From an uncultured Prolixibacteraceae bacterium (GTDB lineage Bacteria > Bacteroidota > Bacteroidia > Bacteroidales > FEN-979): DNA of 64,000 bases. How positions within the stretch are numbered: position 1 is the stretch's first letter; every line of letters begins with the position of its first letter. The stretch covers positions 37,171 to 101,170 of the forward strand of contig CAZXQU010000001.1 of assembly GCA_964642545.1 (NCBI GenBank). Direction: 5' to 3'. The translations under genes were made by a program, and so were the position numbers. The notes under the pieces are model-generated. The model was given only the letters and a program-made list of their open reading frames with translations. It made no database searches and was not told the DNA's origin. Below are positions 1 to 64,000 of the stretch, in pieces.

Positions 1-1783
1 TACGGCTGCAGGCTGGATCAATGCCGTTGAAATTGCCGGCAAAAAGAAGGAAGAGGTTAAAATAGTCGTGAATGGAGCTGGCGCAGCTGCCATCGCATGT
101 ACGAATCTACTCGTTTCCATTGGAGCAAAGAAAAAGAATATCGTCATGCTCGACACCAAAGGGGTGCTGCGTAAGGACAGAACTGACCTGAACAAATACA
201 AACAACTCTTCGCTACCGACAGGGATATCCACACCCTGGAAGAGGCCATGAAAGATGCTGATGTCTTTCTGGGTCTTTCATCCAAGGATGTATTATCCCA
301 GGAGATGGTTCGTTCCATGGCTGATAATCCTATCGTATTCGCTATGGCGAATCCAGACCCGGAAATCACTTACGAAGCTGCGATGGCAGCACGGCCAGAT
401 GTTCTAATGGCGACCGGACGCTCTGATTACCCGAACCAGGTTAACAATGTTCTGGGGTTTCCGTTTATTTTCAGAGGAGCTCTTGATGTTAGGGCTACCT
501 GCATCAATGAGGAGATGAAAATAGCTGCTGTTTATGCTCTTGCAGCCTTAGCCAAAGAAGATGTTCCGGAGAATGTAAGCGAAGCATATAATGTGAAAAA
601 CCTGATTTATGGTCGTGAGTATTTCATACCTAAGCCACTGGATATCAGATTAATTACTACCGTTGCCCCGGCTGTTGCCAAAGCCGCTATGGATTCGGGA
701 GTTGCCCGCAAACCAATCACCGACTGGAATGCCTATAAATTTGAATTAAGCCGTCGGCTTGGCTTGGAAAACCAGTTATTACGCGGAGTTACGCTGAAGG
801 CCAAACTCGACCCGAAACGGATCGTCTATCCTGAAGGAGCTAACCTGAAAATCCTCAAAGCTGCAAATGAGGTGTTACACGAAGGGATTGCTAAACCAAT
901 TCTGCTTGGAGATGAGGATCAAATCCGTCAGATCATCGCAGAGAATCATCTGGACCTCAACGGTGTTGTAATTATCGATCCGCGAGGCAAGGCAGAGGAG
1001 GCACGCAGGGAGCGATTTGCAGAGTTGATCTGGCAAAAAAGGCAGCGTAAAGGGATTACCAAGGATGAAGCGGTGGAGCTAACCTTTGACAGAAATTATT
1101 TCGGCATCATGATGGTTGAAACGGGGGAAGCCGATACAATGGTTTCAGGTATTACCAGTGAATATGGCGCAGTAATGGGGCCAGCACTGCAACTCATCGG
1201 CCCAAGGTCGGACATGAGTCGGGTTTCAGGTATGTACATTCTGATTACTAAAAAAGGTCCCTATTTCTTCGCAGATACTACAGTCAACCTTGATCCGGAT
1301 TGGAAAACACTTGCCGACACTGCATTACTAACAGCAGAAACGATGCAGAGATTCGGCATCGAACCGGTTATTGCCATGGTCTCCTTCTCTAACTTTGGTT
1401 CGATCAAAGCTTCAGAACATTCCCAGGGACCAGTAAGAGTGCGTCAAGCCACCCAGTATCTACATAAAAATTATCCGGAGTTATTGGTAGACGGAGAGAT
1501 GCAGGCAAACTTTGCACTAAACACGGAATTACGCAAGTCCAAATTTCCTTTCTCAAAAATTGCCGACCATGATACAAATGCACTAATATTTTCAAACCTG
1601 AGTTCTGGTAATGCTGCCTATAAAATTATGCAGGAAATTGGAGGTGGTGAGGCTATTGGTCCTATTCTTATGGGGATGAGGAAACCTATACATGTGGTTC
1701 CCCTGGAATGCAGTGTTCGGGAAGTTGTTCATATGACCACCATTGCAGTGGTTGACGCACAGTATGCTTCAAAGCATGAATGA
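1..1783 (+). CDS. maeB: NADP-dependent malic enzyme, MaeB type (malic enzyme plus PTA-like domain); 5' end off-window
   Basis: The frame is open from nt 2 (TAAGWINAVEIAGKKKEEVKIVVNGAGAAAIA...), so the ORF-track GTG at 68 is internal. It has the GAGAA Rossmann motif of the malic-enzyme NAD(P) domain, followed by a ~330-aa phosphate acetyl/butyryltransferase-like C-terminal domain. Confidence 0.9.
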   Translation, partial: TAAGWINAVEIAGKKKEEVKIVVNGAGAAAIACTNLLVSIGAKKKNIVMLDTKGVLRKDRTDLNKYKQLFATDRDIHTLEEAMKDADVFLGLSSKDVLSQEMVRSMADNPIVFAMANPDPEITYEAAMAARPDVLMATGRSDYPNQVNNVLGFPFIFRGALDVRATCINEEMKIAAVYALAALAKEDVPENVSEAYNVKNLIYGREYFIPKPLDIRLITTVAPAVAKAAMDSGVARKPITDWNAYKFELSRRLGLENQLLRGVTLKAKLDPKRIVYPEGANLKILKAANEVLHEGIAKPILLGDEDQIRQIIAENHLDLNGVVIIDPRGKAEEARRERFAELIWQKRQRKGITKDEAVELTFDRNYFGIMMVETGEADTMVSGITSEYGAVMGPALQLIGPRSDMSRVSGMYILITKKGPYFFADTTVNLDPDWKTLADTALLTAETMQRFGIEPVIAMVSFSNFGSIKASEHSQGPVRVRQATQYLHKNYPELLVDGEMQANFALNTELRKSKFPFSKIADHDTNALIFSNLSSGNAAYKIMQEIGGGEAIGPILMGMRKPIHVVPLECSVREVVHMTTIAVVDAQYASKHE

Positions 1784-1818
1784 AAGTTAAAATAATTTCC
1801 TATCTATTAATTTAATTG

Positions 1819-1826
1819 TATCTTTG
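1819..1826 (+). promoter_or_regulatory. Bacteroidota-type -7 box (TAnnTTTG) for csp
   Basis: TATCTTTG lies 29 nt upstream of the ATG at 1856. Confidence 0.5.
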
Positions 1827-1855
1827 CCCGTTAATCAATTTAATACAATACTATT

Positions 1856-2047
1856 ATGTCAACAGGTAAAGTAAAATTTTTCAATGAGAGAAAAGGTTTC
1901 GGTTTCATCATTGATGACGAAAGTCAAAAAGACCTCTTTGTTCATGTCAGCGGTATCATCGACAAGATTCAGGAAAACGACGATGTTGTGTTTGATATTA
2001 CAGAAGACCAACGTGGTAAAAAAGCAATCAATGTAAAGAAAGCATAA
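1856..2047 (+). CDS. csp: cold-shock domain protein (CspA family)
   Basis: 63 aa. It carries the RNP1-like KGFGFI and RNP2-like DLFVHVS motifs (MSTGKVKFFNERKGFGFI...). Confidence 0.9.
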   Translation: MSTGKVKFFNERKGFGFIIDDESQKDLFVHVSGIIDKIQENDDVVFDITEDQRGKKAINVKKA

Positions 2048-2064
2048 TTTTATTACAATTGATG

Positions 2065-2097
2065 CAAAAAAGGCGACCCTCGGGCCGCCTTTTTTTT
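2065..2097. terminator. bidirectional rho-independent terminator between csp (+) and dnaN (-)
   Basis: The sequence is AAAAAA-GGCGACCC-TCG-GGGCCGCC-TTTTTTTT. The GC-rich stem has 8 of 9 base pairs. It is flanked by an A-run and a T-run, so it works on either strand. Confidence 0.8.
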
Positions 2098-3220
2098 ATT
2101 TCGCTAGCATGACAGGCATCACCAGCATCAGGATATCTTCCTCTTTATTCTCGTTATTTACCGGCAGAAGTATTCCAGCCCTATTGGAAGCTGACATTTC
2201 AATCAGCACTTCATCGGTTTCGGCATTGTTGAGCATCTCCACCATGAACTTTGAATTGAATCCGATCTCCATATCATCGCCTTCATAAGCGCATGTCAGT
2301 CGCTCTTTGGCTTCATTGGAAAAATCAATATCCTCAGCTGAAAGAACAAGTTCTTTGCCTGAAATTTTAAACCGGATCTGGTGAGTTGATTGATTTGCAA
2401 AGATCGAGACCCTACGGATTGATGTTAACAGAGATACCCGGTCGATGGTGAGTTTATTAGGGTTATTGGTTGGAATTACAGCCTCATAATTTGGGTATTT
2501 GCCATCAATCAGACGGCAAACCAGCTCAATGTTACTAAATGAAAAAAATGCGTTGGATTTATTGTATTCCAGTTTAACAGGAACATCCTGTGTGCTTAAA
2601 ATATTTTTTAAAAGGTTCAGTGGTTTCTTAGGCAGAATAAAGTTGGCAGAATCATTCGACCTGGCATCGGTTCGTTTGTATTTGACTAGCTTATGTGCAT
2701 CCGTGGCGACAAAGGTAATATCCTCAGGTGAGAGCTCGCAGAAAACACCGGAGAGCACCAACCTCAGTTCATCGTTACCCGTTGCAAAGAGTGTCTTGTT
2801 GATCGCTTCTGCAAGAAGGTCGGAGGGCAACTTGATAGATGTTGTCTCTTCAAGAGCAGGTGTGCGTGGATATTCATCACTTTTATGGCCCGATAACTTG
2901 TATTTTCCTTCACCCGCAGAGATCTCAATCAGCTGGTTCGTATCGCTGATGTTAAAAGAGAGGGGAATATCAGGAAAGGTCTTCAATATATCTACCAGTA
3001 TTTTCGCTGGAATTGCAACACTCCCTGGTTCCTCAGCCCGATCGGGCTTTATGCTGACACTCATGGTGGTCTCAAGGTCAGAAGAGGTCACTTTCAACCC
3101 CTCTTCCTTCAGCTCAAACAAGAAATCGTCGAGGATAGGCAGGGTGTTGTTACTATTGATCACACCGATTATTGCCTGTAAATTCTTCAGCAGCACGGAA
3201 CTCGAGATGATAAACTTCAT
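2096..3220 (-). CDS. dnaN: DNA polymerase III beta subunit (sliding clamp)
   Basis: 374 aa. The length fits a three-domain clamp and the N-terminus MKFIISSSVLLKNLQAI...LPILDDFLFEL is DnaN-like. The call is by overall resemblance. Confidence 0.88.
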   Translation of the reverse strand: MKFIISSSVLLKNLQAIIGVINSNNTLPILDDFLFELKEEGLKVTSSDLETTMSVSIKPDRAEEPGSVAIPAKILVDILKTFPDIPLSFNISDTNQLIEISAGEGKYKLSGHKSDEYPRTPALEETTSIKLPSDLLAEAINKTLFATGNDELRLVLSGVFCELSPEDITFVATDAHKLVKYKRTDARSNDSANFILPKKPLNLLKNILSTQDVPVKLEYNKSNAFFSFSNIELVCRLIDGKYPNYEAVIPTNNPNKLTIDRVSLLTSIRRVSIFANQSTHQIRFKISGKELVLSAEDIDFSNEAKERLTCAYEGDDMEIGFNSKFMVEMLNNAETDEVLIEMSASNRAGILLPVNNENKEEDILMLVMPVMLAK

Positions 3221-3245
3221 AATCGTAAATTTTTAAAAATTCGGT

Positions 3246-3253
3246 CAAATATA
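3246..3253 (-). promoter_or_regulatory. -7 box for dnaN
   Basis: The minus strand reads TATATTTG, 25 nt upstream of the ATG at 3220. Confidence 0.5.
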
Positions 3254-3305
3254 CAAAAATCCATTTTGATTACCAACAAGTACAACAGGTTGGTTGTTAT
3301 CGTTT

Positions 3306-3941
3306 CTAAACTTTTTTCCGCCGGAAATTGAACCTGTTTTCCTCTCCTTTCAGAAGCCGTTTGAAGTTTTTCAAATGGGTAAGAGGGATAAAAAAAGCCA
3401 CAAAGACTGCCAGTCCTAGGAGCGCGATGTTTCGCTCATTTGTAGCGAAATAGACGATAAACGGGAAAGAAACCGATCCCACAATCGATGAAAGGGAAAC
3501 ATATCTGGAGATGGCAAATGTAATGATAAAAATCCCGAGCACTATCAACAACGCAATTGGGTATAGAGCCAAACCAACACCAGCCAGAGTACCTACCCCT
3601 TTGCCCCCCCGGAACCCTGCATATACAGGAAAAATATGGCCCAAAACAGTCGCCACTGCACAACCAATTTTGATATAGATCAGGTTCTCAAACAGTATGT
3701 CAGGGAATGGTATCCATCCGACAAGCTGAACAGCCAACCAACCTTTAAACACGTCAAAAAGCAGAACCGGTATCCCAGCCTTATAGCCAAGGACGCGGAT
3801 GGTGTTTGTTGCGCCTGCATTTCCGCTGCCATGTTCCCGAATATCTTTCCCATAGAAGCCCTTACTTACCCATACTGCCGTTGGAACCGACCCAATCAGG
3901 TAGGCGGTAAGAATTAACCCAATAATTTCAATCCACATCAT
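3306..3941 (-). CDS. plsY: glycerol-3-phosphate acyltransferase PlsY
   Basis: 211-aa polytopic membrane protein with the GSGNAGATN signature and the FKGGKG-like motif (FRGGKGVGT). Confidence 0.9.
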   Translation of the reverse strand: MMWIEIIGLILTAYLIGSVPTAVWVSKGFYGKDIREHGSGNAGATNTIRVLGYKAGIPVLLFDVFKGWLAVQLVGWIPFPDILFENLIYIKIGCAVATVLGHIFPVYAGFRGGKGVGTLAGVGLALYPIALLIVLGIFIITFAISRYVSLSSIVGSVSFPFIVYFATNERNIALLGLAVFVAFFIPLTHLKNFKRLLKGEENRFNFRRKKV

Positions 3942-3964
3942 CTAGAGAACTGTTGTTTCGTGTT

Positions 3965-6900
3965 TCATTCTTCCCCCATCTCGAACTTCCTGATAAAGTC
4001 ACGTTTCTTATGGTCGGTAGAGAGGGTATAGCTGTAGCCACGCCATGCCTTGTTTAGTCGTTTTTTTTCTTTCTTATTCAGCAGTGCCTCCTTGATTTTA
4101 TCATTCGAGTCAAAATCGGAAGAGATAAATCTCATCACATTATTTCGATAGTTGAAGAAGTACCAATCATTTGCAGATATCTCGAGATAGATCGTAAATT
4201 CATCTCCATTCCGCTTTCTGGTGAATTCGATCTTTCCATTGAGATAACGGTTTACCATGCCATCCAGAATAGAGCCAATACCAATGGCACCATCTGATAC
4301 AAACGAACGTGTCAATGTATCAAAGCTCATCTTCACATCGGCAATAATCATTGTCTTTGTCAGCTCCTCCGGGAATTTCCGGAACCTCCCTACAGTCTCG
4401 AGTTCTGATTTCAGTTTCTCTCTCTCTTTGTCTGGTATCAATTCATTAAAAACAAAATTAAATGGAGATTTGAACAGTTGGATCCCCGGAAGGTTAGTAG
4501 ATGTCATCTGTGTCCTGATATGCTCTGCAACTCTCTCCTCAAATGGAAAATCAAGGATCAAAGAAAGCCGGAGGGAGGCAGAATCCGGAAGAACATAATA
4601 ATCCATTGTTCCATAGCTCTCCATCTGCAACGGGCCCGAATTAAACCCAAGGTTGATCTTCCCCTCCGCACGCATCATGCAATTGTATGTATTAAGGGAT
4701 ACCTTTGCCCCTGCTGAAGCCAGATTACCATTGGTATCAGGCATTCCAGCCTGGAATGTAGAGATTGGAATCTGGTATTGCAAGATCCCTGAAGTGGAGA
4801 TCATAATCGTATCGCTGAAACTCCTCCGCGGAGTAAAAAATGCAGGATAGATAATGTTTTCTGCATTTGAATAGACCATGCCCAGCACCACCTTCTCAGA
4901 GTTCCTGTTCTGGATAGGGTCTGAGACCGGTAATTTTATATAGTCTGGATTGACCCTGGAAGAGAATTTCACCCAGTTGGTTCCCAGGTTATAACACTCA
5001 ACCGTTGGTTTGAAAGCGCCTGAAAAGGTCATAGCTTTGACAGGTGCGTCAAGTCTAATATTCCCTATAAAAGCGAATTCCGGACTAAGCATGAAGTCGG
5101 CGGATTCAGAGATTGTTCCCGTTCCCACAGTATTTCCTGAAGTATCAACAGAGATTTTATCGAAGAATATCTCCTGATGGCTTCCAGTCCTGTCAATGTA
5201 ATCGTAGATTCCCGATCCGCTGTATCGCTTTCTCCCAAGTATGTTTACTGAAGCATCGTAGAAACTATGTTCCCTTGATCTTGTATTCGCAATGATATTG
5301 GCATTTGTGAGCTGACTTATCTCAGCATTCTTCAGAATTTCAACTTTCCCGCTGTCGGGGTAAATTGCTGCATCCGCAACCTTTATGATCTTTACCTCTT
5401 CGGCATTGATGATATTCGTTCTGATATTGTAACGCGCCCTGAGAGCAAAGAACCGCAGGGAATCCTGTTTTGGATGAACCGACATGAATTCGGTTCCAGT
5501 ATAGCCCACATCGATCAGCTGCGCGAGGCTAAGGTTATCCGGAATCGCGTATCGTTGGTTCTCCTCGTTTGTCAAAACGATCTCTTCATTATCAATCATC
5601 CAGTCGAAACGGTCCATCGAACAGATATACTTGTTGATTGGGAACTCCATCTTGGAGATTCCGAGATTGGATCGGAACTCACCTCTTCGCTCTTCAAAAT
5701 CGAAATGAGCACGATAATTCTGTGTCGAAATCGCCAGTGTATTAAGATCATACGATTTTATCCTGAAGTCGGCAATCAGCGCATCAAAGGTATGTTGCTG
5801 AAAACTGAATCCCTTTGAATCCATCTCGGCATCTTCGATTTTCATCGTTCCCGAACCGCTTAGTCCGCCAGGAGTAAAGCCAAGGGTTCCATCAAAAAGC
5901 GATTGGTTGTTATACATTGCCATATCCCTGACAGTGGAGGTGATACTCATGGAGTCCTGGTAAGGCAGCCAGAACTCCTTCACGCTGTCGGCGTTTACCG
6001 ATGGGTACTCAACAGCTGCAATCTGTTCTGTAGCCTGGAACCCACGGGCAAGAGTTTGCATACTGTCTGGGAAAAAGAGGAAGTGATCAGATACTGAAGT
6101 GGAATTAAGGTAATAAAGCTGCCCATCAGCCTGCAAACCCTGGTTGCTGAGATCGACTTTTGAAACAAATGTACCTTTTCCTCCGTAGGCCGGATATCCG
6201 TTGGCATCTGTATATTTTTCAAAGCCGAGGGAGAAGTCTGGTCGAACTTTAAGTGGTTCAGGGATGTCAGGGAAGATTCCAGCGGAGATTAATTGTCCAT
6301 CAAACTTCAGGCTGTCGGTATCGATGTAATCCAGACTTTTCAAAATAAAGGGGAATACCTCAAAATAGAATCGTTCTTTATCATACACTCCGTTGTAAAT
6401 ATATGGCTTTCCCCAGTTGACTGTTGCTGTATCCTGATTTGTGAATATCGGGTATTCAGGAGAATGTTTTATTCCTGCTTTGTTCTCTGGATCATCAATC
6501 AAAAGGAATCCGCTCAGGTCGTTGAGAGCAGTCTGTACTTTCTTCATAGGAAAGCGCCCTGTCTTGGGATCAATCTTTTTACTGATTACATAGAATTCCA
6601 GGGTATCGACTTCAGGCAAATTAAGTCTGAATTTGTCGTAATCAAACGAGCAACTGTCGGCATAGAAATCAAAAAGACCAGCTTCAACCTTACCGGTAAA
6701 TTGAAAGTTGCGATTCTCCTTAAGGATCAGCTCCTGGTTTCGGGGCGCAACGTAAACATGCTGAGAGTCTGAAAGGAAGACACCAGGGATTCCCTGGATT
6801 TTCAAATCAAAGTTTTCGAGATTCAGTGTAGCGTTGCTCTTTCCTTCAACCTCCGACGTAAATACGATCTCGTCGTAGTCGGTCTTCTCATTTTTTGCAT

Positions 6901-8461
6901 TCACATAATGGATCAATTTATCCTTGACAACCGCTTTTTTATCATCCTGATCATAGATTAAAAAACCTTTGGCACTAAGCAGAAGCAACTGTGACTCAAC
7001 CTGGGCCGGAGGCATCCTCCAGAATGTCACCAACTCCCCCAGTTCAAACTCACGTGAGTTCCGCCTTTCGATGAACGTTTTGATGATCTGAAGAGGATTC
7101 AGCTCATCGATCCCCTGAAGCTTTTCGTAACGCCGGAGTGAAAAGTAATTACTGGATTCGAAGGTTGCTTTACTTTTGGTTCCGGGACCACGCATCGCCT
7201 CAAAATTGATCTTGGGCTCATTGGTTTTCCAGAACAGCGCTTCACAATATATCTCGATTTTATGATAAGTGTCAAACCACGGACTGATCAATGCAATCCG
7301 TTCATCTTTATTCAGCGAAAGCTCCTTCGTTTCATCCAGGTATTTAAATACCAATCCGGGATGATAAATCGAGTCAAGATCGTGGTGAATAGTTACCGAT
7401 GCATTGCTGGAGTTGATCCTGTCGGGGCGGATAATGAACGTTTTTGATCTTGCGGTTACGAACTCCTGGTCATCCCGTTTAAATACCAACATGGCATCCT
7501 GGTCATTCAGGCCAAATCCAACAACCTTTCTTCCCTCCATGGAGAATCCTCCCATGTAATCAATATTTTTAAAGATATTCTGGATTCCAATCAGTCCTTC
7601 ATAGGAGTAAAAGCGTGGATAGGAGGCTTTCTCTTCATCAACATCTGCCTGAATCTTATCGATGATACGACCGGTAAGCGGAGAGGGAAGGTAATCTATA
7701 TTGAAAAATTCGACCGAGTCGGCTTCATATTTTGAGAAGCGCATCTGAATCTGGTAGTTGCTAAGGTTAGCATATACCTTCCCCGGATCAAGTCCGGCCC
7801 GTTGCCAGTCGATTTTTCCTCCATACCCTTCCCACCTTGTTTCAATAGGGAAATAACGACCCTGCGTATTGAAAATGGTGAGGCTGTCTCTACTGGAAAA
7901 GCAGATGATATCAGTAGGACGGACCTCCACAATGGAGACTGAGTCATTGAGAAAACGGTAGTTAGGTGTTACTAGCTTCCAAGCTGTTGATGCCGACTTG
8001 TAAAGCATATCCTCCTCAAAAAGATGGATACTGAAATCGATGAAACTCAGAAAATGCCGGGTATATTTTTCTCCAGCCAGGGACTCAAGTACAGCCGACC
8101 AGTCGAAAAATTGCTGGCTGGAAAGACTCTTCTCACAAGTAAGGTTCAATACAACTAAATAGTTATAAAAATCGGGGAAAGCATGCATCCGTTTATTCAG
8201 CATTTTGTTGCATACCGAATAGATCGATTCTTTCTTTGAAAGATCAAAGTGACCCATCACCCAATGCTCTTTAAAGGGTGCCAAGGCTCCTTCAACTATT
8301 TTCTGGTCATTTTTGCTGAGTTTGGTGAAGAGTAGGTCCAGCTCGCTAATAAATTTGTCAGGATCTCCTGAAAAGCTCTTTAATTGTTGGCCATTCAATA
8401 CGAAACCGATCGCCGAAAGAAATAAGATAAAAACAGTTCTAAACGTAGTAGATCTCTTCAT
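3965..8461 (-). CDS. very large secreted protein of unknown function (1498 aa)
   Basis: Uninterrupted 4.5-kb ORF with an N-terminal signal peptide (MKRSTTFRTVFILFLSAIGFVLNGQ). Its ATG overlaps the prmA stop (ATGA at 8458-8461). I recognise no catalytic motif. Confidence 0.7.
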   Translation of the reverse strand: MKRSTTFRTVFILFLSAIGFVLNGQQLKSFSGDPDKFISELDLLFTKLSKNDQKIVEGALAPFKEHWVMGHFDLSKKESIYSVCNKMLNKRMHAFPDFYNYLVVLNLTCEKSLSSQQFFDWSAVLESLAGEKYTRHFLSFIDFSIHLFEEDMLYKSASTAWKLVTPNYRFLNDSVSIVEVRPTDIICFSSRDSLTIFNTQGRYFPIETRWEGYGGKIDWQRAGLDPGKVYANLSNYQIQMRFSKYEADSVEFFNIDYLPSPLTGRIIDKIQADVDEEKASYPRFYSYEGLIGIQNIFKNIDYMGGFSMEGRKVVGFGLNDQDAMLVFKRDDQEFVTARSKTFIIRPDRINSSNASVTIHHDLDSIYHPGLVFKYLDETKELSLNKDERIALISPWFDTYHKIEIYCEALFWKTNEPKINFEAMRGPGTKSKATFESSNYFSLRRYEKLQGIDELNPLQIIKTFIERRNSREFELGELVTFWRMPPAQVESQLLLLSAKGFLIYDQDDKKAVVKDKLIHYVNAKNEKTDYDEIVFTSEVEGKSNATLNLENFDLKIQGIPGVFLSDSQHVYVAPRNQELILKENRNFQFTGKVEAGLFDFYADSCSFDYDKFRLNLPEVDTLEFYVISKKIDPKTGRFPMKKVQTALNDLSGFLLIDDPENKAGIKHSPEYPIFTNQDTATVNWGKPYIYNGVYDKERFYFEVFPFILKSLDYIDTDSLKFDGQLISAGIFPDIPEPLKVRPDFSLGFEKYTDANGYPAYGGKGTFVSKVDLSNQGLQADGQLYYLNSTSVSDHFLFFPDSMQTLARGFQATEQIAAVEYPSVNADSVKEFWLPYQDSMSITSTVRDMAMYNNQSLFDGTLGFTPGGLSGSGTMKIEDAEMDSKGFSFQQHTFDALIADFRIKSYDLNTLAISTQNYRAHFDFEERRGEFRSNLGISKMEFPINKYICSMDRFDWMIDNEEIVLTNEENQRYAIPDNLSLAQLIDVGYTGTEFMSVHPKQDSLRFFALRARYNIRTNIINAEEVKIIKVADAAIYPDSGKVEILKNAEISQLTNANIIANTRSREHSFYDASVNILGRKRYSGSGIYDYIDRTGSHQEIFFDKISVDTSGNTVGTGTISESADFMLSPEFAFIGNIRLDAPVKAMTFSGAFKPTVECYNLGTNWVKFSSRVNPDYIKLPVSDPIQNRNSEKVVLGMVYSNAENIIYPAFFTPRRSFSDTIMISTSGILQYQIPISTFQAGMPDTNGNLASAGAKVSLNTYNCMMRAEGKINLGFNSGPLQMESYGTMDYYVLPDSASLRLSLILDFPFEERVAEHIRTQMTSTNLPGIQLFKSPFNFVFNELIPDKEREKLKSELETVGRFRKFPEELTKTMIIADVKMSFDTLTRSFVSDGAIGIGSILDGMVNRYLNGKIEFTRKRNGDEFTIYLEISANDWYFFNYRNNVMRFISSDFDSNDKIKEALLNKKEKKRLNKAWRGYSYTLSTDHKKRDFIRKFEMGEE

Positions 8462-9318
8462 CCATTGAATTTTGCAACCATCCAGTTGTTCTTAACCCGG
8501 GTTCCGGAGATTCTAAGTCCGTGCTTTCCTGCATAGGCTTCAACCGTAGGCAGATCTTCTGTATAAAACCCGCTTAGAAACAGCCCCCCCCCCTTTTTTA
8601 ATGCAGTTGCATAGGACGGAATCTGCTCGATCAAGGTATTTCGGTTGATATTTGCTAGTATCACGTCAAATTGTTCGAGTGGAATATCCGAAGCGTCTCC
8701 CCGAATAACGTCAATAGTACTTGTATTATTCTTTATCACATTCTCCAAGGCATTCTCAACAGCCCATTTATCATAATCGATCGCAACTACCCGGCCGGCC
8801 CCCATTTTGGAGGCCAGGATTGCCAGTACTCCGGTGCCGCAGCCCATATCAAGAACTGTTTTACCGATCACAACTTCATCCAGGAGGGATTCAATCATCA
8901 GGGAGGTCGTTTCATGATGGGCCGTGCCGAAAGACATCTTTGGTTCAATAACAATGTCAATTATGGATGCTGGATGCCGGATGCCGGATGCCGGATGAAA
9001 TGGAGCGCGGATATAGCATCTTCCAGCGACCAGAACCGGTTCATAAGAGCTTTCCCAGATCGCGTTCCAATTTTCTTCCGGCATCCTTGTAACACTCCAG
9101 AAAAGATCTTTCAGATTAGGATATTTATTCAGGACCTGATGAATTTCGCCTTCGTTAAAATCCATTTCCTTGATGTAGGCAAACAGTACTGTATCTTCTT
9201 CATTGAAACTATCAAATCCCACCTCCGACAGTTCAGCTATCAGAATGTCTGAATAGCCCTGAACAACAGGCTGAAATGCTATTTCAAGAAAAAGTGAGGA
9301 GGGTTGATGGCTGCCCAT
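8458..9318 (-). CDS. prmA: ribosomal protein L11 methyltransferase
   Basis: It has the SAM-binding motif DMGCGTGVLAI, preceded by PKMSFGTAHHETT, and a PrmA-like N-terminal domain. It contains an in-frame heptamer array (8965-8999). Confidence 0.9.
   Translation of the reverse strand: MGSHQPSSLFLEIAFQPVVQGYSDILIAELSEVGFDSFNEEDTVLFAYIKEMDFNEGEIHQVLNKYPNLKDLFWSVTRMPEENWNAIWESSYEPVLVAGRCYIRAPFHPASGIRHPASIIDIVIEPKMSFGTAHHETTSLMIESLLDEVVIGKTVLDMGCGTGVLAILASKMGAGRVVAIDYDKWAVENALENVIKNNTSTIDVIRGDASDIPLEQFDVILANINRNTLIEQIPSYATALKKGGGLFLSGFYTEDLPTVEAYAGKHGLRISGTRVKNNWMVAKFNG
8584..8599. repeat. homopolymer tract C10 T6 (G10 on the coding strand) inside prmA
   Basis: The plus strand reads cagCCCCCCCCCCTTTTTTaa. 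The coding strand reads tta aaa aag ggg ggg ggg ctg (LKKGGGL). Confidence 0.9.
8965..8999. repeat. heptamer array (GGATGCY) x5 inside prmA
   Basis: The units are ggatgct ggatgcc ggatgcc ggatgcc ggatgaa. On the coding strand they read in all three frames as HPASGIRHPAS. Confidence 0.95.
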
Positions 9319-9333
9319 ACCAATTCATCTGGT

Positions 9334-9341
9334 TATGTTTG
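9334..9341 (+). promoter_or_regulatory. -7 box for the DUF155 gene
   Basis: TATGTTTG lies directly back to back with the prmA box. Confidence 0.45.
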
Positions 9342-9349
9342 CAAAGGTA
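9342..9349 (-). promoter_or_regulatory. -7 box for prmA
   Basis: The minus strand reads TACCTTTG, 23 nt upstream of the ATG at 9318. Confidence 0.5.
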
Positions 9350-9404
9350 AGGAAAGAAATAGGAGTCGGAGCGATGAATTAAGGAATCGAATTTTCTGAT
9401 ATCT

Positions 9405-10193
9405 TTGAGCATGGAAACGATGAAAATTCTTGCCTACCAGATCAGTGAACAAATTGACCTGAAGAAGTTTGTTCAAACCTTTTCGGGCAAAGCTCCCCAG
9501 ATTGATTCGAACGAGTATTTCTCCCGAAATGAAAGAGATCAATACCTCTACCTTTTCAACTATGGCGTTGCCTGCTTTTTAGGGTATCAGGAGAGAGAGA
9601 GAGAAGAGTTGGTGAAACTGATCGAGCAATTCAGCACCAAAGACGTAGAGGGGGAAATCCAGGAGGAATACCACCTTCAAATCAAACCCGATGCCTTTGA
9701 AATTGGGTTCAACCATATTACAATCGGTGAACAGGATCCAGCTTCCATTAAACTCATCATGCTAAATATATCTCAATCCGTGGCCCTGAAATACTATTCG
9801 AACCAAACGGGTAAACTGCTGGAAGACATTCAGAACTATACGCATAAGCTGGAAAAATATGGAAGTTTCAAGATCAGCTGGTCTAAGCTGAAACGGTTTA
9901 TCGGGAGGGCCCTGAATATCAAAAACAGAATAGCTGACAACCTTTACATCTTCGACATGCCCCAGATAGCCTGGGACAATGAATACCTTCATCAAATTGA
10001 CCAGGGGATGAAAAAGGAGTTTCAGCTTCAGGGAAGGACAAGAAACATTCAGGATGACATCAAGATCATCACAGATAATCTCGAACTATTTACCAGCTTA
10101 ACCTTGCATAGAAAGGATGCTTTCCTGGAGTGGATCATCATCCTGTTAATCCTTATCGAGGTACTCAACCTTTTATTTGAAAAGCTGCTATAA
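9405..10193 (+). CDS. RMD1/DUF155 family protein
   Basis: The core YLYLFNYGVACFLGY and a C-terminal TM helix (WIIILLILIEVLNLLF) are typical of DUF155/Rmd1-like proteins. The start could instead be the ATG at 9411 or 9420. Confidence 0.7.
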   Translation: MSMETMKILAYQISEQIDLKKFVQTFSGKAPQIDSNEYFSRNERDQYLYLFNYGVACFLGYQEREREELVKLIEQFSTKDVEGEIQEEYHLQIKPDAFEIGFNHITIGEQDPASIKLIMLNISQSVALKYYSNQTGKLLEDIQNYTHKLEKYGSFKISWSKLKRFIGRALNIKNRIADNLYIFDMPQIAWDNEYLHQIDQGMKKEFQLQGRTRNIQDDIKIITDNLELFTSLTLHRKDAFLEWIIILLILIEVLNLLFEKLL

Positions 10194-10246
10194 GAAAATC
10201 CCTGGCAATGCCTTCATGGCATCTATGCGAAATTGGTTTTGCCGAG

Positions 10247-11023
10247 TTATGCCACGCTCCGGTTAATAGCAATTGTAACGATTTCAACAAACTCATCCGC
10301 TTTCAGTGAGGCTCCACCAATCAGGCCTCCATCCACGTCGGGTTGTGAAAACAGTTCAGATGCATTGGATGCGTTACAACTCCCTCCATAGAGGATGATA
10401 GCATCCTCGGCGACCCTCTCCCCATATTTTGAAAAGATAAGCTGTCGAATGTACGCATGCATCTCCTGGGCCTGGGCCGGAGACGCAGTAACACCAGTTC
10501 CGATAGCCCAAACCGGTTCGTAGGCTATGACAACCATGCGAAACTCCTTCTCTTCAAGATGGAAAAGAGACTCCTCAATCTGGGTTTTCGTAACATTAAA
10601 ATGGTTTCCTGCTTCCCGTTCCGGAAGTACTTCTCCACAGCAAAAGATCGGGGCTATGCCGAATCTAAGCGCTGAATCAACTTTCCTGGCAAGAAGGTCG
10701 TTTAATTCATTAAACTGTTTTCTCCGCTCCGAATGGCCAATAATGCAATATTCTACCTCCATGGATTTCAACATAGGAGCTGAAATTTCACCGGTAAATG
10801 CCCCGTAATCATGGTCATTGATATTCTGGGCTCCAACAGCTACATGGGTTTCATCTGTCAGGTCAAGTACCATCTCCAGATAGAGAGAGGGTGGGCAAAG
10901 TATCACTTCCACATTCGCAGTGTTCAACTTCTCAACCGCTTCTGTGATTTGAGCTGTCAGATCCTCAGCTTCCTGGAATGTTTTATTCATCTTCCAGTTG
11001 CCGGCAACAAGAAATTCTCTCAT
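10247..11023 (-). CDS. tpiA: triosephosphate isomerase
   Basis: Motifs AGNWKMN, IIGHSERR, AYEPVWAIGTG and GGASL are present. The start is trimmed to MREFLVAGNWKMN (ATG 11023); the ORF-track start at 11074 would overlap the upstream permease. Confidence 0.92.
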   Translation of the reverse strand: MREFLVAGNWKMNKTFQEAEDLTAQITEAVEKLNTANVEVILCPPSLYLEMVLDLTDETHVAVGAQNINDHDYGAFTGEISAPMLKSMEVEYCIIGHSERRKQFNELNDLLARKVDSALRFGIAPIFCCGEVLPEREAGNHFNVTKTQIEESLFHLEEKEFRMVVIAYEPVWAIGTGVTASPAQAQEMHAYIRQLIFSKYGERVAEDAIILYGGSCNASNASELFSQPDVDGGLIGGASLKADEFVEIVTIAINRSVA

Positions 11024-11049
11024 AGTTGGTATTGGTATTGTGGTTTGTG

Positions 11050-11057
11050 CAAAGATA
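11050..11057 (-). promoter_or_regulatory. -7 box for tpiA
   Basis: The minus strand reads TATCTTTG, 26 nt upstream of the ATG at 11023. This supports the trimmed tpiA start. Confidence 0.5.
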
Positions 11058-11070
11058 AGGAAATTGCGCA

Positions 11071-12150
11071 TCACTGCACCCTGACTCTCGGATCCAGGAG
11101 CCCATAAACGATATCTACCAGGATGTTGATGACGATCAGTACGACTGAGATGAAGAGCACGGCTCCCATGATTACGGGAAAGTCGTATTTATCGAGAGCA
11201 TTCACGATTACAACGCCAATCCCTTTCCAATCGAACACGTATTCTACGAAAACGGCGCCGGCTAGCAGTGAGGCAAGCCAGCCGGAAATAGCTGTAATAA
11301 CAGGGTTCAATGCGTTTTTCAAGGCATGTTTGAAAACAATGTTAAAGTTACTTAATCCTTTGGCACGGGCGGTGCGGATATAATCCTGCGACAATACCTC
11401 GAGCATGGAGTTCCGGGTTAGTTCAACAACTATTGCCAATGGCCTGATACCCAGTGTAACCGCTGGGAGAATCAGATTTTTTAGGTCGAGAAACTCACCC
11501 CGGCCAAGGTCATCAACTGAATAGAGGCTTCCGACCATGTTCAGGTGGGTGATGTCGACGAGGACAAAAGCAAAAATCCAGGCATTCAGGATTGCTGCAA
11601 AGAAAGAGGGGACAGACATCCCAAGAACCGAAAACACCAAGGCAATCCGGTCGGTGAAACTGTTCTTCTTCAGGGCGCAGAGGATGCCGATGGCAATCCC
11701 AAACAACACGGCAAATGTCATTGAAACGACAGCCAGAAGCAGGGTGTTGACAAGCGCTTCAGAAAGTATATCCGTAACATTTCGTTTCGATTGATACGAC
11801 TTCCTCAGGTATGGTTTTTTCAACACTACCACATGTTTCCCCAGGGGTAGTAGAACCTTGGCCGAACTGTATTTTTGCCTGTCGAGGAACCAATAATTGG
11901 ATGAATCGATACGGTTATGGATCGAAACCGGAGATAAGTCATTCAGGAAACCGAGGAACTGGACAGGTAATGATCGGTCAAGTCCCAAATCTTTGTTTAT
12001 AGCTTCAACAGATGCCAGGTCGGCCCGTTGTCCAAGCATCATCCTGGCTGGATCTCCGGGAAGTACGTTGAAGAGGAAAAAGATCACCAGGATCACCCCG
12101 AGGAGAACAAGGAGGCCGTAAAGGAGACGTTTGACGATAAACCTTAACAT
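11071..12150 (-). CDS. ABC transporter permease (DppB/OppB-like)
   Basis: The N-terminus MLRFIVKRLLYGLLVLLGV...FNVLPGDPA and six predicted TM segments are typical of peptide/nickel-type BPD permeases. No partner permease, ATPase or SBP gene is adjacent. Confidence 0.8.
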   Translation of the reverse strand: MLRFIVKRLLYGLLVLLGVILVIFFLFNVLPGDPARMMLGQRADLASVEAINKDLGLDRSLPVQFLGFLNDLSPVSIHNRIDSSNYWFLDRQKYSSAKVLLPLGKHVVVLKKPYLRKSYQSKRNVTDILSEALVNTLLLAVVSMTFAVLFGIAIGILCALKKNSFTDRIALVFSVLGMSVPSFFAAILNAWIFAFVLVDITHLNMVGSLYSVDDLGRGEFLDLKNLILPAVTLGIRPLAIVVELTRNSMLEVLSQDYIRTARAKGLSNFNIVFKHALKNALNPVITAISGWLASLLAGAVFVEYVFDWKGIGVVIVNALDKYDFPVIMGAVLFISVVLIVINILVDIVYGLLDPRVRVQ

Positions 12151-12153
12151 ATA

Positions 12154-12195
12154 GGTTAATAGATACTGGATAATGGATACTAGATACCAGCATCT
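12154..12195. repeat. degenerate heptamer array (RGATACT-like) x6 filling the permease/DoxX spacer
   Basis: The units are ggttaat agatact ggataat ggatact agatacc agcatct. The DoxX-gene stop (cta at 12194-12196) straddles the last unit. Confidence 0.8.
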
Positions 12196-13300
12196 AGTTA
12201 TTAATATATTTCTTACTGACCTGCTCCCAATCCGGGAAGTCGTTATAGTGCCATTTCTTGATCACCACTCCGTCCCACAGGAGAATCAATCCTGGATTTG
12301 AGCGGATCATGCTCTTCAGGATTACATCATCTGAGTTGTAGAACTCAAACTCAACGCCTGTTTCTTTCTGAAATGCAACAATTTCTTCCGGGAGGGTACT
12401 GGCAAGTCCGATGAACGAATAACCGGCATTGAAGGCAGACTCGTAAAGTGATTGAAGCTGACCCATTGCTTTTCGGTTAGCTTTATCCAGATTGTACACC
12501 ACGACAATGAAATGATACCCAGGAATATCCAGGATTTCATGCGTAAAATCATTCCCCAGAGTGTCTTCGATCATCAAGATCATCGCTCCCTCATTCGGGT
12601 CTTCAACACGCTGGCTAACGAATATCCATTCATCCAACCAGGTGGAGTCGTTCCATGGGTAGTTTGGCGTCAGGTACTCTTTATTCTCACCGGTATAGCG
12701 GTTTTTATATGTGACATAAAACTGGACGGCATCGTCATTGGATTTCAAAATATGACTTCCCTCTTTCCAATCCCTAAAGTCGATGACAGGCAAGTGCCAC
12801 AAGCAATAAAGGCTTAGTCCTGTAAATAGTACAGTAACGGAAATCAACGTCAGGATATCGCCCACTGGCTTCATCGTACTTCGGTATTTATTTCGCCAGA
12901 TGAATATTGGCACAACGATCGCCATCAGGACGACATTTTTAAGGAAGGTCTCTGTGTTGGTCATTTTAATGGCATCCCCAAAACAGCCGCAATCGGGAAC
13001 CAGATTATAGAATGCATCGAAAAAAGTCAGAATGGTAAAATAGGTCATCATGGGAAGCAATACCCAGGCAGTTTTTCGAATCCAAAGATTGAATAACAGG
13101 CTGACACCCAGGATAAATTCTACTACACAAAGAAAAATGGTAAGTGGCAACGCTAAATCGGTTGCCCAGCCCATATTAAAAGCCAGGAAATAATCATCCA
13201 TCCGGTAAACTGTTCCCAGAGGATCAATTCCTTTTACAAAGCCAGAAAAAATAAAGACAATGCCTACAATGATCCGAAACAGGGTCCTAACGAACTTCAT
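12194..13300 (-). CDS. DoxX/MauE-like membrane protein with a soluble C-terminal domain
   Basis: The N-terminal ~160 aa contain four TM helices (RIIVGIVFIFSGFVKGIDPLG..., a CGCFGD motif). The C-terminal ~200 aa are soluble. The family name is from memory. Confidence 0.6.
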   Translation of the reverse strand: MKFVRTLFRIIVGIVFIFSGFVKGIDPLGTVYRMDDYFLAFNMGWATDLALPLTIFLCVVEFILGVSLLFNLWIRKTAWVLLPMMTYFTILTFFDAFYNLVPDCGCFGDAIKMTNTETFLKNVVLMAIVVPIFIWRNKYRSTMKPVGDILTLISVTVLFTGLSLYCLWHLPVIDFRDWKEGSHILKSNDDAVQFYVTYKNRYTGENKEYLTPNYPWNDSTWLDEWIFVSQRVEDPNEGAMILMIEDTLGNDFTHEILDIPGYHFIVVVYNLDKANRKAMGQLQSLYESAFNAGYSFIGLASTLPEEIVAFQKETGVEFEFYNSDDVILKSMIRSNPGLILLWDGVVIKKWHYNDFPDWEQVSKKYINN

Positions 13301-13844
13301 AGTCGAGTTTGATTAGTGCAAAAACAGCATAGTTGATGATATCAAAATAATTGGCATCAATTCCCTCTGATATGAACGTCTTTCCCTGGTTATCCTCGAT
13401 TTGCTTTACCCTCATCAGCTTCATCAGGATGATGTCGGTAAGAGAGCCCAGCCGCATATTTCTCCAAGCCTCGCCATAATCGTGGTTTTTATTCAACATC
13501 AGGTCCTTGGCAGCTTGGATGAAGTTGTCATACAGTTTTTCGCCATCATCAAACTTCAGGTTTTCCTGGGTCTCCACGGCTCCCAGTTCCAGCTGAATCA
13601 GCGCAATTACCGAGTAATTTACAATGCCGATAAACTCTGACCGGATGCCTTCTTCGATCTTCTGGGACCCTTTTGTATCAATACTCCGGATCCGTTGTGC
13701 CTTGATGTATACCTGATCGGTAATGGATGGGATACGCAGGATGCGCCATGCGGTACCGTAATCCTTCAACTTCATAAGGAAGATCTCGCGGCAGGCTTGA
13801 ATTACAGAGTCAAACTGGTCTGAAGTTTTTTGAATGTCATCCAT
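13287..13844 (-). CDS. DUF1599 domain protein (tandem DUF1599 halves)
   Basis: An internal duplication shows KDYGTAWRILR...ITDQVYIKAQRI...IVNYSVIAL and then NHDYGEAWRNMR...LTDIILMKLMRV...IINYAVFAL. The start is trimmed to MDDIQ (ATG 13844). The gene is divergent from folP, an arrangement I recall as common in Bacteroidota. Confidence 0.75.
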   Translation of the reverse strand: MDDIQKTSDQFDSVIQACREIFLMKLKDYGTAWRILRIPSITDQVYIKAQRIRSIDTKGSQKIEEGIRSEFIGIVNYSVIALIQLELGAVETQENLKFDDGEKLYDNFIQAAKDLMLNKNHDYGEAWRNMRLGSLTDIILMKLMRVKQIEDNQGKTFISEGIDANYFDIINYAVFALIKLDYEVR

Positions 13845-13894
13845 TGGAAAAGCTTTCTTGAAGCGGTTAAAATTAATGAATTTTGGCTTATCGT

Positions 13895-13915
13895 GTATCC
13901 CATATCCCGTATCTT
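13895..13915. repeat. heptamer array (GTATCCC) x3
   Basis: The units are gtatccc atatccc gtatctt. The third unit runs into the folP -7 box TATCTTTG. Confidence 0.7.
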
Positions 13916-13917
13916 TG
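13910..13917 (+). promoter_or_regulatory. -7 box for folP
   Basis: TATCTTTG is present. A heptamer array fills the interval to the ATG at 13966. Confidence 0.5.
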
Positions 13918-13922
13918 GAGCT

Positions 13923-13964
13923 AAATCCAAATCGAAAATCGAAAATCGCAAAACTAAAATCTTC
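13923..13964. repeat. heptamer array (AAATCGA-like) x6 forming the folP leader
   Basis: The units are aaatcca aatcgaa aatcgaa aatcgca aaactaa aatcttc. The array ends 1 nt before the folP ATG at 13966. Confidence 0.9.
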
Positions 13965-13965
13965 T

Positions 13966-14796
13966 ATGGTTCTCGCCTTTAACGGAAAACGGCTTGATAT
14001 CTCCTCCCCTGTGGTCATGGGGATATTAAATATTACACCCGATTCATTTTTTAATCAGGGGAATTGGGGGTCCGTTGACAAGCAACTCAGGCAAGTAGAA
14101 CAAATGCTTACAGATGGCGCTTCGATTATCGATATTGGGGCAATATCCACCCGCCCGGGAGCCTCACCGGTTACTAAAACGGAGGAGCTTAACCGGCTAG
14201 TACCATCACTGAAAGCCATCAGGCACCGGTTCCCTGAATGTTTCCTTTCGGTCGACACCTTTTTTCCAATGGTGGCACAGGAAGCAGTATCCCTCGGAGC
14301 CGATATGATCAATGATATCTACGGGGGAAGGTATGACGGCAAGATGTTCGAAATAATTGGGAAGTCAAATGTACCCTATATTTTGATGCATATGAAAGGG
14401 AAGCCCGACACCATGCAGATCAATCCGGAATACCAGGATATTGTTGCTGAGGTTGCCTATTTTTTCGACCACCAAGCACAGAAACTCAGGGAACTAGGTG
14501 CCAGCCAGATTGTCATTGACCCTGGCTTTGGCTTCGGAAAAACGATTGACCATAATTTTGAGTTGCTGGAGAGGCTTCAGGAGTTTGAGAGCCTTGGATT
14601 TCCTTTAGCAGTGGGAATTTCCAGAAAGTCGATGATCCGGAAAACACTCGGCATCCCAGCTGATGAAGCCCTCAACGGATCTACCGTACTGAATACTGTT
14701 GCACTGCTTAAAGGAGCCAACATCCTGAGGGTTCATGACGTAAAGGAGGCTATGGAAGCTGTGAAGTTGACTGAAGCAGTTGGGGGATTGAGGTAG
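13966..14796 (+). CDS. folP: dihydropteroate synthase
   Basis: Pterin-binding motifs GILNITPDSF, DIGAISTRPG, SVDT, INDI and DPGFGFGK are present. The start is trimmed to ATG 13966 (MVLAFNGKRLD...). Confidence 0.9.
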   Translation: MVLAFNGKRLDISSPVVMGILNITPDSFFNQGNWGSVDKQLRQVEQMLTDGASIIDIGAISTRPGASPVTKTEELNRLVPSLKAIRHRFPECFLSVDTFFPMVAQEAVSLGADMINDIYGGRYDGKMFEIIGKSNVPYILMHMKGKPDTMQINPEYQDIVAEVAYFFDHQAQKLRELGASQIVIDPGFGFGKTIDHNFELLERLQEFESLGFPLAVGISRKSMIRKTLGIPADEALNGSTVLNTVALLKGANILRVHDVKEAMEAVKLTEAVGGLR

Positions 14797-14815
14797 GAAT
14801 GTTATATTTACAGTT

Positions 14816-15607
14816 ATGATAATACTTGAAAGTCTATTTTCCATGCGGATTGTGGATGTCATCGACATCCTGCTCTTCGCTGTGCTGCTTTATGAGATTT
14901 ACAACATCGTAAAAGGAACTGCTGCAATAAAGATCTTCATTGGGATCATTGCCCTCTTCATTGTCTGGAAAATTGTAAGGGCGCTGCAGATGCCATTGCT
15001 CAGTGAAATCCTGGGTCAGTTCATCAGTGTTGGTGTGATTGCTCTTGTCGTCGTGTTCCAACCCGAAATCCGTCAATTCCTGTTGATGGTTGGGAACACC
15101 AGGATTATCAGAGGGCATCGTCGGAGAATTCTATTCTGGAAATACAATCTCAACACGGGTGTGAACCTCAATCTGGACAAAGTTGTGAAAGCCTGCAAAC
15201 GGATGGCCGACATGCACACAGGAGCATTGATCGTGATTGCCCGTGAAAATGAACTTACCCCTTATGTTGAGTCAGGACAAGCAGTCGATGCGAAAATCTC
15301 TGATCTTCTAATTGAAACAATCTTTTTTAAAAACAGCCCACTTCACGACGGTGCGCTGATCATCGTACACGAATCGATCAAAGCGGCACGCTGTATCCTT
15401 CCTGTCTCCAACAAACCTGATATTCCAGCAACCTGCGGTTTACGTCACAGAGCTGCAGTAGGGCTTACCGAGAAAACGGATGCCATTGCAATTATCGTCT
15501 CCGAGGAGAGAGGTGAAATATCCTATAGCCTTGAAGGGACTCTCTTTATGAACATCAAACCTGTTCATCTGAAAGAGATCCTGGAGGAGCTGTTGAAGGA
15601 GAAGTAA
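14816..15607 (+). CDS. cdaA: diadenylate cyclase CdaA (c-di-AMP synthase)
   Basis: Three N-terminal TM helices precede a DAC domain with the motifs TGALIVI, PLHDGALII, GLRHRAAVG and SEERGEIS. Confidence 0.88.
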   Translation: MIILESLFSMRIVDVIDILLFAVLLYEIYNIVKGTAAIKIFIGIIALFIVWKIVRALQMPLLSEILGQFISVGVIALVVVFQPEIRQFLLMVGNTRIIRGHRRRILFWKYNLNTGVNLNLDKVVKACKRMADMHTGALIVIARENELTPYVESGQAVDAKISDLLIETIFFKNSPLHDGALIIVHESIKAARCILPVSNKPDIPATCGLRHRAAVGLTEKTDAIAIIVSEERGEISYSLEGTLFMNIKPVHLKEILEELLKEK

Positions 15608-15624
15608 AAGGTAAGATGTTTATC

Positions 15625-15652
15625 CAGGCATCAGGCATGTGACATCCGGCAT
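15625..15652. repeat. heptamer array (CAGGCAT-like) x4 between convergent cdaA and the TPR lipoprotein gene
   Basis: The units are caggcat caggcat gtgacat ccggcat. The array abuts the lipoprotein stop codon (cta at 15653-15655). Confidence 0.85.
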
Positions 15653-16174
15653 CTATTTTATCTCGCTTTGTTGAGCTTCAAACTCCTGGATCATCTGTTC
15701 AGGAGTTTTTCCCAGATTTCTTATTGATGCCTGGGCATCATCCACAAAGTCGTGATCGGGATAGGTATCGATAAAGAGCTGGTATGTCTCTCTGGCTTTG
15801 TCAATATCACCCATTACATTTTCCTGTACATATCCGGTAAAGAAAAGGCACAGAGGAGCTTTTTCAAAATCGGGATAGGATTCCCGGATTTGTTCAAAAA
15901 GAGCAATGGATCCCGGCCCATTTTGCAGGTTCATTGTCATGGAGGCTGCTTTGAAGAGATATACCGGTGAGAGTGAATCATCGGGATAGGTCCCAGCAAA
16001 ATCCCTGTACATCTGAATAAGGGAATCAGCTCCCACACGGGAGAAGCCACTTTCGGTGGTAAACATCCGATCCTCCATCGAGGAAATCTGATCTTCTGTC
16101 TGCGTTTTGGAGGGACCACAAGCGGAAATTAATCCGGTAAGAGCAAAAAGAATTATATACGATACCTTTTTCAT
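15653..16174 (-). CDS. TPR-like lipoprotein (YbgF-like fold)
   Basis: It has a lipoprotein signal (LTGLISAC) and TPR-like helical repeats (YPDDSLSPVYLFKAA..., YPDFEKAPLCLFFTGY..., YPDHDFVDDAQ). Confidence 0.6.
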   Translation of the reverse strand: MKKVSYIILFALTGLISACGPSKTQTEDQISSMEDRMFTTESGFSRVGADSLIQMYRDFAGTYPDDSLSPVYLFKAASMTMNLQNGPGSIALFEQIRESYPDFEKAPLCLFFTGYVQENVMGDIDKARETYQLFIDTYPDHDFVDDAQASIRNLGKTPEQMIQEFEAQQSEIK

Positions 16175-16200
16175 AGAGCTGTTATATTATATTGTCATCA

Positions 16201-16264
16201 TTTCCTAATTTTCTAATTTCCTATTTTCCTAATTTCCTAATTTCCTAATTTCCTAATTTCGTAT
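16201..16264. repeat. octamer array (TTTCCTAA) x8 between def and the TPR lipoprotein gene
   Basis: The units are tttcctaa ttttctaa tttcctat, then tttcctaa x4, then tttcgtat, in unbroken 8-nt phase. The last unit runs into the def stop codon (16264-16266). Confidence 0.95.
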
Positions 16265-16839
16265 TACCTCTTCCCCTTCTTCATTCCGGGGAAAATCATC
16301 TTATAGTGGACCTCTACATTCCCTTCTGCAATCTCTTTCAGCCGGCGCTTAAGTAGAATTTTCTTTAACGGGCTGATCCGCTCGGCCATCGTGATGCCAT
16401 CGATATGGTCATATTCGTGTTGGATAATCCGTGCCAGAATACCTTCATAACGCTCGTCATGTTCCTGAAAGTGTTCATCTAAGTAGCGAACGTGAATCAC
16501 CGATTTTCTCGAAATATCTTCATGAAGCCCCGGAAAACTCAGACATCCCTCGTTGTGGAGTCCCTCTTCACCCTCCTCGTTGTAAATCTCAGCATTGATG
16601 AAAACCTTTTTAAATCCATCCGCCTCAGGGTGTTGATGCTGAGAGAGGGCAGTTGCATCGATGACAAAAAGCCGAACCGAACGATTCACCTGCGGTGCAG
16701 CCAATCCAATGCCATCAGCATAGTACATCGTTTCCCACATATCGACCAGGAAATTATCAAACTCCGGGTAATTGGGATTGATCTCTTCAGCAAGTTTTTT
16801 CAGTACAGGATGTGGATATGCAACAATAGGAAGTAACAT
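16264..16839 (-). CDS. def: peptide deformylase
   Basis: The three deformylase motifs GIGLAAPQ, EGCLSFPG and HEYDH are present. Confidence 0.93.
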   Translation of the reverse strand: MLLPIVAYPHPVLKKLAEEINPNYPEFDNFLVDMWETMYYADGIGLAAPQVNRSVRLFVIDATALSQHQHPEADGFKKVFINAEIYNEEGEEGLHNEGCLSFPGLHEDISRKSVIHVRYLDEHFQEHDERYEGILARIIQHEYDHIDGITMAERISPLKKILLKRRLKEIAEGNVEVHYKMIFPGMKKGKR

Positions 16840-16867
16840 GGTTTCGTATTTCGTATTTCGTATTTCG
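16840..16867. repeat. heptamer array (TATTTCG) x4 filling the ruvX-def spacer
   Basis: The units are ggtttcg tatttcg tatttcg tatttcg. The whole 30-nt spacer between the def ATG (16839) and the ruvX stop (16870) is repeat. Confidence 0.95.
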
Positions 16868-16869
16868 TG

Positions 16870-17292
16870 TTAGCTTTTAATGGCCTGTGATTCAAGATAT
16901 GATTGAAGAATTATTGTGGCACTAACGGCATCAACCAGGGCTTTATTTTGCCGGTCTCTTTTTTTCGCTCCTGCCTCCAGAATGGCCCGTGAAGCCATCA
17001 GGGAAGTAAATCGTTCATCATGCCGTTCGATTGGAATATCAGGAAAACTCTTTCTAAGATTTTTAATGAATGGCGTGATAAACCGTTCCGCTTCGGAGGT
17101 ACGGTTTGCCATGTCCTTTGGTTCACCTATCACGAAACATTCTACGGTATTATCCTTTAGGTATCGCTTCAGATAGGTGATCACATCTGCAGCATGCACG
17201 GTCCCCAATGCAGTTGCAATGATCTTCAGTTCATCGGTAACTGCAAGTCCTACCCGTTTCCGACCATAATCGATTGCAAGAATTCTTCCCAT
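16870..17292 (-). CDS. ruvX: Holliday junction resolvase-like protein RuvX/YqgF
   Basis: 140 aa. The N-terminus ILAIDYGRKRVGLAVTD is typical of YqgF. Confidence 0.85.
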   Translation of the reverse strand: MGRILAIDYGRKRVGLAVTDELKIIATALGTVHAADVITYLKRYLKDNTVECFVIGEPKDMANRTSEAERFITPFIKNLRKSFPDIPIERHDERFTSLMASRAILEAGAKKRDRQNKALVDAVSATIILQSYLESQAIKS

Positions 17293-17306
17293 ATGCTTGT
17301 CGAATG

Positions 17307-17314
17307 CAAAGGTA
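17307..17314 (-). promoter_or_regulatory. -7 box for the ruvX-def-lipoprotein operon
   Basis: The minus strand reads TACCTTTG, 14 nt upstream of the ATG at 17292. Confidence 0.45.
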
Positions 17315-17334
17315 AGAAACTAATTTTTTTTAGC

Positions 17335-17342
17335 TACTTTTG
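17335..17342 (+). promoter_or_regulatory. -7 box for dapD
   Basis: TACTTTTG lies 19 nt upstream of the ATG at 17362. Confidence 0.5.
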
Positions 17343-17361
17343 ACTGATTAAAACCGATGAA

Positions 17362-18180
17362 ATGACAAAGGATATCAGATCTCTCATTGAGGCAGCCTGG
17401 AATGACCGGGAGATGCTGAAGCATGCGGATACACAACAGGTCATCAGGCTTGTCATCGATCTCCTTGACAAAGGGAAACTTCGGGTTGCAGAGTATACAG
17501 GGGAGGAATGGGTTACTTTCAAGTGGATAAAGAAAGCTGTTATCCTCTATTTCCTTATTCAGAAACTGGAAACTATCCAGGTGGATCCATTCGAATTCTT
17601 CGATAAAATTCCGTTAAAAAAAGATTATGGGAGGCTTGGTGTACGTGTTGTCCCTCCTGCAGTAGCTCGCTACGGCTCCTTCATCGCCGAGGGCGTAGTA
17701 ATGATGCCCTCCTATATTAATATTGGAGCTTACGTCGATAGCGGAACGATGGTTGACACTTGGGCAACCGTAGGTTCCTGCGCTCAGATAGGCAAAAACG
17801 TCCACCTCAGTGGAGGGGTTGGGATTGGTGGTGTTCTGGAACCTATTCAGGCAGCTCCCGTAATTGTGGAAGATGGTTGTTTTATCGGTTCACGCTCCAT
17901 AATTGTTGAGGGGGTTCGTATTGAACGGGAAGCGGTTTTGGGAGCCAATGTCGTTCTTACCTCCTCAACCCGGATCCTAGATGTATCGGGAAGTGAACCT
18001 GTTGAGAGGAGAGGATCTATTCCGGTGCGGTCAGTCGTGATACCCGGTTCTTATACAAAATCCTTCCCTGCCGGAGATTTCCAGGTAGCGTGTGCCCTGA
18101 TCATCGGGAAACGGAAGGCTTCGACTGACCTTAAAACATCGCTGAACCAGGCACTCAGAGAGTTCGACGTTCCGGTATGA
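17362..18180 (+). CDS. dapD: 2,3,4,5-tetrahydropyridine-2,6-dicarboxylate N-succinyltransferase
   Basis: 272 aa. The C-terminal half is a left-handed beta-helix of hexapeptide repeats (GAYVDSGTMVDTWATVGSCAQIGKNVHLSGGVGIGG...). The N-terminal helical domain is DapD-like. Confidence 0.85.
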   Translation: MTKDIRSLIEAAWNDREMLKHADTQQVIRLVIDLLDKGKLRVAEYTGEEWVTFKWIKKAVILYFLIQKLETIQVDPFEFFDKIPLKKDYGRLGVRVVPPAVARYGSFIAEGVVMMPSYINIGAYVDSGTMVDTWATVGSCAQIGKNVHLSGGVGIGGVLEPIQAAPVIVEDGCFIGSRSIIVEGVRIEREAVLGANVVLTSSTRILDVSGSEPVERRGSIPVRSVVIPGSYTKSFPAGDFQVACALIIGKRKASTDLKTSLNQALREFDVPV

Positions 18181-19151
18181 AAAAAATCTTGGTCATTCAA
18201 ACAGCCTCCATCGGAGATGTGATCCTGGCTACAGCTCTTCTGGAGAAGCTGCATCATTTCTATCCGGATGCCCGCATCGATTTCCTGGTAAAAAAAGACA
18301 TGCAATCCCTCTTCAACGGGCATCCATTTATTAACCGGTTGCTCATCTGGGATAAATCAGTAAAATATCGCAGTTTCTTCCGATTAATCAAGGACGTTCG
18401 ATCGGAACGATACGACTTTGCAATCAACATTCAGCGCTTCGCTTTAACCGGTATCCTGACTGCTCTTTCAGGTGCAAAAGCCACTATCGGATTCGATAAA
18501 AACCCCCTCTCATGGGCCTTCAGCAATAGGATACCGCATAAAGTTGGCAATGGGATTCATGAAACCCAACGCAATCAGAGGCTGATCGCTGAGATAACGG
18601 ATGAGAATGTGGAGAAGCCAAAGTTATATCCTGAGAAGATCCAGCATCCAGTATCAGGTATCTATTATACAATTTCCCCTGCATCCCTCTGGTTCACAAA
18701 ACAATATCCTGCCGAACGCTGGGCCGAACTGATCGGGCAGATGTCTGAGGAGGCAATGGTCTACTTGTTGGGATCGAAGGCAGATTTTGAACTCTGTGAA
18801 GAGATACGGGATACGGGATATGGGATACGCGGATCGCGAATCGTGAATCTCGCCGGCCAGCTTTCCCTCCTAGAATCAGCAGCCCTGATGCAGGGTGCGA
18901 GGATGAACTTTACCAACGATTCAGCACCAATGCATCTGGCTTCTGCTGTCAATGCCCCGGTTTCGGCAGTCTATTGTTCCACCACACCTGATTTTGGGTT
19001 TGGCCCCCTCTCCGATAATCGCGCGATTGTTGAGGTTCAGACGGAATTATCCTGCCGACCCTGTGGTTTACATGGTCGAACAAGTTGTCCGGAGGGCCAT
19101 TTCAGATGCGCTGTTGATATAAATATGGAAACCCTAAGATCCCGCCTTTGA
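18177..19151 (+). CDS. glycosyltransferase family 9 (heptosyltransferase-like)
   Basis: It has the N-terminus MKKILVIQTASIGDVILATALLEKL and the motif NDSAPMHLASA. Its ATG overlaps the dapD stop (ATGA). It contains an in-frame heptamer array (18801-18849). Confidence 0.8.
   Translation: MKKILVIQTASIGDVILATALLEKLHHFYPDARIDFLVKKDMQSLFNGHPFINRLLIWDKSVKYRSFFRLIKDVRSERYDFAINIQRFALTGILTALSGAKATIGFDKNPLSWAFSNRIPHKVGNGIHETQRNQRLIAEITDENVEKPKLYPEKIQHPVSGIYYTISPASLWFTKQYPAERWAELIGQMSEEAMVYLLGSKADFELCEEIRDTGYGIRGSRIVNLAGQLSLLESAALMQGARMNFTNDSAPMHLASAVNAPVSAVYCSTTPDFGFGPLSDNRAIVEVQTELSCRPCGLHGRTSCPEGHFRCAVDINMETLRSRL
18801..18849. repeat. morphing heptamer array x7 inside the GT9 gene
   Basis: The units are gagatac gggatac gggatat gggatac gcggatc gcgaatc gtgaatc. 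They encode EIRDTGYGIRGSRIVN in frame. Confidence 0.9.
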
Positions 19152-19200
19152 CAAACCGGGAAATTTATCAACATCGCATGCATGTATCCATAATGTTTCA

Positions 19201-19208
19201 TATATTTG
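19201..19208 (+). promoter_or_regulatory. -7 box for tsaC
   Basis: TATATTTG lies 21 nt upstream of the ATG at 19230. Confidence 0.5.
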
Positions 19209-19229
19209 TAAAAAAGTTCGGGAATTAAG

Positions 19230-19808
19230 ATGCAAGAGCATAGCATGAAACAGGAGATCAGGAATTGTATCGATGTACTTCGGAAAGGTGGAACCATTCT
19301 CTATCCGACAGATACAATCTGGGGTATTGGGTGTGATGCAACCAACATACGAGCGGTACAAAAGGTTTTCAAGATAAAGAAACGCATGGAGAACAAGAGC
19401 CTCATTGTGTTGCTTGATCGCAAAGAGAGTCTTTATAAATACATCGATTCAGTACAAAATATTGCCCTCGACCTTGTTGCAAATGTCACTACCCCATTGA
19501 CCATTATTTATCCCAACGCCAGAAACCTGGCGAAAAATATCATTGCCGATGACGGAACAATTGCCATCAGAGTAGTGCAGTTTGAGTTTTGTAAAAAATT
19601 GATCAGAATGTATGGCAAACCAATTGTATCTACATCCGCCAATATTTCGGGCCAACCTTCTCCTCTAATCTTTAAAAGTATCCCTGAAGAGATCATCAAC
19701 CAGGTTGATTACGTTGTAAACTTTTCAAGGGAAGAGGTTCGGGAGACAAAACCTTCCACCATCATTAGACTGAAAAGTAATGGCGAGTTTGAAATCATCA
19801 GGAAATAA
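19230..19808 (+). CDS. tsaC: L-threonylcarbamoyladenylate synthase (YrdC/TsaC family)
   Basis: YrdC-domain motifs LYPTDTIWGIGCDA and STSANISG are present. The start could be ATG 19245 (MKQEI...). Confidence 0.8.
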   Translation: MQEHSMKQEIRNCIDVLRKGGTILYPTDTIWGIGCDATNIRAVQKVFKIKKRMENKSLIVLLDRKESLYKYIDSVQNIALDLVANVTTPLTIIYPNARNLAKNIIADDGTIAIRVVQFEFCKKLIRMYGKPIVSTSANISGQPSPLIFKSIPEEIINQVDYVVNFSREEVRETKPSTIIRLKSNGEFEIIRK

Positions 19809-19873
19809 CAGCGAATACATATACTATCATCTTTCTGATTTCGTTTTCGAATAGGATTTAACCATGATATCTG

Positions 19874-22222
19874 ATGAAGAGACTTCTTCCTTTGCTAGTT
19901 GTTTTACTGACCTTTTTTCCTTCCTCGTTGATCAAAGCAGAATCTGAACTTACAAAAAAATGGACCATTAGTGGTTCGATACGCGACAAGTCGAACGGGG
20001 AAGACCTGACCGGAGCTACCATCTATATCAGTGAGCTCAATACAGGGACTGTATCAGACTTCTACGGGAACTATTCTCTTACCATCCCTGAAGGTCATTA
20101 TTCGGTTCACTACTCCTTTGTTGGGTTTGAGACAACGACGAAAAAAGTATTTCTTGATAAGAGTATGGTGATACATATTGAGCTGAACCCCTCTTCAGAG
20201 ACACTCAAAGAGGTTGAGATTACCAGTGAACAAGCGAATAAAAATGTAGCACGGCCAGAGATGAGCACCTTCAAGATGGATATCAAGACCATCAAGAGTA
20301 TTCCCTCTCTGATGGGTGAAGTGGATATCATAAAAGCAATCCAGCTTCTGCCTGGAGTCCAGTCGGTAAGCGAAGGTGGAAGTGGTTTCAGTGTTCGGGG
20401 CGGGGCCCCTGACCAGAACCTCATCCTCCTGGATGAATCTACCGTATACAACGCCTCACACCTGATGGGTTTCTTTTCGGTCTTTAACAACGATGCTATC
20501 AAAGATGTAAAACTTTACAAGGGAGACATTCCTCCGATGTATGGCGGACGGCTCTCTTCCGTTCTGGATGTGCGCATGAAGGAGGGAAATTCAAAACGAT
20601 TTGAGGTCACAGGAGGTATCGGGATCATCGCCTCCCGTCTTACTGTTGAGGGGCCTATCTGGAAAGACAGGATTTCATTTGTCGTGTCGGGAAGGCGTAC
20701 CTATGCCGACTTGTTTCTGGCGCTTTCAAGCGAGGAAGCTCTCAAAGACAACAAGCTCTATTTTTATGACCTGAATGCGAAGGTGAACTACCGCATCAAC
20801 GATAACAACCGGCTGTTTATCTCCGGATATTTTGGCAGGGATGTCTTCAAGAACGATTTTGCCAAGATGAGTTGGGGCAATGGTACCGGAACTATCCGAT
20901 GGAACCATCTGTTCAACAAGAGGCTCTTTGCCAATTTCACATTTGTTTACAGCGACTACCGCTATATGCTTGGTACACCCGACGGGACTACCTCCTCTTT
21001 TGAGTGGAATTCGAATTTGCGGGATGCCGGCTTTAAAGGTGATTTAAGCTATTACCTCAATACGAACAATACCCTCCATTTCGGGGTTTCAGGAATTTAC
21101 CATATGATCAACCCCGGCGTTGCGGGAGGGACAGGAAGTGAATCTTCGTATACAGAGGTCAAAGTACCTGATAACTACTCCCTTGAAACAGGTATTTATG
21201 TCAGCAATGAACAAAAGGTTGGTGAACACTGGACATTTAAATATGGTTTGCGTTTCTCGATGTTCCAGAATGTAGGACCCGGAACGGTTTTCAATTATGA
21301 CTCACTCTACAATCCGATCGACTCGACCGTTTATCCATCTGGTGAGTTCTACAACACTTACATCGGGATAGAGCCCAGGATAGGAATATTATACACCTTC
21401 AACGAAATTTCATCTATCAAGGCTAGTTACTCCCGTACCAACCAATACTTACAATTGGCGCAGAACTCTACAGCAGGCACTCCGCTCGACATCTGGTTTC
21501 CGGCCAGTCCCAATGTGAAGCCACAGATAGCCGACCAGGGAGCTCTGGGGTATTTCCGGAATTTTCGTCGAAATACCATTGAAACATCTGTTGAAGTCTA
21601 TTACAAACACATGAATCATGTGATCGACTTCAAGGATTTTGCCGAACTGCTTCTGAATGATAAGCTTGAGGGAGAAATCAGGGAAGGAAAGGGATGGTCA
21701 TATGGTGCCGAGTTCCTGGTACGTTTAAGTGAGAAGAAATGGGGTGGATGGGTTAGTTATACCCTATCAAGAAGCATGCGGAAAATTCCGGAAATCAACA
21801 ATGGCAACCCCTACCCTGCCCCTTATGACAAGCCTCATAACGTGGCGATTGTCGCAAATTACCAGTTTCTCCCACGCTGGTCGGTTTCTGCAAACTGGGT
21901 ATATGCAACGGGGAACCCGGTAACTTTCCCCACAGGCCGGGCTGAGATTGGTGGAAAGGTAATCCCAATTTACAGCGACAGAAATGCCTACAGGTATCAG
22001 GATTATCATCGCCTCGACATGTCAATTACATTCTACTCTAAAGTTAAAGAGGGAAAACGGTTCAAGTGGGATATCAATGTCTCTGCTTACAATGTGTATA
22101 ACCGTCATAACACCTGGTCCATCAACTTTGTACAGGATAATGAGGACCCGAATGTTACCTATGCCGAAAAAATTTATCTCTTTGGAATTGTTCCATCCGT
22201 CACATTTAACTTCCATTTTTAA
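19874..22222 (+). CDS. TonB-dependent receptor with a carboxypeptidase-regulatory-like N-domain
   Basis: A signal peptide is followed by a CarboxypepD_reg-like domain (ISGSIRDK..GEDLTGATIY...GNYSL), a plug region (IQLLPGVQS) and a long beta-barrel ending in ...VTFNFHF. Confidence 0.85.
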   Translation: MKRLLPLLVVLLTFFPSSLIKAESELTKKWTISGSIRDKSNGEDLTGATIYISELNTGTVSDFYGNYSLTIPEGHYSVHYSFVGFETTTKKVFLDKSMVIHIELNPSSETLKEVEITSEQANKNVARPEMSTFKMDIKTIKSIPSLMGEVDIIKAIQLLPGVQSVSEGGSGFSVRGGAPDQNLILLDESTVYNASHLMGFFSVFNNDAIKDVKLYKGDIPPMYGGRLSSVLDVRMKEGNSKRFEVTGGIGIIASRLTVEGPIWKDRISFVVSGRRTYADLFLALSSEEALKDNKLYFYDLNAKVNYRINDNNRLFISGYFGRDVFKNDFAKMSWGNGTGTIRWNHLFNKRLFANFTFVYSDYRYMLGTPDGTTSSFEWNSNLRDAGFKGDLSYYLNTNNTLHFGVSGIYHMINPGVAGGTGSESSYTEVKVPDNYSLETGIYVSNEQKVGEHWTFKYGLRFSMFQNVGPGTVFNYDSLYNPIDSTVYPSGEFYNTYIGIEPRIGILYTFNEISSIKASYSRTNQYLQLAQNSTAGTPLDIWFPASPNVKPQIADQGALGYFRNFRRNTIETSVEVYYKHMNHVIDFKDFAELLLNDKLEGEIREGKGWSYGAEFLVRLSEKKWGGWVSYTLSRSMRKIPEINNGNPYPAPYDKPHNVAIVANYQFLPRWSVSANWVYATGNPVTFPTGRAEIGGKVIPIYSDRNAYRYQDYHRLDMSITFYSKVKEGKRFKWDINVSAYNVYNRHNTWSINFVQDNEDPNVTYAEKIYLFGIVPSVTFNFHF

Positions 22223-22235
22223 TGCTTCCCTATAA

Positions 22236-23081
22236 ATGAAACGACTTATAATCTATTTACTGCTCCTTGTCATTGTCGCAGCAGCCTGTACTGAACGGAT
22301 TGAGTTGAATCTGGATGAGACCTATACACGATTGGTGGTTGATGGTGACATATCGAATGATACGGGCAGCTACCAGGTTACCCTGAGCAAAACAGCCGAC
22401 TATTTCTACAACGAACCAGCTCCACGTGTTGTCAATGCTACCGTCAGTTTGAACAATGACTCAGATTCCTATCTCCTTCACGAAACTGAGCCAGGAATAT
22501 CCGGGATCTATGAGACCGATTCATCGTTTTATGGGATCATTGGAGAGACATATACCCTCGACATCGATCTGGATCAACCAATCGATAATGAGACCAATTA
22601 CACATCCTCGTGCAAGATGATGAATGTGGCCCGCCTTGATTCCATCCAGGTAGTATTTCAGACAGATTGGGGCCCTAAAGGCATCTGGGAGATCAGAGTT
22701 TTTGCCCAGGAACCCGGAGATGAAGTCAATTATTACATGTTCCGATACTACCGGAACGACACACTGATGAGCGATTCGATCTGGAAAGTAGAAATATCTG
22801 ATGATAAGTATATCAACGGCGGCTACATCAATGGACTTACAGCGATCTATATCAATAACGAAAATCCATGGGAGACATTTAAACCAGGCGATAAAGTAAC
22901 TCTCCAAATGTCGGGAATCACCAAAGAGTATTACGATTTTATTTACCAGGTGAAACTCTCGGGATTCAACATCCCTTTCTTTACCGGCCCTCCAGCCAAC
23001 GTTCAGGGCAATATAAGCAATGGGGGGATTGGGTTCTTCTCAGCTTATTCCAATACGTGGGGGAGTACGATTGTGAAATAG
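22236..23081 (+). CDS. DUF4249-like lipoprotein (TonB-dependent receptor partner)
   Basis: It has a lipoprotein signal (VAAAC) and lies 13 nt downstream of the TonB-dependent receptor. The family assignment is from the remembered TBDR+DUF4249 pairing and is not verified. Confidence 0.6.
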   Translation: MKRLIIYLLLLVIVAAACTERIELNLDETYTRLVVDGDISNDTGSYQVTLSKTADYFYNEPAPRVVNATVSLNNDSDSYLLHETEPGISGIYETDSSFYGIIGETYTLDIDLDQPIDNETNYTSSCKMMNVARLDSIQVVFQTDWGPKGIWEIRVFAQEPGDEVNYYMFRYYRNDTLMSDSIWKVEISDDKYINGGYINGLTAIYINNENPWETFKPGDKVTLQMSGITKEYYDFIYQVKLSGFNIPFFTGPPANVQGNISNGGIGFFSAYSNTWGSTIVK

Positions 23082-23112
23082 CGAAATAGCGAAATAGCGA
23101 AATAGCGAAAAT
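23073..23112. repeat. octamer array (GCGAAATA) x5 after the DUF4249 gene
   Basis: The units are gtgaaata, gcgaaata x3, gcgaaaat. The TAG stop codon (23079-23081) is formed across the unit 1/2 junction. Confidence 0.95.
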
Positions 23113-23117
23113 TGAAC

Positions 23118-23125
23118 TATTTTTG
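23118..23125 (+). promoter_or_regulatory. -7 box for purB
   Basis: TATTTTTG lies 22 nt upstream of the ATG at 23148. This supports the trimmed purB start. Confidence 0.5.
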
Positions 23126-23147
23126 GGAATCTTTAATAATTCCTGAT

Positions 23148-24497
23148 ATGGATACTTCGCTATTTGCAATTTCTCCGGTTGACGGTCGTTATCGTAAATC
23201 TGTTGAGAAACTCTCCGATTATTTTTCTGAAGCCGCTATCATTCGCTACCGTGTGTGGGTTGAAGTAGAGTATTTCATCGCCCTGTGCGGCATCCCTTTA
23301 CCTCAGCTGAATACGTTCAATAAACGGGATTTTGCCAAGCTCCGGAAACTCTATAAAAATTTCATGCCCGAAGATGCCGTTCGGGTTAAAGCTATTGAAA
23401 CAGAGACCAACCATGATGTAAAAGCCATTGAGTATTTCGTGAAAGAGCGTTTCGATCAGTTGGGACTCGGAACCTACAAAGAGTTTATCCACTTAGGACT
23501 CACTTCTCAGGACATCAACAATAACGCGTTCACCATGGCGATGCGGGACGCTTGGGAAGAGATCCTGGAACCGGTGCTTACAGAGGTACATTATAACCTC
23601 CTTTATAAAAGCGCCGACTGGCAGCAGGTCCCCATGCTGGCGCATACCCATGGGCAACCTGCCTCTCCGACGACAGTAGGCAAAGAGCTTTATGTTTTTG
23701 TGGAGAGACTTTCCCAGCAGATGGCATTGCTGGAGACTATCCCCTTCTCAGGAAAATTTGGAGGCGCCACAGGGAATTTCAATGCCCATGCAGTAGCCTT
23801 CCCCAAGGTCGACTGGGCAAAATTTGCCAACCGGTTTGTGTTTGACAGCCTGAGGTTGGAACGGCTTCAAACCACAACGCAGATCGATCACTACGATAAT
23901 ATGGCAGCCTTTTTTGATAACCTGAAACGCATCAATACGATTCTGATTGACCTGGATCGGGATATCTGGAGTTATATTTCGATGGAGTATTTCAAGCAGA
24001 AGGTAAAGAAGACGGAGACAGGCTCCTCCACCATGCCACACAAAGTAAATCCAATCGATTTTGAAAACTCCGAAGGTAACCTTGGTGTTGCCAATGCCAT
24101 GTTCGAATTCCTTTCGGCCAAACTACCCATCTCCCGCCTGCAGCGTGACCTTACCGACTCTACAGTAATCCGCAACATCGGAGTTCCCATGGCACATATG
24201 ATGATCGGACTGAGATCCCTTCTCAAGGGACTTGACAAACTTATCTTAAATGAGAAAAAACTCAAACAAGATCTGAACGGCAACTGGGCTGTAGTTTCTG
24301 AAGCTATTCAAACCATCCTGCGACGCGACGGGTATCCAAACCCTTACGAAGCGTTGAAAGAGTTGACCCGCGGAAAATCCGCTATCACCCAGAAAACCCT
24401 CCATACATTCATCGATGGACTCAAGATCAAAAAGAGCCTGAAGGATGAGTTGAAACGAATTTCACCAGAAAATTACATCGGGATTATCAAGCTATAA
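23148..24497 (+). CDS. purB: adenylosuccinate lyase
   Basis: It has the fumarate-lyase signature GSSTMPHKVNPIDFEN and the N-terminus SPVDGRYR. The start is trimmed to ATG 23148 (MDTSLFAISPVDGRY). Confidence 0.92.
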   Translation: MDTSLFAISPVDGRYRKSVEKLSDYFSEAAIIRYRVWVEVEYFIALCGIPLPQLNTFNKRDFAKLRKLYKNFMPEDAVRVKAIETETNHDVKAIEYFVKERFDQLGLGTYKEFIHLGLTSQDINNNAFTMAMRDAWEEILEPVLTEVHYNLLYKSADWQQVPMLAHTHGQPASPTTVGKELYVFVERLSQQMALLETIPFSGKFGGATGNFNAHAVAFPKVDWAKFANRFVFDSLRLERLQTTTQIDHYDNMAAFFDNLKRINTILIDLDRDIWSYISMEYFKQKVKKTETGSSTMPHKVNPIDFENSEGNLGVANAMFEFLSAKLPISRLQRDLTDSTVIRNIGVPMAHMMIGLRSLLKGLDKLILNEKKLKQDLNGNWAVVSEAIQTILRRDGYPNPYEALKELTRGKSAITQKTLHTFIDGLKIKKSLKDELKRISPENYIGIIKL

Positions 24498-24519
24498 CAA
24501 ATATCCAATATACTTCCAA

Positions 24520-24556
24520 CCTACAGCCTAAAAGCCTAACAGCCTACAGCCTAATC
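24520..24556. repeat. 7/8-nt array (CCTACAG / CCTAACAG) x5 abutting the GT2 start codon
   Basis: The units are cctacag cctaaaag cctaacag cctacag cctaatc, followed immediately by the ATG at 24557. Confidence 0.9.
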
Positions 24557-25432
24557 ATGAAAGTCTCCGGTTTCACCATCGTTCGGAATGCCATCAAATA
24601 CGACTACCCGGTTGTGGAATCGATTCGCTCCATCCTGCCCTTCTGTGATGAAGTAGTAGTAGCAGTGGGGAACTCTGATGATGGCACGCGCGACCTGGTT
24701 GCCTCTATCGATCCGAATCGGATCCGCATCATTGATACCATTTGGGATGAATCTCTGCGGGAGGGAGGAGTTGTACTGGCTTCAGAGACAAACAAAGCTC
24801 TGGCTGCGGTTTCAAAAGATGCTGACTGGGCGTTTTACATTCAGGCCGACGAGGTAGTCCACGAATCATGTATGGGCCAGATCAGAGCGGGGATGGAAAG
24901 ATGGGAAGGGAATCCCGAAGTGGAAGGCCTCATTTTCAACTACCTGCACTTTTGGGGATCCTACGACTGGGTTGGCGACTCACGAAAATGGTATCGCCGG
25001 GAGGTGAGAATCATTCGGCCTCACAGGGGGATCAATTCGTTTAAAGATGCACAAGGATTTAGAATTGGCAGCAGGAAAATCAGGGTTAAACCAATCGATG
25101 CATGGATCTATCATTACGGATGGGTCAAACCACCCGGCGCTCAGCAGGCCAAACAGCAAGAGTTTCATAAATTCTGGCATGATGAAGGATGGATCCGTGA
25201 AAATATATCCCCGGATGAGGAGTTCGATTATTCGATTATCAACGCGCTTAGTCACTTCATCGGAGAACATCCTGCATTGATGCAGAACCGTATCGCAAAA
25301 CAAAACTGGAAGTTTGAACCCAAACCGGATGTCAAACCACTGAGTCTTCGCCACCAGCTGCTCGACCGAATCGAGAAGGTCACCGGTTGGAGGATCGGGG
25401 AGTTCAGGAACTACAGGCTGATTTCCGATTAA
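24557..25432 (+). CDS. glycosyltransferase family 2-like
   Basis: The N-terminus MKVSGFTIVRNAIKYDYPVVESI...CDEVVVAVGNSDDGT is typical of GT-A fold GT2-type enzymes. It also has a DxD-like QADE motif. Confidence 0.7.
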   Translation: MKVSGFTIVRNAIKYDYPVVESIRSILPFCDEVVVAVGNSDDGTRDLVASIDPNRIRIIDTIWDESLREGGVVLASETNKALAAVSKDADWAFYIQADEVVHESCMGQIRAGMERWEGNPEVEGLIFNYLHFWGSYDWVGDSRKWYRREVRIIRPHRGINSFKDAQGFRIGSRKIRVKPIDAWIYHYGWVKPPGAQQAKQQEFHKFWHDEGWIRENISPDEEFDYSIINALSHFIGEHPALMQNRIAKQNWKFEPKPDVKPLSLRHQLLDRIEKVTGWRIGEFRNYRLISD

Positions 25433-25452
25433 ATCGTCATCACTTTTTTTTG

Positions 25453-25460
25453 TACTTTTG
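25453..25460 (+). promoter_or_regulatory. -7 box for the DUF5606-like gene
   Basis: TACTTTTG lies 15 nt upstream of the ATG at 25476. Confidence 0.5.
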
Positions 25461-25475
25461 TAAAAAATCACTGCT

Positions 25476-25928
25476 ATGGACCTGAGCAAGATCTTATCCA
25501 TCTCTGGAAGAGCTGGTCTTTTTAAAGTTATATCACAAGCGAAAAATGCTGTCATCGTTGAGTCGTTGATCGACCAGAAACGAATTCCTGCATTTGGTCA
25601 TGAAAAGATGAGTTCACTGGAGGAGATTAGTGTATTCTCTACCGGGGAAGACATACTCCTGAAGGATATCTTCAGAAAGATGCATGACAATTTAAAGGAG
25701 AACGAGACTATTGATCCAAAATCAGACAATAAGATCCTACAGGAATTCTTTCTTGAGGTGATCCCTGAATACGACCAGGAGCGGGTCTATCCATCAGATA
25801 TCAGGAAAATTCTGAACTGGTATAATCTTTTGCTTGCAAACCAACTTCTTGATTTCTCTGATGAAGAGGAAAAAACTTCTTCAGAAGAGGAGAAAACTAT
25901 TGAAGAGGGTGCGGCAAAAAGTGATTAA
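25476..25928 (+). CDS. DUF5606-like protein with an acidic tail
   Basis: The N-terminus LSKILSISGRAGLFKVISQAKNAVIVESL matches my memory of DUF5606. The C-terminus is acidic (SDEEEKTSSEEEKTIEEG). Confidence 0.55.
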   Translation: MDLSKILSISGRAGLFKVISQAKNAVIVESLIDQKRIPAFGHEKMSSLEEISVFSTGEDILLKDIFRKMHDNLKENETIDPKSDNKILQEFFLEVIPEYDQERVYPSDIRKILNWYNLLLANQLLDFSDEEEKTSSEEEKTIEEGAAKSD

Positions 25929-25933
25929 TTGAC

Positions 25934-25941
25934 TATCTTTG
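25934..25941 (+). promoter_or_regulatory. -7 box for the PEGA-like gene
   Basis: TATCTTTG lies 41 nt upstream of the ATG at 25983. Confidence 0.45.
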
Positions 25942-25982
25942 AATGTTTAATCAAGTAAAACAAAATCATTAAATTAATAAAT

Positions 25983-26663
25983 ATGAAAACAAAATTCGCT
26001 TTACCCTTAATTCTTGTTGTCCTGCTCATCATCCTGAGTGGTGCTGATGCCATGGCCGGCAAGAAAAAAATGCATTTTGTCGCCTCAGAATCAGATGCTA
26101 AAATTTTTGTTGATGGGCGGTTGATGGGATCAGGACAATTGGATATCATTGTTCCATCTTATGCCTGCATCGTTATAAGAGTAGAAAAAGTTGGTTACCT
26201 GACAGAGAATATCGAATTCTGCAACAAACCCGACTTCTCCCCACCCCCAAAGAATTACAGTTTGATGATGCAAAAAGACGATGCCTTTGATGCATCAGAA
26301 GCTACAGATGTGGCCAATATTGATCTTGAGATCAAAACGGACAAACCTGAGTTAGAGGCATGGCAGCTTCTAAGCCAGATCATTACCTCCTACTTTGATG
26401 TAATTGAGGTAACCGACCGCGAAACAGGATATTTAAGAACAGCATGGACTGTGCAAACCTTTAAGAAGAACACAATCCGTACACGAATGATTGTTAAACT
26501 CGGGAACACAACCCCCCTATCCTATAAGATTAAGCTTGTTAGCGAAGAATCTCAGAGTCCTCAAACAAGTGTGAAAAGCGATGAACTTTTTCGTGAATGG
26601 GATCGCGTTTTGAGAAAATACAAAGAGGTTGTATTTGAGTGCCAGTCACGTTTGGCCTACTAA
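25983..26663 (+). CDS. secreted PEGA-like domain protein, function unknown
   Basis: A signal peptide is followed by a PEGA-like segment (SESDAKIFVDGRLMGSGQLDIIVPS...VEKVGYL). The remainder is unassigned. Confidence 0.5.
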   Translation: MKTKFALPLILVVLLIILSGADAMAGKKKMHFVASESDAKIFVDGRLMGSGQLDIIVPSYACIVIRVEKVGYLTENIEFCNKPDFSPPPKNYSLMMQKDDAFDASEATDVANIDLEIKTDKPELEAWQLLSQIITSYFDVIEVTDRETGYLRTAWTVQTFKKNTIRTRMIVKLGNTTPLSYKIKLVSEESQSPQTSVKSDELFREWDRVLRKYKEVVFECQSRLAY

Positions 26664-26678
26664 CTGTGAAATAACTGC

Positions 26679-27458
26679 ATGGAAATTAAGAAATCTGTTC
26701 AGGATCTTACTGTTGCGAGTAATATCACATTGAACAAACGACATTTCCTGCTTGACCTGATTGCCCCGGAGCCTCTGCCAATGATGCTTCCGGGGCAATT
26801 TGTTCAGGCACTGGTTGAGGATTCTCCAACTACCTTTCTAAGGCGTCCTTTTTCAATTCACCAGGTGGATTACAGCCGTAATGCACTCCGGCTGCTCATC
26901 CAGATCAAAGGTGAAGGGACTCGTCACCTGAGCCTTCTCAGAGAGGGAGACACGCTAAACCTGATCTACCCATTGGGCAACTCCTTTTCATTACCCATAA
27001 CCAGCGAGGTGTTGCTTGTTGGAGGCGGATGCGGTGTTGCTCCCCTGCTCTTCCTGTCACAGTTTCTGAACCAGAACAACGTCAGACCAACTATCCTGGT
27101 AGGATTCCAAACCAAAGAGGAGGTCTCTGAGATTGACACATATTCAAAATATGGTACGGTCCATATCACTACCAATGATGGAACAGAAGGCGAACGTGGA
27201 CTAGTTGTGGATCACTCGATCCTCCAAAAAGAGCGCCTCCCATTTAAAAAGATCTATTGTTGCGGCCCGGATGCCATGATGCAATCTGTTGCCAGGATTG
27301 CTACAATGCAGGGAATTGACTGCGAAGTGTCGCTGGAGAACAGCATGGCTTGTGGATTTGGGGTTTGCCTCTGCTGCGTCACACCCACAGACAGGGGCAA
27401 TGAACGCGTTTGTGTGGAGGGGCCCGTGTTTAATACAAAACGGTTGAAGTGGAAGTAA
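26679..27458 (+). CDS. pyrK: dihydroorotate dehydrogenase electron-transfer subunit
   Basis: It has a ferredoxin-reductase-type fold (RRPFSI, GGGCGVAP) and a C-terminal 2Fe-2S cysteine cluster (CGFGVCLCC...C). It is directly upstream of pyrD. Confidence 0.88.
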   Translation: MEIKKSVQDLTVASNITLNKRHFLLDLIAPEPLPMMLPGQFVQALVEDSPTTFLRRPFSIHQVDYSRNALRLLIQIKGEGTRHLSLLREGDTLNLIYPLGNSFSLPITSEVLLVGGGCGVAPLLFLSQFLNQNNVRPTILVGFQTKEEVSEIDTYSKYGTVHITTNDGTEGERGLVVDHSILQKERLPFKKIYCCGPDAMMQSVARIATMQGIDCEVSLENSMACGFGVCLCCVTPTDRGNERVCVEGPVFNTKRLKWK

Positions 27459-27465
27459 TATAAAA

Positions 27466-27528
27466 CTGAAATACGAAAGATGAAATACGTATTTCCTAAT
27501 TTCCTAATTTCCTAATGACCAATGACCA
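27466..27528. repeat. composite repeat in the pyrK-pyrD spacer: TGAAATACG x2 (15 nt apart), ATTTCCTA x3, ATGACCA x2
   Basis: tgaaatacg occurs at 27466 and 27481. atttccta occurs three times at 27491-27514. atgacca occurs twice at 27515-27528. The second ATGACCA carries the pyrD start codon (27522). Confidence 0.9.
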
Positions 27529-28436
27529 ACCTTCAAGTAAATATCGCCGGACTCACCTTCAAAAATCCCGTTACCACGGCATCTGGCACATTCGGGTATG
27601 GAGATGAGTTCAGAGACTTCATGGATCTTGGTAAGATCGGAGGTATCTTTGTCAAAGCGGTAACTGGCTCCAACAGGGAGGGAAACGCCTATCCCCGTAT
27701 GGCTGAAACTCCGTCGGGGATGTTAAATTCGGTGGGTCTGCAAAACAAAGGCGTTGACCATTTCGTCAGAGAGATCTATCCCCGGATCAAAGATTTTGAC
27801 ACCCATATCATTGTCAATGTTTCAGGCTCCACACTAGAAGAATATGTGGAGGTAGCCGCCCGGATGAATGAACTGGAGAATGTATCTGCCATTGAGCTGA
27901 ACATTTCCTGCCCCAATGTCAAACAGGGCGGGATGGCTTTTGGAACCGTGCCGTCCATGTCGTCGGAAGTGACCCGGGCTGTGAGGGATGTCTACAAGGG
28001 GGTGCTGATGGTCAAACTTTCACCCAATGTCACCAGTATTATCGAAATCGCAAAGGCGGTGGCCGACGGTGGCGCAGATGTGTTGACACTCGTAAATACA
28101 CTCTTGGGAATGGCTATTGATGCCGATCGTCGTCGCCCTATCCTCTCCACTATTACAGGAGGACTCTCTGGTCCGGCCATCAAGCCTGTTGCCTTACGGA
28201 TGGTATGGCAGGTCCACAATGCTGTAAACCTGCCCGTAATTGGTCTTGGCGGTATCATGAACGCTACCGATGCCATTGAATTCATGCTAGCCGGCGCTTC
28301 TGCCATCCAGGTTGGAACTGCCAACTTCATCGATCCGGCAGTCTCCGTCAAAATTGTGGAAGGCATTGAAGCTTATATGCTGAAACACTGTATTACCGAC
28401 GTAAATGAGCTGATCGGTGGATTGCGGACTGATTAA
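27522..28436 (+). CDS. pyrD: dihydroorotate dehydrogenase 1B, catalytic subunit
   Basis: Motifs [14 protein letters not shown] (catalytic Cys loop), [10 protein letters not shown] and GLGGI are present. Confidence 0.92.
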
Positions 28437-28479
28437 TGTCAACATCTCTTTTTTTGCAAAAACTATTTATTCCTTCACT

Positions 28480-31056
28480 ATGATCTATAATACTCTGTTT
28501 TCAAAAAAAAAGTTGGTTAAACCTCTTTTTTCGATAACTTTCATTGCATTGCTATCAGTCATTTCCTGGCAAGCCAATCGCTTTGATCATTCCTCTAATC
28601 TTAACATTAGGGGCCACTTCCAACCCCCATCTGTTACCCCCAACGACTGGATGGCAATGCAGCGGATCTATCCCTATGACCGGATTCAGCCTGATGCCTA
28701 CCTGGCTGCTGTTGAGCAGGCTCAGGCATTGATTGATGCCGGTGCGGTCAGAAGTACCCCCTGGGTTTTTACCGGTCCAACCAACATCGGAGGCAGAATT
28801 ACCGACATCGAGATTCCTGATGGTGACCTCCAGACAATCTATATTGGCGCCTCTACAGGTGGAGTGCTCAAAACCACAGACGGTGGGATCACTTGGAACA
28901 ACCTGTTTAAAAATATCCCCGTTGTATCCATTGGAGATATTGCGATTGATCCGGGCAATTCCGATGTCCTCTACGTTGGAACGGGCGAAGCAAACTCCTC
29001 CAGCTTCAGCTTCTGGGGAAACGGAATGTACAAGTCGACCGATGCAGGCCAAACCTGGCAACATATAGGCCTGGAAAATTCGGCCTACATCGGAAGGGTG
29101 CTGGTGGATAATGCCAACTCACAGCGTGTCTTTGTAGCTGCCTGTGGCTATCTCTTCTCCTACAATGATGAACGGGGGGTTTACCGCAGTGAAGATGGTG
29201 GAACGACCTGGGAAAGGACATTATATCTGACTGATTCTACTGCTGCTATCGATTTAGTGCAGCATCCCACCAATCCTGATATTCTTTATGCAGCTATGTG
29301 GGAACGAAGCCGCGGGCTGGAATACCGGAACTCTTTCGGAGCCACCTCAGGGATATGGAAAACAATGGACGGTGGAGATACATGGATTGAGCTGACCAAT
29401 GGCCTCATGGCTGGTGAGGATGTAGGCAGAATCGGAATCTCCATGTGCAAGTCACAGCCCGATATCCTTTATGCTGTTTATGATCTGCCCAACTTCGAGG
29501 TAGCTGTCTTTAAAACAGATAACGGGGGAGATACATGGACGCGTACAAATGATGGGGATCTCTTCGGAATGTGCAGTAATTTCGGCTGGTACTTCGGGCA
29601 GATCCGGGTTGACCCGATAAATTCAAACAGAGTGTTTGTTATGGGAGTTCCACTCTACGCTTCTCAAGATGGAGGACAATCATGGTATGAAGTTACCAAC
29701 AACATCCATGTTGACCATCATGCAATGGTAATTGACGAGACAACCTCCACGATCTTTGAAGGAAATGACGGAGGTTTATATGTCAGCGGTAACTACGGAA
29801 GTTCATGGTTGAAAATCAACAACCTTCCCATCACGCAATTCTATGCCATCGATATCGATTACCTGAAACCTGAGCGCATATACGGTGGTACACAGGACAA
29901 CAACACCATCCGGACACGCACAGGCGCTGTTAATGACTGGGAAGCGATTCTTGGTGGCGACGGCATGTACACCCTGGTTGATTACACCAACTCGAATATC
30001 ATCTATGCTGAATACCAGTGGGGAAACCTTTACCGGTCCGACAATGGTGGAAATAATATGATTGATATCGGCCAGAATTGGGAAAACGAACGCACAAACT
30101 GGTCGTCACCTCTTGCAATGCACCCCGAAGACCCGACCATTCTCTATTTCGGCACCTACAGGATATGGAAGACCTTCAACAGGGGGAACAGTTGGACTCC
30201 TTTTAGTGAAGATCTGACACAAGGCATCGACCAGTATTTCCATACCATTACAACCATCACCATCTCTCCCGTTGATCCTTCTATTATCCTTGTTGGAACA
30301 GGAGATGGGAAAGTCCAGGTGTCGACAAATGATGGCCTCACCTGGACTGATGTCTCGGCAGGGCTTCCGAACCGTTGGGTAACACGCGTAACCCCGGACC
30401 CCTTCGACAGTCAAACGATTTATGCCACCCTCTCTGGTTTCAGATGGGATGAGCCACTCCCCCATGTTTACAAATCTACTGACCTGGGGCAAACCTGGAC
30501 AGCGATCTCAGGAAATCTGCCGGAATTCCCCGTAAATGATATCGTACTGGATCCCGATGTTGCTAACAAAATCATTGTTGCGACTGATGCCGGTTTGTAT
30601 GGTTCGGGCGATGCAGGTATCACGTGGGAGTGGATTTGGACTGACCTTCCTGCTGTTCCTACCTATGCGCTCAAGGTACATGCACCTTCACGAACGATCG
30701 TTGCCGGCACCTATGGGCTCTCCACTTATTCGGCCAGCATGGATGAAATCCTGGTGGGTGCAGAAAGTGAAAAAATCCAACGAAAAGGGCGCCTTACTAC
30801 TACACCAAACCCTGTAACCACCAATACCTCTATTCAGTTCTTTCTTCCCGAAGCCGATCATCTTACCTGTTCTATCATCAACATGAATGGAATAGTAAGT
30901 AATGCTGATTCAAAAATTATCGGAGATCTTCAACGGGGAGAGCATTCAATCAGGATAACAGATCTGGGAGATATAAACCAGATGCCGTCGGGGATCTACC
31001 TGGTGGTGATTGAGGGGAATCGTACAAAAATTTCGGGAAAAATTGTGGTGTTGTAA
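28480..31056 (+). CDS. sortilin/VPS10-like BNR (Asp-box) beta-propeller protein with a T9SS C-terminal sorting domain
   Basis: Asp-box repeats recur (TTDGGITW, STDAGQTW, SEDGGTTW, TMDGGDTW, TDNGGDTW, SQDGGQSW, STNDGLTW, STDLGQTW, SGDAGITW). The C-terminal ~80 aa (TTTPNPVTTNTSIQFFLPEA...GIYLVVIEGN...GKIVVL) resemble a type-A T9SS CTD. The start is trimmed to ATG 28480, which has a signal peptide. Confidence 0.8.
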   Translation: MIYNTLFSKKKLVKPLFSITFIALLSVISWQANRFDHSSNLNIRGHFQPPSVTPNDWMAMQRIYPYDRIQPDAYLAAVEQAQALIDAGAVRSTPWVFTGPTNIGGRITDIEIPDGDLQTIYIGASTGGVLKTTDGGITWNNLFKNIPVVSIGDIAIDPGNSDVLYVGTGEANSSSFSFWGNGMYKSTDAGQTWQHIGLENSAYIGRVLVDNANSQRVFVAACGYLFSYNDERGVYRSEDGGTTWERTLYLTDSTAAIDLVQHPTNPDILYAAMWERSRGLEYRNSFGATSGIWKTMDGGDTWIELTNGLMAGEDVGRIGISMCKSQPDILYAVYDLPNFEVAVFKTDNGGDTWTRTNDGDLFGMCSNFGWYFGQIRVDPINSNRVFVMGVPLYASQDGGQSWYEVTNNIHVDHHAMVIDETTSTIFEGNDGGLYVSGNYGSSWLKINNLPITQFYAIDIDYLKPERIYGGTQDNNTIRTRTGAVNDWEAILGGDGMYTLVDYTNSNIIYAEYQWGNLYRSDNGGNNMIDIGQNWENERTNWSSPLAMHPEDPTILYFGTYRIWKTFNRGNSWTPFSEDLTQGIDQYFHTITTITISPVDPSIILVGTGDGKVQVSTNDGLTWTDVSAGLPNRWVTRVTPDPFDSQTIYATLSGFRWDEPLPHVYKSTDLGQTWTAISGNLPEFPVNDIVLDPDVANKIIVATDAGLYGSGDAGITWEWIWTDLPAVPTYALKVHAPSRTIVAGTYGLSTYSASMDEILVGAESEKIQRKGRLTTTPNPVTTNTSIQFFLPEADHLTCSIINMNGIVSNADSKIIGDLQRGEHSIRITDLGDINQMPSGIYLVVIEGNRTKISGKIVVL

Positions 31057-31057
31057 T

Positions 31058-31108
31058 CTGTAGAGACGGAGCATGCCTGTAGAGACGAGGCATGCCTCGT
31101 CTCTACAG
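31058..31108. terminator. perfect 32-nt palindrome preceded by a 19-nt direct copy of its left arm, between the convergent T9SS-cargo gene and murB
   Basis: 31077-31108 is CTGTAGAGACGAGG-CATG-CCTCGTCTCTACAG, a 14-bp perfect stem with a 4-nt loop. 31058-31076, CTGTAGAGACGGAGCATGC, repeats 31077-31095 with 17 of 19 matches. There is no flanking U-tract. The right arm contains the murB Leu-stop (CTGTAG on the minus strand). Confidence 0.6.
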
Positions 31109-32116
31109 AATATTGACCTCTGGGTCCAATAATATCCCAAACCTGGCTAACACCGATTGGCGGATCAGGGATGCCAGTGTCAGGATCTCCTGGCCTGTTG
31201 CGTTTCCATAATTCACCAGTACCAAGGGCTGATCAGGATGAACGCCTGCGTCACCAGTGCGTTTGCCTTTCCAGTGGCACTGGTCTATCAGCCAGGCAGC
31301 AGCCAGCTTCACGCCATTGGGGTCAGCATAATTAACGATATCAGGGTATTGATTTTTAAGCCTTACAAACTGGTCGGAACGGATGACCGGATTCCGGAAG
31401 AAACTGCCGGCATTCCCGGCAACTGCAGGGTCAGGAAGTTTATTCTTCCGGATCCTGCAAACAACATCCCGTACATCCTGGATTGTTGGCGAGGAGATGC
31501 CAGAGCGGTCCAACTCCAATTTAATAGATCCATAAGCCAGCTTCAGGACAGGTCTTTTGTCAAGCCTTAGCGTTACGCTAGTGATGAGGTATTGTCCTCG
31601 GAGCTTTTTCTGGAAGATGCTCTCACGGTATCCAAAACGACAATCATCTCTGGAGAAGGTACGTTGTTCATGTGTCGTCAAATGAACGGTATCGACTTCC
31701 TGAAGAACCTCTTTGAGTTCTACCCCATAGGCTCCAATGTTCTGGATTGGGCTGGCACCCATCCGACCAGGGATCAGGGAAAGGTTCTCGACTCCCCCCC
31801 ACCCCTTTTGCACACAATACTCAACCACTTCATCCCAGATCTCCCCTGCAGCAACCCGAATAGTGATGGATTCATCATCCTGTTCAACGATGGTAATCCC
31901 TTTTGTATCAAGACGAATTACCGTCCCCGGGAAATTATCCGTAAAAAGAATATTGCTGCCATCTCCCAGCAACAATAATGGTTGATGATCTTCATTCAGA
32001 GATGCTAATACCGTCAAAACATCCTCTTCCCGGTCGATCTCAATAAAATACCTGGCGTTGGCCTGGATGCCAAAGGTATGTTCATGCTTGAGGGATTTAT
32101 ACTCCTGAATAACCAT
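31103..32116 (-). CDS. murB: UDP-N-acetylenolpyruvoylglucosamine reductase
   Basis: 337 aa. It has an FAD-binding PCMH domain (LLLLGDGSNILF) and a MurB C-terminal domain (AGSFFRNP, AAWLIDQCHWKG). Confidence 0.88.
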   Translation of the reverse strand: MVIQEYKSLKHEHTFGIQANARYFIEIDREEDVLTVLASLNEDHQPLLLLGDGSNILFTDNFPGTVIRLDTKGITIVEQDDESITIRVAAGEIWDEVVEYCVQKGWGGVENLSLIPGRMGASPIQNIGAYGVELKEVLQEVDTVHLTTHEQRTFSRDDCRFGYRESIFQKKLRGQYLITSVTLRLDKRPVLKLAYGSIKLELDRSGISSPTIQDVRDVVCRIRKNKLPDPAVAGNAGSFFRNPVIRSDQFVRLKNQYPDIVNYADPNGVKLAAAWLIDQCHWKGKRTGDAGVHPDQPLVLVNYGNATGQEILTLASLIRQSVLARFGILLDPEVNIL

Positions 32117-32123
32117 TATGGAT

Positions 32124-32131
32124 CAAAAGTA
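32124..32131 (-). promoter_or_regulatory. -7 box for murB (near-leaderless geometry)
   Basis: The minus strand reads TACTTTTG and ends 7 nt upstream of the ATG at 32116. Confidence 0.4.
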
Positions 32132-32175
32132 TAAAAATAATTAACTTGCGTCTCCGTTGGACTATAAACCATCTT

Positions 32176-33306
32176 ATGCCGGTCAAGTGTGCCATCGTAT
32201 GCGTTACCAATGACCTCACCACCGATCAACGGGTGGACCGCACATGCATAACCCTTATGGAACTAGGCTATTCCGTGATTTTGATAGGCCGGAAACTGAA
32301 TAAAAGCCTTCCACTGATACCCCGTTTGTATGAGATGCACCGGATGCCGTTATGGTTTAACAAAGGCCCGTTTTTCTATGCTAACTACAATATTCGCCTG
32401 TTTTTATATCTAATTACCCATAAATTCAGCCTTATCGTCTCCAACGACCTTGATACCCTTCCTGCCAGTTTTCTGGCATATAAAATAAAAACCAGGGGGG
32501 TGACACTCCTCCACGACTGTCACGAATACTTTCGCGGGGTGCCGGAACTGGTTGGGCGGAAAGGGACCACACGTGTTTGGAAATGGATCGAAGACAGAAT
32601 ATTTCCACGTCTGGAACTGATAACTGCAGTCAATGGATCCGTTGCAAAACTCTACAAGGAAGAGTATGGCAATGAGATTGTCGTGATCAGGAACGTCCCG
32701 TTCCGCAAGCATGGCGGAGAAGCTATCTCCAAAGAATCACTGGGGATATCTCCACATCAGAAGGTGATTCTCTATCAGGGAGCTGTAAACCTGGACAGAG
32801 GACTTGAAGAGATTATCCAGGCAATGAAATATATACGATGTGATGCAAAGTTGGTGATTGTAGGAACGGGTGATAAGTTTGATGAACTTCAGGCATTTGT
32901 GAAACAGGAGAAGGTACCGGGCAAAGTAATCTTCACCGGGCCAATTCCATTCCAGGATCTTTATCGCTATACGCTTATGGCAGATATCGGATTATCGGTT
33001 GAGAAGGACGTAAGCCTAAACTACCATTTTGCATTACCAAACAAGTTCCTGGATTATATTCAGGCCAATGTCCCCCTTCTGATCTCACCATTCCCTGAAA
33101 TGAAAGCAATCCTCGATAAATATTTTATCGGGGAGGTGCTGGAGAGCCATGACCCGATACATATCGCAGAGAAGATTGACGGGATGCTATTGAATGAAAC
33201 CCGGCTGGCGCTTTTTCGCGAGAACCTTCTTTCGGCTGCAGAAGAACTTTGCTGGGAGAATGAGGAGCCAAAGTTGAAGAAGATGCTGGAAGAGAATGAG
33301 GAATGA
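32176..33306 (+). CDS. glycosyltransferase (GT-B fold, GT4-like)
   Basis: The C-terminal half has the GT-B pattern (ILYQGAVNLDRGLEE...LVIVGTGD...). The start is trimmed to ATG 32176. The stop codon lies inside a heptamer array. Confidence 0.7.
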   Translation: MPVKCAIVCVTNDLTTDQRVDRTCITLMELGYSVILIGRKLNKSLPLIPRLYEMHRMPLWFNKGPFFYANYNIRLFLYLITHKFSLIVSNDLDTLPASFLAYKIKTRGVTLLHDCHEYFRGVPELVGRKGTTRVWKWIEDRIFPRLELITAVNGSVAKLYKEEYGNEIVVIRNVPFRKHGGEAISKESLGISPHQKVILYQGAVNLDRGLEEIIQAMKYIRCDAKLVIVGTGDKFDELQAFVKQEKVPGKVIFTGPIPFQDLYRYTLMADIGLSVEKDVSLNYHFALPNKFLDYIQANVPLLISPFPEMKAILDKYFIGEVLESHDPIHIAEKIDGMLLNETRLALFRENLLSAAEELCWENEEPKLKKMLEENEE

Positions 33307-33384
33307 ATTACGAATTACGAATTATGAATTATGAATTGAATATCAATGAATTGAAACCCGAAACCCGAAACCCGAAACTTGAAA
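33294..33384. repeat. heptamer-derived arrays spanning the whole GT4/GT spacer
   Basis: The units are gaatgag gaatgaa ttacgaa ttacgaa ttatgaa ttatgaa, then a degenerate bridge (ttgaatatcaatgaattgaaa), then cccgaaa x3 and cttgaaa. The upstream TGA (33304-33306) and the candidate TTG start (33379) both lie in units. Confidence 0.92.
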
Positions 33385-34530
33385 CTAACACTTCACATCA
33401 TAAGCTTTGACGTCCCGTTTCCTCCCAATTACGGGGGGGTGATCGATATCTATTACAAGATTCGGGCGCTCCATGAAGCCGGGGTAAATGTAATCCTGCA
33501 CTGTTTCCAGGATCAAAGGGATCCAAATCCTGAACTTAAGAAACTATGTACCGAGGTATGTTACTATCCGCGTCAAAAGAGCATCCTGAATCTCATGTCC
33601 CTGCGACCTTACATCGTTGCCAGCCGGAATTCAGAATCCCTGCGAAAGCGGCTATTGCAGGACGAGTATCCAATCCTGTTTGAAGGACTGCATACCTGCA
33701 ATATCCTGAATGATCGAGCTTTTCGGGACCGTAAAAAGATTTACAGGGAGAGTAACATTGAACACGACTATTATTATCACCTCTATAAGGCGACAGGAAA
33801 TATCCTTGACAAAGTGTTTTTCCTGGCCGAGAGCATGAAATTGCGCTGGTTCCAAAGGATCCTTAAACATGCTGACCTGATGCTGGCAGTCTCAAAAGCA
33901 GACGAACAGTACCTGAAATTCAAGTTTCCACAAAAGGATATCCGGTATTTGCCATCATTTCACCTGGATGACAAAATAAGTTCAAAACCTGGCCGGAGTT
34001 CCTACCTGCTTTACCAGGGCAAATTAAGTGTTCCGGAAAATATTCGTGCCGCAGAATATATCATCAATCATATCTACACTGACTCTCTTCCTGATCTGAT
34101 TATCGCCGGGATGAATCCTCCTGGGCATCTCATTAAACTAATTGAAAAGCATCCCAACATTCGACTGGAGATCAACCCCGATGACGACAGAATGTTTGAA
34201 CTCATTCGGGATGCACAGATCAACCTCCTGGTGACATCGCAACCAACCGGATTGAAGCTGAAACTATTAAATGCGCTGTTTCATGGCCGGCACTGCCTGG
34301 TGAATCCCGAAATGCTTGTGGGGACAGGGTTGAATGATGTTTGCACAACAGCAAAAACGCCTCAACAATTCCGTGACGAGATTGGCACCCTTTTCTTGAA
34401 AGATTTCGACGCTGGGATGATAGCCCACCGTGAGGCTATAATCATGGAAAAATACTCCAATAAAAAAAATTGTATAAGCCTAACGGATATATTAACTTTG
34501 TTCTATGAAAAAAATACTCGTTCCGGTTGA
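33379..34530 (+). CDS. glycosyltransferase (GT-B fold, GT4-like)
   Basis: The N-terminus HIISFDVPFPPNYGGVIDIYYKIRAL and a C-terminal GT-B half are present. The TTG start at 33379 is taken from the ORF track and lies in the last repeat unit, so the start is uncertain. Confidence 0.6.
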   Translation: MKLTLHIISFDVPFPPNYGGVIDIYYKIRALHEAGVNVILHCFQDQRDPNPELKKLCTEVCYYPRQKSILNLMSLRPYIVASRNSESLRKRLLQDEYPILFEGLHTCNILNDRAFRDRKKIYRESNIEHDYYYHLYKATGNILDKVFFLAESMKLRWFQRILKHADLMLAVSKADEQYLKFKFPQKDIRYLPSFHLDDKISSKPGRSSYLLYQGKLSVPENIRAAEYIINHIYTDSLPDLIIAGMNPPGHLIKLIEKHPNIRLEINPDDDRMFELIRDAQINLLVTSQPTGLKLKLLNALFHGRHCLVNPEMLVGTGLNDVCTTAKTPQQFRDEIGTLFLKDFDAGMIAHREAIIMEKYSNKKNCISLTDILTLFYEKNTRSG

Positions 34531-35371
34531 TTTTTCCGAGCACACGGATATCACCTGTTCCTATGCCCTGAAAATAGCAGATGCTTACCAGGCAGAATTA
34601 ATGCTTTTTCACACCTATTTTGACCAGGTTGTCCTCACCGATACAACCTTCCCCGACAGCATGAACATGAATGCTGTTTATAACGAAGAGCTGATCAGGG
34701 AAATGCACACCCAGGCTGAAGTGAATATGCAAAAGCTCCATGCGGCTATCGAAAAGCGTATGACTGATGAAAAAATCAAGAATGTCCAGCTAAAAAGTAC
34801 CGTTGTTGGAGGAGATATCGAGATGGAACTAAAAATGGTATGCAGTGAGTATCACCCTCAAATGGTAATCATGGGTACGCGTGGGATTGGTCAAAATGTT
34901 AATGTATGGGGGCGGGTATCGACATACATCATCAACCATGCCAAGGTACCTGTATTGACTATTCCCGAGATTAAAACCTTTATGGGTCTTCAGAATCTCA
35001 TGTATGCAGCAGATTTATCGGAGGGAAATGCAGCTGCCATCCTTCAGCTGCTGAACCTGATGAAACCCTTCCAGAGTTCGCTGTATATAGTTCATTTTCA
35101 GACAGAAAAAGATGATGGAAACCAAAAGATGGAAACATTGAGAGCGGAATTCAGTGATCTTGAACAAAAGGGGAAGATCCAATTCGAGCTAGTGAAAATT
35201 GGAGATGATAACCAGAAGGCTCTGGATGATTATGTGGCAAGCAATGGAATCGAAATCATCGTATTTCAGCCGCATAAGAGAAATCTCTTTTACAATCTCT
35301 TTACCAAAAATATCACGAAGAAAAACCTCTTTTCGACCAATATTCCTTTACTCGCTATTCCCGTCCAATAA
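34505..35371 (+). CDS. universal stress protein (tandem UspA domains)
   Basis: It has the N-terminus MKKILVPVDFSEHT and motifs (MGTRG, VPVLTIP) in the first domain. A second Usp-like half follows (YAADLSEG...). It overlaps the upstream GT by 26 nt. Confidence 0.8.
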   Translation: MKKILVPVDFSEHTDITCSYALKIADAYQAELMLFHTYFDQVVLTDTTFPDSMNMNAVYNEELIREMHTQAEVNMQKLHAAIEKRMTDEKIKNVQLKSTVVGGDIEMELKMVCSEYHPQMVIMGTRGIGQNVNVWGRVSTYIINHAKVPVLTIPEIKTFMGLQNLMYAADLSEGNAAAILQLLNLMKPFQSSLYIVHFQTEKDDGNQKMETLRAEFSDLEQKGKIQFELVKIGDDNQKALDDYVASNGIEIIVFQPHKRNLFYNLFTKNITKKNLFSTNIPLLAIPVQ

Positions 35372-35383
35372 AGTATCCTGATC

Positions 35384-36862
35384 TCAATTCAGGGGCATCC
35401 GTGTGTAATTATCATAGCGGAACAACTCCCAGTGATGGTTTTCCCATCCATCCCCATTCATCTGACGAAACTTATAGAAGGTTTGTAACGGCCTGATTGA
35501 AATCTCCGTCAAACAGTTGTAAAACTCGGTTCCATATTGCTTCAATGCATTCAGAAAATACCATGCTACATCATACCCTTGAAATGCAAGACTCTCAGGA
35601 TCTGTCTTATACTCATCCCTGAATAGTATTACAATCCGTTTAACAGTTGGATCGTTATAATCAATCCATGATGGAACAAAAATGTGTGCCCCAGCCTTTT
35701 CCAAATATTGATAATCGATCCCATCAAACTGATCCCATCTGGGCAAACCGAATACGGTGAATTGATACCCGTCGGTATCGGCATTTAATTGGGAAAGGAC
35801 GTTCATCACGAAGGACTTCTGCTGGGAGACCACAACGACAATATTTTCGACTCCCCTGTTAAGTTTGCCGATTAAATCATCCTGAGAAACAGCTTCGATA
35901 TCCAATCCAAGAGCCTGGCAATTGGCATAAATCTGGTCAGCCATCTTTTTCCCTTCCTCCTCCCAACTCCGTATCAACAACGTATGTGTAAACCGATGAC
36001 TGTTTGCAAGGAATTCTGCAAGAGCTATCCCTTCGGAGGTGTAAGAGGGGCGTAGCTTTATAACCATGGGGTTCCCTTCAACCTGCGACTCCCTCTCCGA
36101 AATCGGACTCACAATGGGGATCTGACGATCCCTGGCCCAGGAGGAGACAATCTCAAAATTACGGTTGAAAAGCATCCCGACAATCAGATCCATCTCAGCC
36201 ATTTCAGGCTTTTTAAGAAGGGCATATGTGGCGCTCGGGTTCGGTTCCAGGCTATAGACATACAAATTGAGATTTAACCCGATCTTCCGAAGAGAATCAA
36301 CAGCAAGTAGAAAGCCTTCATAGAACTGAATGTATCGTAGTGAGTTATAGCTATCAATCTCTTTCTGTGAGGGGCCCCTGGTATTGATAGAGTCGGCTTC
36401 ATTAAGAAATAGATGCATCATCAGTGCCACGTTATAAACTTCTTTTTTCGAATCCTGCCCCTTTCCGCAGGGGAGCTTACTTGTTGACTCTCCCAAGGTG
36501 TTGAAGGTATCTTCTAGAGGCTGAGCATACTCTTCGACGATAGGTGGATCCATCACGGAAGGTTCAATCAACGTAGGTAATTCAACATGTATCTCGGCTT
36601 CTGGAGCAGGAATTAACAGGGTTTGGTTGGCCTTCAGGCCCTTTTTAATCTCAGGATTGGCAGCGATGACATCCTCCATCGTGACGTTATAGGCTTTGGA
36701 TATGGAGTAGAGAGTTTGGCCTTTTTTAACCTGATGGATAAAAAAATTCTTGCCATTGATGGTTCGAAGCTTGTCTGAATGAATCTGATCATACCCATCC
36801 TGAGCGATGGCATGGGTATTAAATAAAAAAAAGATCCATCCAATAATCAGTATATATCTCAT
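35384..36862 (-). CDS. LysM domain fused to a type-1 periplasmic-binding-protein-like domain
   Basis: A signal peptide from ATG 36862 (MRYILIIGWIFFLFNTHAIA) is followed by a LysM domain (HQVKKGQTLYSISKAYNVTMEDVIAANPEI...GLKANQTLLIP). A ~370-aa Leu/Ile/Val-binding-protein-like domain comes after it. Confidence 0.65.
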   Translation of the reverse strand: MRYILIIGWIFFLFNTHAIAQDGYDQIHSDKLRTINGKNFFIHQVKKGQTLYSISKAYNVTMEDVIAANPEIKKGLKANQTLLIPAPEAEIHVELPTLIEPSVMDPPIVEEYAQPLEDTFNTLGESTSKLPCGKGQDSKKEVYNVALMMHLFLNEADSINTRGPSQKEIDSYNSLRYIQFYEGFLLAVDSLRKIGLNLNLYVYSLEPNPSATYALLKKPEMAEMDLIVGMLFNRNFEIVSSWARDRQIPIVSPISERESQVEGNPMVIKLRPSYTSEGIALAEFLANSHRFTHTLLIRSWEEEGKKMADQIYANCQALGLDIEAVSQDDLIGKLNRGVENIVVVVSQQKSFVMNVLSQLNADTDGYQFTVFGLPRWDQFDGIDYQYLEKAGAHIFVPSWIDYNDPTVKRIVILFRDEYKTDPESLAFQGYDVAWYFLNALKQYGTEFYNCLTEISIRPLQTFYKFRQMNGDGWENHHWELFRYDNYTRMPLN

Positions 36863-36872
36863 TATCTGATAA

Positions 36873-38402
36873 TTATTCCCATTCGATCGTGGCTGGAGGT
36901 TTCGAGCTAACATCGTAGACAACCCGGTTTACTCCTTTTACCTTATTGCTGATCTCGTTAGAAACCCAAGCCAGAAACTCAAATGGCAATTGCGCCCAAT
37001 CTGCTGTCATACCGTCAGTAGAGGTAACAGCTCTGAGAACCACGGCATTTTCGTAGGTCCGCTCATCTCCCATAACGCCCACCGACTGAATGGGTAACAG
37101 TACCACAAATGCCTGCCAAACCTTATCGTAAAGGCCATGCTCACGGAGTCCCTCAATGAAGAGGTTATCGGCCTCCTGAAGAAGTAGTACCTTCTCCTTT
37201 GTGATATCGCCAAGAATCCTGACAGCCAGCCCCGGTCCGGGAAAAGGATGACGTCCAAGAATCAACGGATCTAACCCGAGCGCGTTGCCCACACGTCTAA
37301 CCTCATCCTTAAAAAGCGAGTTCAGCGGTTCAACAACTTTCAGGTTCATATGAGCGGGAAGTCCGCCAACATTGTGATGCGATTTGATCGTTGCGCTGGG
37401 TCCTTTAACCGATCGGGATTCTATCACATCGGGATAGATGGTTCCCTGGGCAAGCCATTTGATATTCTTGATTTTCTTGGCTTCCTCTTCAAACACTTCA
37501 ACAAATACGCGTCCGATAATTTTTCGCTTCTTCTCTGGATCAGAGACCCCTTTGAGTTCATTGAGGAAACGATCAGATGCGTCGACACCGATTACATTCA
37601 GATGCATGTGCTCGTAGGAGTCGAGTACTTTCTGAAACTCATCTTTCCGCAGCAACCCATTGTCGACGAAAATACAATGCAGGTTGGAACCAATGGCTTC
37701 ATGCAGAAGCATCCCGGCAACGGAAGAGTCGACACCCCCCGAAAGACCAAGAACCACCTGTTCTTTATCAAGTTGATCCCGCAACTCTTTGATTGTAGAT
37801 TCGATGAAAGACTCGGGGGTCCACGACTGATGGCATCCGCAGATATCCACTACAAAATTTTTAAGCAACACAGCGCCTTCTGTGGTATGGTATACTTCGG
37901 GATGAAACTGGATGCCATATGTTAGCTCATCTGTGATCCGAAATCCGGCAATGTCAACACTGGAGGTCGATGTGATCACACAGAAATTCTCAGGAACGTT
38001 CAGGATAGTATCTCCATGTGACATCCAAACCTGACTCCCGTTTGAAAGTCCTTTCATCAGGTCACTTTCAGGATTGATATAAGAGAGGTTTGCACGACCA
38101 TACTCCCGAATTTTAGAAGGCATCACTTCTCCGCCTGATGCCAGTGCGAGATATTGCGCTCCATAACAGACAGCCAGTATCGGATACTTTCCGCGGATTT
38201 CGGAAAGATCGGGGATCAAGGGATCTTTATCCCTCACAGAAAAAGGGCTTCCGGATAATATAACCCCCTTAATATGAGCACCTAAAGGAGGAATTTTGTT
38301 GTACGGGTATATATCGCAAAAGACATTAAGCTCCCTGACCCGGCGCGCAATCAGTTGGGTATACTGAGAGCCGAAATCGAGTATAAGGATGGTCTCTTCC
38401 AT
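36873..38402 (-). CDS. guaA: GMP synthase (glutamine-hydrolysing)
   Basis: It has a GATase-1 N-domain (ILAVCYGAQ), the ATP-PPase P-loop SGGVDSSV, and the C-terminus ...[14 protein letters not shown]. Confidence 0.95.
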
Positions 38403-38406
38403 GGTA

Positions 38407-38414
38407 CAAAAATA
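38407..38414 (-). promoter_or_regulatory. -7 box for guaA (leaderless geometry)
   Basis: The minus strand reads TATTTTTG and ends 4 nt upstream of the ATG at 38402. Confidence 0.4.
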
Positions 38415-38424
38415 AGAAAATATT

Positions 38425-40185
38425 TTACCTGATCAGGGTCGCATTGTATTCAGTGCGGTTTCCAACACCGTCAGTAATGATCAGCTGGAATTTGTTCGTA
38501 CCGGCTTTGATCCGGCTATCGTATTTGTACTCCAGCCTGTTCTGTTTGGCATCATAATCCATTAAAATCCAACTCCCGTTCAATGTCCCACGGTAACTTT
38601 TGATTCCGGAGAAATCATCTGAGATTGTGAGTACGATTGTACTCTGCTTGCTGATGTTCTTGTTGTTATAAATATTGACTGCCTTGATTTTAGGTGGCAT
38701 TGAATCTACGCTGATAGTGTAAGCTCCAAACTCGCGTATCTTTCCAGTCACATAGCCATCGTTGAATTTCCCTCCCTGACTGACAAATTTTCCACTTTTT
38801 TCAACCTTTGCAAGAAGTGCTCTTGATTCAAGCCATCTTGGAAGAGTTTCGGCTCTGATTGAAAGGGTGCAGCGAAGATGCATCGGAGTCTCTTCATCCT
38901 GCAAATAATGAACACGGGAGTAACTTCCGTTTATTGGAGGCTTTGTAGTGTATTGAAAATCCAGATCTTCATAGAGGGTATTTTCAGGCATCATAAAGTT
39001 AAGGTAGGTATTTTCAAATTCGTTTTCCTGATCCCAGGCGAAACTATTCGAAGGCGTAGTTGTTTCAGTTGGCCCTACACCAGAAGAGGTGGGCGGATGA
39101 CTTTTCACCCAAAATGTAATCTGAGATGTATTGCCATAAGAATCTTTAACAACATATTGAATTTTGTGCGCCTTCAGGTCAGTAAAATTAACAATGCCCC
39201 GGTTGACTACTCCATCGAAAATTTCCAGATTGTTTCCGGGAGCGATATATGACCTGAAAAATCGCTGTTTGTTCTTAATGTTCTGGGGATAGTCAAGGAT
39301 CGCATTAACATACCGGGTATCAGCAAAGGCATACCTGTCAATACGCTGGCCGAATACCTTCTCTCCATCAACCTTCAACTCGATCGATTTAATTCCGCAA
39401 CGAATGGATGATGTATTTTGAAAATCGTATGCTTCTATCCCAAAGATGATATCACCTGAAACCATGACTGTATCGGACGAAACGACTCCATATTTCCCAT
39501 TACCTCCGGCAGCCTGCAGTGCTTTCGGATTGGAAGTATAGTTTACCATTGCAGTTTGGCCATAAGGGTAGATTTTTACCCATTTGATCTGGGGTTGAAG
39601 GTTGTCCTGAATTCGGATTCCAAAAGAGAGGGGATCCAAAGGATCCTGACTTCGGCCATCTCTTATCTCAAAATGAAGATGAGGGCCTCCTGATGAGCCT
39701 GAATTTCCTGAATACCCGATCACGTCACCTTTCCGCACCTGAATTTTGCCGGACGGAACAGTGACATCAATCGAAAATGACTCCTTTGCATACTGTTGCT
39801 CATATGCATAAGCAGCTATCTCTCCGCGAAAACGATCCAGATGCCCGTACACCGTTGTGTAACCGGAAGGATGACTGATATAAATTGCTTTCCCAAAGCC
39901 CCAGGGGGAGACGAAGATCCTGGAAACGTATCCATCTGCAGCAGAATAAACTGGCTTGCCTGTCACCCCGGCAGTACGAATATCGATTCCCGAATGAAAA
40001 TGATTTGGTCTAATCTCACCATAAGATCCTGATAGTGAAAGAGTAAAATCGACGGGGGACCGGAACAGGGTTTGAGAATAGTTGGTCTGAGAGCTGCCGG
40101 TGAGAGTGACTAATAACAACAGGAGAGTGAGGGAAACACCAACTGCCAACTGCCTACTGCCTACTGCCAACTGCCTACTGCCCAT
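38425..40185 (-). CDS. M23 family metallopeptidase (LytM-like)
   Basis: The zinc motifs HFHSGIDI (HxxxD) and GPHLHFE (HxH) are present. The N-terminus [16 protein letters not shown] is encoded by six heptamer repeats ahead of the signal-peptide core. The true start may be an in-frame TTG inside the array. Confidence 0.85.
40141..40182. repeat. heptamer array (WACTGCC) x6 at the 5' end of the M23 gene
   Basis: The units are aactgcc aactgcc tactgcc tactgcc aactgcc tactgcc. The minus strand encodes [14 protein letters not shown] directly after the ATG at 40185. The HAD stop codon (40175-40177) is inside the array. Confidence 0.95.
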
Positions 40186-40675
40186 TGTCTGCTAACTTAC
40201 TTACAGTTTCAGAAAGTTCTCCCATGTTGTCAATCACCCGATCAGCCTGTTCAAATATCCCCGTCAGTTTATTTTCATTGTAGTAAACCGTCTTCATTCC
40301 AGCCCTTTTAGCCCCTACGATATCCTTGGTATAATGATTCCCAACCATCAAGCAATCTTCAGGTGCAACGTCAAGTTTCTCGGCAATAGTGAGGAAAAAC
40401 CGAGGATCGGGTTTCCCATAGCCAAGTTCTTTTGAAGAGAAAAAATTCGCAAAAAAACTCTCTGCTCCAACACGTGCAAGCGCTTTTATCATCTCTTCTG
40501 TTCCCGAATGAGGGGCATTGGTAGCAATACAAAGCTGATATTGAGTAGATAATTTACTCAATGAATTTTGCGCTCCGGGAACCCAATCTACCTGATCCCA
40601 GAGGTACATTGGACCCGGAAGTGCATAGTCGATCATAATTGTACCACCCCAGTCAAATATTAGTAGTTTAATCAT
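40175..40675 (-). CDS. HAD-superfamily hydrolase (variant motif I)
   Basis: Motif I is LIFDWGGT, in which the second Asp of DxDxT is replaced by Gly. Motif II is IATNA, motif III is GKPDP and motif IV is MVGNHYTKD. The start is trimmed to ATG 40675 (MIKLLIFDWGG). Confidence 0.75.
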   Translation of the reverse strand: MIKLLIFDWGGTIMIDYALPGPMYLWDQVDWVPGAQNSLSKLSTQYQLCIATNAPHSGTEEMIKALARVGAESFFANFFSSKELGYGKPDPRFFLTIAEKLDVAPEDCLMVGNHYTKDIVGAKRAGMKTVYYNENKLTGIFEQADRVIDNMGELSETVSKLADNGQ

Positions 40676-42728
40676 TCTTGCAACGGGCTGGCAGGTATGA
40701 GAATTCATTCGAGTAGGAGATCATCTGCTCCGAAAAGTCATCCGGATAGGTGACTACGATATCTGTCAACGAATCGTTCTGGTAAACCGGTGTGAGAACG
40801 GGGTTAATAAATCCACCGTAAGGAGAGATATTGAGTTTTTTATAGCGCTCCAGCATCTGGTTGTGCAGCTCGGGATCCACTTTAACGCCATAGGTCTCAA
40901 CCAGCTCTTTCCCCGCCTCGTAGTCGCCTGTAGATTTGATTCGCTGGATCTTGTTCAGCAACTTGCCGAAAAGTTCACGTAACCCTTCATAATCATTCAC
41001 CTTGATGTACGTTGTCCCGTCTCGTTCAATCAGTTCGATGATGTTTTTATCTTTCCCTTGCTCGTAGCACCATGAGGCTATCAGTTTCCGGTCGCGCATG
41101 TGTGCCTGCTCAATGTCTTTCCCCGGTTCAATTCTAACCAGTTGTGTGAGGTAGCCATTTCGTATGTAATTATCATATTCAGCTTTCCCAACCTCCAACG
41201 AAGGTATCAGTCCCAGCTCAACCAGCTTGGGATCCATAATGTAATATAAAGCGAACAAATCGGCCCGCGACTCTTCCAATGCTGAGTGGTAATTCTTCAT
41301 AGCATCAGGACTGGTACCTGGCAACAGTTGTCCGGCCGCATGGCCAAGGCACTCGTGCATATCTGTGGTCAGGTTTCCTGCCAGGAAGCCATATTCCCGT
41401 TGCCGCTGAATCTCTTCAGGCGACGAGGCGAACTCTTCAAGGAAACCGTTCCCCAATGAGGACTGGTCATATGCGTAGGTGATATTTCCCATGGTAACCG
41501 ATTTAGAGCCATGATCTTTCCTGATCCATTCGGCGTTGGGAAGATTGATGCCAATTGGAGTGGTGGGATCGCAATCGCCTCCGAGCTGGGCCACGGTGAT
41601 TACTTTAGCTGTAACCCCTTTAACCTCTTTCTTCTTAAATTCGGGATCTACAGGGCTATTATCTTCAAAGTACTGTGCATTGTCGGCCAGTGTGATGGTA
41701 CGTTCTGTTGCTTTTTTGTCCTTGAAATTCACTACCGACTCCCAGGTTGCTTTCATCGACATCGGGTCGCCGTATGTTTCAATAAAGCCATTGATAAAGT
41801 CGACATCCGAATTCTGATCGGCTAACCACATAACGCTGTAATCGTCAAATGCAACCAGGTCGCCGGTTTTATAAAACTCTATCAATTTATCCAGGGCCGC
41901 TTTTTGTTCGGCTGTTTCGGTAACGGTAGCAGCTTTTTCCAGCCAATAAAGAATCTGTTCAATTGCCGGATGGTACATACCATCAAGTTTCCACACGATC
42001 TCGGTCATCTTGCCATCTTTCTTAACCAGTTTTGAATTCAAGCCGTATGAGACCCGTGTATCCTTGCCTGCCTTAGCGTCATCCGACCTCTTTTGTGCGT
42101 AAAAATCTTCCACCTCATCCTGGGTCACTCCTTCGTAGAAATTGCAGGCTGATGCTTCAATCAGGTCGGTCCCCGAATCCAGACTGATGCGCTTTGCTGC
42201 AACTGTAGGATCGAAGATGATCGTTGTGATCTCTTTAGTAAACTCTTCAGGTATCTGGCCCTCTTTCATTGGCAGCTGATCCTCAGGAACTCCGTTAAGA
42301 AGTGTTGTAAAATAATCGGTTGATACGTCAGGGAAGAATTTATCGGTACTGTAATGGTGATGAATTCCATTGGAGAACCATACCCGTTTCATATAGGTTT
42401 CAATGTTTTTAAAATCATTGGATGTACGGTCGCCCTTGTAGTTCTGATAAATGGCTTCCAGGGTTTTTCGTACGAGGAGGTTGTTCTTGTAATTCTGATC
42501 ATAGGTAATGTCACGTCCACACAAAGCAGCCTGTGAAAGGTAATAGACCAGCTCCTTCTGTTTTAGTGTAAGTTCATCCCATCCCGGGATCTGGTACCGA
42601 AGAATCCGCAGGTCGGCAAACTGTTCGGCCTGCCATTTGAACTCACTATTCTCCTCTTTCTTTGTGCCGTTACAGGCCACCATTGTAACCATCATAGTCA
42701 TTGCAATTAAGTAGATCGTCTTTTTCAT
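40668..42728 (-). CDS. dipeptidyl-peptidase III-like zinc metallopeptidase (family M49), lipoprotein
   Basis: It has the HECLGH (HExxGH) and EESRADL (EExRAD/E) zinc-binding motifs at M49-like spacing, and a lipoprotein signal (...MVAC). Confidence 0.8.
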   Translation of the reverse strand: MKKTIYLIAMTMMVTMVACNGTKKEENSEFKWQAEQFADLRILRYQIPGWDELTLKQKELVYYLSQAALCGRDITYDQNYKNNLLVRKTLEAIYQNYKGDRTSNDFKNIETYMKRVWFSNGIHHHYSTDKFFPDVSTDYFTTLLNGVPEDQLPMKEGQIPEEFTKEITTIIFDPTVAAKRISLDSGTDLIEASACNFYEGVTQDEVEDFYAQKRSDDAKAGKDTRVSYGLNSKLVKKDGKMTEIVWKLDGMYHPAIEQILYWLEKAATVTETAEQKAALDKLIEFYKTGDLVAFDDYSVMWLADQNSDVDFINGFIETYGDPMSMKATWESVVNFKDKKATERTITLADNAQYFEDNSPVDPEFKKKEVKGVTAKVITVAQLGGDCDPTTPIGINLPNAEWIRKDHGSKSVTMGNITYAYDQSSLGNGFLEEFASSPEEIQRQREYGFLAGNLTTDMHECLGHAAGQLLPGTSPDAMKNYHSALEESRADLFALYYIMDPKLVELGLIPSLEVGKAEYDNYIRNGYLTQLVRIEPGKDIEQAHMRDRKLIASWCYEQGKDKNIIELIERDGTTYIKVNDYEGLRELFGKLLNKIQRIKSTGDYEAGKELVETYGVKVDPELHNQMLERYKKLNISPYGGFINPVLTPVYQNDSLTDIVVTYPDDFSEQMISYSNEFSYLPARCKND

Positions 42729-42739
42729 ACATCTTGGTT

Positions 42740-45253
42740 TTAGTAGTCATACACTTTACATCCCGGGTTCTCAGATTTGAACTTGGCGATCCGCCTGGAT
42801 GAGATTCTGGTATTGAATATTTTAACTGATTTAATGTTCTTCATGTTATTCAGCACATCTATATTGCTGATCTTGGTATTGTAGATCTCGAACACTTCCA
42901 GCTTCCTGAGATTCGCCAGATCTTTGAGGTTTTTGATGGGTGTTCCCGAAAGCTTAAGTACCTCCAGGTTCACCAGGTTTGCGAGGGGACGCAAATCATC
43001 TACCTGGGTATTTTCCGCATCAATTTCGATCAAGCCGGTGAGGCCCGACAAAGGAGAAAGATCACTGATGGCATTTTTAGAGAATCCGAGTCTCCTGAGC
43101 CAAGTCATCCTGGTCAATGGTTCCAGTGTTGTTACTTTCGTATCGGAAAACCTCAACTCTTCCAGGCGTGAAAGAAATACAACCGGCTGAAGTGTGACAA
43201 TCGACTGATCATCTTTGACTACCAGACTTTTAATATTGACAATCTGTTGCAGCTGAAATTTATCGGGATCCTTTTTAAACTGTACCTCTTGGCGAAAAGC
43301 CTCCTGCCAAACGCCTGGCAGCGAATTCCACCAATTGGTATTTTCATACGTCTGGCTGATAACCAGGCAACCGGGGTTCTTCGACATGAAATCGTTGGCC
43401 TCCTTTTTTGTAATCCCTGAATTATCAGCCAAAATCAGTTCCAACCCGGCTAATCGTGTAAGCGGGGAAATATCGGTAACCTTGGAATTATCCAGATTAA
43501 GATATTTCAGTTTTACCAGTGCCGAAAGAGGTGCTACAGAGGTAACATCCGTCGATTTTGCATTGAGATAGCTGAGATTGAGAAGATCTTTAAGCGGGTC
43601 CAGGGTGGTTATAGGAGTCAGAGAGCAATCCAGCCATCTCAGTCGCGGCAGTTCCATTACAGGAGCCAGGCTTGTTATCTCGGTACGTCCATTGATAATC
43701 AGGCTGTCGATGGTCATTAGCCTGTGCAGTTGCTCACGTGTAGGAGGATTATCCAACTTCCTGTATATAAAGAAAATCTTCTGCCATTCGTTGGGCATCT
43801 TACCCCACCACGCTTCAAGTTCTGAGGAGGCAAAACTGACGACAACATCAGGATGATCGATCATAAACTGTACGGCATTGTCTTTCCTGACCAGGGTTTG
43901 ATCACAATATATTTTTCGCAATGAAGGAATTGAAGCCAGAGGCCCAAGGCTATTCACCTGGGTGTTATTGAAGGTCACCAGCTCCAGTGCATCCAGGTTT
44001 TTAAGTGGCTCAAGTGCAGTAACCGGTGTGTTTGAAAAATCAATGACAAAAAGGTTCTTCAGTCCTGTAAGCGGAGTCAGGTCTTTCACTTTGGTCTGGT
44101 TCATCCGAAGCACCTTCAGATTCGTAAGTTCGGCAAGTGGTTTCAGGTCAGAAATTCCCGTGGAGCTGATATCCAAAACCTCAAGCAATGGAAAGCTTGC
44201 AACGATAGAGGGATCCGTGATGGCAGTATTGCTTATGTTTAACTCCCTGATTTGATTGCAATATTTCAGAGGATCGAGTGTGATCACCTTGGTCCCGGAA
44301 ATGTTCAGATTTTCCAGCGCATTTAGATTTCTCAAAGGCATCATGTCGGAGACGAGGGTGTTGGCAAGGTTGAGTGTGGTGAGATGAGAGAGTTTTGAAA
44401 GTGGCTCCACATTTGCAATATTGGAATTGCCTGAAAGGTCAAGTGTTTTACTATCCGCGATCCTCAGAAAAAGTCCGTAAATCCGTGAATCCTTAATAGT
44501 GAGAGGGACATCGTCAACCATGGCAACCGTATCGTTGTAGTGTTCTATCTGACTCAGCATCAAACCATCATCTACTTTAATATCCTTCCCGAATATATCG
44601 TGCCACTCCTGCGAAAGGCCGTTCCACCAATTTCTCAGGTCCTCCTTCTCATTCAGTTTCGTAGTGTAAATGCTAACGATCTTGATCTGCTTCTTGTTCT
44701 CATCGTAATTGATCTCAATGTAACGAACCATATTGGTATTGACCGAATCACCATCGAGGGTTAATCCTTTTAGGGAGCGGTTGGCAGTTGCCTTGAAATA
44801 GCTCTGCCCGGCATGGTTACTCATAACACTCACATCCTGTACCTGATATTCAAACTTCGCCCCTTTGAAAAAGAAGTCCACATCTGTTAGGTATGCCTGA
44901 ACATCTTTGTAGAGTGGAACAAGTCGTTTGACATCCAGATCGTCTTCGATCTGCACTTCACTGTCCCAGAAAAATTTCTTGTAACTTTCGTTGATAATGG
45001 TCTCTTTCTCCTTGACCGAATTCTGTTTATCGGCCAGGAAGTTCAGCGTGCTCTCCAAAAATTTTACTATCTGGTTGGCCTGCTGTCGGTAGACCTCCAT
45101 CTCCGCTTCCGGTATGGAAGATGCCTTGGGCTCGTCGGTAACTTTCGTAGTTTTTCCGGTGCTCTTTTTCTGACCGAATACTGAATTTTGAATCAGGCAA
45201 AAACCGAAGGAGAGTATCAGAGCAAAGGATAATAGGAAAAATTTACTTTTCAT
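42740..45253 (-). CDS. modular leucine-rich-repeat protein (secreted), function unknown
   Basis: The signal peptide starts at ATG 45253 (MKSKFFLLSFALILSF...). A module occurs three times: a WW-helix (WWNGLSQEWHDIF / WWGKMPNEWQKIF / WWNSLPGVWQEAF), about 8 LRRs of the LxxLxxLxLxxTxVxDLxPL type, and a cap (F..DHPDVVV / F..KNPGCLV / F..ENPGCKV). Confidence 0.8.
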   Translation of the reverse strand: MKSKFFLLSFALILSFGFCLIQNSVFGQKKSTGKTTKVTDEPKASSIPEAEMEVYRQQANQIVKFLESTLNFLADKQNSVKEKETIINESYKKFFWDSEVQIEDDLDVKRLVPLYKDVQAYLTDVDFFFKGAKFEYQVQDVSVMSNHAGQSYFKATANRSLKGLTLDGDSVNTNMVRYIEINYDENKKQIKIVSIYTTKLNEKEDLRNWWNGLSQEWHDIFGKDIKVDDGLMLSQIEHYNDTVAMVDDVPLTIKDSRIYGLFLRIADSKTLDLSGNSNIANVEPLSKLSHLTTLNLANTLVSDMMPLRNLNALENLNISGTKVITLDPLKYCNQIRELNISNTAITDPSIVASFPLLEVLDISSTGISDLKPLAELTNLKVLRMNQTKVKDLTPLTGLKNLFVIDFSNTPVTALEPLKNLDALELVTFNNTQVNSLGPLASIPSLRKIYCDQTLVRKDNAVQFMIDHPDVVVSFASSELEAWWGKMPNEWQKIFFIYRKLDNPPTREQLHRLMTIDSLIINGRTEITSLAPVMELPRLRWLDCSLTPITTLDPLKDLLNLSYLNAKSTDVTSVAPLSALVKLKYLNLDNSKVTDISPLTRLAGLELILADNSGITKKEANDFMSKNPGCLVISQTYENTNWWNSLPGVWQEAFRQEVQFKKDPDKFQLQQIVNIKSLVVKDDQSIVTLQPVVFLSRLEELRFSDTKVTTLEPLTRMTWLRRLGFSKNAISDLSPLSGLTGLIEIDAENTQVDDLRPLANLVNLEVLKLSGTPIKNLKDLANLRKLEVFEIYNTKISNIDVLNNMKNIKSVKIFNTRISSRRIAKFKSENPGCKVYDY

Positions 45254-46073
45254 GTGTATAGTTCCTGATGATTTCTTTTTTCTCCTGGTCATTCACGCGG
45301 ACCAGATTTGATATCAGCCATCCCGAGTTGTTCTGGTAGCGGTTAAAATAGGAGACTTCGAAGTACCAGTGGGGGATCTGAAAAAAGTGAAACTTCACAT
45401 TGTTTGAAGAGACAAACTTCAGGTTTCCATCCTTGTACTCTTTCAGGAAGATGGCAAGCTGGTCGGGATAGTAATCTTTTTCGAGGTAGTACCCAATATT
45501 GGCCGGATCTGTAAACATTTTGCGCAGAGTCATAAAATCCAGCTCATGACTCATTGGGTGCAGAAAATTCTCTCCACTAACACTGTCGCCAACATGGTTG
45601 AAATATTTCTCAAACGCGCTGCAATGCACATTTGAGAGGACCCATTTGTATCCTTGGCGCTCTGCCTCCAGTTTGAAGTAGAGAATCATATGAATTGGCT
45701 GACGATTGTATGTGAACTCGGAGCTCACTTCTGCAAACCAGCTATTGGCATGAAAGTCGAGAAACACCGGATTTTTTTTGCCGTTTACATCCAGGATAAA
45801 AACATCTCTGGCATCCTTTGTGATGAGTGGGCTGGAGAGGTCGAACAGGATATTGAGGTACTTATTGCGCAATTTTACGGAATGGTACTCTCCATCGGTG
45901 TCGTAGAGCCGTTTTCCCGTAACATCCTCCTCTCCGTTGAATCGATGGAAGAATTGGTTGATTTGTTTGGTTTGAGCATAGAGCATCGACTCATCTCCCT
46001 GGAAGGTTTGAACCTGTCCGAGAGAAAATAAGGAACTTATCAGCAGGATCAGTATTAACAGGGAGTTTTTCAT
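45243..46073 (-). CDS. secreted hypothetical protein
   Basis: The signal peptide starts at ATG 46073 (MKNSLLILILLISSLFSLGQ). The stop overlaps the LRR gene start by 11 nt. No motif is recognised. Confidence 0.6.
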   Translation of the reverse strand: MKNSLLILILLISSLFSLGQVQTFQGDESMLYAQTKQINQFFHRFNGEEDVTGKRLYDTDGEYHSVKLRNKYLNILFDLSSPLITKDARDVFILDVNGKKNPVFLDFHANSWFAEVSSEFTYNRQPIHMILYFKLEAERQGYKWVLSNVHCSAFEKYFNHVGDSVSGENFLHPMSHELDFMTLRKMFTDPANIGYYLEKDYYPDQLAIFLKEYKDGNLKFVSSNNVKFHFFQIPHWYFEVSYFNRYQNNSGWLISNLVRVNDQEKKEIIRNYTHEK

Positions 46074-46156
46074 TTTGTTCAACTTAGGGATATGAAAAAT
46101 GCAGCATGCAGTGTGAGGTTGATCTTCTGCATCCTGCATTTTCATTGGCAGATTAG

Positions 46157-46732
46157 TTACTTCGAGGTTTCTTTAACCCGGATATCTCCCAGCAACACAT
46201 CCCAGAAGCCAATCATGCGACCACCGATCTGTGTCTCTTTACGTTTGACATATACTGTGATATCTTTTTTTGTGGTATCCTCGTATACGAGTCCTTTCTC
46301 TTTGTCATAACCCTGAAAACGCTGGAAAACCGTGATCACCCCAACATAGGTCCCGTCGGGCTGACGCTCCAGATCACTGACATACTGAATCTTATACCAT
46401 TCGATCACTACCCGATCGTAATTGAGTTGCATCAACCGGTCAAAGTACTCACGGATTTTATAATAGTGAACTTCAGGTTTGGCCAGAGATGAAACACCCA
46501 TTTCACTTCCAGGCATAAAAAGTTCAACAGCCCGTTCGATCACTCGCTGAGCTTCGGACCAAGGGGTATCTTTATTCCCGATGATACTGACATATTTACT
46601 CAAATCCCTGACTTTTTCAAGTGCCAGGCTATCGATTGCCTGTTTTCGTTGTGGTGAGAGATCATCATTTCCCTGTGCAAACAGGCCTGCTGATAACACA
46701 ATCAGGCCAACTATTACCATTGTTCGTTTCAT
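46157..46732 (-). CDS. secreted hypothetical protein
   Basis: It has a signal peptide (MKRTMVIVGLIVLSAGLFAQ). The segment YYKIREYFDRLMQLNYDRVVIEWYKIQYVSDL resembles LYKDVQAYLTDVDFFFKGAKFEYQVQDVSVM in the N-domain of the LRR protein. Confidence 0.6.
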   Translation of the reverse strand: MKRTMVIVGLIVLSAGLFAQGNDDLSPQRKQAIDSLALEKVRDLSKYVSIIGNKDTPWSEAQRVIERAVELFMPGSEMGVSSLAKPEVHYYKIREYFDRLMQLNYDRVVIEWYKIQYVSDLERQPDGTYVGVITVFQRFQGYDKEKGLVYEDTTKKDITVYVKRKETQIGGRMIGFWDVLLGDIRVKETSK

Positions 46733-46736
46733 GAAT

Positions 46737-47552
46737 CTACTTTTTAATTAAGTCAAGTTCTTTGATTTTTCCAGCTGTATCCATCTTGTACGAATCCACA
46801 GCATTACGGTTCTCCTTCTGATCTTTCAGAAAGTTCAAGTAATTATTGATGGTTGTTGGTTTATCATAATCCACAATAGATCCTTCGCGGCTGATGATGA
46901 TCAAAACAGGGATGTCGGGCGCCGAGAAGTAATTGAGAGCCCCGTCGATCAGGCTGTTTGCCGTACTGGTATTGCCCGACCGGGCGGCATCGGCAATCGA
47001 CTGAAATGAACTCTCGAGCTTAGTCTTCAGCGACATTTCCCCTGAAGCCATTGTTCTCATATCAGCAATCTTCTTCTCCAATCGCCCAAGCAACTCGTTG
47101 ATCTCGTCATCACCAAGATTTTCAGCCTTAATTTTATTCATTTCCACTTCCAGCTGATCGGCAGTGAGGTTCTGCTTATTGACCAGCAAGTCGTAAAGTT
47201 TGTTTCGGGCAACGGCGACCTTCTGTTCCCTGATCTTAGCCTGTTCGGCATAGGCTTTCTTGCTCACCTGCTGCGCCTGTAAAATAAGCTGGTTCAGCTC
47301 ATTGTCTCCAAAGTTTTTATTGATAGCTTCTGAGATAGCTCTATCCTGTTCTTCAAGGGTCATCGTTGTAGTGCCATCGATAATCCCTCTCATCTGTTTT
47401 TTATACATCTCGATCTGAGCCTTTTTTTCCTTTTTTGTCAGTTTACCAGTCGACTTACAGGAATCAAAGCTCACCGCAACCAGGGCGACGAGGGTGAAGA
47501 CAACAACCTGCTGCCAGCCAAAGGATTTTAATCTGTTTACGATATTTGTCAT
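46737..47552 (-). CDS. membrane-anchored or lipoprotein coiled-coil protein, function unknown
   Basis: An N-terminal hydrophobic segment with Cys (VAVSFDSC) is followed by a long K/E/Q-rich predicted coiled coil. A small C-terminal domain follows (PVLIIISREGSIVDYDKPTTINNYLNFL). Confidence 0.6.
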   Translation of the reverse strand: MTNIVNRLKSFGWQQVVVFTLVALVAVSFDSCKSTGKLTKKEKKAQIEMYKKQMRGIIDGTTTMTLEEQDRAISEAINKNFGDNELNQLILQAQQVSKKAYAEQAKIREQKVAVARNKLYDLLVNKQNLTADQLEVEMNKIKAENLGDDEINELLGRLEKKIADMRTMASGEMSLKTKLESSFQSIADAARSGNTSTANSLIDGALNYFSAPDIPVLIIISREGSIVDYDKPTTINNYLNFLKDQKENRNAVDSYKMDTAGKIKELDLIKK

Positions 47553-47563
47553 GATTCAGTTTA

Positions 47564-48652
47564 TTATGATTTGTAAAATGGAAATTTAACCACTTTTGCT
47601 TTGAGGGCTTTATCCCTGATTTTTATATAGATTTCGCTTCCTTCCTTTGCGAATGCCGGAGGGACATACCCCATACCAATCGCTTTTTTAACGGCGGGAC
47701 CCATCGTTCCACTGGTTACAGTACCTATGACCTCACCTTGATCATCCACAATTTCGTAATCGTGCCGTGGAATTCCCTTGTCGATCATCTCAAAACCAAT
47801 GAGTTTTCTTGATACGCCATCCCGCTTCTGAACTAATAACGCATCCTTATTAATAAAATTTTTCTCATCGGTGAATTTTGTGATCCATCCCAATCCTGCT
47901 TCGAGGGGTGAAGTGGTATCGTTGATGTCATTTCCATAGAGGCAAAAGCCCATCTCAAGTCTCAGAGTGTCTCTGGCAGCAAGACCGATCGGTTTAATCC
48001 CGAATTCGGCGCCGGCTTCCATTACTGCCTTCCAGACATGGGGTCCGTCTTCATTTGCCATGTATATCTCGCAACCTCCCGAACCGGTATAACCCGTAGT
48101 GGAGAGGATTACATCTTTCACTCCTGCAAACGTCACCTTTTTAAATGTATAATACTCCATGTCGAGGATGGGAGTATCCGTAAGTTTCTGCATCGCTTCC
48201 AGGGCTTTGGGCCCCTGAACAGCCAGTTGTGAGATTTCGTCGGAGGCATTATAGAGAGTTGCCCCCATCTTGTTCTGTTTGTTGCACCATGCCCAGTCTT
48301 TGTCAATATTGGAAGCATTGACTACCAGCAAGTATGTCTCTGCATTGATCCTGTATACCAACAGGTCATCCACGATGCCTCCCTGCTCATTCGGAAAACA
48401 GGAGTACTGAACCTTCCCGTCAACAAGCTTTGATGCGTCGTTAGAGGTTACCCACTGAACAAATTCAAGAGCTTTAGGACCTTTTACCCAGAACTCCCCC
48501 ATGTGGGAAACATCAAATAAACCAATACCATTGCGCACGGTTTCATGCTCGGCATTGATGCCTTCATATTGCACCGGCATATAGAAGCCGGCGAATGGGA
48601 CCATTTTGGCACCCATTTCTTCGTGAAATTTTGTAAAAGCAGTATGTTTCAT
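47564..48652 (-). CDS. gcvT: glycine cleavage system aminomethyltransferase (T protein)
   Basis: 362 aa. It has the motifs [10 protein letters not shown] and [11 protein letters not shown] and a C-terminal barrel (...[10 protein letters not shown]). Confidence 0.92.
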
Positions 48653-48692
48653 GTGTAATAATTAGTTGGAAAAGCGATTCAGGAAATCGGTG

Positions 48693-48700
48693 CAAAATTA
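48693..48700 (-). promoter_or_regulatory. -7 box for gcvT and the downstream co-directional gene string
   Basis: The minus strand reads TAATTTTG, 40 nt upstream of the ATG at 48652. Confidence 0.45.
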
Positions 48701-48742
48701 GAAAAAATTATCAGGTATAATGGCGATGTTCATATTATATAA

Positions 48743-48750
48743 TAACTTTG
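48743..48750 (+). promoter_or_regulatory. -7 box for the CapD-like gene (near-leaderless geometry)
   Basis: TAACTTTG ends 6 nt upstream of the ATG at 48757. Confidence 0.4.
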
Positions 48751-48756
48751 TCGGCC

Positions 48757-50619
48757 ATGATAAACCTGCGACAAAACACGCCCCGGTGGCTGATCTTCCT
48801 GATCGACATGTTGATCGTTTTCACTTCTGTGATTATCGCCTATCTCTTACGATTCAATTTCGATATCCCCCAGATTGAACTGGATCCCCTTCCGCAGATT
48901 CTGGCCTATATGATGGCTATCCGGGCTATCACTTTTCTGATCGCAAAATCGTATACCGGCATTGTGAGGCATACAAGTACGGCAGATGCGCTGCGAGTGT
49001 TAGCTACCCTTCTCGCAGGGAGTATCTGTTTTGGGTTTACAAACATCGGCACATATCTTTATAACCACACCTTCTTTATCCCATTCTCCATCATTATTAT
49101 TGACCTGCTGGCAAGTACCTTTGGCATGATCACCTTCAGGATGGTGGTAAAACTCGCCTTCCTGGAATTTCAAAACCCGGTTCGGTCAAAAGTCAATGTG
49201 ATTATATACGGAGCAGGAGAGGGAGGTATTACTGCCAGAAGGGTTCTGGCCCGGGATGCAGGAACCAAATACAAAGTACTTGCTTTCGTTGACGATGACC
49301 CGGCAAAATCAGGAAAAAAACTTGAAGGGATTGACATTATCGGGCCCGAAAAATTGGAGAATTTACTACAGACCAATACGATCGCACATGTGATCCTCTC
49401 GGTACAACGATTTGATCCCGACAAACGGGACTGGTTGGTCGACCTCTGCCTGAATTATAACACGAAGGTACTCACAGTCCCTCCCATGATTCGATGGATT
49501 AACGGAGAGCTGAGCTTTAAACAGATCCGAAAGATCAATATCGAGGAGTTGCTGGAACGGGATGAGATCAATCTCAATGATGAGATGATCTCACAGGAGA
49601 CTTCCGGGAAGGTAATCCTGGTAACCGGCGCATCTGGTTCTATTGGAAGTGAGATTGTTCGCCAGTTGGTCAGATTTCATCCGAAGAAACTGATACTGAT
49701 CGACCAGGCTGAAACCCCGCTACATTTCCTTGAACTGGAATGGATGAATAATTTTCCTGAATCGAAAGTTGAGTTCATCCTCGGCGACATCACCAACGAA
49801 CCAAGGATGAGAGCAGTTTTTGAGTCGGCCAAACCAGATGTTGTATACCATGCTGCCGCCTACAAGCATGTTCCGATGATGGAGGCCAACCCGGTGGAGG
49901 CTATATGGACCAATGTGTTGGGGACGCGTATCATCGCTGATCTGGCTGTGGCAAATGGTGCCTCGAGATTTATCATGATATCTACTGATAAAGCAGTAAA
50001 TCCGACCTCGGTGATGGGGGCCACAAAACGGATGGCCGAAATTTACATCCAGGCGCTCGACGGGAGTGGTGAAACGAGATTCATCACTACCCGATTCGGT
50101 AATGTCCTTGGCTCCAACGGATCAGTGATCCCTTTATTCAGGAACCAGATAGAAAGTGGAGGTCCTATCACTATTACGCATCCCGAGATCACCCGCTACT
50201 TCATGACAATCACCGAAGCGTGTCGCCTGGTTTTGGAAGCAGGTGCCATGGGGAAAGGAGGTGAAATCTTCCTGTTCGACATGGGTAAATCGGTTAAAAT
50301 CCTGGATCTGGCAAAAAAGATGATCCAGCTTTCGGGGCTTACCCTGGGAAAAGATATCCAGATCCGTTACGTAGGGCTTCGTCCGGGCGAAAAACTTTAT
50401 GAAGAGCTGCTGAACAAAGAGGAGAACACGTTGCCTACCCATCATAAGCGAATCCTGATTGCCAAGGTCAGGGCATATGATCTGGAGGAGGTCAAGCGTC
50501 ATAATGCTGAATTAATCGCAATGACAACTACACACACCGACATGGATCTTGTCAGGAAGCTGAAGGAGATAATCCCGGAATACTTAAGCCAGAATTCAGT
50601 GTATGAGGAGTTGGATTAA
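48757..50619 (+). CDS. polysaccharide biosynthesis protein, CapD/WbpM-like membrane-bound NDP-sugar 4,6-dehydratase/epimerase
   Basis: Four N-terminal TM helices are followed by two Rossmann motifs (IYGAGEGG; VTGASGSIGSE) and the SDR catalytic YKHVP (YxxxK). The start is trimmed to ATG 48757. Confidence 0.85.
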   Translation: MINLRQNTPRWLIFLIDMLIVFTSVIIAYLLRFNFDIPQIELDPLPQILAYMMAIRAITFLIAKSYTGIVRHTSTADALRVLATLLAGSICFGFTNIGTYLYNHTFFIPFSIIIIDLLASTFGMITFRMVVKLAFLEFQNPVRSKVNVIIYGAGEGGITARRVLARDAGTKYKVLAFVDDDPAKSGKKLEGIDIIGPEKLENLLQTNTIAHVILSVQRFDPDKRDWLVDLCLNYNTKVLTVPPMIRWINGELSFKQIRKINIEELLERDEINLNDEMISQETSGKVILVTGASGSIGSEIVRQLVRFHPKKLILIDQAETPLHFLELEWMNNFPESKVEFILGDITNEPRMRAVFESAKPDVVYHAAAYKHVPMMEANPVEAIWTNVLGTRIIADLAVANGASRFIMISTDKAVNPTSVMGATKRMAEIYIQALDGSGETRFITTRFGNVLGSNGSVIPLFRNQIESGGPITITHPEITRYFMTITEACRLVLEAGAMGKGGEIFLFDMGKSVKILDLAKKMIQLSGLTLGKDIQIRYVGLRPGEKLYEELLNKEENTLPTHHKRILIAKVRAYDLEEVKRHNAELIAMTTTHTDMDLVRKLKEIIPEYLSQNSVYEELD

Positions 50620-52034
50620 TACTCCTCAATCCTTTCCAGCAACTTCTCCAGATGTTCAGCCGTAGTAAACGGGTTCATCAGTGTGGTGCGCAGGTAAATG
50701 ACACCCCGTAAAGTGGTTTGGACGATATAAAACTCCCCCTCTTCCAGGATTTGTTTCCGTATCAGCGAATTCTTCCTGTTTTGCTCTTCCAATGAGAGTG
50801 ATGAATCATTGAGCCTGAAACAGACAATGTTGGACTGCGGTTCCATCGCCAGTTCAAACCTGTTTCTCCTCTTTATCAGATTGGCAAACTCCCGGGCAAG
50901 ATCATATAATACCGTCACATTTTCGCCAAGGACCTCAACACCGTGAACTTTTACAAGGGTAAAGAACTTCAGACTCATCATCAACTTAGTACATTCAAAC
51001 GTCCGTTGGCCATAATTATACCACTCGGGATCTACATCTTTTTGCCACAGGTACTGTGCATCCTGCTGAAATGTATGATAGGATTGGTCGGCATGTTTAT
51101 ACAACAACGCTGTGGTGAGTGCCGGAGTCATCAACATCTTGTGGCAATCGATCACTACAGAGTCGGCCAAATGAATCCCATTCACCAGGTACTTGTATTT
51201 TTCTGTAAAAATTACGGGTCCGCCATGGGCGCCATCCACATGAAACCAGATGTTCTTGTTGGCTGCAAATGCTGCAATGGCTTCCAGATTGTCATAGGAA
51301 CCTGTGGCAGTGGTGCAGGAGCTTCCAACAACTGCAAATACCTCTTTTCCCTCTGATTTTGCTTTTTGCCATGAATCCTCCAAAAGATCCACCTTCATCT
51401 GAAAATCAGTATTGGTCTCAACAAGGATAATTCCATCAGAACCAAGACCCATGATCCGGGCGGCCCTGTCCACACAGTAATGGGCTTCAGCCGAAACCAT
51501 GATGGACAATTGTTTCCCGTCATTTCCATTCGCCCAGATATTCCTCCCCGAAACCGCCTTCCTTGCAGAAAGCAGAGCCGTGAGGTTGGCAAGGGTCCCA
51601 CCAGAAGTAAAGAAACCATCTCCGTTCTTCCCAAATCCGAGGGCATGTGTAAATACCTGAACGGCCAGTTTCTCCATCGCCGTAGTTACACTCCCCATCT
51701 CATACCCTACCATACCATTATTTACAACACCGGCCAGGAAAGCAGCCAGGGCAGTTACCGGAGCCGTAGGTGTTAACTGGTGCCCCATATATTTTGGATG
51801 AAGCAAATGGATGGATCGGGCGATGATATCATGAAAGAATGGCGTCAGGTCATCTCCCTCAATGGTGTAGTTTTTCCAGAATTCCACCTGTTGGTCAGGT
51901 TCAACCCAATCCAGAACCGGCATATCCTGTCCGGTTTTTGCCTGCTCCATATAATCAGCGAGCAGATCGACCAGTCGATGTCCGTTTTTCCTGAAACTCT
52001 CTGTATTAAAAACGTCTGAAATCGTTGATGCCAT
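50616..52034 (-). CDS. group II pyridoxal-phosphate-dependent amino-acid decarboxylase
   Basis: It has HVDGAHGG and the PLP-lysine motif DCHKML, and its length of 472 aa fits. Substrate (Asp, Glu, DABA or Tyr type) cannot be assigned by eye. Confidence 0.8.
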   Translation of the reverse strand: MASTISDVFNTESFRKNGHRLVDLLADYMEQAKTGQDMPVLDWVEPDQQVEFWKNYTIEGDDLTPFFHDIIARSIHLLHPKYMGHQLTPTAPVTALAAFLAGVVNNGMVGYEMGSVTTAMEKLAVQVFTHALGFGKNGDGFFTSGGTLANLTALLSARKAVSGRNIWANGNDGKQLSIMVSAEAHYCVDRAARIMGLGSDGIILVETNTDFQMKVDLLEDSWQKAKSEGKEVFAVVGSSCTTATGSYDNLEAIAAFAANKNIWFHVDGAHGGPVIFTEKYKYLVNGIHLADSVVIDCHKMLMTPALTTALLYKHADQSYHTFQQDAQYLWQKDVDPEWYNYGQRTFECTKLMMSLKFFTLVKVHGVEVLGENVTVLYDLAREFANLIKRRNRFELAMEPQSNIVCFRLNDSSLSLEEQNRKNSLIRKQILEEGEFYIVQTTLRGVIYLRTTLMNPFTTAEHLEKLLERIEEY

Positions 52035-52056
52035 ATAAAGTTATTAGTTGTTGCAG

Positions 52057-52064
52057 CAAAAATA
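52057..52064 (-). promoter_or_regulatory. -7 box for the PLP decarboxylase gene
   Basis: The minus strand reads TATTTTTG, 22 nt upstream of the ATG at 52034. Confidence 0.5.
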
Positions 52065-52158
52065 ACGAATGTCAGACAGTGTGCAGAAAAACTTTTACAT
52101 TCGTGAAATATTTGGTGATGGAGTGATGGCCACCTTCGCTGAAGCTACGGCGGTTAAA

Positions 52159-52207
52159 GGTGATAGGCGTGATGAAATCGTAATTCATAATTCGTAATTC
52201 GTAATTG
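52159..52207. repeat. morphing heptamer array x7 (core CGTAATT x4 at 52179-52206) upstream of miaA
   Basis: The units are ggtgata ggcgtga tgaaatc gtaattc ataattc gtaattc gtaattg, in constant 7-nt phase. The array ends 5 nt before the miaA ATG at 52213. Confidence 0.85.
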
Positions 52208-52212
52208 ATAAA

Positions 52213-53073
52213 ATGATTGTAATCCTCGGTCCAACAGCATCAGGTAAAACACAACTGGCTACCCGCCTGGCTTTTGAGCAGGACGGGGAGATCATTTCGG
52301 CTGATTCGCGGCAGGTATACAGGGGGATGGATATCGGAACTGGTAAAGACCTGAAAGAATATACAGTGGATGGGAAAGCTATCCCATATCACCTGATCGA
52401 TATTGTGGATCCCGGATATGAGTACAATGTGTATGAGTTTCAGCAGGATTTCCTGAAAGCATACAGCGAAATTATTCAGCGAGGGAAAATCCCGATACTT
52501 TGTGGTGGTACAGGGTTATATATTGAGTCGGTTTTGAAAGGATACCGGCTTCCACGGTTGGAACCCAATCCTGAGTTGGAAGCAATGCTTGCTTCAAAAT
52601 CCACGGAAGAGCTGATGGATCTGTTGAATACTTTACGGGAACAACACAATACAACGGATATCCTCAACCGGAAACGATTGATCAAAGCGATCCGTATCGG
52701 ATTGGAGGAGTCGCGGCAAACCGAACACCACCAGGAATTTCCGGAGATTGAAACCATTATCATTGGAATCGCACCACCCCGGGAGATTATCCGTGAACGA
52801 ATTACCAAACGGTTGCATCATCGTCTTGAACAGGGTATGGTGGAAGAGGTTGAGCGGCTTCTGGCATCAGGCATCAGTCCCGAAACCCTGACGTTTTATG
52901 GATTAGAGTATAAATTTATCACCCTTTATCTTATGAAAGAACTCACCTACGAAGAGATGATGACTCAATTAAATACCGGCATTCACCAGTTTGCCAAACG
53001 GCAGATGACCTGGTTCCGCCGCATGGAACGCAATGGGACGAAAATAGAATGGATTGATCCTTCCTCCTGGTGA
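52213..53073 (+). CDS. miaA: tRNA dimethylallyltransferase
   Basis: It has the P-loop GPTASGKT, ISADSRQVYRGMDIGT, GGTGLY and FAKRQMTWFR. Confidence 0.92.
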   Translation: MIVILGPTASGKTQLATRLAFEQDGEIISADSRQVYRGMDIGTGKDLKEYTVDGKAIPYHLIDIVDPGYEYNVYEFQQDFLKAYSEIIQRGKIPILCGGTGLYIESVLKGYRLPRLEPNPELEAMLASKSTEELMDLLNTLREQHNTTDILNRKRLIKAIRIGLEESRQTEHHQEFPEIETIIIGIAPPREIIRERITKRLHHRLEQGMVEEVERLLASGISPETLTFYGLEYKFITLYLMKELTYEEMMTQLNTGIHQFAKRQMTWFRRMERNGTKIEWIDPSSW

Positions 53074-53079
53074 AAATTG

Positions 53080-54291
53080 CTAGAATGGGAATCCTAAACA
53101 AAAGGTAAGCGGGATTTTCACCCCGGCATTGTTCGGAAAAATGTTTCCGTTAGAATAGTGTCCGATTTTGATTTCAACATTCAGATCTCTTTTTTTTCGA
53201 AAAAACATTCCAATTCCCATGTTGTCCTGAAAAGTAAAATGCTCACCGGTATTCTCGCCATCAATGATTTTTTCTGAGATATAGGTTGGACCTGCCACCG
53301 AATAAAAGAAGTAGAAGTCCAGCGGTTTTGTATGAAACACAGTGAATCGGAGTACCGGATACAGAGATAGGGTATAAAAAAATTTATTTCCCAGATTCGA
53401 TTGCCAACACGAAAAACTTACTCCCCAATCAAAAGAGAACACCTTTACTCCATGGTAAATATTTCGTTGATAGTTGATGGTCAGCCCACGTCTGACTTCA
53501 GCATCCCCACCCCAGAATAACAATATCTTTGACAGAAAATTATTGACCCCATACCCAAAAACATTGGTCGAAAAGCCAACCTGAATCATTTGCTTTGGAA
53601 AAATATATCCTGTTCGTTCAGATTTTTCAACACGTTTTGCTGACAGGGGGAGTAATTGATACGAAAATCCGGTTGAATAGAAGATCGTATGGGGTTGTTT
53701 CGATGCCTTGTTTGGAGGAGTATATGAAGCACTCACCATCAATCCCCAATTTCTATGGAATCGGTACTTCAGCCCTCCCCCAACTAAAAAAGCCATGTTG
53801 GTCGCATCCTTCACAACGGGTTTCAAGGTATAGATATCATCAATCCCATTTCTTGTGACCACGCACACACCAATCTCCCCGTATATTGAAAACCGGTCAT
53901 TTATCGGCAACTGCGGTTTCAATGACAACCCTGCAACATTCATCCAAACTGATCCATGGTCACGAACCAACGAAGAATCATTAATATAGTCGTATTCGGC
54001 CCACATCACAGGGCGCATGTAGGTTATCTGAGCTGAGAGGTATTTGTTAAACTCATGACCAAAGAGGACCAAACGAACTGCCGCATGTGGAACCTTTACA
54101 GATTCCATTGTAAATCCGGGCTCCATACTTGAGTGACCAAACGGATAATTGATATATCCGAGATTGATCTCAACGTATGAATTTCTCAGTACGGATGGAA
54201 ATTGTGCTCGCTTATCCTGACCGGATACAGAAAACACCGATAGGATCGTAAATAAAAGCAGAAGACTATTTATTCCAATTCGGGATATCAA
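53080..54291 (-). CDS. outer-membrane beta-barrel protein with a PagL-like acyloxyacyl hydrolase C-terminal domain
   Basis: A signal peptide is followed by alternating aromatic beta-strand patterns. The C-terminal GHYSNGN (HxSN) resembles the lipid A deacylase catalytic His/Ser motif, and the protein ends ...LGFPF. The family call is from memory. Confidence 0.6.
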   Translation of the reverse strand: MISRIGINSLLLLFTILSVFSVSGQDKRAQFPSVLRNSYVEINLGYINYPFGHSSMEPGFTMESVKVPHAAVRLVLFGHEFNKYLSAQITYMRPVMWAEYDYINDSSLVRDHGSVWMNVAGLSLKPQLPINDRFSIYGEIGVCVVTRNGIDDIYTLKPVVKDATNMAFLVGGGLKYRFHRNWGLMVSASYTPPNKASKQPHTIFYSTGFSYQLLPLSAKRVEKSERTGYIFPKQMIQVGFSTNVFGYGVNNFLSKILLFWGGDAEVRRGLTINYQRNIYHGVKVFSFDWGVSFSCWQSNLGNKFFYTLSLYPVLRFTVFHTKPLDFYFFYSVAGPTYISEKIIDGENTGEHFTFQDNMGIGMFFRKKRDLNVEIKIGHYSNGNIFPNNAGVKIPLTFCLGFPF

Positions 54292-54296
54292 TCTCT

Positions 54297-57200
54297 CTAT
54301 TTTGTCTTATCCGGAAACTCCGGCACTTCAGGCAACTCTTTTGGCCAATTTTCCAGTTCAATCATGATCAGTTCGATGGCTTTGTTCAGCTGCTCATCTT
54401 CACCGGCATACTCCTTGGCAGGATCATTGTCGACCCACACATCCGGTTCAACACCAACGCCTTCCATCGCCCATTTGTTCTCCCTGAAATCATAGTTGGC
54501 AAATTCGGGTTTCTGCAATGACCCTCCATCGATGAAGGGCAAGGATCCGCGGATCCCAATCACACCTCCCCAGGTGCGTGTACCAACCAGCTTACCAAGG
54601 TTCAATTGTTTAAACTGGTACGGGAAGAGGTCACCATCAGATGCAGAATACTGGTCGATCAAACAGATCTTCGGACCCCACATAAATGGGATCCTTCCGG
54701 GAACGGGATCGGTATTTCGCGCCATCCGCATAATCACTGCTTCTCGCTTTAGGCGCTCGATAATCATAGGGGAGACATTTCCTCCGCCATTTCCACGGTC
54801 ATCAATAATCAGCGCACGTTTGGTAAGCTGCGGGTAGAAATATTTCACAAATTCGTTTAGTCCGCCCGGACCCATATCAGGGATGTGAATGTATCCGACC
54901 TCCCCGTTTGTTGCCTCATTCACTTTGATGATATTCTCCTGCACCCAGTTATAGTAGTACAGATCAGCTTCATCAGCGACCGGCACAACAATTGTTTTAT
55001 GTGACCCATCCGCATCAGGCTTTCCGTTCACTGTAAGCTCAACCTGAACGCCGGCTTTATTCACAAGTGATTGGTAGAAATCGTTCATCACTTTTGTGGA
55101 GATGCCGTCAACGGCAATAATGAAATCACCCTTAGCCACAGTAACACCCATTTCGGACAGAGGGGAGCGGTTCTTTGTTGACCAATTCTCACCTTGCAGG
55201 ATCTCATTAATACGGTAATAACCTGATTTATCCCGTGTGATGGTAGCTCCCAGAAGCCCCAATTTGATCCTTTCGGGCTTGGGCTTATCTCCAGCACTTA
55301 CATAAGCATGTCCAACGTTGAGTTCACCAATCATCTCACCGATGATATAATTAAGATCATTCCGGTTGTTCACATAAGGTACCAGGGGAGCATATTTCGC
55401 CCGGATGACATCCCAGTCTAAGCCATGCATGTTTGGGGCATAAAAGAAATACTTCATCTGACGCCACGACTCATTGAAGATCTGATTCCATTCAGCCTGC
55501 AGGTCCACCATAATCTTCATGTTAGAAAGATCCACATAATCCTTTTCAGTGATCTTGGATTTGGGAAGGTCTATCACAGCATATTTATCCTCTTTTACCA
55601 GTAACATCTTCTTATGGCTGGAAGCGATTTCATAGTTCCCATATTCACCCAGTTCCGTCTCTTTCTTATCCTTCAGGTTAAAGAAACAGAGTGTAGGTTG
55701 ATCGCCACGTTTGTTTTTGACATAATACACATCACCATCAAGGGCACTAATTCCCCAGTAGATCCCGGCATCCAGCGGAAGTTTAACCGTTCGGGCCATA
55801 ATTCCATCAAGATCAACTTTCATATCCAGATGTTTACTGTCATCTTTTTCTTTCGTATTTGGCTCCGCCGAACTCTTCTTCGCTTCTTTTCCTAATTTCG
55901 AATTTCCATCCTCATTTACCTCCACTTCATCGTTCTCATAAGCAAAGGGAGAGGGAGTACTTTTCGCCAGGGTAACGAAATAGATATTACTCATATCATT
56001 GTATGCATGATTCCACTCTGTCCAGCTGTATATCGGATTGAAATCACGATTGGATGCAAAAAAGAGGTATTTCCCATCCGAAGAGAAAGCCGGTTCTCCA
56101 ACATCATACCATCCGTCAGTGACAGGAGTGGAAGTTCCGGAAGCCAGTTCATACAGAAAGATCTTTGACTCTCCGCGTTGAACAGGCTCTGTAAATGCAA
56201 TCCATTTACTATCAGGCGACCATGTATAATCCTGGTATTCAAATGCTTTTGTTTGGGCAACAGTCACCACCTTTTTCGTTTCAATATCAACATACTGCAA
56301 TCGTAGCATCTTATCGCTCCACATCAACTTTTTTCTGTCGGGCGACCACATAGGAAAATATTTATACGTGTCGGCATTTTTTGTAATCTGAACCGCCGGT
56401 TCACTTCCATCCTGGTTGATGATGTAGATTTCATCTTCACCCGTTTGATCTGAGACAAAAGAGAGGTACTTTCCGTCAGGCGACCACGCCACATCACGGT
56501 CATGAGCACCTGAAGAGAGTGTCAGGTCCTTTGTTATTCCTGATTTGACCGGGACAGTAAAGATATCGCCCCGTGCATCAAATCCAAGTCGTTTGCCATC
56601 AGGGGAAATTGTAAACGAGTTGATGATCTTACTGGCGTCTTTCAGCTGATTTCTTCCTGTGATGAAGTCGTTTGCAATGCTGATATCTATTTTTGAAGAC
56701 TGCTCAGTAACCAGGTCAAAAGTATAGAGATATCCCCCATTCTCGTAAATGATCGCAGCATCTCCCATTGAGGGAAACTTCACATCATAGTTAGTATAGT
56801 TGGTGAGTTTTCTAGTCTCCTTTGTTTTCAGGTCGATGACAAAAAGATTCATGGTACGGTCGCGGTCGGAACAAAAATAGATCCTCTCCCCTCTCCACAT
56901 CGGAAAGATATCCTGGGCAGGATTGTTGGTAAGATTCTCTGTTTTTTGACTGTTAAAATCATGGATCCAGATGTCGTCGGCCATGCCTCCTCGGTAATAC
57001 TTCCAGGTACGAAATTCTCTGAAGACACGGTTGTAGGCAAGCTTTGTCTTATCCGGTGAGTACGAGCAGAAACCACCAACCGGCAAGGGAAGTTCTTCAG
57101 AGAGGCCGCCTTCCTTGTTGATCAGGAACAGCTGGCCTTTGAAGCTGTTGAACGATTGCTTTCTCGATCGGTAAACAATATTGTCATTGTCGCGCCAGGT

Positions 57201-57578
57201 CATTACGATGTTATTGGGTCCCATCCGGTCAGAGATATCATCCCGTCCCAGTGTTGCAGTGTATGTTAATCTCTTAGGGACTCCTCCTTGAGCAGGGATC
57301 AGAAAGACTTCTGTATTTCCATCATATTGTCCGGTAAAAGCAATGTTTGAACCATCCGGCGAAAACCGGGCAAACATCTCATAGCCGTCGGAATCGTTGG
57401 TAAGCTTGCGTGCAACTCCTCCTGTTTTAGCAACAGTATAGAGGTCTCCTGCGTATGTGAACGCGATCTGATCACCGTGGATTGCCGGAAAACGGAGTAA
57501 CCGGGCTTCATCCTGTGCACTGACAACTCCGAGAAGAAGGAATGCAAAGAGCGTAATAGCTAGTTTTTTCATTATCAT
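54297..57578 (-). CDS. tricorn protease homologue (S41 peptidase with beta-propellers and PDZ)
   Basis: 1093 aa. The N-terminus LLRFPAIHGDQIAFTYAGDLYTV is followed by TolB/WD40-like repeats (SPDG... recurring) and a PDZ-like region. The S41 core includes IIDDRGNGGG and DQYSASDGD. Confidence 0.85.
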   Translation of the reverse strand: MIMKKLAITLFAFLLLGVVSAQDEARLLRFPAIHGDQIAFTYAGDLYTVAKTGGVARKLTNDSDGYEMFARFSPDGSNIAFTGQYDGNTEVFLIPAQGGVPKRLTYTATLGRDDISDRMGPNNIVMTWRDNDNIVYRSRKQSFNSFKGQLFLINKEGGLSEELPLPVGGFCSYSPDKTKLAYNRVFREFRTWKYYRGGMADDIWIHDFNSQKTENLTNNPAQDIFPMWRGERIYFCSDRDRTMNLFVIDLKTKETRKLTNYTNYDVKFPSMGDAAIIYENGGYLYTFDLVTEQSSKIDISIANDFITGRNQLKDASKIINSFTISPDGKRLGFDARGDIFTVPVKSGITKDLTLSSGAHDRDVAWSPDGKYLSFVSDQTGEDEIYIINQDGSEPAVQITKNADTYKYFPMWSPDRKKLMWSDKMLRLQYVDIETKKVVTVAQTKAFEYQDYTWSPDSKWIAFTEPVQRGESKIFLYELASGTSTPVTDGWYDVGEPAFSSDGKYLFFASNRDFNPIYSWTEWNHAYNDMSNIYFVTLAKSTPSPFAYENDEVEVNEDGNSKLGKEAKKSSAEPNTKEKDDSKHLDMKVDLDGIMARTVKLPLDAGIYWGISALDGDVYYVKNKRGDQPTLCFFNLKDKKETELGEYGNYEIASSHKKMLLVKEDKYAVIDLPKSKITEKDYVDLSNMKIMVDLQAEWNQIFNESWRQMKYFFYAPNMHGLDWDVIRAKYAPLVPYVNNRNDLNYIIGEMIGELNVGHAYVSAGDKPKPERIKLGLLGATITRDKSGYYRINEILQGENWSTKNRSPLSEMGVTVAKGDFIIAVDGISTKVMNDFYQSLVNKAGVQVELTVNGKPDADGSHKTIVVPVADEADLYYYNWVQENIIKVNEATNGEVGYIHIPDMGPGGLNEFVKYFYPQLTKRALIIDDRGNGGGNVSPMIIERLKREAVIMRMARNTDPVPGRIPFMWGPKICLIDQYSASDGDLFPYQFKQLNLGKLVGTRTWGGVIGIRGSLPFIDGGSLQKPEFANYDFRENKWAMEGVGVEPDVWVDNDPAKEYAGEDEQLNKAIELIMIELENWPKELPEVPEFPDKTK

Positions 57579-57606
57579 AAAATTGCGTTAGACTTCTGTT
57601 ACAAGC

Positions 57607-57614
57607 CAAAAATA
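57607..57614 (-). promoter_or_regulatory. -7 box for the tricorn protease gene
   Basis: The minus strand reads TATTTTTG, 28 nt upstream of the ATG at 57578. Confidence 0.5.
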
Positions 57615-57774
57615 CCCAGAATTCATGGAATGGGAAACAATTTTTGATGACAATATCTTTTTACACGATAAGATTTAAACCTCTCACCTTATTTATTCCC
57701 TGGTTTAATTGTCAGTTGAGCAAGGTGTAAAAGAATTCATATCCCCATGTGTAAATTCATCGAGGAGAAAATCA

Positions 57775-57782
57775 TATTTTTG
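57775..57782 (+). promoter_or_regulatory. -7 box for the OsmC gene
   Basis: TATTTTTG is present. The predicted ~75-nt leader is mostly heptamer array. Confidence 0.5.
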
Positions 57783-57803
57783 CAGAAAAACCGAAAGCTG
57801 GAT

Positions 57804-57859
57804 CCCAGATCCCAGATCCCAGATCCCAAATCTCTAATCCCTAATCCCTAATCCCTGAT
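57804..57859. repeat. morphing heptamer array x8 (CCCAGAT to CCCTAAT) in the OsmC leader
   Basis: The units are cccagat x3, cccaaat, ctctaat, ccctaat x2, ccctgat. The array lies between the -7 box (57775-57782) and the ATG at 57865. Confidence 0.95.
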
Positions 57860-57864
57860 TCTTT

Positions 57865-58260
57865 ATGTCAATTGAAGTAAAATTTCCAGGCGGAGTGAAA
57901 GTAGACGCCCTTATCGAACCATTTGTAATTTCCACAGACCAGCCTGTCAGAGGAGGCGGAGAGGGTACAGCCCCTGCTCCTTTCTCACTATTTCTTGCAT
58001 CACTTGCAACCTGTGCCGGCTATTATGTAAAAGCTTTCTGTGACTCACGTCAGCTCTTCTCGGAAGGGGTTTCCCTTACAATGGATACAATATATGATCC
58101 ATTGAACAAAATGATTGGAAAGATCATTATTAAGATTATCGTTCCAATGGATTTTCCAGAGAAATATGATAATGCCCTGATCAATGCAGCCAATGTGTGT
58201 GCTGTGAAACGGCATCTGTCTGACCAGATTGAGGTCGAAACCCTTGTTGTAAGAGAATAA
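57865..58260 (+). CDS. OsmC family protein (peroxiredoxin-like)
   Basis: 131 aa. It has an OsmC-like pattern with two cysteines (LASLATCAGYY ... NVCAVKRHL). Confidence 0.75.
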   Translation: MSIEVKFPGGVKVDALIEPFVISTDQPVRGGGEGTAPAPFSLFLASLATCAGYYVKAFCDSRQLFSEGVSLTMDTIYDPLNKMIGKIIIKIIVPMDFPEKYDNALINAANVCAVKRHLSDQIEVETLVVRE

Positions 58261-58288
58261 GGCACAGGGCACAAGGCACAGGGCACAG
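58261..58288. repeat. heptamer array (GGCACAG) x4 starting immediately after the OsmC stop codon
   Basis: The units are ggcacag ggcacaa ggcacag ggcacag. The array is the left flank of the PLP-enzyme remnant. Confidence 0.92.
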
Positions 58289-58413
58289 GAGAATGCCATG
58301 AAAGTTGCCGAATACCTAGAAGCACATCCCAAAGTAGCATGGGTTAAGTACCCCGGGCATAACGTGGGATTCTGTGTTTTGGCTGTATCCCTTGGGGGAA
58401 TAGAGACCCTGAT
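58289..58413 (+). pseudogene. remnant of a Cys/Met-metabolism PLP enzyme (cystathionine gamma-synthase / methionine gamma-lyase / OAH sulfhydrylase family)
   Basis: The translation ENAMKVAEYLEAHPKVAWVKYPG...FCVLAVSLGGIETLIQYPAS matches two conserved C-terminal blocks of the family (..NA.KVAEFL..HP.V..V.YPGL and F..A.SLGG.ESLI.HPASMTH). About 40 aa between the blocks are missing, as are the whole N-terminal ~300 aa and the last ~40 aa. The remnant is flanked by heptamer arrays on both sides. Confidence 0.6.
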
Positions 58414-58448
58414 CCAGTATCCAGCATCCAGCATCTGGCATCCAGCAT
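58414..58448. repeat. heptamer array (CCAGCAT) x5, right flank of the PLP-enzyme remnant
   Basis: The units are ccagtat ccagcat ccagcat ctggcat ccagcat. They read as YPASSIWHPAS in the remnant frame. Confidence 0.92.
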
Positions 58449-58495
58449 CAAAAATATCGCGTATATTTGTCCGTTTGATACGTAAACTGATTCGG

Positions 58496-60796
58496 ATGAT
58501 CCGCCAGCTGAAGATACTTATATCCTTTCTGGTCATATTAATCACACTGTTTCCTTCTCCTGGTTTCTCCCAGAAGGTAGCCCTTGTGCTTTCGGGAGGC
58601 GGAGCACGCGGGGCAGCCCATATCGGGGTAATCAGGGCACTCGAAGAGAACCAGATTCCGATCAACTATATAGTTGGTACTTCTATAGGTGCCATCGTTG
58701 GAGCTCTGTACGCCATTGGTTACACTCCTGATGAGATCGAGCAACTGATGAGCTCTCCTGAATTTTCCAATTGGGCATCCGGCTCAATTGACGAAAAGTA
58801 CCGTTATTATTTCAGGAAAGATGATCCTACTCCCTCCTGGGTATCCCTTGATTTCAATCCCAAAAAGAAATTAAGTACAGTTATTCCAACCAACCTGATC
58901 AATCCATATGAGATTGATTTTGAGTTCATGCGCCTGCTGGGACCTGCAGCAGCGGCAGCCTGTTATAATTTCGATAACCTGATGGTCCCATTCCGGTGTG
59001 TTTTATCAGATATTGATTCCACACAACCATTGGTAATGAGAGGGGGGAATCTCAGTACAGCAGTTCGGGGATCCATGTCTATTCCTTTGATTTACAATCC
59101 TTTACGATATAATGATAAATTACTTTTCGATGGTGGCATGTACAACAATTTCCCGGCAAATGTTGCACAGGAGGACTTTCATCCGGATGTTATCATTGGA
59201 TCAAGGGTGGCCCAGCGTTATAGCAAAGCTGACCCCGACGATGTGATCAGTCAGCTTATGATCATGTTGATGGAACGACAGAATGACACCATTACCTACC
59301 CAAACTCAGTGATGATCGTGCCTTCAATTCCCAAAATCAACCTGCTTGATTTTTCACAGACTGAAATTTTGGCTGATAGTGGCTATTTGGCGGCTATCTC
59401 AATGATCCCTGAGATTCGAAAGCTGGTAGCAGACACCATTACTCCCGAAGTTCTCCTCAGGAAGAGGACTATCTTCAAGGCCAAAGAACCTGAGATGTTA
59501 TTTGATTCTATCGTTGTAACAGGACTCACAAAAGCGCAGGCTCAGTATGTCCAAAAAATATTGAAGCACAACCAAAAGACTGTTACCATCAATGAATTAA
59601 AAAAGGCCTATTTCAGATTCATTGATGAAGGTTTTGTCAAGACGATTTTCCCTACTACAAGGTACAACCCACAAACTGGATATTATGACCTTTACCTGGA
59701 TATTCAAAAAGCTCCAGGTTTCAACGTGCAATTTGGCGGAAACCTCTCCCTGGGGACCAGCAATGAAGGATTTCTTCAGCTTCGGTACAAATATCTTTGG
59801 AACCATGCGATCAGGGTTCTGGCGAACGGATATTTTGGCAGATTCTATAGTTCTGCTAAGGTTGGCGGGCGGATTGACTTCACATCAAAACTACCCTGGT
59901 ATCTGGAACTTTACTACACATATAACAATTACAACTATTTCAATAATACGACCTATTTCTTTGATGACCTGACACCCTCAAATATCAAGCAATGGGAGAG
60001 TTTTACTTCCCTAAAAGGGGGTATCCCTATTACGAACAAAGGGAAACTTACCCTGGGATTAATCAATGCGATTACCTCTTCTGATTATTACCAAACCAAT
60101 GATTTTTCGCGACTCGATACAGCTGATCAAACCAAATTTAATTACTTCACTCCCAGGATCTGTTTTGAGCTGAATAGTCTGAATCGAAAACAATACGCCA
60201 ATGCCGGAGCCCGTCTTAGCATTTCACTGACATATGTGAACGGGAGGGAGATTCTCATTCCCGGGTCCCAGTCAGCCAACAAATCAGAACAAACCGTGTA
60301 TCATGAATGGCTTGAGATCAAAGGAATTTACGATAATTATTTTGAAACCATAGGTCCGCTCAAACTTGGCTTTTTTGGAGAAGTTTGCATAACCAACCAG
60401 CCATTTTTCTTAAACTACACATCCTCTATTATGTATTCACCAGCATTCCAACCGCTTCCGGAAATGCAGTCTTTATTCCTGCCTCAATTCAGGGCCTCTA
60501 GTTACCTGGCAGGTGGATTGAAAGCCATTTTAACAATCTATAAAAAGCTGGAAATCAGAGCCGAAGGTTATATATTTCAACCATATCAACAAATCCTGCA
60601 AAGCCCCATTGATTATACCGCGTACCATGGGCCAATCCTGAGTGACCGATCATACATTGCAGCAGCAACGCTCGTTTACCACACGTTTCTTGGGCCATTG
60701 AGTGCCGGCTTTAGTTTCTATGACAAATTACAAGATCCCTTTACCTTCAATCTCAATTTCGGGTATATCATCTTTAATCGTAGTGCCTTACCATAA
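58496..60796 (+). CDS. patatin-like phospholipase fused to an Omp85/BamA-like beta-barrel (PlpD-like)
   Basis: The signal peptide starts at ATG 58496 (MIRQLKILISFLVILITLF). Patatin motifs are present: GGGARG, GTSIG (GxSxG) and FDGG (catalytic Asp). The C-terminal ~450 aa are aromatic-rich and barrel-like. The ORF-track start at 58298 would fuse the pseudogene remnant onto it. Confidence 0.82.
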   Translation: MIRQLKILISFLVILITLFPSPGFSQKVALVLSGGGARGAAHIGVIRALEENQIPINYIVGTSIGAIVGALYAIGYTPDEIEQLMSSPEFSNWASGSIDEKYRYYFRKDDPTPSWVSLDFNPKKKLSTVIPTNLINPYEIDFEFMRLLGPAAAAACYNFDNLMVPFRCVLSDIDSTQPLVMRGGNLSTAVRGSMSIPLIYNPLRYNDKLLFDGGMYNNFPANVAQEDFHPDVIIGSRVAQRYSKADPDDVISQLMIMLMERQNDTITYPNSVMIVPSIPKINLLDFSQTEILADSGYLAAISMIPEIRKLVADTITPEVLLRKRTIFKAKEPEMLFDSIVVTGLTKAQAQYVQKILKHNQKTVTINELKKAYFRFIDEGFVKTIFPTTRYNPQTGYYDLYLDIQKAPGFNVQFGGNLSLGTSNEGFLQLRYKYLWNHAIRVLANGYFGRFYSSAKVGGRIDFTSKLPWYLELYYTYNNYNYFNNTTYFFDDLTPSNIKQWESFTSLKGGIPITNKGKLTLGLINAITSSDYYQTNDFSRLDTADQTKFNYFTPRICFELNSLNRKQYANAGARLSISLTYVNGREILIPGSQSANKSEQTVYHEWLEIKGIYDNYFETIGPLKLGFFGEVCITNQPFFLNYTSSIMYSPAFQPLPEMQSLFLPQFRASSYLAGGLKAILTIYKKLEIRAEGYIFQPYQQILQSPIDYTAYHGPILSDRSYIAAATLVYHTFLGPLSAGFSFYDKLQDPFTFNLNFGYIIFNRSALP

Positions 60797-60828
60797 TCAC
60801 CGTTATATTGCGGTATCAGAATAAATAC

Positions 60829-60836
60829 TATTTTTG
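60829..60836 (+). promoter_or_regulatory. -7 box for the DUF349 gene
   Basis: TATTTTTG lies 71 nt upstream of the ATG at 60908. Confidence 0.45.
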
Positions 60837-60907
60837 CAATTGAAAACACGACTTACCGGCATCGTTCGGAACCTTCAGAGTATTATTTATATGACGTTTG
60901 TTAACTC

Positions 60908-62983
60908 ATGGAAAACAAAGAGCACACCAATCAGAATCCTGATCTGGAACAAAATCCAGTTCAGGAGGAGAATTCTTCACCTGTTGAATTAAAGGAAACA
61001 TCCACAGAGACCCCGGAAACAGTTCCGGCGGCAACTGATTCTACCGAAGAAAAACCTTCCCAACCAGAAACAACTGAGAATGAGACTGACACTCCAGTTG
61101 TACCGGCAGAAATTCCGACCGCTGCCGAAGAAGAGACATCAGAATCCATTCCTGAAGAGATAGCAGTGGACGAGCCGCAAGCTGTTGAAGAGGTCCCTCC
61201 TATTGATGAGCCCACTGAATCAGTGGAGGAGGAAACGCATGAAGATGAGGAGGATCTTCACCTTCAATTGACAGACGAAAACATCAACCAGTATAGCCAG
61301 GCTCAGCTTCTTGATCTTTTAGAGGTTGCTGTCGCCGAAGCCGATCTCAATGCCGTAAAGGCACGGATTGCCATGATTAAGATGGCTTTCCTGAAGAAAC
61401 GTGACGAATTGCATGAACCGGTTGATATAGATGAAGATAGGGACAACCCACCTGTAAAAAACAAGGAGCAAGACGAGTTAAATATCCGGTTTGAAGCCCT
61501 GTTTAGTGTTTACAAAGCCAACAAAGGGCGTTTCATGGCAGAGCAGGAGAAGCTTAAAAAAGAGAACCTGGAGCGAAAACGCCAGATTCTTGAAGAGCTG
61601 CGAAACCTGATCAGCTCTGACGAGACGCTTAAGAAAACATACGATGAGTTCAAAATCCTACAGGACCAGTGGAAAGAGGTTGGGATGGTGCCGAGAGGTG
61701 AAATCAACGATCTCTGGCAAAATTACCACTTCCTTGTTGAGAAATTTTTCGAAAAAGTCAAGCTGAATAAAGAGCTTAAAGACCTCGACCTGAGGAAGAA
61801 CCTCGAAGCCAAAATTGAACTCTGCGAAAAAACAGAAGAGTTGCTACTGGAGCCATCCGTCTTGAAGTCCTTCAAACAACTTCAGAAATACCATGACGAA
61901 TGGAAGGATATTGGGCCTGCTCCAACGGATAAAAAGGATGAGGTATGGGATCGCTTTAAGAACGCTACCGATAAAATCAATGAGCGTCGCCGCGAGTATT
62001 ATGCATCTCTTGAAGAAGAGCAAAACAACAACCTGGAGACCAAAAACGCGTTGTGCCAACAGGCCGAAGAGGTCTTGACGAATCGAAATGAGACGGTCAA
62101 AGAGTGGCAGGATCAAACGCTCAAAGTCAATGAACTCCTGAAGATATGGAAGAGTATAGGACCGGTTCCTCAAAAAAATAATGCTGAAATCTGGACAAGG
62201 TTCAAAGGGTGCCTTGATAGTTTTTTTGCCAGCAAAAAAGAGTTCTTCGATCGCGTGAAGGATCAGCAGATGCACAATTACAACATGAAAGTTGACCTCT
62301 GTGCCCAGGCTGAAGCCGTCAAGGGAAGCACCGACTGGAAAAAGAGCACCAATGAATTAATTCATCTGCAGGAGGAGTGGAAAAAAATTGGCCCCGTACC
62401 GCGTAAACACTCTGACAAGATCTGGAAACGGTTCCGTTCGGCCTGTGATGATTTTTTTAAGACCAAATCGGCTTACTTCGCCAACATCCATACCCATGAG
62501 GATGAGAATATGAAGGCGAAAGAGGAGCTTCTATCCAAGCTTAAAAGTCATCAGTTCACCGAAGATAAGAGCAAAAATCTCGATGACTTGAAAACCTTCC
62601 AACGAGAATGGACTCAAATTGGCCATGTCCCTTTTAAAGAGCGTGACCGCCTTCAAAATGAATTCCGTAAACTGGTGAATGAACATCTTGATAAACTTAA
62701 GATAAGTGAAGTTGAGATGACTGCCATCAGTTACCAATCGAAGATGGAGTCAATGATGAACGATCCCCAGTCCAAACGGATAATCATACGGGAGAAGGAA
62801 AACCTGTCAGCCAAGATCAGCAAGCTTCGTGAAGACATTAATCTCTGGGAAAATAATATCGGCTTCCTCGCCAATTCAAAAAACGCCAACATTCTTAAAG
62901 ATGAATTCGAAAAGAAGATTGACCTGGCTAAAAATGATCTGAAGGTGATGGAGGCGAAGGTTAAAATATTACGGCAGCAATAA
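60908..62983 (+). CDS. DUF349 repeat protein with an acidic disordered N-terminus
   Basis: At least five repeats have the form W(K/Q)xIGPVP...(IW/VW)xRF (e.g. WKEVGMVPRGEINDLWQNY, WKDIGPAPTDKKDEVWDRF, WKSIGPVPQKNNAEIWTRF, WKKIGPVPRKHSDKIWKRF, WTQIGHVPFKERDRLQNEF). The first ~110 aa are E/T/P-rich. Confidence 0.8.
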   Translation: MENKEHTNQNPDLEQNPVQEENSSPVELKETSTETPETVPAATDSTEEKPSQPETTENETDTPVVPAEIPTAAEEETSESIPEEIAVDEPQAVEEVPPIDEPTESVEEETHEDEEDLHLQLTDENINQYSQAQLLDLLEVAVAEADLNAVKARIAMIKMAFLKKRDELHEPVDIDEDRDNPPVKNKEQDELNIRFEALFSVYKANKGRFMAEQEKLKKENLERKRQILEELRNLISSDETLKKTYDEFKILQDQWKEVGMVPRGEINDLWQNYHFLVEKFFEKVKLNKELKDLDLRKNLEAKIELCEKTEELLLEPSVLKSFKQLQKYHDEWKDIGPAPTDKKDEVWDRFKNATDKINERRREYYASLEEEQNNNLETKNALCQQAEEVLTNRNETVKEWQDQTLKVNELLKIWKSIGPVPQKNNAEIWTRFKGCLDSFFASKKEFFDRVKDQQMHNYNMKVDLCAQAEAVKGSTDWKKSTNELIHLQEEWKKIGPVPRKHSDKIWKRFRSACDDFFKTKSAYFANIHTHEDENMKAKEELLSKLKSHQFTEDKSKNLDDLKTFQREWTQIGHVPFKERDRLQNEFRKLVNEHLDKLKISEVEMTAISYQSKMESMMNDPQSKRIIIREKENLSAKISKLREDINLWENNIGFLANSKNANILKDEFEKKIDLAKNDLKVMEAKVKILRQQ

Positions 62984-62985
62984 AG

Positions 62986-63048
62986 GACGTGAGACGTGGG
63001 ACGTGAGACGTGGGAAGTGAGACGTGAGACGTAAATCGTAAATCGAAC
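62986..63048. repeat. morphing heptamer array x9 (GACGTGR to ATCGTAA) after the DUF349 gene
   Basis: The units are gacgtga gacgtgg gacgtga gacgtgg gaagtga gacgtga gacgtaa atcgtaa atcgaac. The array starts 3 nt after the TAA at 62981-62983. Confidence 0.95.
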
Positions 63049-63110
63049 TGCGAAGCACTCATGAACACCAATGAAATTAGTAATTTGTGAATAATTAATC
63101 GGAGGTCAAA

Positions 63111-64000
63111 TTGTCCAGCAACTCCATAGGAAAAAACATCGTACTGACTACTTTCGGGGAGTCTCACGGGACTGCTGTTGGAGGGATTCTAGATGGATTT
63201 CCTGCAGGGATTGAGATCGACATTCCTATGATTCAATCGGAAATCAACCGGCGTAATCCTGCCAAATATCCGTTTGCCACAGCACGAAAAGAGGATGATA
63301 AACTGGAGATTCTTTCCGGTATCTATGACGGGCAGTCAACAGGGGCTCCAATTGCATTTCTGGTTTATAACCATGATCAAAGGCCCGAGGAATACGATAA
63401 CCTGAAAGACCTCTACCGGCCTTCGCATGCCGACTTTACCTATGAGGCGAGATACGGGATCCGGGATCCGCGTGGTGGCGGAAGGGCTTCGGCACGTACC
63501 ACACTTTCGGTTGTTGCCGGAGGAGCCTTTGCGAAACAGATTCTTGCCCTGAATAAAATCATTGTTATCGGGTATGTTTCCCAAATCGGGCCACATTCGC
63601 TACCAACAGGGTTTAGTCTTGCCGATCGTGCACTTGTAAAACTTTCTCCCCTTGCATGTCCGCATGAAAAGACGACCCAAAAAATGCTTGATTTCCTTCA
63701 CACGTTGAAAGAAGAGGGCGATACAGCAGGAGGTGTCATCTCATGTGTCATCAAAGGTGTTCCCGCCGGAATCGGCGATCCGTTGTTTGGCAAAATCCAG
63801 GCCGACCTGGCCAAAGCGATGCTGAGCATCAATGCGGTAAAAGGATTTGAATACGGATCGGGCTTCAAAGCCGCCTCCATGAAAGGATCAGAGCACAACG
63901 ATGAATTCATCCTGGAAGAGAACCTGATCAGAACAAAAACCAACCACGACGGCGGCATCCAGGGAGGCATCTCCAACGGGATGGACATCACCTTCAACGT
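63111..64000 (+). CDS. aroC: chorismate synthase; 3' end off-window (absent from the supplied ORF track)
   Basis: My own translation from TTG 63111 gives LSSNSIGKNIVLTTFGESHG...RPSHADFTYEARYGIRDPRGGGRASARTT...SINAVKGFEYGSGF...TNHDGGIQGGISNG. No stop occurs before the window edge. An in-frame TAA at 63096-63098 limits any upstream extension. Confidence 0.9.
   Translation, partial: MSSNSIGKNIVLTTFGESHGTAVGGILDGFPAGIEIDIPMIQSEINRRNPAKYPFATARKEDDKLEILSGIYDGQSTGAPIAFLVYNHDQRPEEYDNLKDLYRPSHADFTYEARYGIRDPRGGGRASARTTLSVVAGGAFAKQILALNKIIVIGYVSQIGPHSLPTGFSLADRALVKLSPLACPHEKTTQKMLDFLHTLKEEGDTAGGVISCVIKGVPAGIGDPLFGKIQADLAKAMLSINAVKGFEYGSGFKAASMKGSEHNDEFILEENLIRTKTNHDGGIQGGISNGMDITFN

Follow-up and report, generated by a model that had tools for sequence, protein, structure and literature searches.

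A heptamer array at the 5' end of an M23 peptidase gene in an uncultured Bacteroidales genome, probably a spacer repeat drawn into the coding sequence

The HAD-M23 junction

We analysed a 64-kb stretch of the genome of an uncultured freshwater Bacteroidales bacterium (the window, by which we mean the whole of that stretch) and focused on the junction of two minus-strand genes, which encode a HAD-family hydrolase and an M23 metallopeptidase (Table 1). The M23 ORF matches Pfam Peptidase_M23 (PF01551, E=2.9e-21), the metal-binding motifs HFHSGIDI and GPHLHFE are visible in its translation, and its homologues number more than 7,800. M23 is a conserved, single-copy and syntenic gene within a conserved gene order. 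Compared with its 92%-identical relative L023 it shows a dN/dS of 0.105 at a dS of 0.47, and it is under purifying selection. The M23 protein is a conserved peptidoglycan hydrolase and not a typical variable antigen. The C-terminal tail and the stop codon of HAD are derived from the array described below. An exact look-up with the maximal HAD ORF of 177 amino acids gave no match, while the 166- and 153-amino acid versions were matched.

Table 1. Features of the HAD-M23 junction (positions in the window)
Feature	Position	Strand	Remarks
HAD-family hydrolase gene	40175-40675	minus	166 aa from MIKLL
Degenerate upstream unit CAATGGG	40181-40187	minus	seventh unit in CAGTWGG phase
ATG, most likely M23 start	40183-40185	minus	inside degenerate unit; 11-nt overlap with HAD 3' end
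Core heptamer array	40139-40182	minus	six GGCAGTW units (40141-40182) and first bases of a broken seventh
HAD TAG stop	40175-40177	minus	spans the boundary of units 1 and 2 (two bases and one base)
In-frame TTG (codon 6), alternative start	40168-40170	minus	4 nt past HAD stop; context score -3.3
In-frame TTG (codon 13), alternative start	40147-40149	minus	junction of units 5/6; context score -5.3
GGT (Gly16)	40138-40140	minus	L023 has ATG here, directly before the hydrophobic core (protein alignment)
Hydrophobic core of predicted signal peptide	40099-40137	minus	followed by GSSQ and conserved mature N-terminus
M23 metallopeptidase ORF	38425-40185	minus	586 aa from ATG 40185

An earlier note on this DNA had described an array of six units directly after ATG 40185, and the sequence bears this out. 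Read on the minus strand, the ATG is followed by six GGCAGTW units, whose W position runs A, T, A, A, T, T, and then by GGTGTT. Tandem Repeats Finder (TRF) reports the core array with a period of 7, 6.3 copies and 91% matches. The alternation of A and T makes the tract imperfect, and its longest perfectly 7-periodic stretch is 20 nt, less than three units. The pattern GGCAGTWGGCAGTW, allowing up to two mismatches, has eight matches in the window, five of them inside the array, compared to 0.61 expected, which places the array beyond chance. The degenerate unit CAATGGG upstream of it overlaps the final codons of HAD and holds the ATG with which the maximal M23 ORF begins; for comparison, CAGTGGG and CAGTAGG units are present in the homologous array of the relative L039. 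The HAD stop codon lies in unit 1, and in-frame TTG codons are found at codons 6 and 13, both as had been noted before; the stop codon also takes in one base of unit 2.

Chance similarity or an assembly artefact is a negligible explanation for the array. It could appeal only to the general difficulty of assembling repeats and to one contig (ERZ27248961 k141_15434) whose end lies some 30 nt upstream from the ATG. However, the sequence is identical in JGI, ENA (MEGAHIT) and Logan assemblies, a single read is longer than the 49-nt array, and the statistics are far beyond chance. The independent assemblies rule out an artefact of assembly.

In the mRNA sense the array is G-rich, whereas the arrays that precede other starts in the window are G-poor. 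Arrays located directly after stop codons are also G-rich (the one at 62985, and GTAAGAC in L029). At the junction we found neither an Rfam match nor a promoter-like or terminator-like site, and the RNA fold is unremarkable (z=+0.6), which fits co-transcription of HAD and M23. A TRF row with an exact 21-nt unit in two copies was considered as a frame-preserving duplication of three units and rejected, since only two variable positions are compared and the match is near-trivial. Similarly, that the M23 frame contains no TAG is a weak sign of selection for an open frame. It requires that both frame-relevant units are of the T type, which has a probability of about 0.2 by chance alone, and for this reason the open frame is no proof of translation.

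Seven- and eight-nucleotide arrays across the window

In the window, TRF lists 21 rows that have a period of 7 or 8 and three or more copies, whereas 0-1 such rows were seen in each of 20 dinucleotide-preserving shuffles (about 0.1 expected). Heptamers predominate, with 15 array loci having 7-nt and four to five having 8-nt units, and 17 of the 19 loci are intergenic. Often an array occupies the gap between a stop codon and the following start, of which it falls short by 1-8 nt, and arrays are also found after stop codons, between convergent genes and inside one coding domain. The latter array (18803-18849) is in frame inside a GT9 domain, showing that coding sequence can host arrays in this genome. 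No single unit is common to all arrays. There are partial families (GGCATCC-like and AT-rich TTTCGTA-like), an identical ATTTCCTA unit is found at two loci, and the GGCAGTW unit is unique to the M23 array within the window. The short intergenic spacers of this genome are largely filled by 7- and 8-nt tandem repeats, and the roughly 20 comparable arrays adjoin unrelated housekeeping genes. Of the earlier description, the array itself is confirmed, though it does not stand alone as a peculiarity of the M23 gene. Because it belongs to a genome-wide set of spacer-filling arrays, the analogy to contingency loci at surface genes loses specificity.

We consider it probable, at roughly 0.6, that the array is a true simple-sequence repeat with a 7-nt unit, one of about 20, and that it is a spacer repeat co-opted into the 5' end of M23 and not an evolved ON/OFF device. 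The heptameric STRRs of cyanobacteria are a comparable repeat class. Long simple-sequence repeats (LSSRs) with units of 5-11 nt form the class of Mrazek et al. (2007), as summarised in PMC4679880. LSSRs and STRRs resemble the arrays of the window in that there are many arrays per genome, heptamers predominate, the location is overwhelmingly intergenic, the organism is free-living and not a host-adapted pathogen, and arrays turn over fast between relatives. The window differs in that it comes from an uncultured Bacteroidales clade, has octamers beside heptamers and many unrelated units, and in that its M23 array was drawn into a coding 5' end. We read the M23 array as a co-opted member of this known class of heptamer repeats and regard phase variation, though possible, as unsupported and improbable.

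TAACTGA heptamer direct repeats are found upstream of starts in Beggiatoaceae, cyanobacteria and five Bacteroidetes, including a Bacteroidales species, and binding of S1, Csp or CsrA-like proteins to them has been proposed (MacGregor, 2015, PMC4679880). As in the window, two to six or more heptamer units lie a few nucleotides upstream of starts, in spacers without a Shine-Dalgarno sequence, and the units carry stop codons that close all frames. In contrast to the TAACTGA repeats, the window has no single conserved unit, the T-variant units of the M23 array leave one frame open, and this array is downstream of the likely start. Arrays could analogously be binding sites for a sequence-tolerant regulator of this kind that binds single-stranded RNA or DNA, with the M23 array tuning translation and leaving the frame unswitched. 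This would agree with arrays that abut start codons, as the TAACTGA repeats do in Beggiatoaceae and Flexibacter litoralis (PMC4679880), and with the recurrence of the GGCATCC-like family and of ATTTCCTA across loci. However, the unit varies greatly from array to array, that of M23 is confined to its own array within the window, arrays are also placed after stop codons, between convergent genes and inside a coding domain, and the orthologous spacers of sister species hold unrelated units. We therefore regard regulator binding as very unlikely.

Translation start of M23 and the same junction in relatives

The earlier note had conceded that the real M23 start could lie after the array. This concern is largely removed. 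The sole in-frame start codon past the array is a TTG within the hydrophobic core, which leaves 19 residues before the conserved RSP motif, whereas 99 orthologues have 21-43 (median 31), and the ATG that L023 has directly before the core corresponds to GGT here. Judged from the sequence, there is no usable start between the array and the signal-peptide core, so that translation would begin at ATG 40185 or at a TTG of the array.

Translation most likely starts at ATG 40185, and less likely at an array TTG. The start context of this ATG scores -1.4, inside the range of 44 window starts (random mean -2.3), where the regions upstream of real starts are G-poor. We use these scores as weak support, as the position weight matrix, which was built from the 44 window genes, captures little beyond G-depletion and its leave-one-out scores overlap the random distribution. 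A lysine or arginine is present in the n-region of 93 of the 99 orthologues and would here be supplied only by starts at ATG 40185, whose n-region has two arginines, and TTG 40170. Moreover, the overlap of the ATG with the HAD 3' end may allow translational coupling to HAD termination.

Alternatively, the array could be an untranslated spacer repeat, the trailer of HAD and leader of M23, with TTG 40149 as the M23 start and with copy number altering the leader length only. The other window arrays of this kind fill spacers and stop 1-27 nt short of a start, and the M23 array is G-rich, like arrays directly after stop codons. From TTG 40149 there are 29 residues to the RSP motif, close to the orthologue median, and this TTG would be robust to most slippage events, keeping the M23 frame in 10 of 12 simulated single-unit changes. 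The apparent start of L023 (MTSFLFLLLL), three codons past the homologous position, also lacks a charged n-region. However, the context of TTG 40149 is G-rich and poor, its score being below those of 41 of the 44 real starts and below the random mean. The n-region would be uncharged, as in only six of 99 orthologues, and the same open frame has an ATG with a better context 36 nt further upstream, placed for coupling to HAD termination. TTG is also a rare start codon. We consider an untranslated array unlikely.

Comparing the junctions of relatives, which the earlier note had called for, revealed different arrays. L023 (92% amino acid identity) has a CGCATCA/CGTATCC array and then an ATG just before the core. 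In the sister species (L029-32, 81%), a nine-unit GTAAGAC array follows CAG TAG GCAGTT, a HAD end that is common to the window and L029, and GTAGGCAGTT is found as a single copy after the HAD stop in an 81% relative. L039 (70%) has a GGGCAGT/AGGCAGT array, a 21-nt spacer, an ATG and then an in-frame ATCCGGC-type array, and L040 and L007 have in-frame arrays with no start after them. The units in orthologous spacers of sister species are unrelated, and N-termini are completely different between proteins that are otherwise more than 90% identical. The presence of the unit family upstream of M23 in the 70% relative, together with the single GTAGGCAGTT copy in the 81% relative, shows an older GGCAGTN repeat trailing HAD, of which the window's array is a lineage-specific expansion.

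For the co-opted spacer repeat we propose the following course of events. This lineage would have lost the remainder of the spacer as well as the ancestral start codon of M23, and the repeat would consequently abut the hydrophobic core of the signal peptide. ATG 40185 probably arose inside the degenerate repeat unit, overlapping the HAD stop region, and is the most likely start; the TTGs created at T-type unit junctions are less likely ones. The repeat would then encode the positively charged n-region, with its two arginines, of a signal peptide that is cleaved on export, and its odd sequence might be tolerated because the peptide that it encodes would be cleaved off. Slippage by one unit would be possible and would frameshift the ATG-initiated product. 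It would be a mutational liability of the co-opted repeat, with selection keeping the six-unit state. In this case the locus would be an example of a simple-sequence repeat taken into the 5' end of a coding sequence, to which it contributes both the start codon and the charged beginning of the signal peptide.

Copy number, slippage and phase variation

It had been suggested earlier that expression or secretion of the peptidase may be phase-variable. The array would be a slipped-strand ON/OFF switch, in which ATG 40185 is the sole start and changes by one or two units frameshift the peptidase, giving heritable and reversible phase variation. The frame logic of this proposal is sound: the unit of 7 nt is not divisible by three, the array separates the only ATG from the gene body, no start follows it, and simulated changes of one unit in either direction stop the ATG 40185 frame after 5-58 codons.

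The copy number, in contrast, is invariant in the data recovered. Contigs displayed from HAD and M23 look-ups, which stem from seven sample accessions, several of which may be re-assemblies of the same runs, all contain six units and match the window at 100% identity (the 153-amino acid HAD is carried by eight contigs and the 166-amino acid version by two). Six units are also found in P0125, a strain with an amino acid change elsewhere, and in both members of the 586-amino acid cluster. No copy-number variant was found in contigs retrieved, without regard to copy number, via HAD or GuaA proteins, nor among 90% cluster members, the copy number being read from consensus assemblies in which minority alleles are invisible. 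The 90% clusters of ten relatives contain no allele pairs one unit apart. Scans of metagenome contigs with a gapped pattern (4-8 units) or with the 3' flank alone gave no match, the organism being seemingly absent from that collection.

A one-unit difference was seen only within the sister species, where L030 differs by 7 nt from L029, L031 and L032 in the orthologous array. This is the only indel in 21.9 kb and the only natural slippage event observed. Slippage thus does occur, and the polymorphism counts in favour of a switch. For the window species itself the closely related contigs are all 100% identical.

There are precedents for such switches. In Neisseria opa genes, CTCTT repeats lie in the region coding for the leader peptide and the unit number sets the frame (PMC3960869). 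The M23 unit is likewise not a multiple of three and lies inside a region predicted to encode a signal peptide, although a repeat between start and gene body, as in opa, presupposes initiation at ATG 40185 or TTG 40170. Whereas opa tracts are perfect, change at about 1e-3 per generation both within and between strains and belong to multi-copy antigen genes of a host-restricted pathogen, the M23 tract is imperfect, shows no variation in the data available and is part of a conserved housekeeping-type gene. In Haemophilus influenzae, heptanucleotide repeats located at gene 5' ends or close to them count as candidate or accepted phase-variation tracts; they are found in the hmw1A and hmw2A promoters, and an AACAACC tract at a TonB-dependent receptor gene has 1-13 units and frameshifted alleles (PMC2651432). 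The M23 array likewise has 7-nt units at, or close to, the beginning of a gene for an envelope protein, but the strain-to-strain variation of H. influenzae has no counterpart at the M23 array in the recovered assemblies. Moreover, accepted heptamer phase-variation tracts have 13-38 units (PMC2651432), compared to fewer than three units of perfect periodicity in M23.

Taken with these differences, the invariant six units, the retention of frame from TTG 40149 (although its context is poor), the comparable arrays beside unrelated housekeeping genes, the conserved and syntenic single-copy gene (dN/dS 0.1) and the free-living organism, which comes from lake metagenomes, argue against phase-variable expression, and we regard a switch as distinctly improbable. 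If the peptidase did switch, contingency-locus behaviour would extend to a free-living environmental Bacteroidales, a view not supported by the present evidence. Equally doubtful is the broader proposal that 7- and 8-nt arrays repeatedly rebuild gene 5' ends and that the M23 array acts as a low-frequency, opa-like frameshift switch in a free-living anaerobe. Rebuilding refers here to start codons (ATG 40185) and to signal-peptide n-regions (in the window, L007, L039 and L040).

Finally, in genomes of this clade ORF callers prolong genes across the repeats of spacers, and called M23 N-termini such as HPASGIR... are translations of repeats. Many protein starts and N-termini in these genomes are therefore unreliable.

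The heptamer array at the 5′ end of M23

On the minus strand, the junction between the HAD gene and M23 reads GCAGACA ATG GGCAGTA GGCAGTT GGCAGTA GGCAGTA GGCAGTT GGCAGTT GGTGTTTCC. The array, the ATG, the HAD stop codon and the TTG codons described in the earlier note were all recovered at this junction. GGCAGTWGGCAGTW, with up to two mismatches, has eight matches versus 0.61 expected, five of them in the M23 array. A/T alternation at one array position limits the longest perfectly periodic stretch to 20 nt.

Coordinates of the M23 junction and of tandem arrays in the window
Feature	Position	Strand	Details
M23 array	40139-40182	minus	Tandem Repeats Finder (TRF): period 7, 6.3 copies, 91% matches
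M23 maximal ORF	38425-40185	minus	586 aa; Pfam Peptidase_M23, E=2.9e-21
Upstream HAD-family gene	TAG stop 40177-40175	minus	stop within array unit 1; Pfam Hydrolase/HAD_2
In-frame TTG codons of M23 array	40170-40168; 40149-40147	minus	
Seventh, degenerate unit CAATGGG (CAGTWGG phase)	40187-40181	minus	ATG 40185 inside it
GATACGG/GAATCGY array	18803-18849		in frame within Pfam Glyco_transf_9 domain, ORF 18177-19151
Example array	12157-12187		
Example array	16200-16260		
Example array	16842-16868		
Example array	23075-23110		
Example array	24523-24554		
Example array	27491-27529		
Example array	33305-33385		
Example array	52178-52211		
Example array	57801-57856		
Example array	58259-58289		
Example array	62985-63045		

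The best explanation, to which we assign a probability of roughly 0.6, is a four-part reading in which a spacer repeat was co-opted as the 5′ end of M23 and kept at six units. An old repeat behind HAD would have expanded in the window lineage, and the ancestral M23 start would have been lost. The repeat would then have become the first 14 codons, providing an ATG that originated in the array as well as a charged n-region for a signal peptide that is cleaved off, and selection may hold the six-unit state. Heptamer arrays spread over a genome are already known, as are repeats in leader peptides; new here would be such an array in an undescribed Bacteroidales clade with both start codon and n-region apparently repeat-made, which is uncommon.

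Tandem 7- and 8-nt arrays across the window

In the 64-kb window, TRF detects tandem repeats of 7- or 8-nt units at about 20 loci, extending over 8965-63470. Rows with at least three copies number 21, versus 0-1 per dinucleotide-preserving shuffle (n = 20 shuffles). With gene boundaries being approximate, 17 of 19 array loci are intergenic, and a 7/8-nt array is present in about half of all gaps of at least 30 nt. Many arrays span from the upstream stop codon, which sometimes lies within the first unit (arrays 23075, 33305 and 58259), to 1-8 nt short of the next ATG (16842, 24523, 52178, 57801 and 58259). Most units contain a stop codon, so that all reading frames are blocked once an array has at least three units. 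Unit sequences vary from locus to locus, and some families recur: GGCATCC-like heptamers are found at four window loci (8965-8997, 15625-15653, 58412-58449 and 63451-63470) and upstream of M23 in the relatives' contigs L007, L023, L039 and L040, and the octamer ATTTCCTA forms arrays of identical units at 16200-16260 and 27491-27516. Among 28 heptamer units compared, 23 pairs are at most one mismatch apart, versus about 7 expected. The arrays follow the same pattern as the long simple-sequence repeats with 5-11-nt units described for free-living bacteria, and their position close upstream of start codons resembles that of the TAACTGA heptamers of Beggiatoaceae, cyanobacteria and some Bacteroidetes (PMC4679880). 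Since some 20 similar arrays occur, mostly in spacers, the M23 array is one member of a genome-wide class and not a mark specific to envelope genes.

The array at 18803-18849 is translated as IRDTGYGIRGSRIVN, apparently forming a loop of a GT9 heptosyltransferase, and is a precedent for coding arrays in this genome. Separately, 58259-58495 contains a 38-codon remnant of a PLP enzyme of Cys/Met metabolism (PF01053, E=6.8e-9) between the arrays 58259-58289 and 58412-58449. A patatin-like gene lies downstream; its maximal ORF runs through this remnant, and the gene probably begins in fact with MIRQLK, near 58496. At 31058-31108, where the genes 28480-31056(+) and 31103-32116(-) converge, 2.1 copies of the 19-nt direct repeat CTGTAGAGACGRRGCATGC precede CGTCTCTACAG, which repeats the first part of the unit in inverted orientation; this has the look of a hairpin or terminator and differs in kind from the heptamer arrays.

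Translation start of M23

A dN/dS of 0.105 (dS 0.47) against L023 indicates that the M23 gene is functional. The earlier note had worried that the real start could lie after the array. In the protein alignment, however, the ATG of L023 aligns with a GGT in the window (Gly16, 40140-40138). The sole in-frame ATG, GTG or TTG after the array is a TTG within the hydrophobic core, leaving 19 residues ahead of the conserved RSP motif, versus 21-43 in 99 orthologues with ordinary leaders. Initiation must therefore lie at ATG 40185, TTG 40170 or TTG 40149. K/R is present in the n-region of 93 of the 99 orthologues, and the three starts give two, one and no n-region Arg, respectively. The sequence upstream of 44 window starts is G-poor, and a crude, weak context score gives -1.4, -3.3 and -5.3 in the same order (random mean -2.3). 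We consider ATG 40185 the probable start, TTG 40149 a doubtful one and TTG 40170 improbable.

If TTG 40149 were used, the array would be an untranslated leader. This start keeps the M23 frame in 10 of 12 simulated single-unit changes, but its lack of an n-region Arg and its poor context, albeit in a weak model, make this reading unlikely. ATG 40185 and the HAD stop overlap by 11 nt, and searches for promoter-like and terminator-like sites, Rfam families and RNA structure gave no signal at the junction; co-transcription and translational coupling of HAD and M23 would fit this overlap and signal-free junction. That the array consists of regulator-binding sites is very improbable, and that it is an artefact is barely conceivable.

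Copy number and turnover at the HAD-M23 junction

The earlier note had proposed a slipped-strand ON/OFF switch of M23 by unit number. Its frame logic holds, as after simulated loss or gain of one unit the ATG frame ends after 5-58 codons; deletion of unit 1 would yield a HAD-M23 fusion. Slippage also occurs at the orthologous site: in the HAD-M23 spacer of an 81% identical sister species (L029:9851-9910), L030 is one GTAAGAC unit short compared to L029, L031 and L032. This is the sole indel among the four contigs, with 9-13 substitutions in 21.9 kb compared each, and it is direct evidence of natural single-unit slippage. Per site, indels in arrays seem to be much commoner than substitutions, a rough estimate with n = 1. 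True contingency loci reach 1e-3 per generation, and the rate suggested by this single event, roughly taken, falls short of that. Precedents for a switch are the CTCTT repeats in the leader-peptide region of Neisseria opa (PMC3960869) and the heptanucleotide tracts of H. influenzae, where, however, accepted tracts have 13-38 units (PMC2651432), compared to six imperfect units and the short perfect periodicity here.

Copy-number-independent look-ups with the HAD protein gave eight contigs with a 153-aa and two with a 166-aa product, and all contigs listed have six M23 array units and are 100% identical to the window (among the identical contigs are JGI 3300028191 and 3300028298, SRR8437287, SRR8437274 and several ERZ272489xx assemblies). 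The 90% cluster has one further member of 586 aa, which carries a substitution outside the unchanged leader, and no members of the lengths predicted for other unit numbers or shifted starts. Together with the frame-robust TTG 40149, the similar arrays beside unrelated housekeeping genes throughout the window and the conserved, syntenic nature of this peptidoglycan hydrolase, the constant six units make a true phase switch quite unlikely.

The closest named relatives of the window organism, an uncultured Bacteroidales bacterium, are metagenome-assembled Bacteroidales genomes. The gene order LRR protein, M49 peptidase, HAD, M23, GuaA is kept in L023-28, L029-32 and L040 (M23 identity to the window 92%, 81% and 65%), and their HAD-M23 junctions all have arrays, with different units. 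In L023, about eight CGCATCA/CGTATCC units are followed by ATG ACT TCA TTT..., with the product MTSFLFLLLLIPLIASSQ. In L029-32, CAG TAG GCAGTT, equal to the window's HAD end, precedes nine tandem GTAAGAC units, after which come about 250 nt of unique spacer. In L039 (M23 identity 70%), an array of GGGCAGT/AGGCAGT units, which belong to the same family as the window's, is followed by a 21-nt spacer and an ATG, after which about 15 ATCCGGC-type units run in frame up to the hydrophobic core; in L040 and L007, too, in-frame arrays lie between the sole available start and the core. The GGCAGTN traces at relatives' junctions indicate that the repeat behind HAD is old; only in the window lineage has it expanded to six units and come to abut the signal-peptide core directly. 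In a 79% relative (JACZJJ010000054.1; L006:3900-4040), the spacer is without an array; it contains a palindrome rich in G+C, CCCCTTAAGGGG...CCCCCTTCAGGGGG, together with two copies of GGCATCY that may be left over from an array.

Many called N-termini of close M23 homologues are array translations (HPASGIR..., SRIPHPVSRIP...). Mature parts that are >90% identical carry wholly different leaders (P0008 versus P0132; P0014 versus P0141 versus P0149), and P0006 and P0135, from the same 90%-identity cluster, have completely different, repeat-derived ones. Such leaders within clusters of at least 90% identity point to a very fast turnover of the M23 5′ end in these relatives and to unreliable called starts; in practice, an N-terminus called in this clade will often be translated repeat.

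Follow-up and report, generated by a model that had tools for sequence, protein, structure and literature searches.

We describe here the spacer between an OsmC-family gene and a patatin-like phospholipase gene in a 64,000-nt stretch of DNA (the window; coordinates refer to it unless a related locus is named). All sequences compared are metagenome assemblies. The OsmC-family gene is intact, encodes 131 aa (57865–58260, + strand; PF02566, E = 7.7e-12) and is syntenic in relatives. Its TAA stop codon (58258–58260) directly abuts a heptamer array, GGCACAG GGCACAA GGCACAG GGCACAG (58261–58288, +), which TRF calls as GGCACAG x4.1 at 58261–58289, the second unit reading GGCACAA. A second array, CCAGTAT CCAGCAT CCAGCAT CTGGCAT CCAGCAT C (58412–58449, +), is called as ATCCAGC/CCAGCAT x5.4, with the variant units CCAGTAT and CTGGCAT. 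The remnants of a gene occupy two blocks (58278–58357 and 58358–58413, both +), and the right array is followed by the patatin promoter and 5′ leader (58450–58495, +) and then by the patatin-like phospholipase coding sequence (58496–60796, +), whose 766-aa product has an N-terminal signal-like hydrophobic segment (PF01734, E = 8.6e-31). In 100 dinucleotide-preserving shuffles, the expected matches of three-unit probes were 0.00 for the left array and 0.01 for the right array; like long simple sequence repeats (SSRs), both have a unit of 5–11 nt in at least three tandem copies, beyond chance. Eight contigs span the spacer from end to end and are base-identical; they come from different samples and at least three data sources (ENA, JGI and Logan). 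The structure of the spacer is therefore not an assembly artefact.

The 83-aa translation of window positions 58262–58510 matches PF01053 in two stretches (E = 1.6e-12; 47.1 bits against a Pfam gathering score of 27), a significant result that bears out the original prediction of a decayed Cys/Met PLP enzyme between OsmC and patatin. In the frame used by the open reading frame (ORF) from 58298, the relic reads AQGTRHRAQENAMKVAEYLEAHPKVAWVKYPGHNVGFCVLAVSLGGIETLIQYPASSIWHPASKISRIFVRLIRKLIRMIRQL, also given as ...RAQENAMKVAEYLEAHPKVAWVKYPGHNVGFCVLAVSLGGIETLIQYPASSIWHPAS.... Methionine gamma-lyases (MGLs) are its top PDB and NCBIfam matches, and the MGL of a related locus, L013, finds the relic as a tblastn query (E = 4e-20). 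The intact orthologue of another relative, L030, scores below the NCBIfam equivalog cut-offs (474.8 versus 549.7 bits for TIGR01328; 498.2 versus 666 for NF004876). Consequently, ‘MGL-like’ is the safe name for the gene: MGL is its best match, and the function is not assured.

Compared with MGLs and trans-sulfuration PLP enzymes (PF01053; TIGR01328, NF004876), the relic has the same two blocks, aligning at 263–288 and about 325–343, but only about 45 of 392 codons are kept. The relic lacks the full-length fold of its orthologues (about 390 aa, with the PLP-binding lysine and the SLTKF motif), and the deletion of MGL nt 1–784 has taken with it the HSLTKFINGH segment present in L030 and L013. 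Its position is that of the orthologous gene in the OsmC–MGL–patatin order. Because the N-terminal and PLP-lysine-bearing parts are gone, the relic is a pseudogene, and the segment 58262–58510 is, as judged from its sequence, a decayed PF01053 gene of the MGL-like kind. A HMMER comparison with PDB ran the second block on through KISRIFVRLIRKLIRM as though it were the MGL C-terminus. We rejected this reading: KISRIFVRLIRKLIRM corresponds to the promoter and 5′ leader of patatin, which are conserved, and its DNA lies 3′ of the intact MGL in L013, L030 and L027.

We collected relatives from species-representative genomes by patatin protein and from metagenomes by OsmC protein. This yielded about 30 informative loci of uncultured Bacteroidales relatives, of which one is labelled Prolixibacteraceae. 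The conserved gene order is tricorn protease (− strand), OsmC, MGL, patatin, DUF349 and aroC. The intact-gene relatives that the original prediction had proposed to seek do exist: at least 15 related loci have an intact MGL of 390–393 aa between OsmC and patatin (L013, L014, L015, L018–L020, L025–L028, L030–L033, L036, L038 and L044), and in L021 the MGL lies next to patatin. By patatin protein identity, the nearest relatives with the intact gene are L030/L031/L032 (92%) and L013 (87%); L013 is the window’s sister in a neighbor-joining tree of patatin that did not include L030. The search found no intact MGL nearer than the L030 group.

The window’s remnants map onto L030 with three gaps, so that at least three deletions are needed to derive them from an intact orthologue, as was predicted. 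Window positions 58278–58356 correspond to L030 5259–5337 (93.7% identical; MGL codons 263–288), 58362–58428 to L030 5451–5517 (codon 326 onward) and 58466–58558 to L030 5757–5849 (patatin promoter, leader and start). The first block equals L030 codons 263–288 (RAQENAMKVAEYLEAHPKVAWVKYPG), and the second equals codons 325–343 (HNVGFCVLAVSLGGIETLI), with 44 nt identical to L030. The first gap comprises 862 nt, being the 78-nt OsmC–MGL spacer and MGL nt 1–784; the second comprises 108 nt, codons 289–324, in frame; and the third comprises about 216 nt, being the ~50 codons at the 3′ end with their stop codon, plus about 65 nt of spacer. Altogether, 136 of the 1179 nt of MGL survive in the window. 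Arrays sit at two of the three junctions, again as predicted. The internal junction (58355–58362, +) carries no array, and a search for microhomology by alignment and mapping to L030 found nothing convincing there. The same internal junction occurs in L007, a contig from a different sample of the same population.

The loss appears to be recent. Block 1 differs from L030 by six synonymous and no non-synonymous changes, and the longer MGL block of L007 differs by 16 synonymous and 5 non-synonymous changes; for patatin, the corresponding counts are 232 and 60. The mostly synonymous differences argue that purifying selection acted on the MGL during most of its history since the split from L030, and that the gene died recently.

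The window is not the only locus without the enzyme. The MGL is absent from L012, L016, L017, L029/L011 and L039–L041, and these loci are scattered on the tree among MGL-bearing lineages, which indicates at least four independent losses (the window, L012, L016 and L017), with L029/L011 as a probable further case. The loss concerns this locus; a second functional copy may exist elsewhere in the genome. Three apparent MGL ‘fragments’ on long contigs (L022, L023 and L024) were set aside as uninformative. Every gene is fragmented on the error-ridden contigs L023 and L024, and in L022 (4029–5204; NCBI GCA_041393255.1), the MGL 5′ of patatin is split by a frameshift into 295 and 67 aa, either another decaying copy or a sequencing error. 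Other states of erosion are visible among the relatives. In L029 (4375–4770; also L011 1–160), the MGL is wholly gone, and the 415-nt OsmC–patatin spacer holds RGGACGT x19, a GC-rich hairpin, a 28-nt repeat of four heptamers (x4) and TTCCGTCATCCCTC x2.5. OsmC is frame-broken in L014 (8493–8680), with a 36-aa ORF, and is reduced in L016 (9690–9803) to its last ~35 codons, adjoining the tricorn start. In L017 (3976–4395), OsmC has lost its own stop codon and runs eight codons into an ACGTGRG array, which supplies a new TAA. With OsmC decaying in two relatives, the neighborhood is a small natural experiment in gene erosion.

We now turn to the patatin gene, with which the relic is in frame. An open frame without a stop runs from 58298 to 60796 (832 aa), and its first 66 codons (58298–58495, +) begin at the native MGL Met269 codon. 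The promoter region contains the −7 element TATATTTG at 58462–58469, 26 nt before the ATG at 58496; the Bacteroidetes −7 consensus is TAnnTTTG or TAHHTTTG (PMC7366714, PMC6847099), and TAnnTTTGTAMGTTTG is kept upstream of patatin in all relatives. Because this conserved box lies between the relic and ATG 58496, the predicted transcription start of patatin falls downstream of the relic. In orthologues, the protein begins at the equivalent methionine: the alignment to patatin runs from residue 1 in eight closer ones and from residues 5–8 in three that are more distant. The 832-aa ORF is thus an artefact, as had been suspected, and ATG 58496 is the true start; the relic is in frame with patatin by chance, via the third deletion. 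Gene calls on four short public contigs (L006, L007, L009 and L010) nevertheless begin at ATG 58298, so that the false 832-aa patatin is already in public gene calls; those on longer contigs begin at ATG 58496, and the 766-aa product occurs on eight contigs. The annotation is corrected here.

RNA folding of 58255–58500 revealed neither a terminator-like hairpin nor excess RNA structure between OsmC and patatin (z = +0.8). A sigma-70 promoter and terminator scan returned nothing beyond chance, the sigma-70 model being unsuited to Bacteroidetes, and positions 57000–63500 gave no Rfam match. We infer that the relic has no function, although a regulatory use may exist.

The left junction reads GAA TAA / GGCACAG GGCACAA GGCACAG GGCACAG / GAG AAT GCC ATG AAA, where the OsmC C-terminal codons AGA GAA TAA are common to the window and L018. 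The final 11 nt of the array (58278–58288, ACAGGGCACAG) equal the native MGL codons (GAC) AGG GCA CAG, encoding (D)RAQ. L030 and L013 read ...ATC GAC AGG GCA CAG GAG/GAA AAT GCC ATG AAA..., and the window matches them from 58278 on. In the 739 kb of related loci, L030 and L013, the window’s two closest relatives, are the only ones with the native seed GACAGGGCACAG, and no other GGCACAG array was found; at the site of the seed, other relatives have GACCGTGCCCAG, GATCGAGCTCAG, GACCGGGCTCAG or GACAAGGCCCAG. The native sequence, ACAG-GGC-ACAG, contains ACAG twice at 7-nt spacing, a 4-nt direct repeat. A seed confined to the window’s own sub-clade, together with the lack of GGCACAG arrays elsewhere in these loci, indicates that the left array was amplified in place from the gene’s own sequence: most likely, it is the lost gene’s RAQ codons repeated. 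No haplotype was seen that has the array inside an otherwise intact MGL (which would read ATCGACAGGGCACAGGGCACA) or the first deletion beside a single unit (which would read GAATAAGGCACAGGAGAATGCC).

The right array marks the fusion point between the Q-H-P-A-S codons of MGL and an array of the spacer, and its history differs. The MGL gene is intact in L013, L030 and L027/L028, and in each of these an ATCCRGC array in the MGL–patatin spacer adjoins ...AAATATC-N-TAnnTTTG; related arrays occupy the same place in L017 (ATCCCGC x4.4) and L016 (ATCGCGT x3.9). Since homologous arrays are present in relatives that keep the gene, the right array is, by sequence comparison, older than the gene loss; for the L007 haplotype, this is based on sister species. 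The original prediction had considered two origins for the array units, the lost gene or foreign DNA, and the answer differs between the two sides: the left array derives from the gene’s own RAQ codons, and the right one is an older spacer array. The ATCCRGC unit family also occurs at an unrelated window locus (8960–8997), inside prmA, so that the spacer array need not derive from MGL.

The population still contains the state before the third deletion, in L007. This contig is 99.8% identical to the window over 1267 nt, with full identity over about 1256 nt that take in the left array and the internal deletion, but diverges from the window at 58412, where it keeps the native GATTCAGCATCCGGCGTCGATGACC in place of the right array. 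Past this point it reads native MGL (GAT TCA GCA TCC GGC GTC GAT GAC C..., 49 protein letters in the MGL frame), and the contig ends 2–3 codons before the MGL stop, short of its spacer. The before/after comparison that was hoped for therefore exists, through the intact relatives and L007. A protein search with the L007-type relic yielded only short MGL fragments and no complete ORF of this type, the OsmC-anchored metagenome scan returned no L007 haplotype past its contig end, and an exact look-up of the patatin protein returned window-type contigs only. The third deletion joins MGL ...CCCTGAT/TCAGCATCCGGCGTC to array ...GAT/CCAGTATCCAGCATC, which share 3 nt exactly (GAT) and are alike at 14 of 20 positions; the CAG CAT CCN GCN TC codons (Q-H-P-A-S) are themselves periodic, with period 7. 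It is plausible from these alignments that the deletion was guided by microhomology or homeology.

We consider it probable that the locus is a recent pseudogene relic shaped by three deletions, with a left array grown in place and a right array that was already there. The ancestral locus would have carried tricorn protease (−), OsmC, the MGL-like PLP enzyme, patatin, DUF349 and aroC, and the MGL would have been destroyed after the split from L030-like relatives. Deletion 1 would have removed the 862 nt from just past the OsmC stop codon to MGL codon 262; deletion 2, the internal 108 nt (codons 289–324), in frame; and deletion 3, the about 216 nt that contained the last ~50 codons, the stop and the after-stop spacer. 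Three GGCACAG units would have been added beside the native seed, most simply by slipped-strand mispairing, and the data fit growth before, with or after deletion 1. The right array, which in MGL-bearing relatives lies upstream of the patatin −7 box, would have been joined by deletion 3 to the array-like MGL segment CTGAT/TCAGCATCCGGC. The L007 haplotype would then be expected to continue through the MGL stop and after-stop arrays to a CCAGCAT-like array next to AAAAATATCGCGTATATTTG.

Two other accounts of the left array deserve comparison with growth in place. During repair of deletion 1, the extra GGCACAG units could have been templated from the adjacent end, making array and deletion a single event; the array indeed coincides with the junction and repeats the sequence to its right, and the GGC of its first unit could equal the native TAAGGC after the OsmC stop in L013. 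However, the internal deletion has no filler, like arrays arise in spacers free of deletions and even in frame inside prmA, and one unit has already been substituted (GGCACAA), so that we regard such a filler as unlikely. Alternatively, a GGCACAG array might already have followed the OsmC stop codon, and a deletion reaching from it to a chance 11-nt match in MGL removed the 862 nt. The right junction arose in this way, arrays in the clade commonly begin directly after stop codons, and GGCACAG is G-rich like other after-stop arrays. Yet in L030 and L013, the sister lineages, the OsmC stop is followed by units of quite another kind (AAYACGA and inverted GAAATAC/GTATTTC), the 739 kb of related loci hold no second GGCACAG array, and the seed is native in exactly the two closest relatives. 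We estimate the chance that a pre-existing random heptamer array matches 11 nt of the 1.2-kb gene as 1179 x 7 / 4^11 = ~0.002, and capture of such an array is, in our assessment, rather improbable.

The segment as a whole can also be read differently. If it were a genuine N-terminal extension of the patatin protein, or a functional upstream ORF, the open frame from ATG 58298 and its use by some public gene calls would be explained; but the 66-codon extension is in no orthologue, the segment’s homology is to an internal part of an MGL enzyme, the conserved −7 box separates it from ATG 58496, and the signal-like N-terminus of patatin would be buried. We judge this reading to be very improbable. 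Metagenome assemblies can be broken or mis-joined at short tandem repeats, and the region holds the ends of several contigs, which raises the question of a chimera or mis-assembly. Against it stand the eight base-identical spanning contigs from ENA, JGI and Logan, and the fact that, before L007 diverges, it has over 140 nt of unique sequence in common with the window, both left junctions among them, which would make a k = 141 chimera with an intact-MGL species unlikely; the probability of mis-assembly is close to negligible.

Considering the arrays more broadly, we retain the pseudogene reading and ask how far the arrays belong to the deletions. TRF found 138 arrays over 32 loci, among them 67, 14 and 11 of period 7, 8 and 14, respectively, and arrays of these periods number ~3–5 per 10 kb in the clade versus 0.5–1.3 per 10 kb in outgroups. 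The window alone holds more than 15 distinct units, and the unit families RGGACGW, ATCCRGC and CTAATCC recur at unrelated spacers. A specific causal link between arrays and deletions, as the original prediction had drawn, is not supported: arrays fill spacers between intact genes (for example, the 238-nt MGL–patatin spacer of L013), the gaps of L012, L039 and L041 are free of arrays despite MGL loss, and the internal deletion has none. Other MGL-less gaps are nearly all arrays (L029, 415 nt; L016; L017), and constrained spacers such as patatin/DUF349 have none. The arrays are not deletion scars as such, and their link to deletions is only loose. The data fit a turnover of unconstrained intergenic DNA by array growth and deletion, in which a newly dead gene is one more substrate.

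Several further arrays were observed. Inside prmA (L11 methyltransferase; window 8960–8997, − strand), a CATCCGG/CATCCAG x4.7 array lies in frame and encodes HPASGIRHPAS, within a loop five residues longer than in the Thermus structure; its HPAS codons form a natural 7-nt proto-repeat, just as they do in MGL. A CTAATCC array ends 3–9 nt before the OsmC start in the window (57834–57856), L013 (~8050–8085), L015, L017, L018 and L030. Its position and unit are kept across relatives that are 70–80% identical in DNA, and the arrays just 5′ of it differ per lineage, which suggests that the CTAATCC array is a constrained 5′-leader element. G-rich RGGACGW arrays begin 0–2 nt after the stops of DUF349, MGL and OsmC (window 62986–63032; L013 9763–9870; L029 4375–4520; L016 9803–9870; L015 13806–13850). 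In same-strand spacers, G exceeds C in 14 of 16 after-stop arrays and C exceeds G in 6 of 9 before-start arrays, counts that come from related loci and are not independent. Directly after the OsmC stop, L013 (8484–8560) and L030 (4397–4450) carry inverted arrays, (GAAATAC)n then (GTATTTC)n, which would form a long hairpin and may be a terminator built from arrays; the window lacks them because of the 862-nt deletion. In L016 (9925–9955), the array TATCCCG TATCGCG TATCGCG corresponds to the single-copy TATCGCGTAT by the patatin −7 box (window 58452–58469, L029, L027 and L013), giving a second example of an array whose proto-repeat is single-copy in relatives. The patatin/DUF349 spacer (60797–60907) is strongly conserved across the clade, with a −7 box followed by ACTTACCGGCATYGTTCGGAACCTT...TATTTATATGACGTTTGTTAACTCATG and no Rfam match, and is a candidate conserved leader or regulatory element.

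A bolder and doubtful proposal is that the arrays of this Bacteroidales clade, instead of arising passively by slippage, are made and maintained by a directional process tied to gene ends, which overwrites unconstrained DNA starting from local 7-nt proto-repeats. If so, it would explain why G-rich RGGACGW and GGCACAG start at the base after stop codons, and why G-poor CTAATCC, ATCCRGC and AATCGTA stand before starts, some kept in position across genera. Arrays would then be the moving edges along which dead genes are eroded, the MGL relic would be a snapshot of this turnover, and the arrays would have a role at the RNA or promoter level.

Among known repeats, prokaryotic long SSRs with units of 5–11 nt have heptamers as their commonest class (Mrazek et al. 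2007, as summarised in PMC4679880; see also PMC4692102). The present arrays resemble these long SSRs in having tandem 7-nt units, 3–15 copies and a mostly non-coding location, with period 7 dominant; they differ in that many unit sequences occur and turn over between relatives, and the clade is absent from the Bacteroidetes passages of PMC4679880. PMC4679880 places TAACTGA repeats in Beggiatoaceae, Cyanobacteria and a few Bacteroidetes; TAACTGA is not among the units that TRF found here. Like the cyanobacterial STRR and TAACTGA heptamers as portrayed there (PMC4679880), the arrays are intergenic and often lie within a few nucleotides of a start codon, as CTAATCC does before OsmC; unlike in those systems, no single unit dominates. 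Phase-variable SSRs differ as well, because the copy number here is fixed across the sampled population, with no variation among the eight spacer-spanning contigs from different samples.

A pseudogene and heptanucleotide SSRs are both known kinds of element, and the principles that govern either are unchanged by this locus. Microsatellites are born from proto-repeats by slipped-strand mispairing, and deletions can be mediated by microhomology. The left array has the same relationship to its relatives as in microsatellite birth, an 11-nt proto-repeat (ACAG-GGC-ACAG) there versus a four-unit array here, although classical slippage seldom involves 7-nt units; and, as in microhomology-mediated deletion, one deletion endpoint lies where gene and array resemble each other. 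The locus documents the origin of one prokaryotic heptamer array, whose unit consists of codons native to a dead gene, and a pre-existing array as the landing site of a deletion whose earlier state survives in the same population. Its value is that of a clean before/after case, for the birth of one array and for another as a deletion endpoint.
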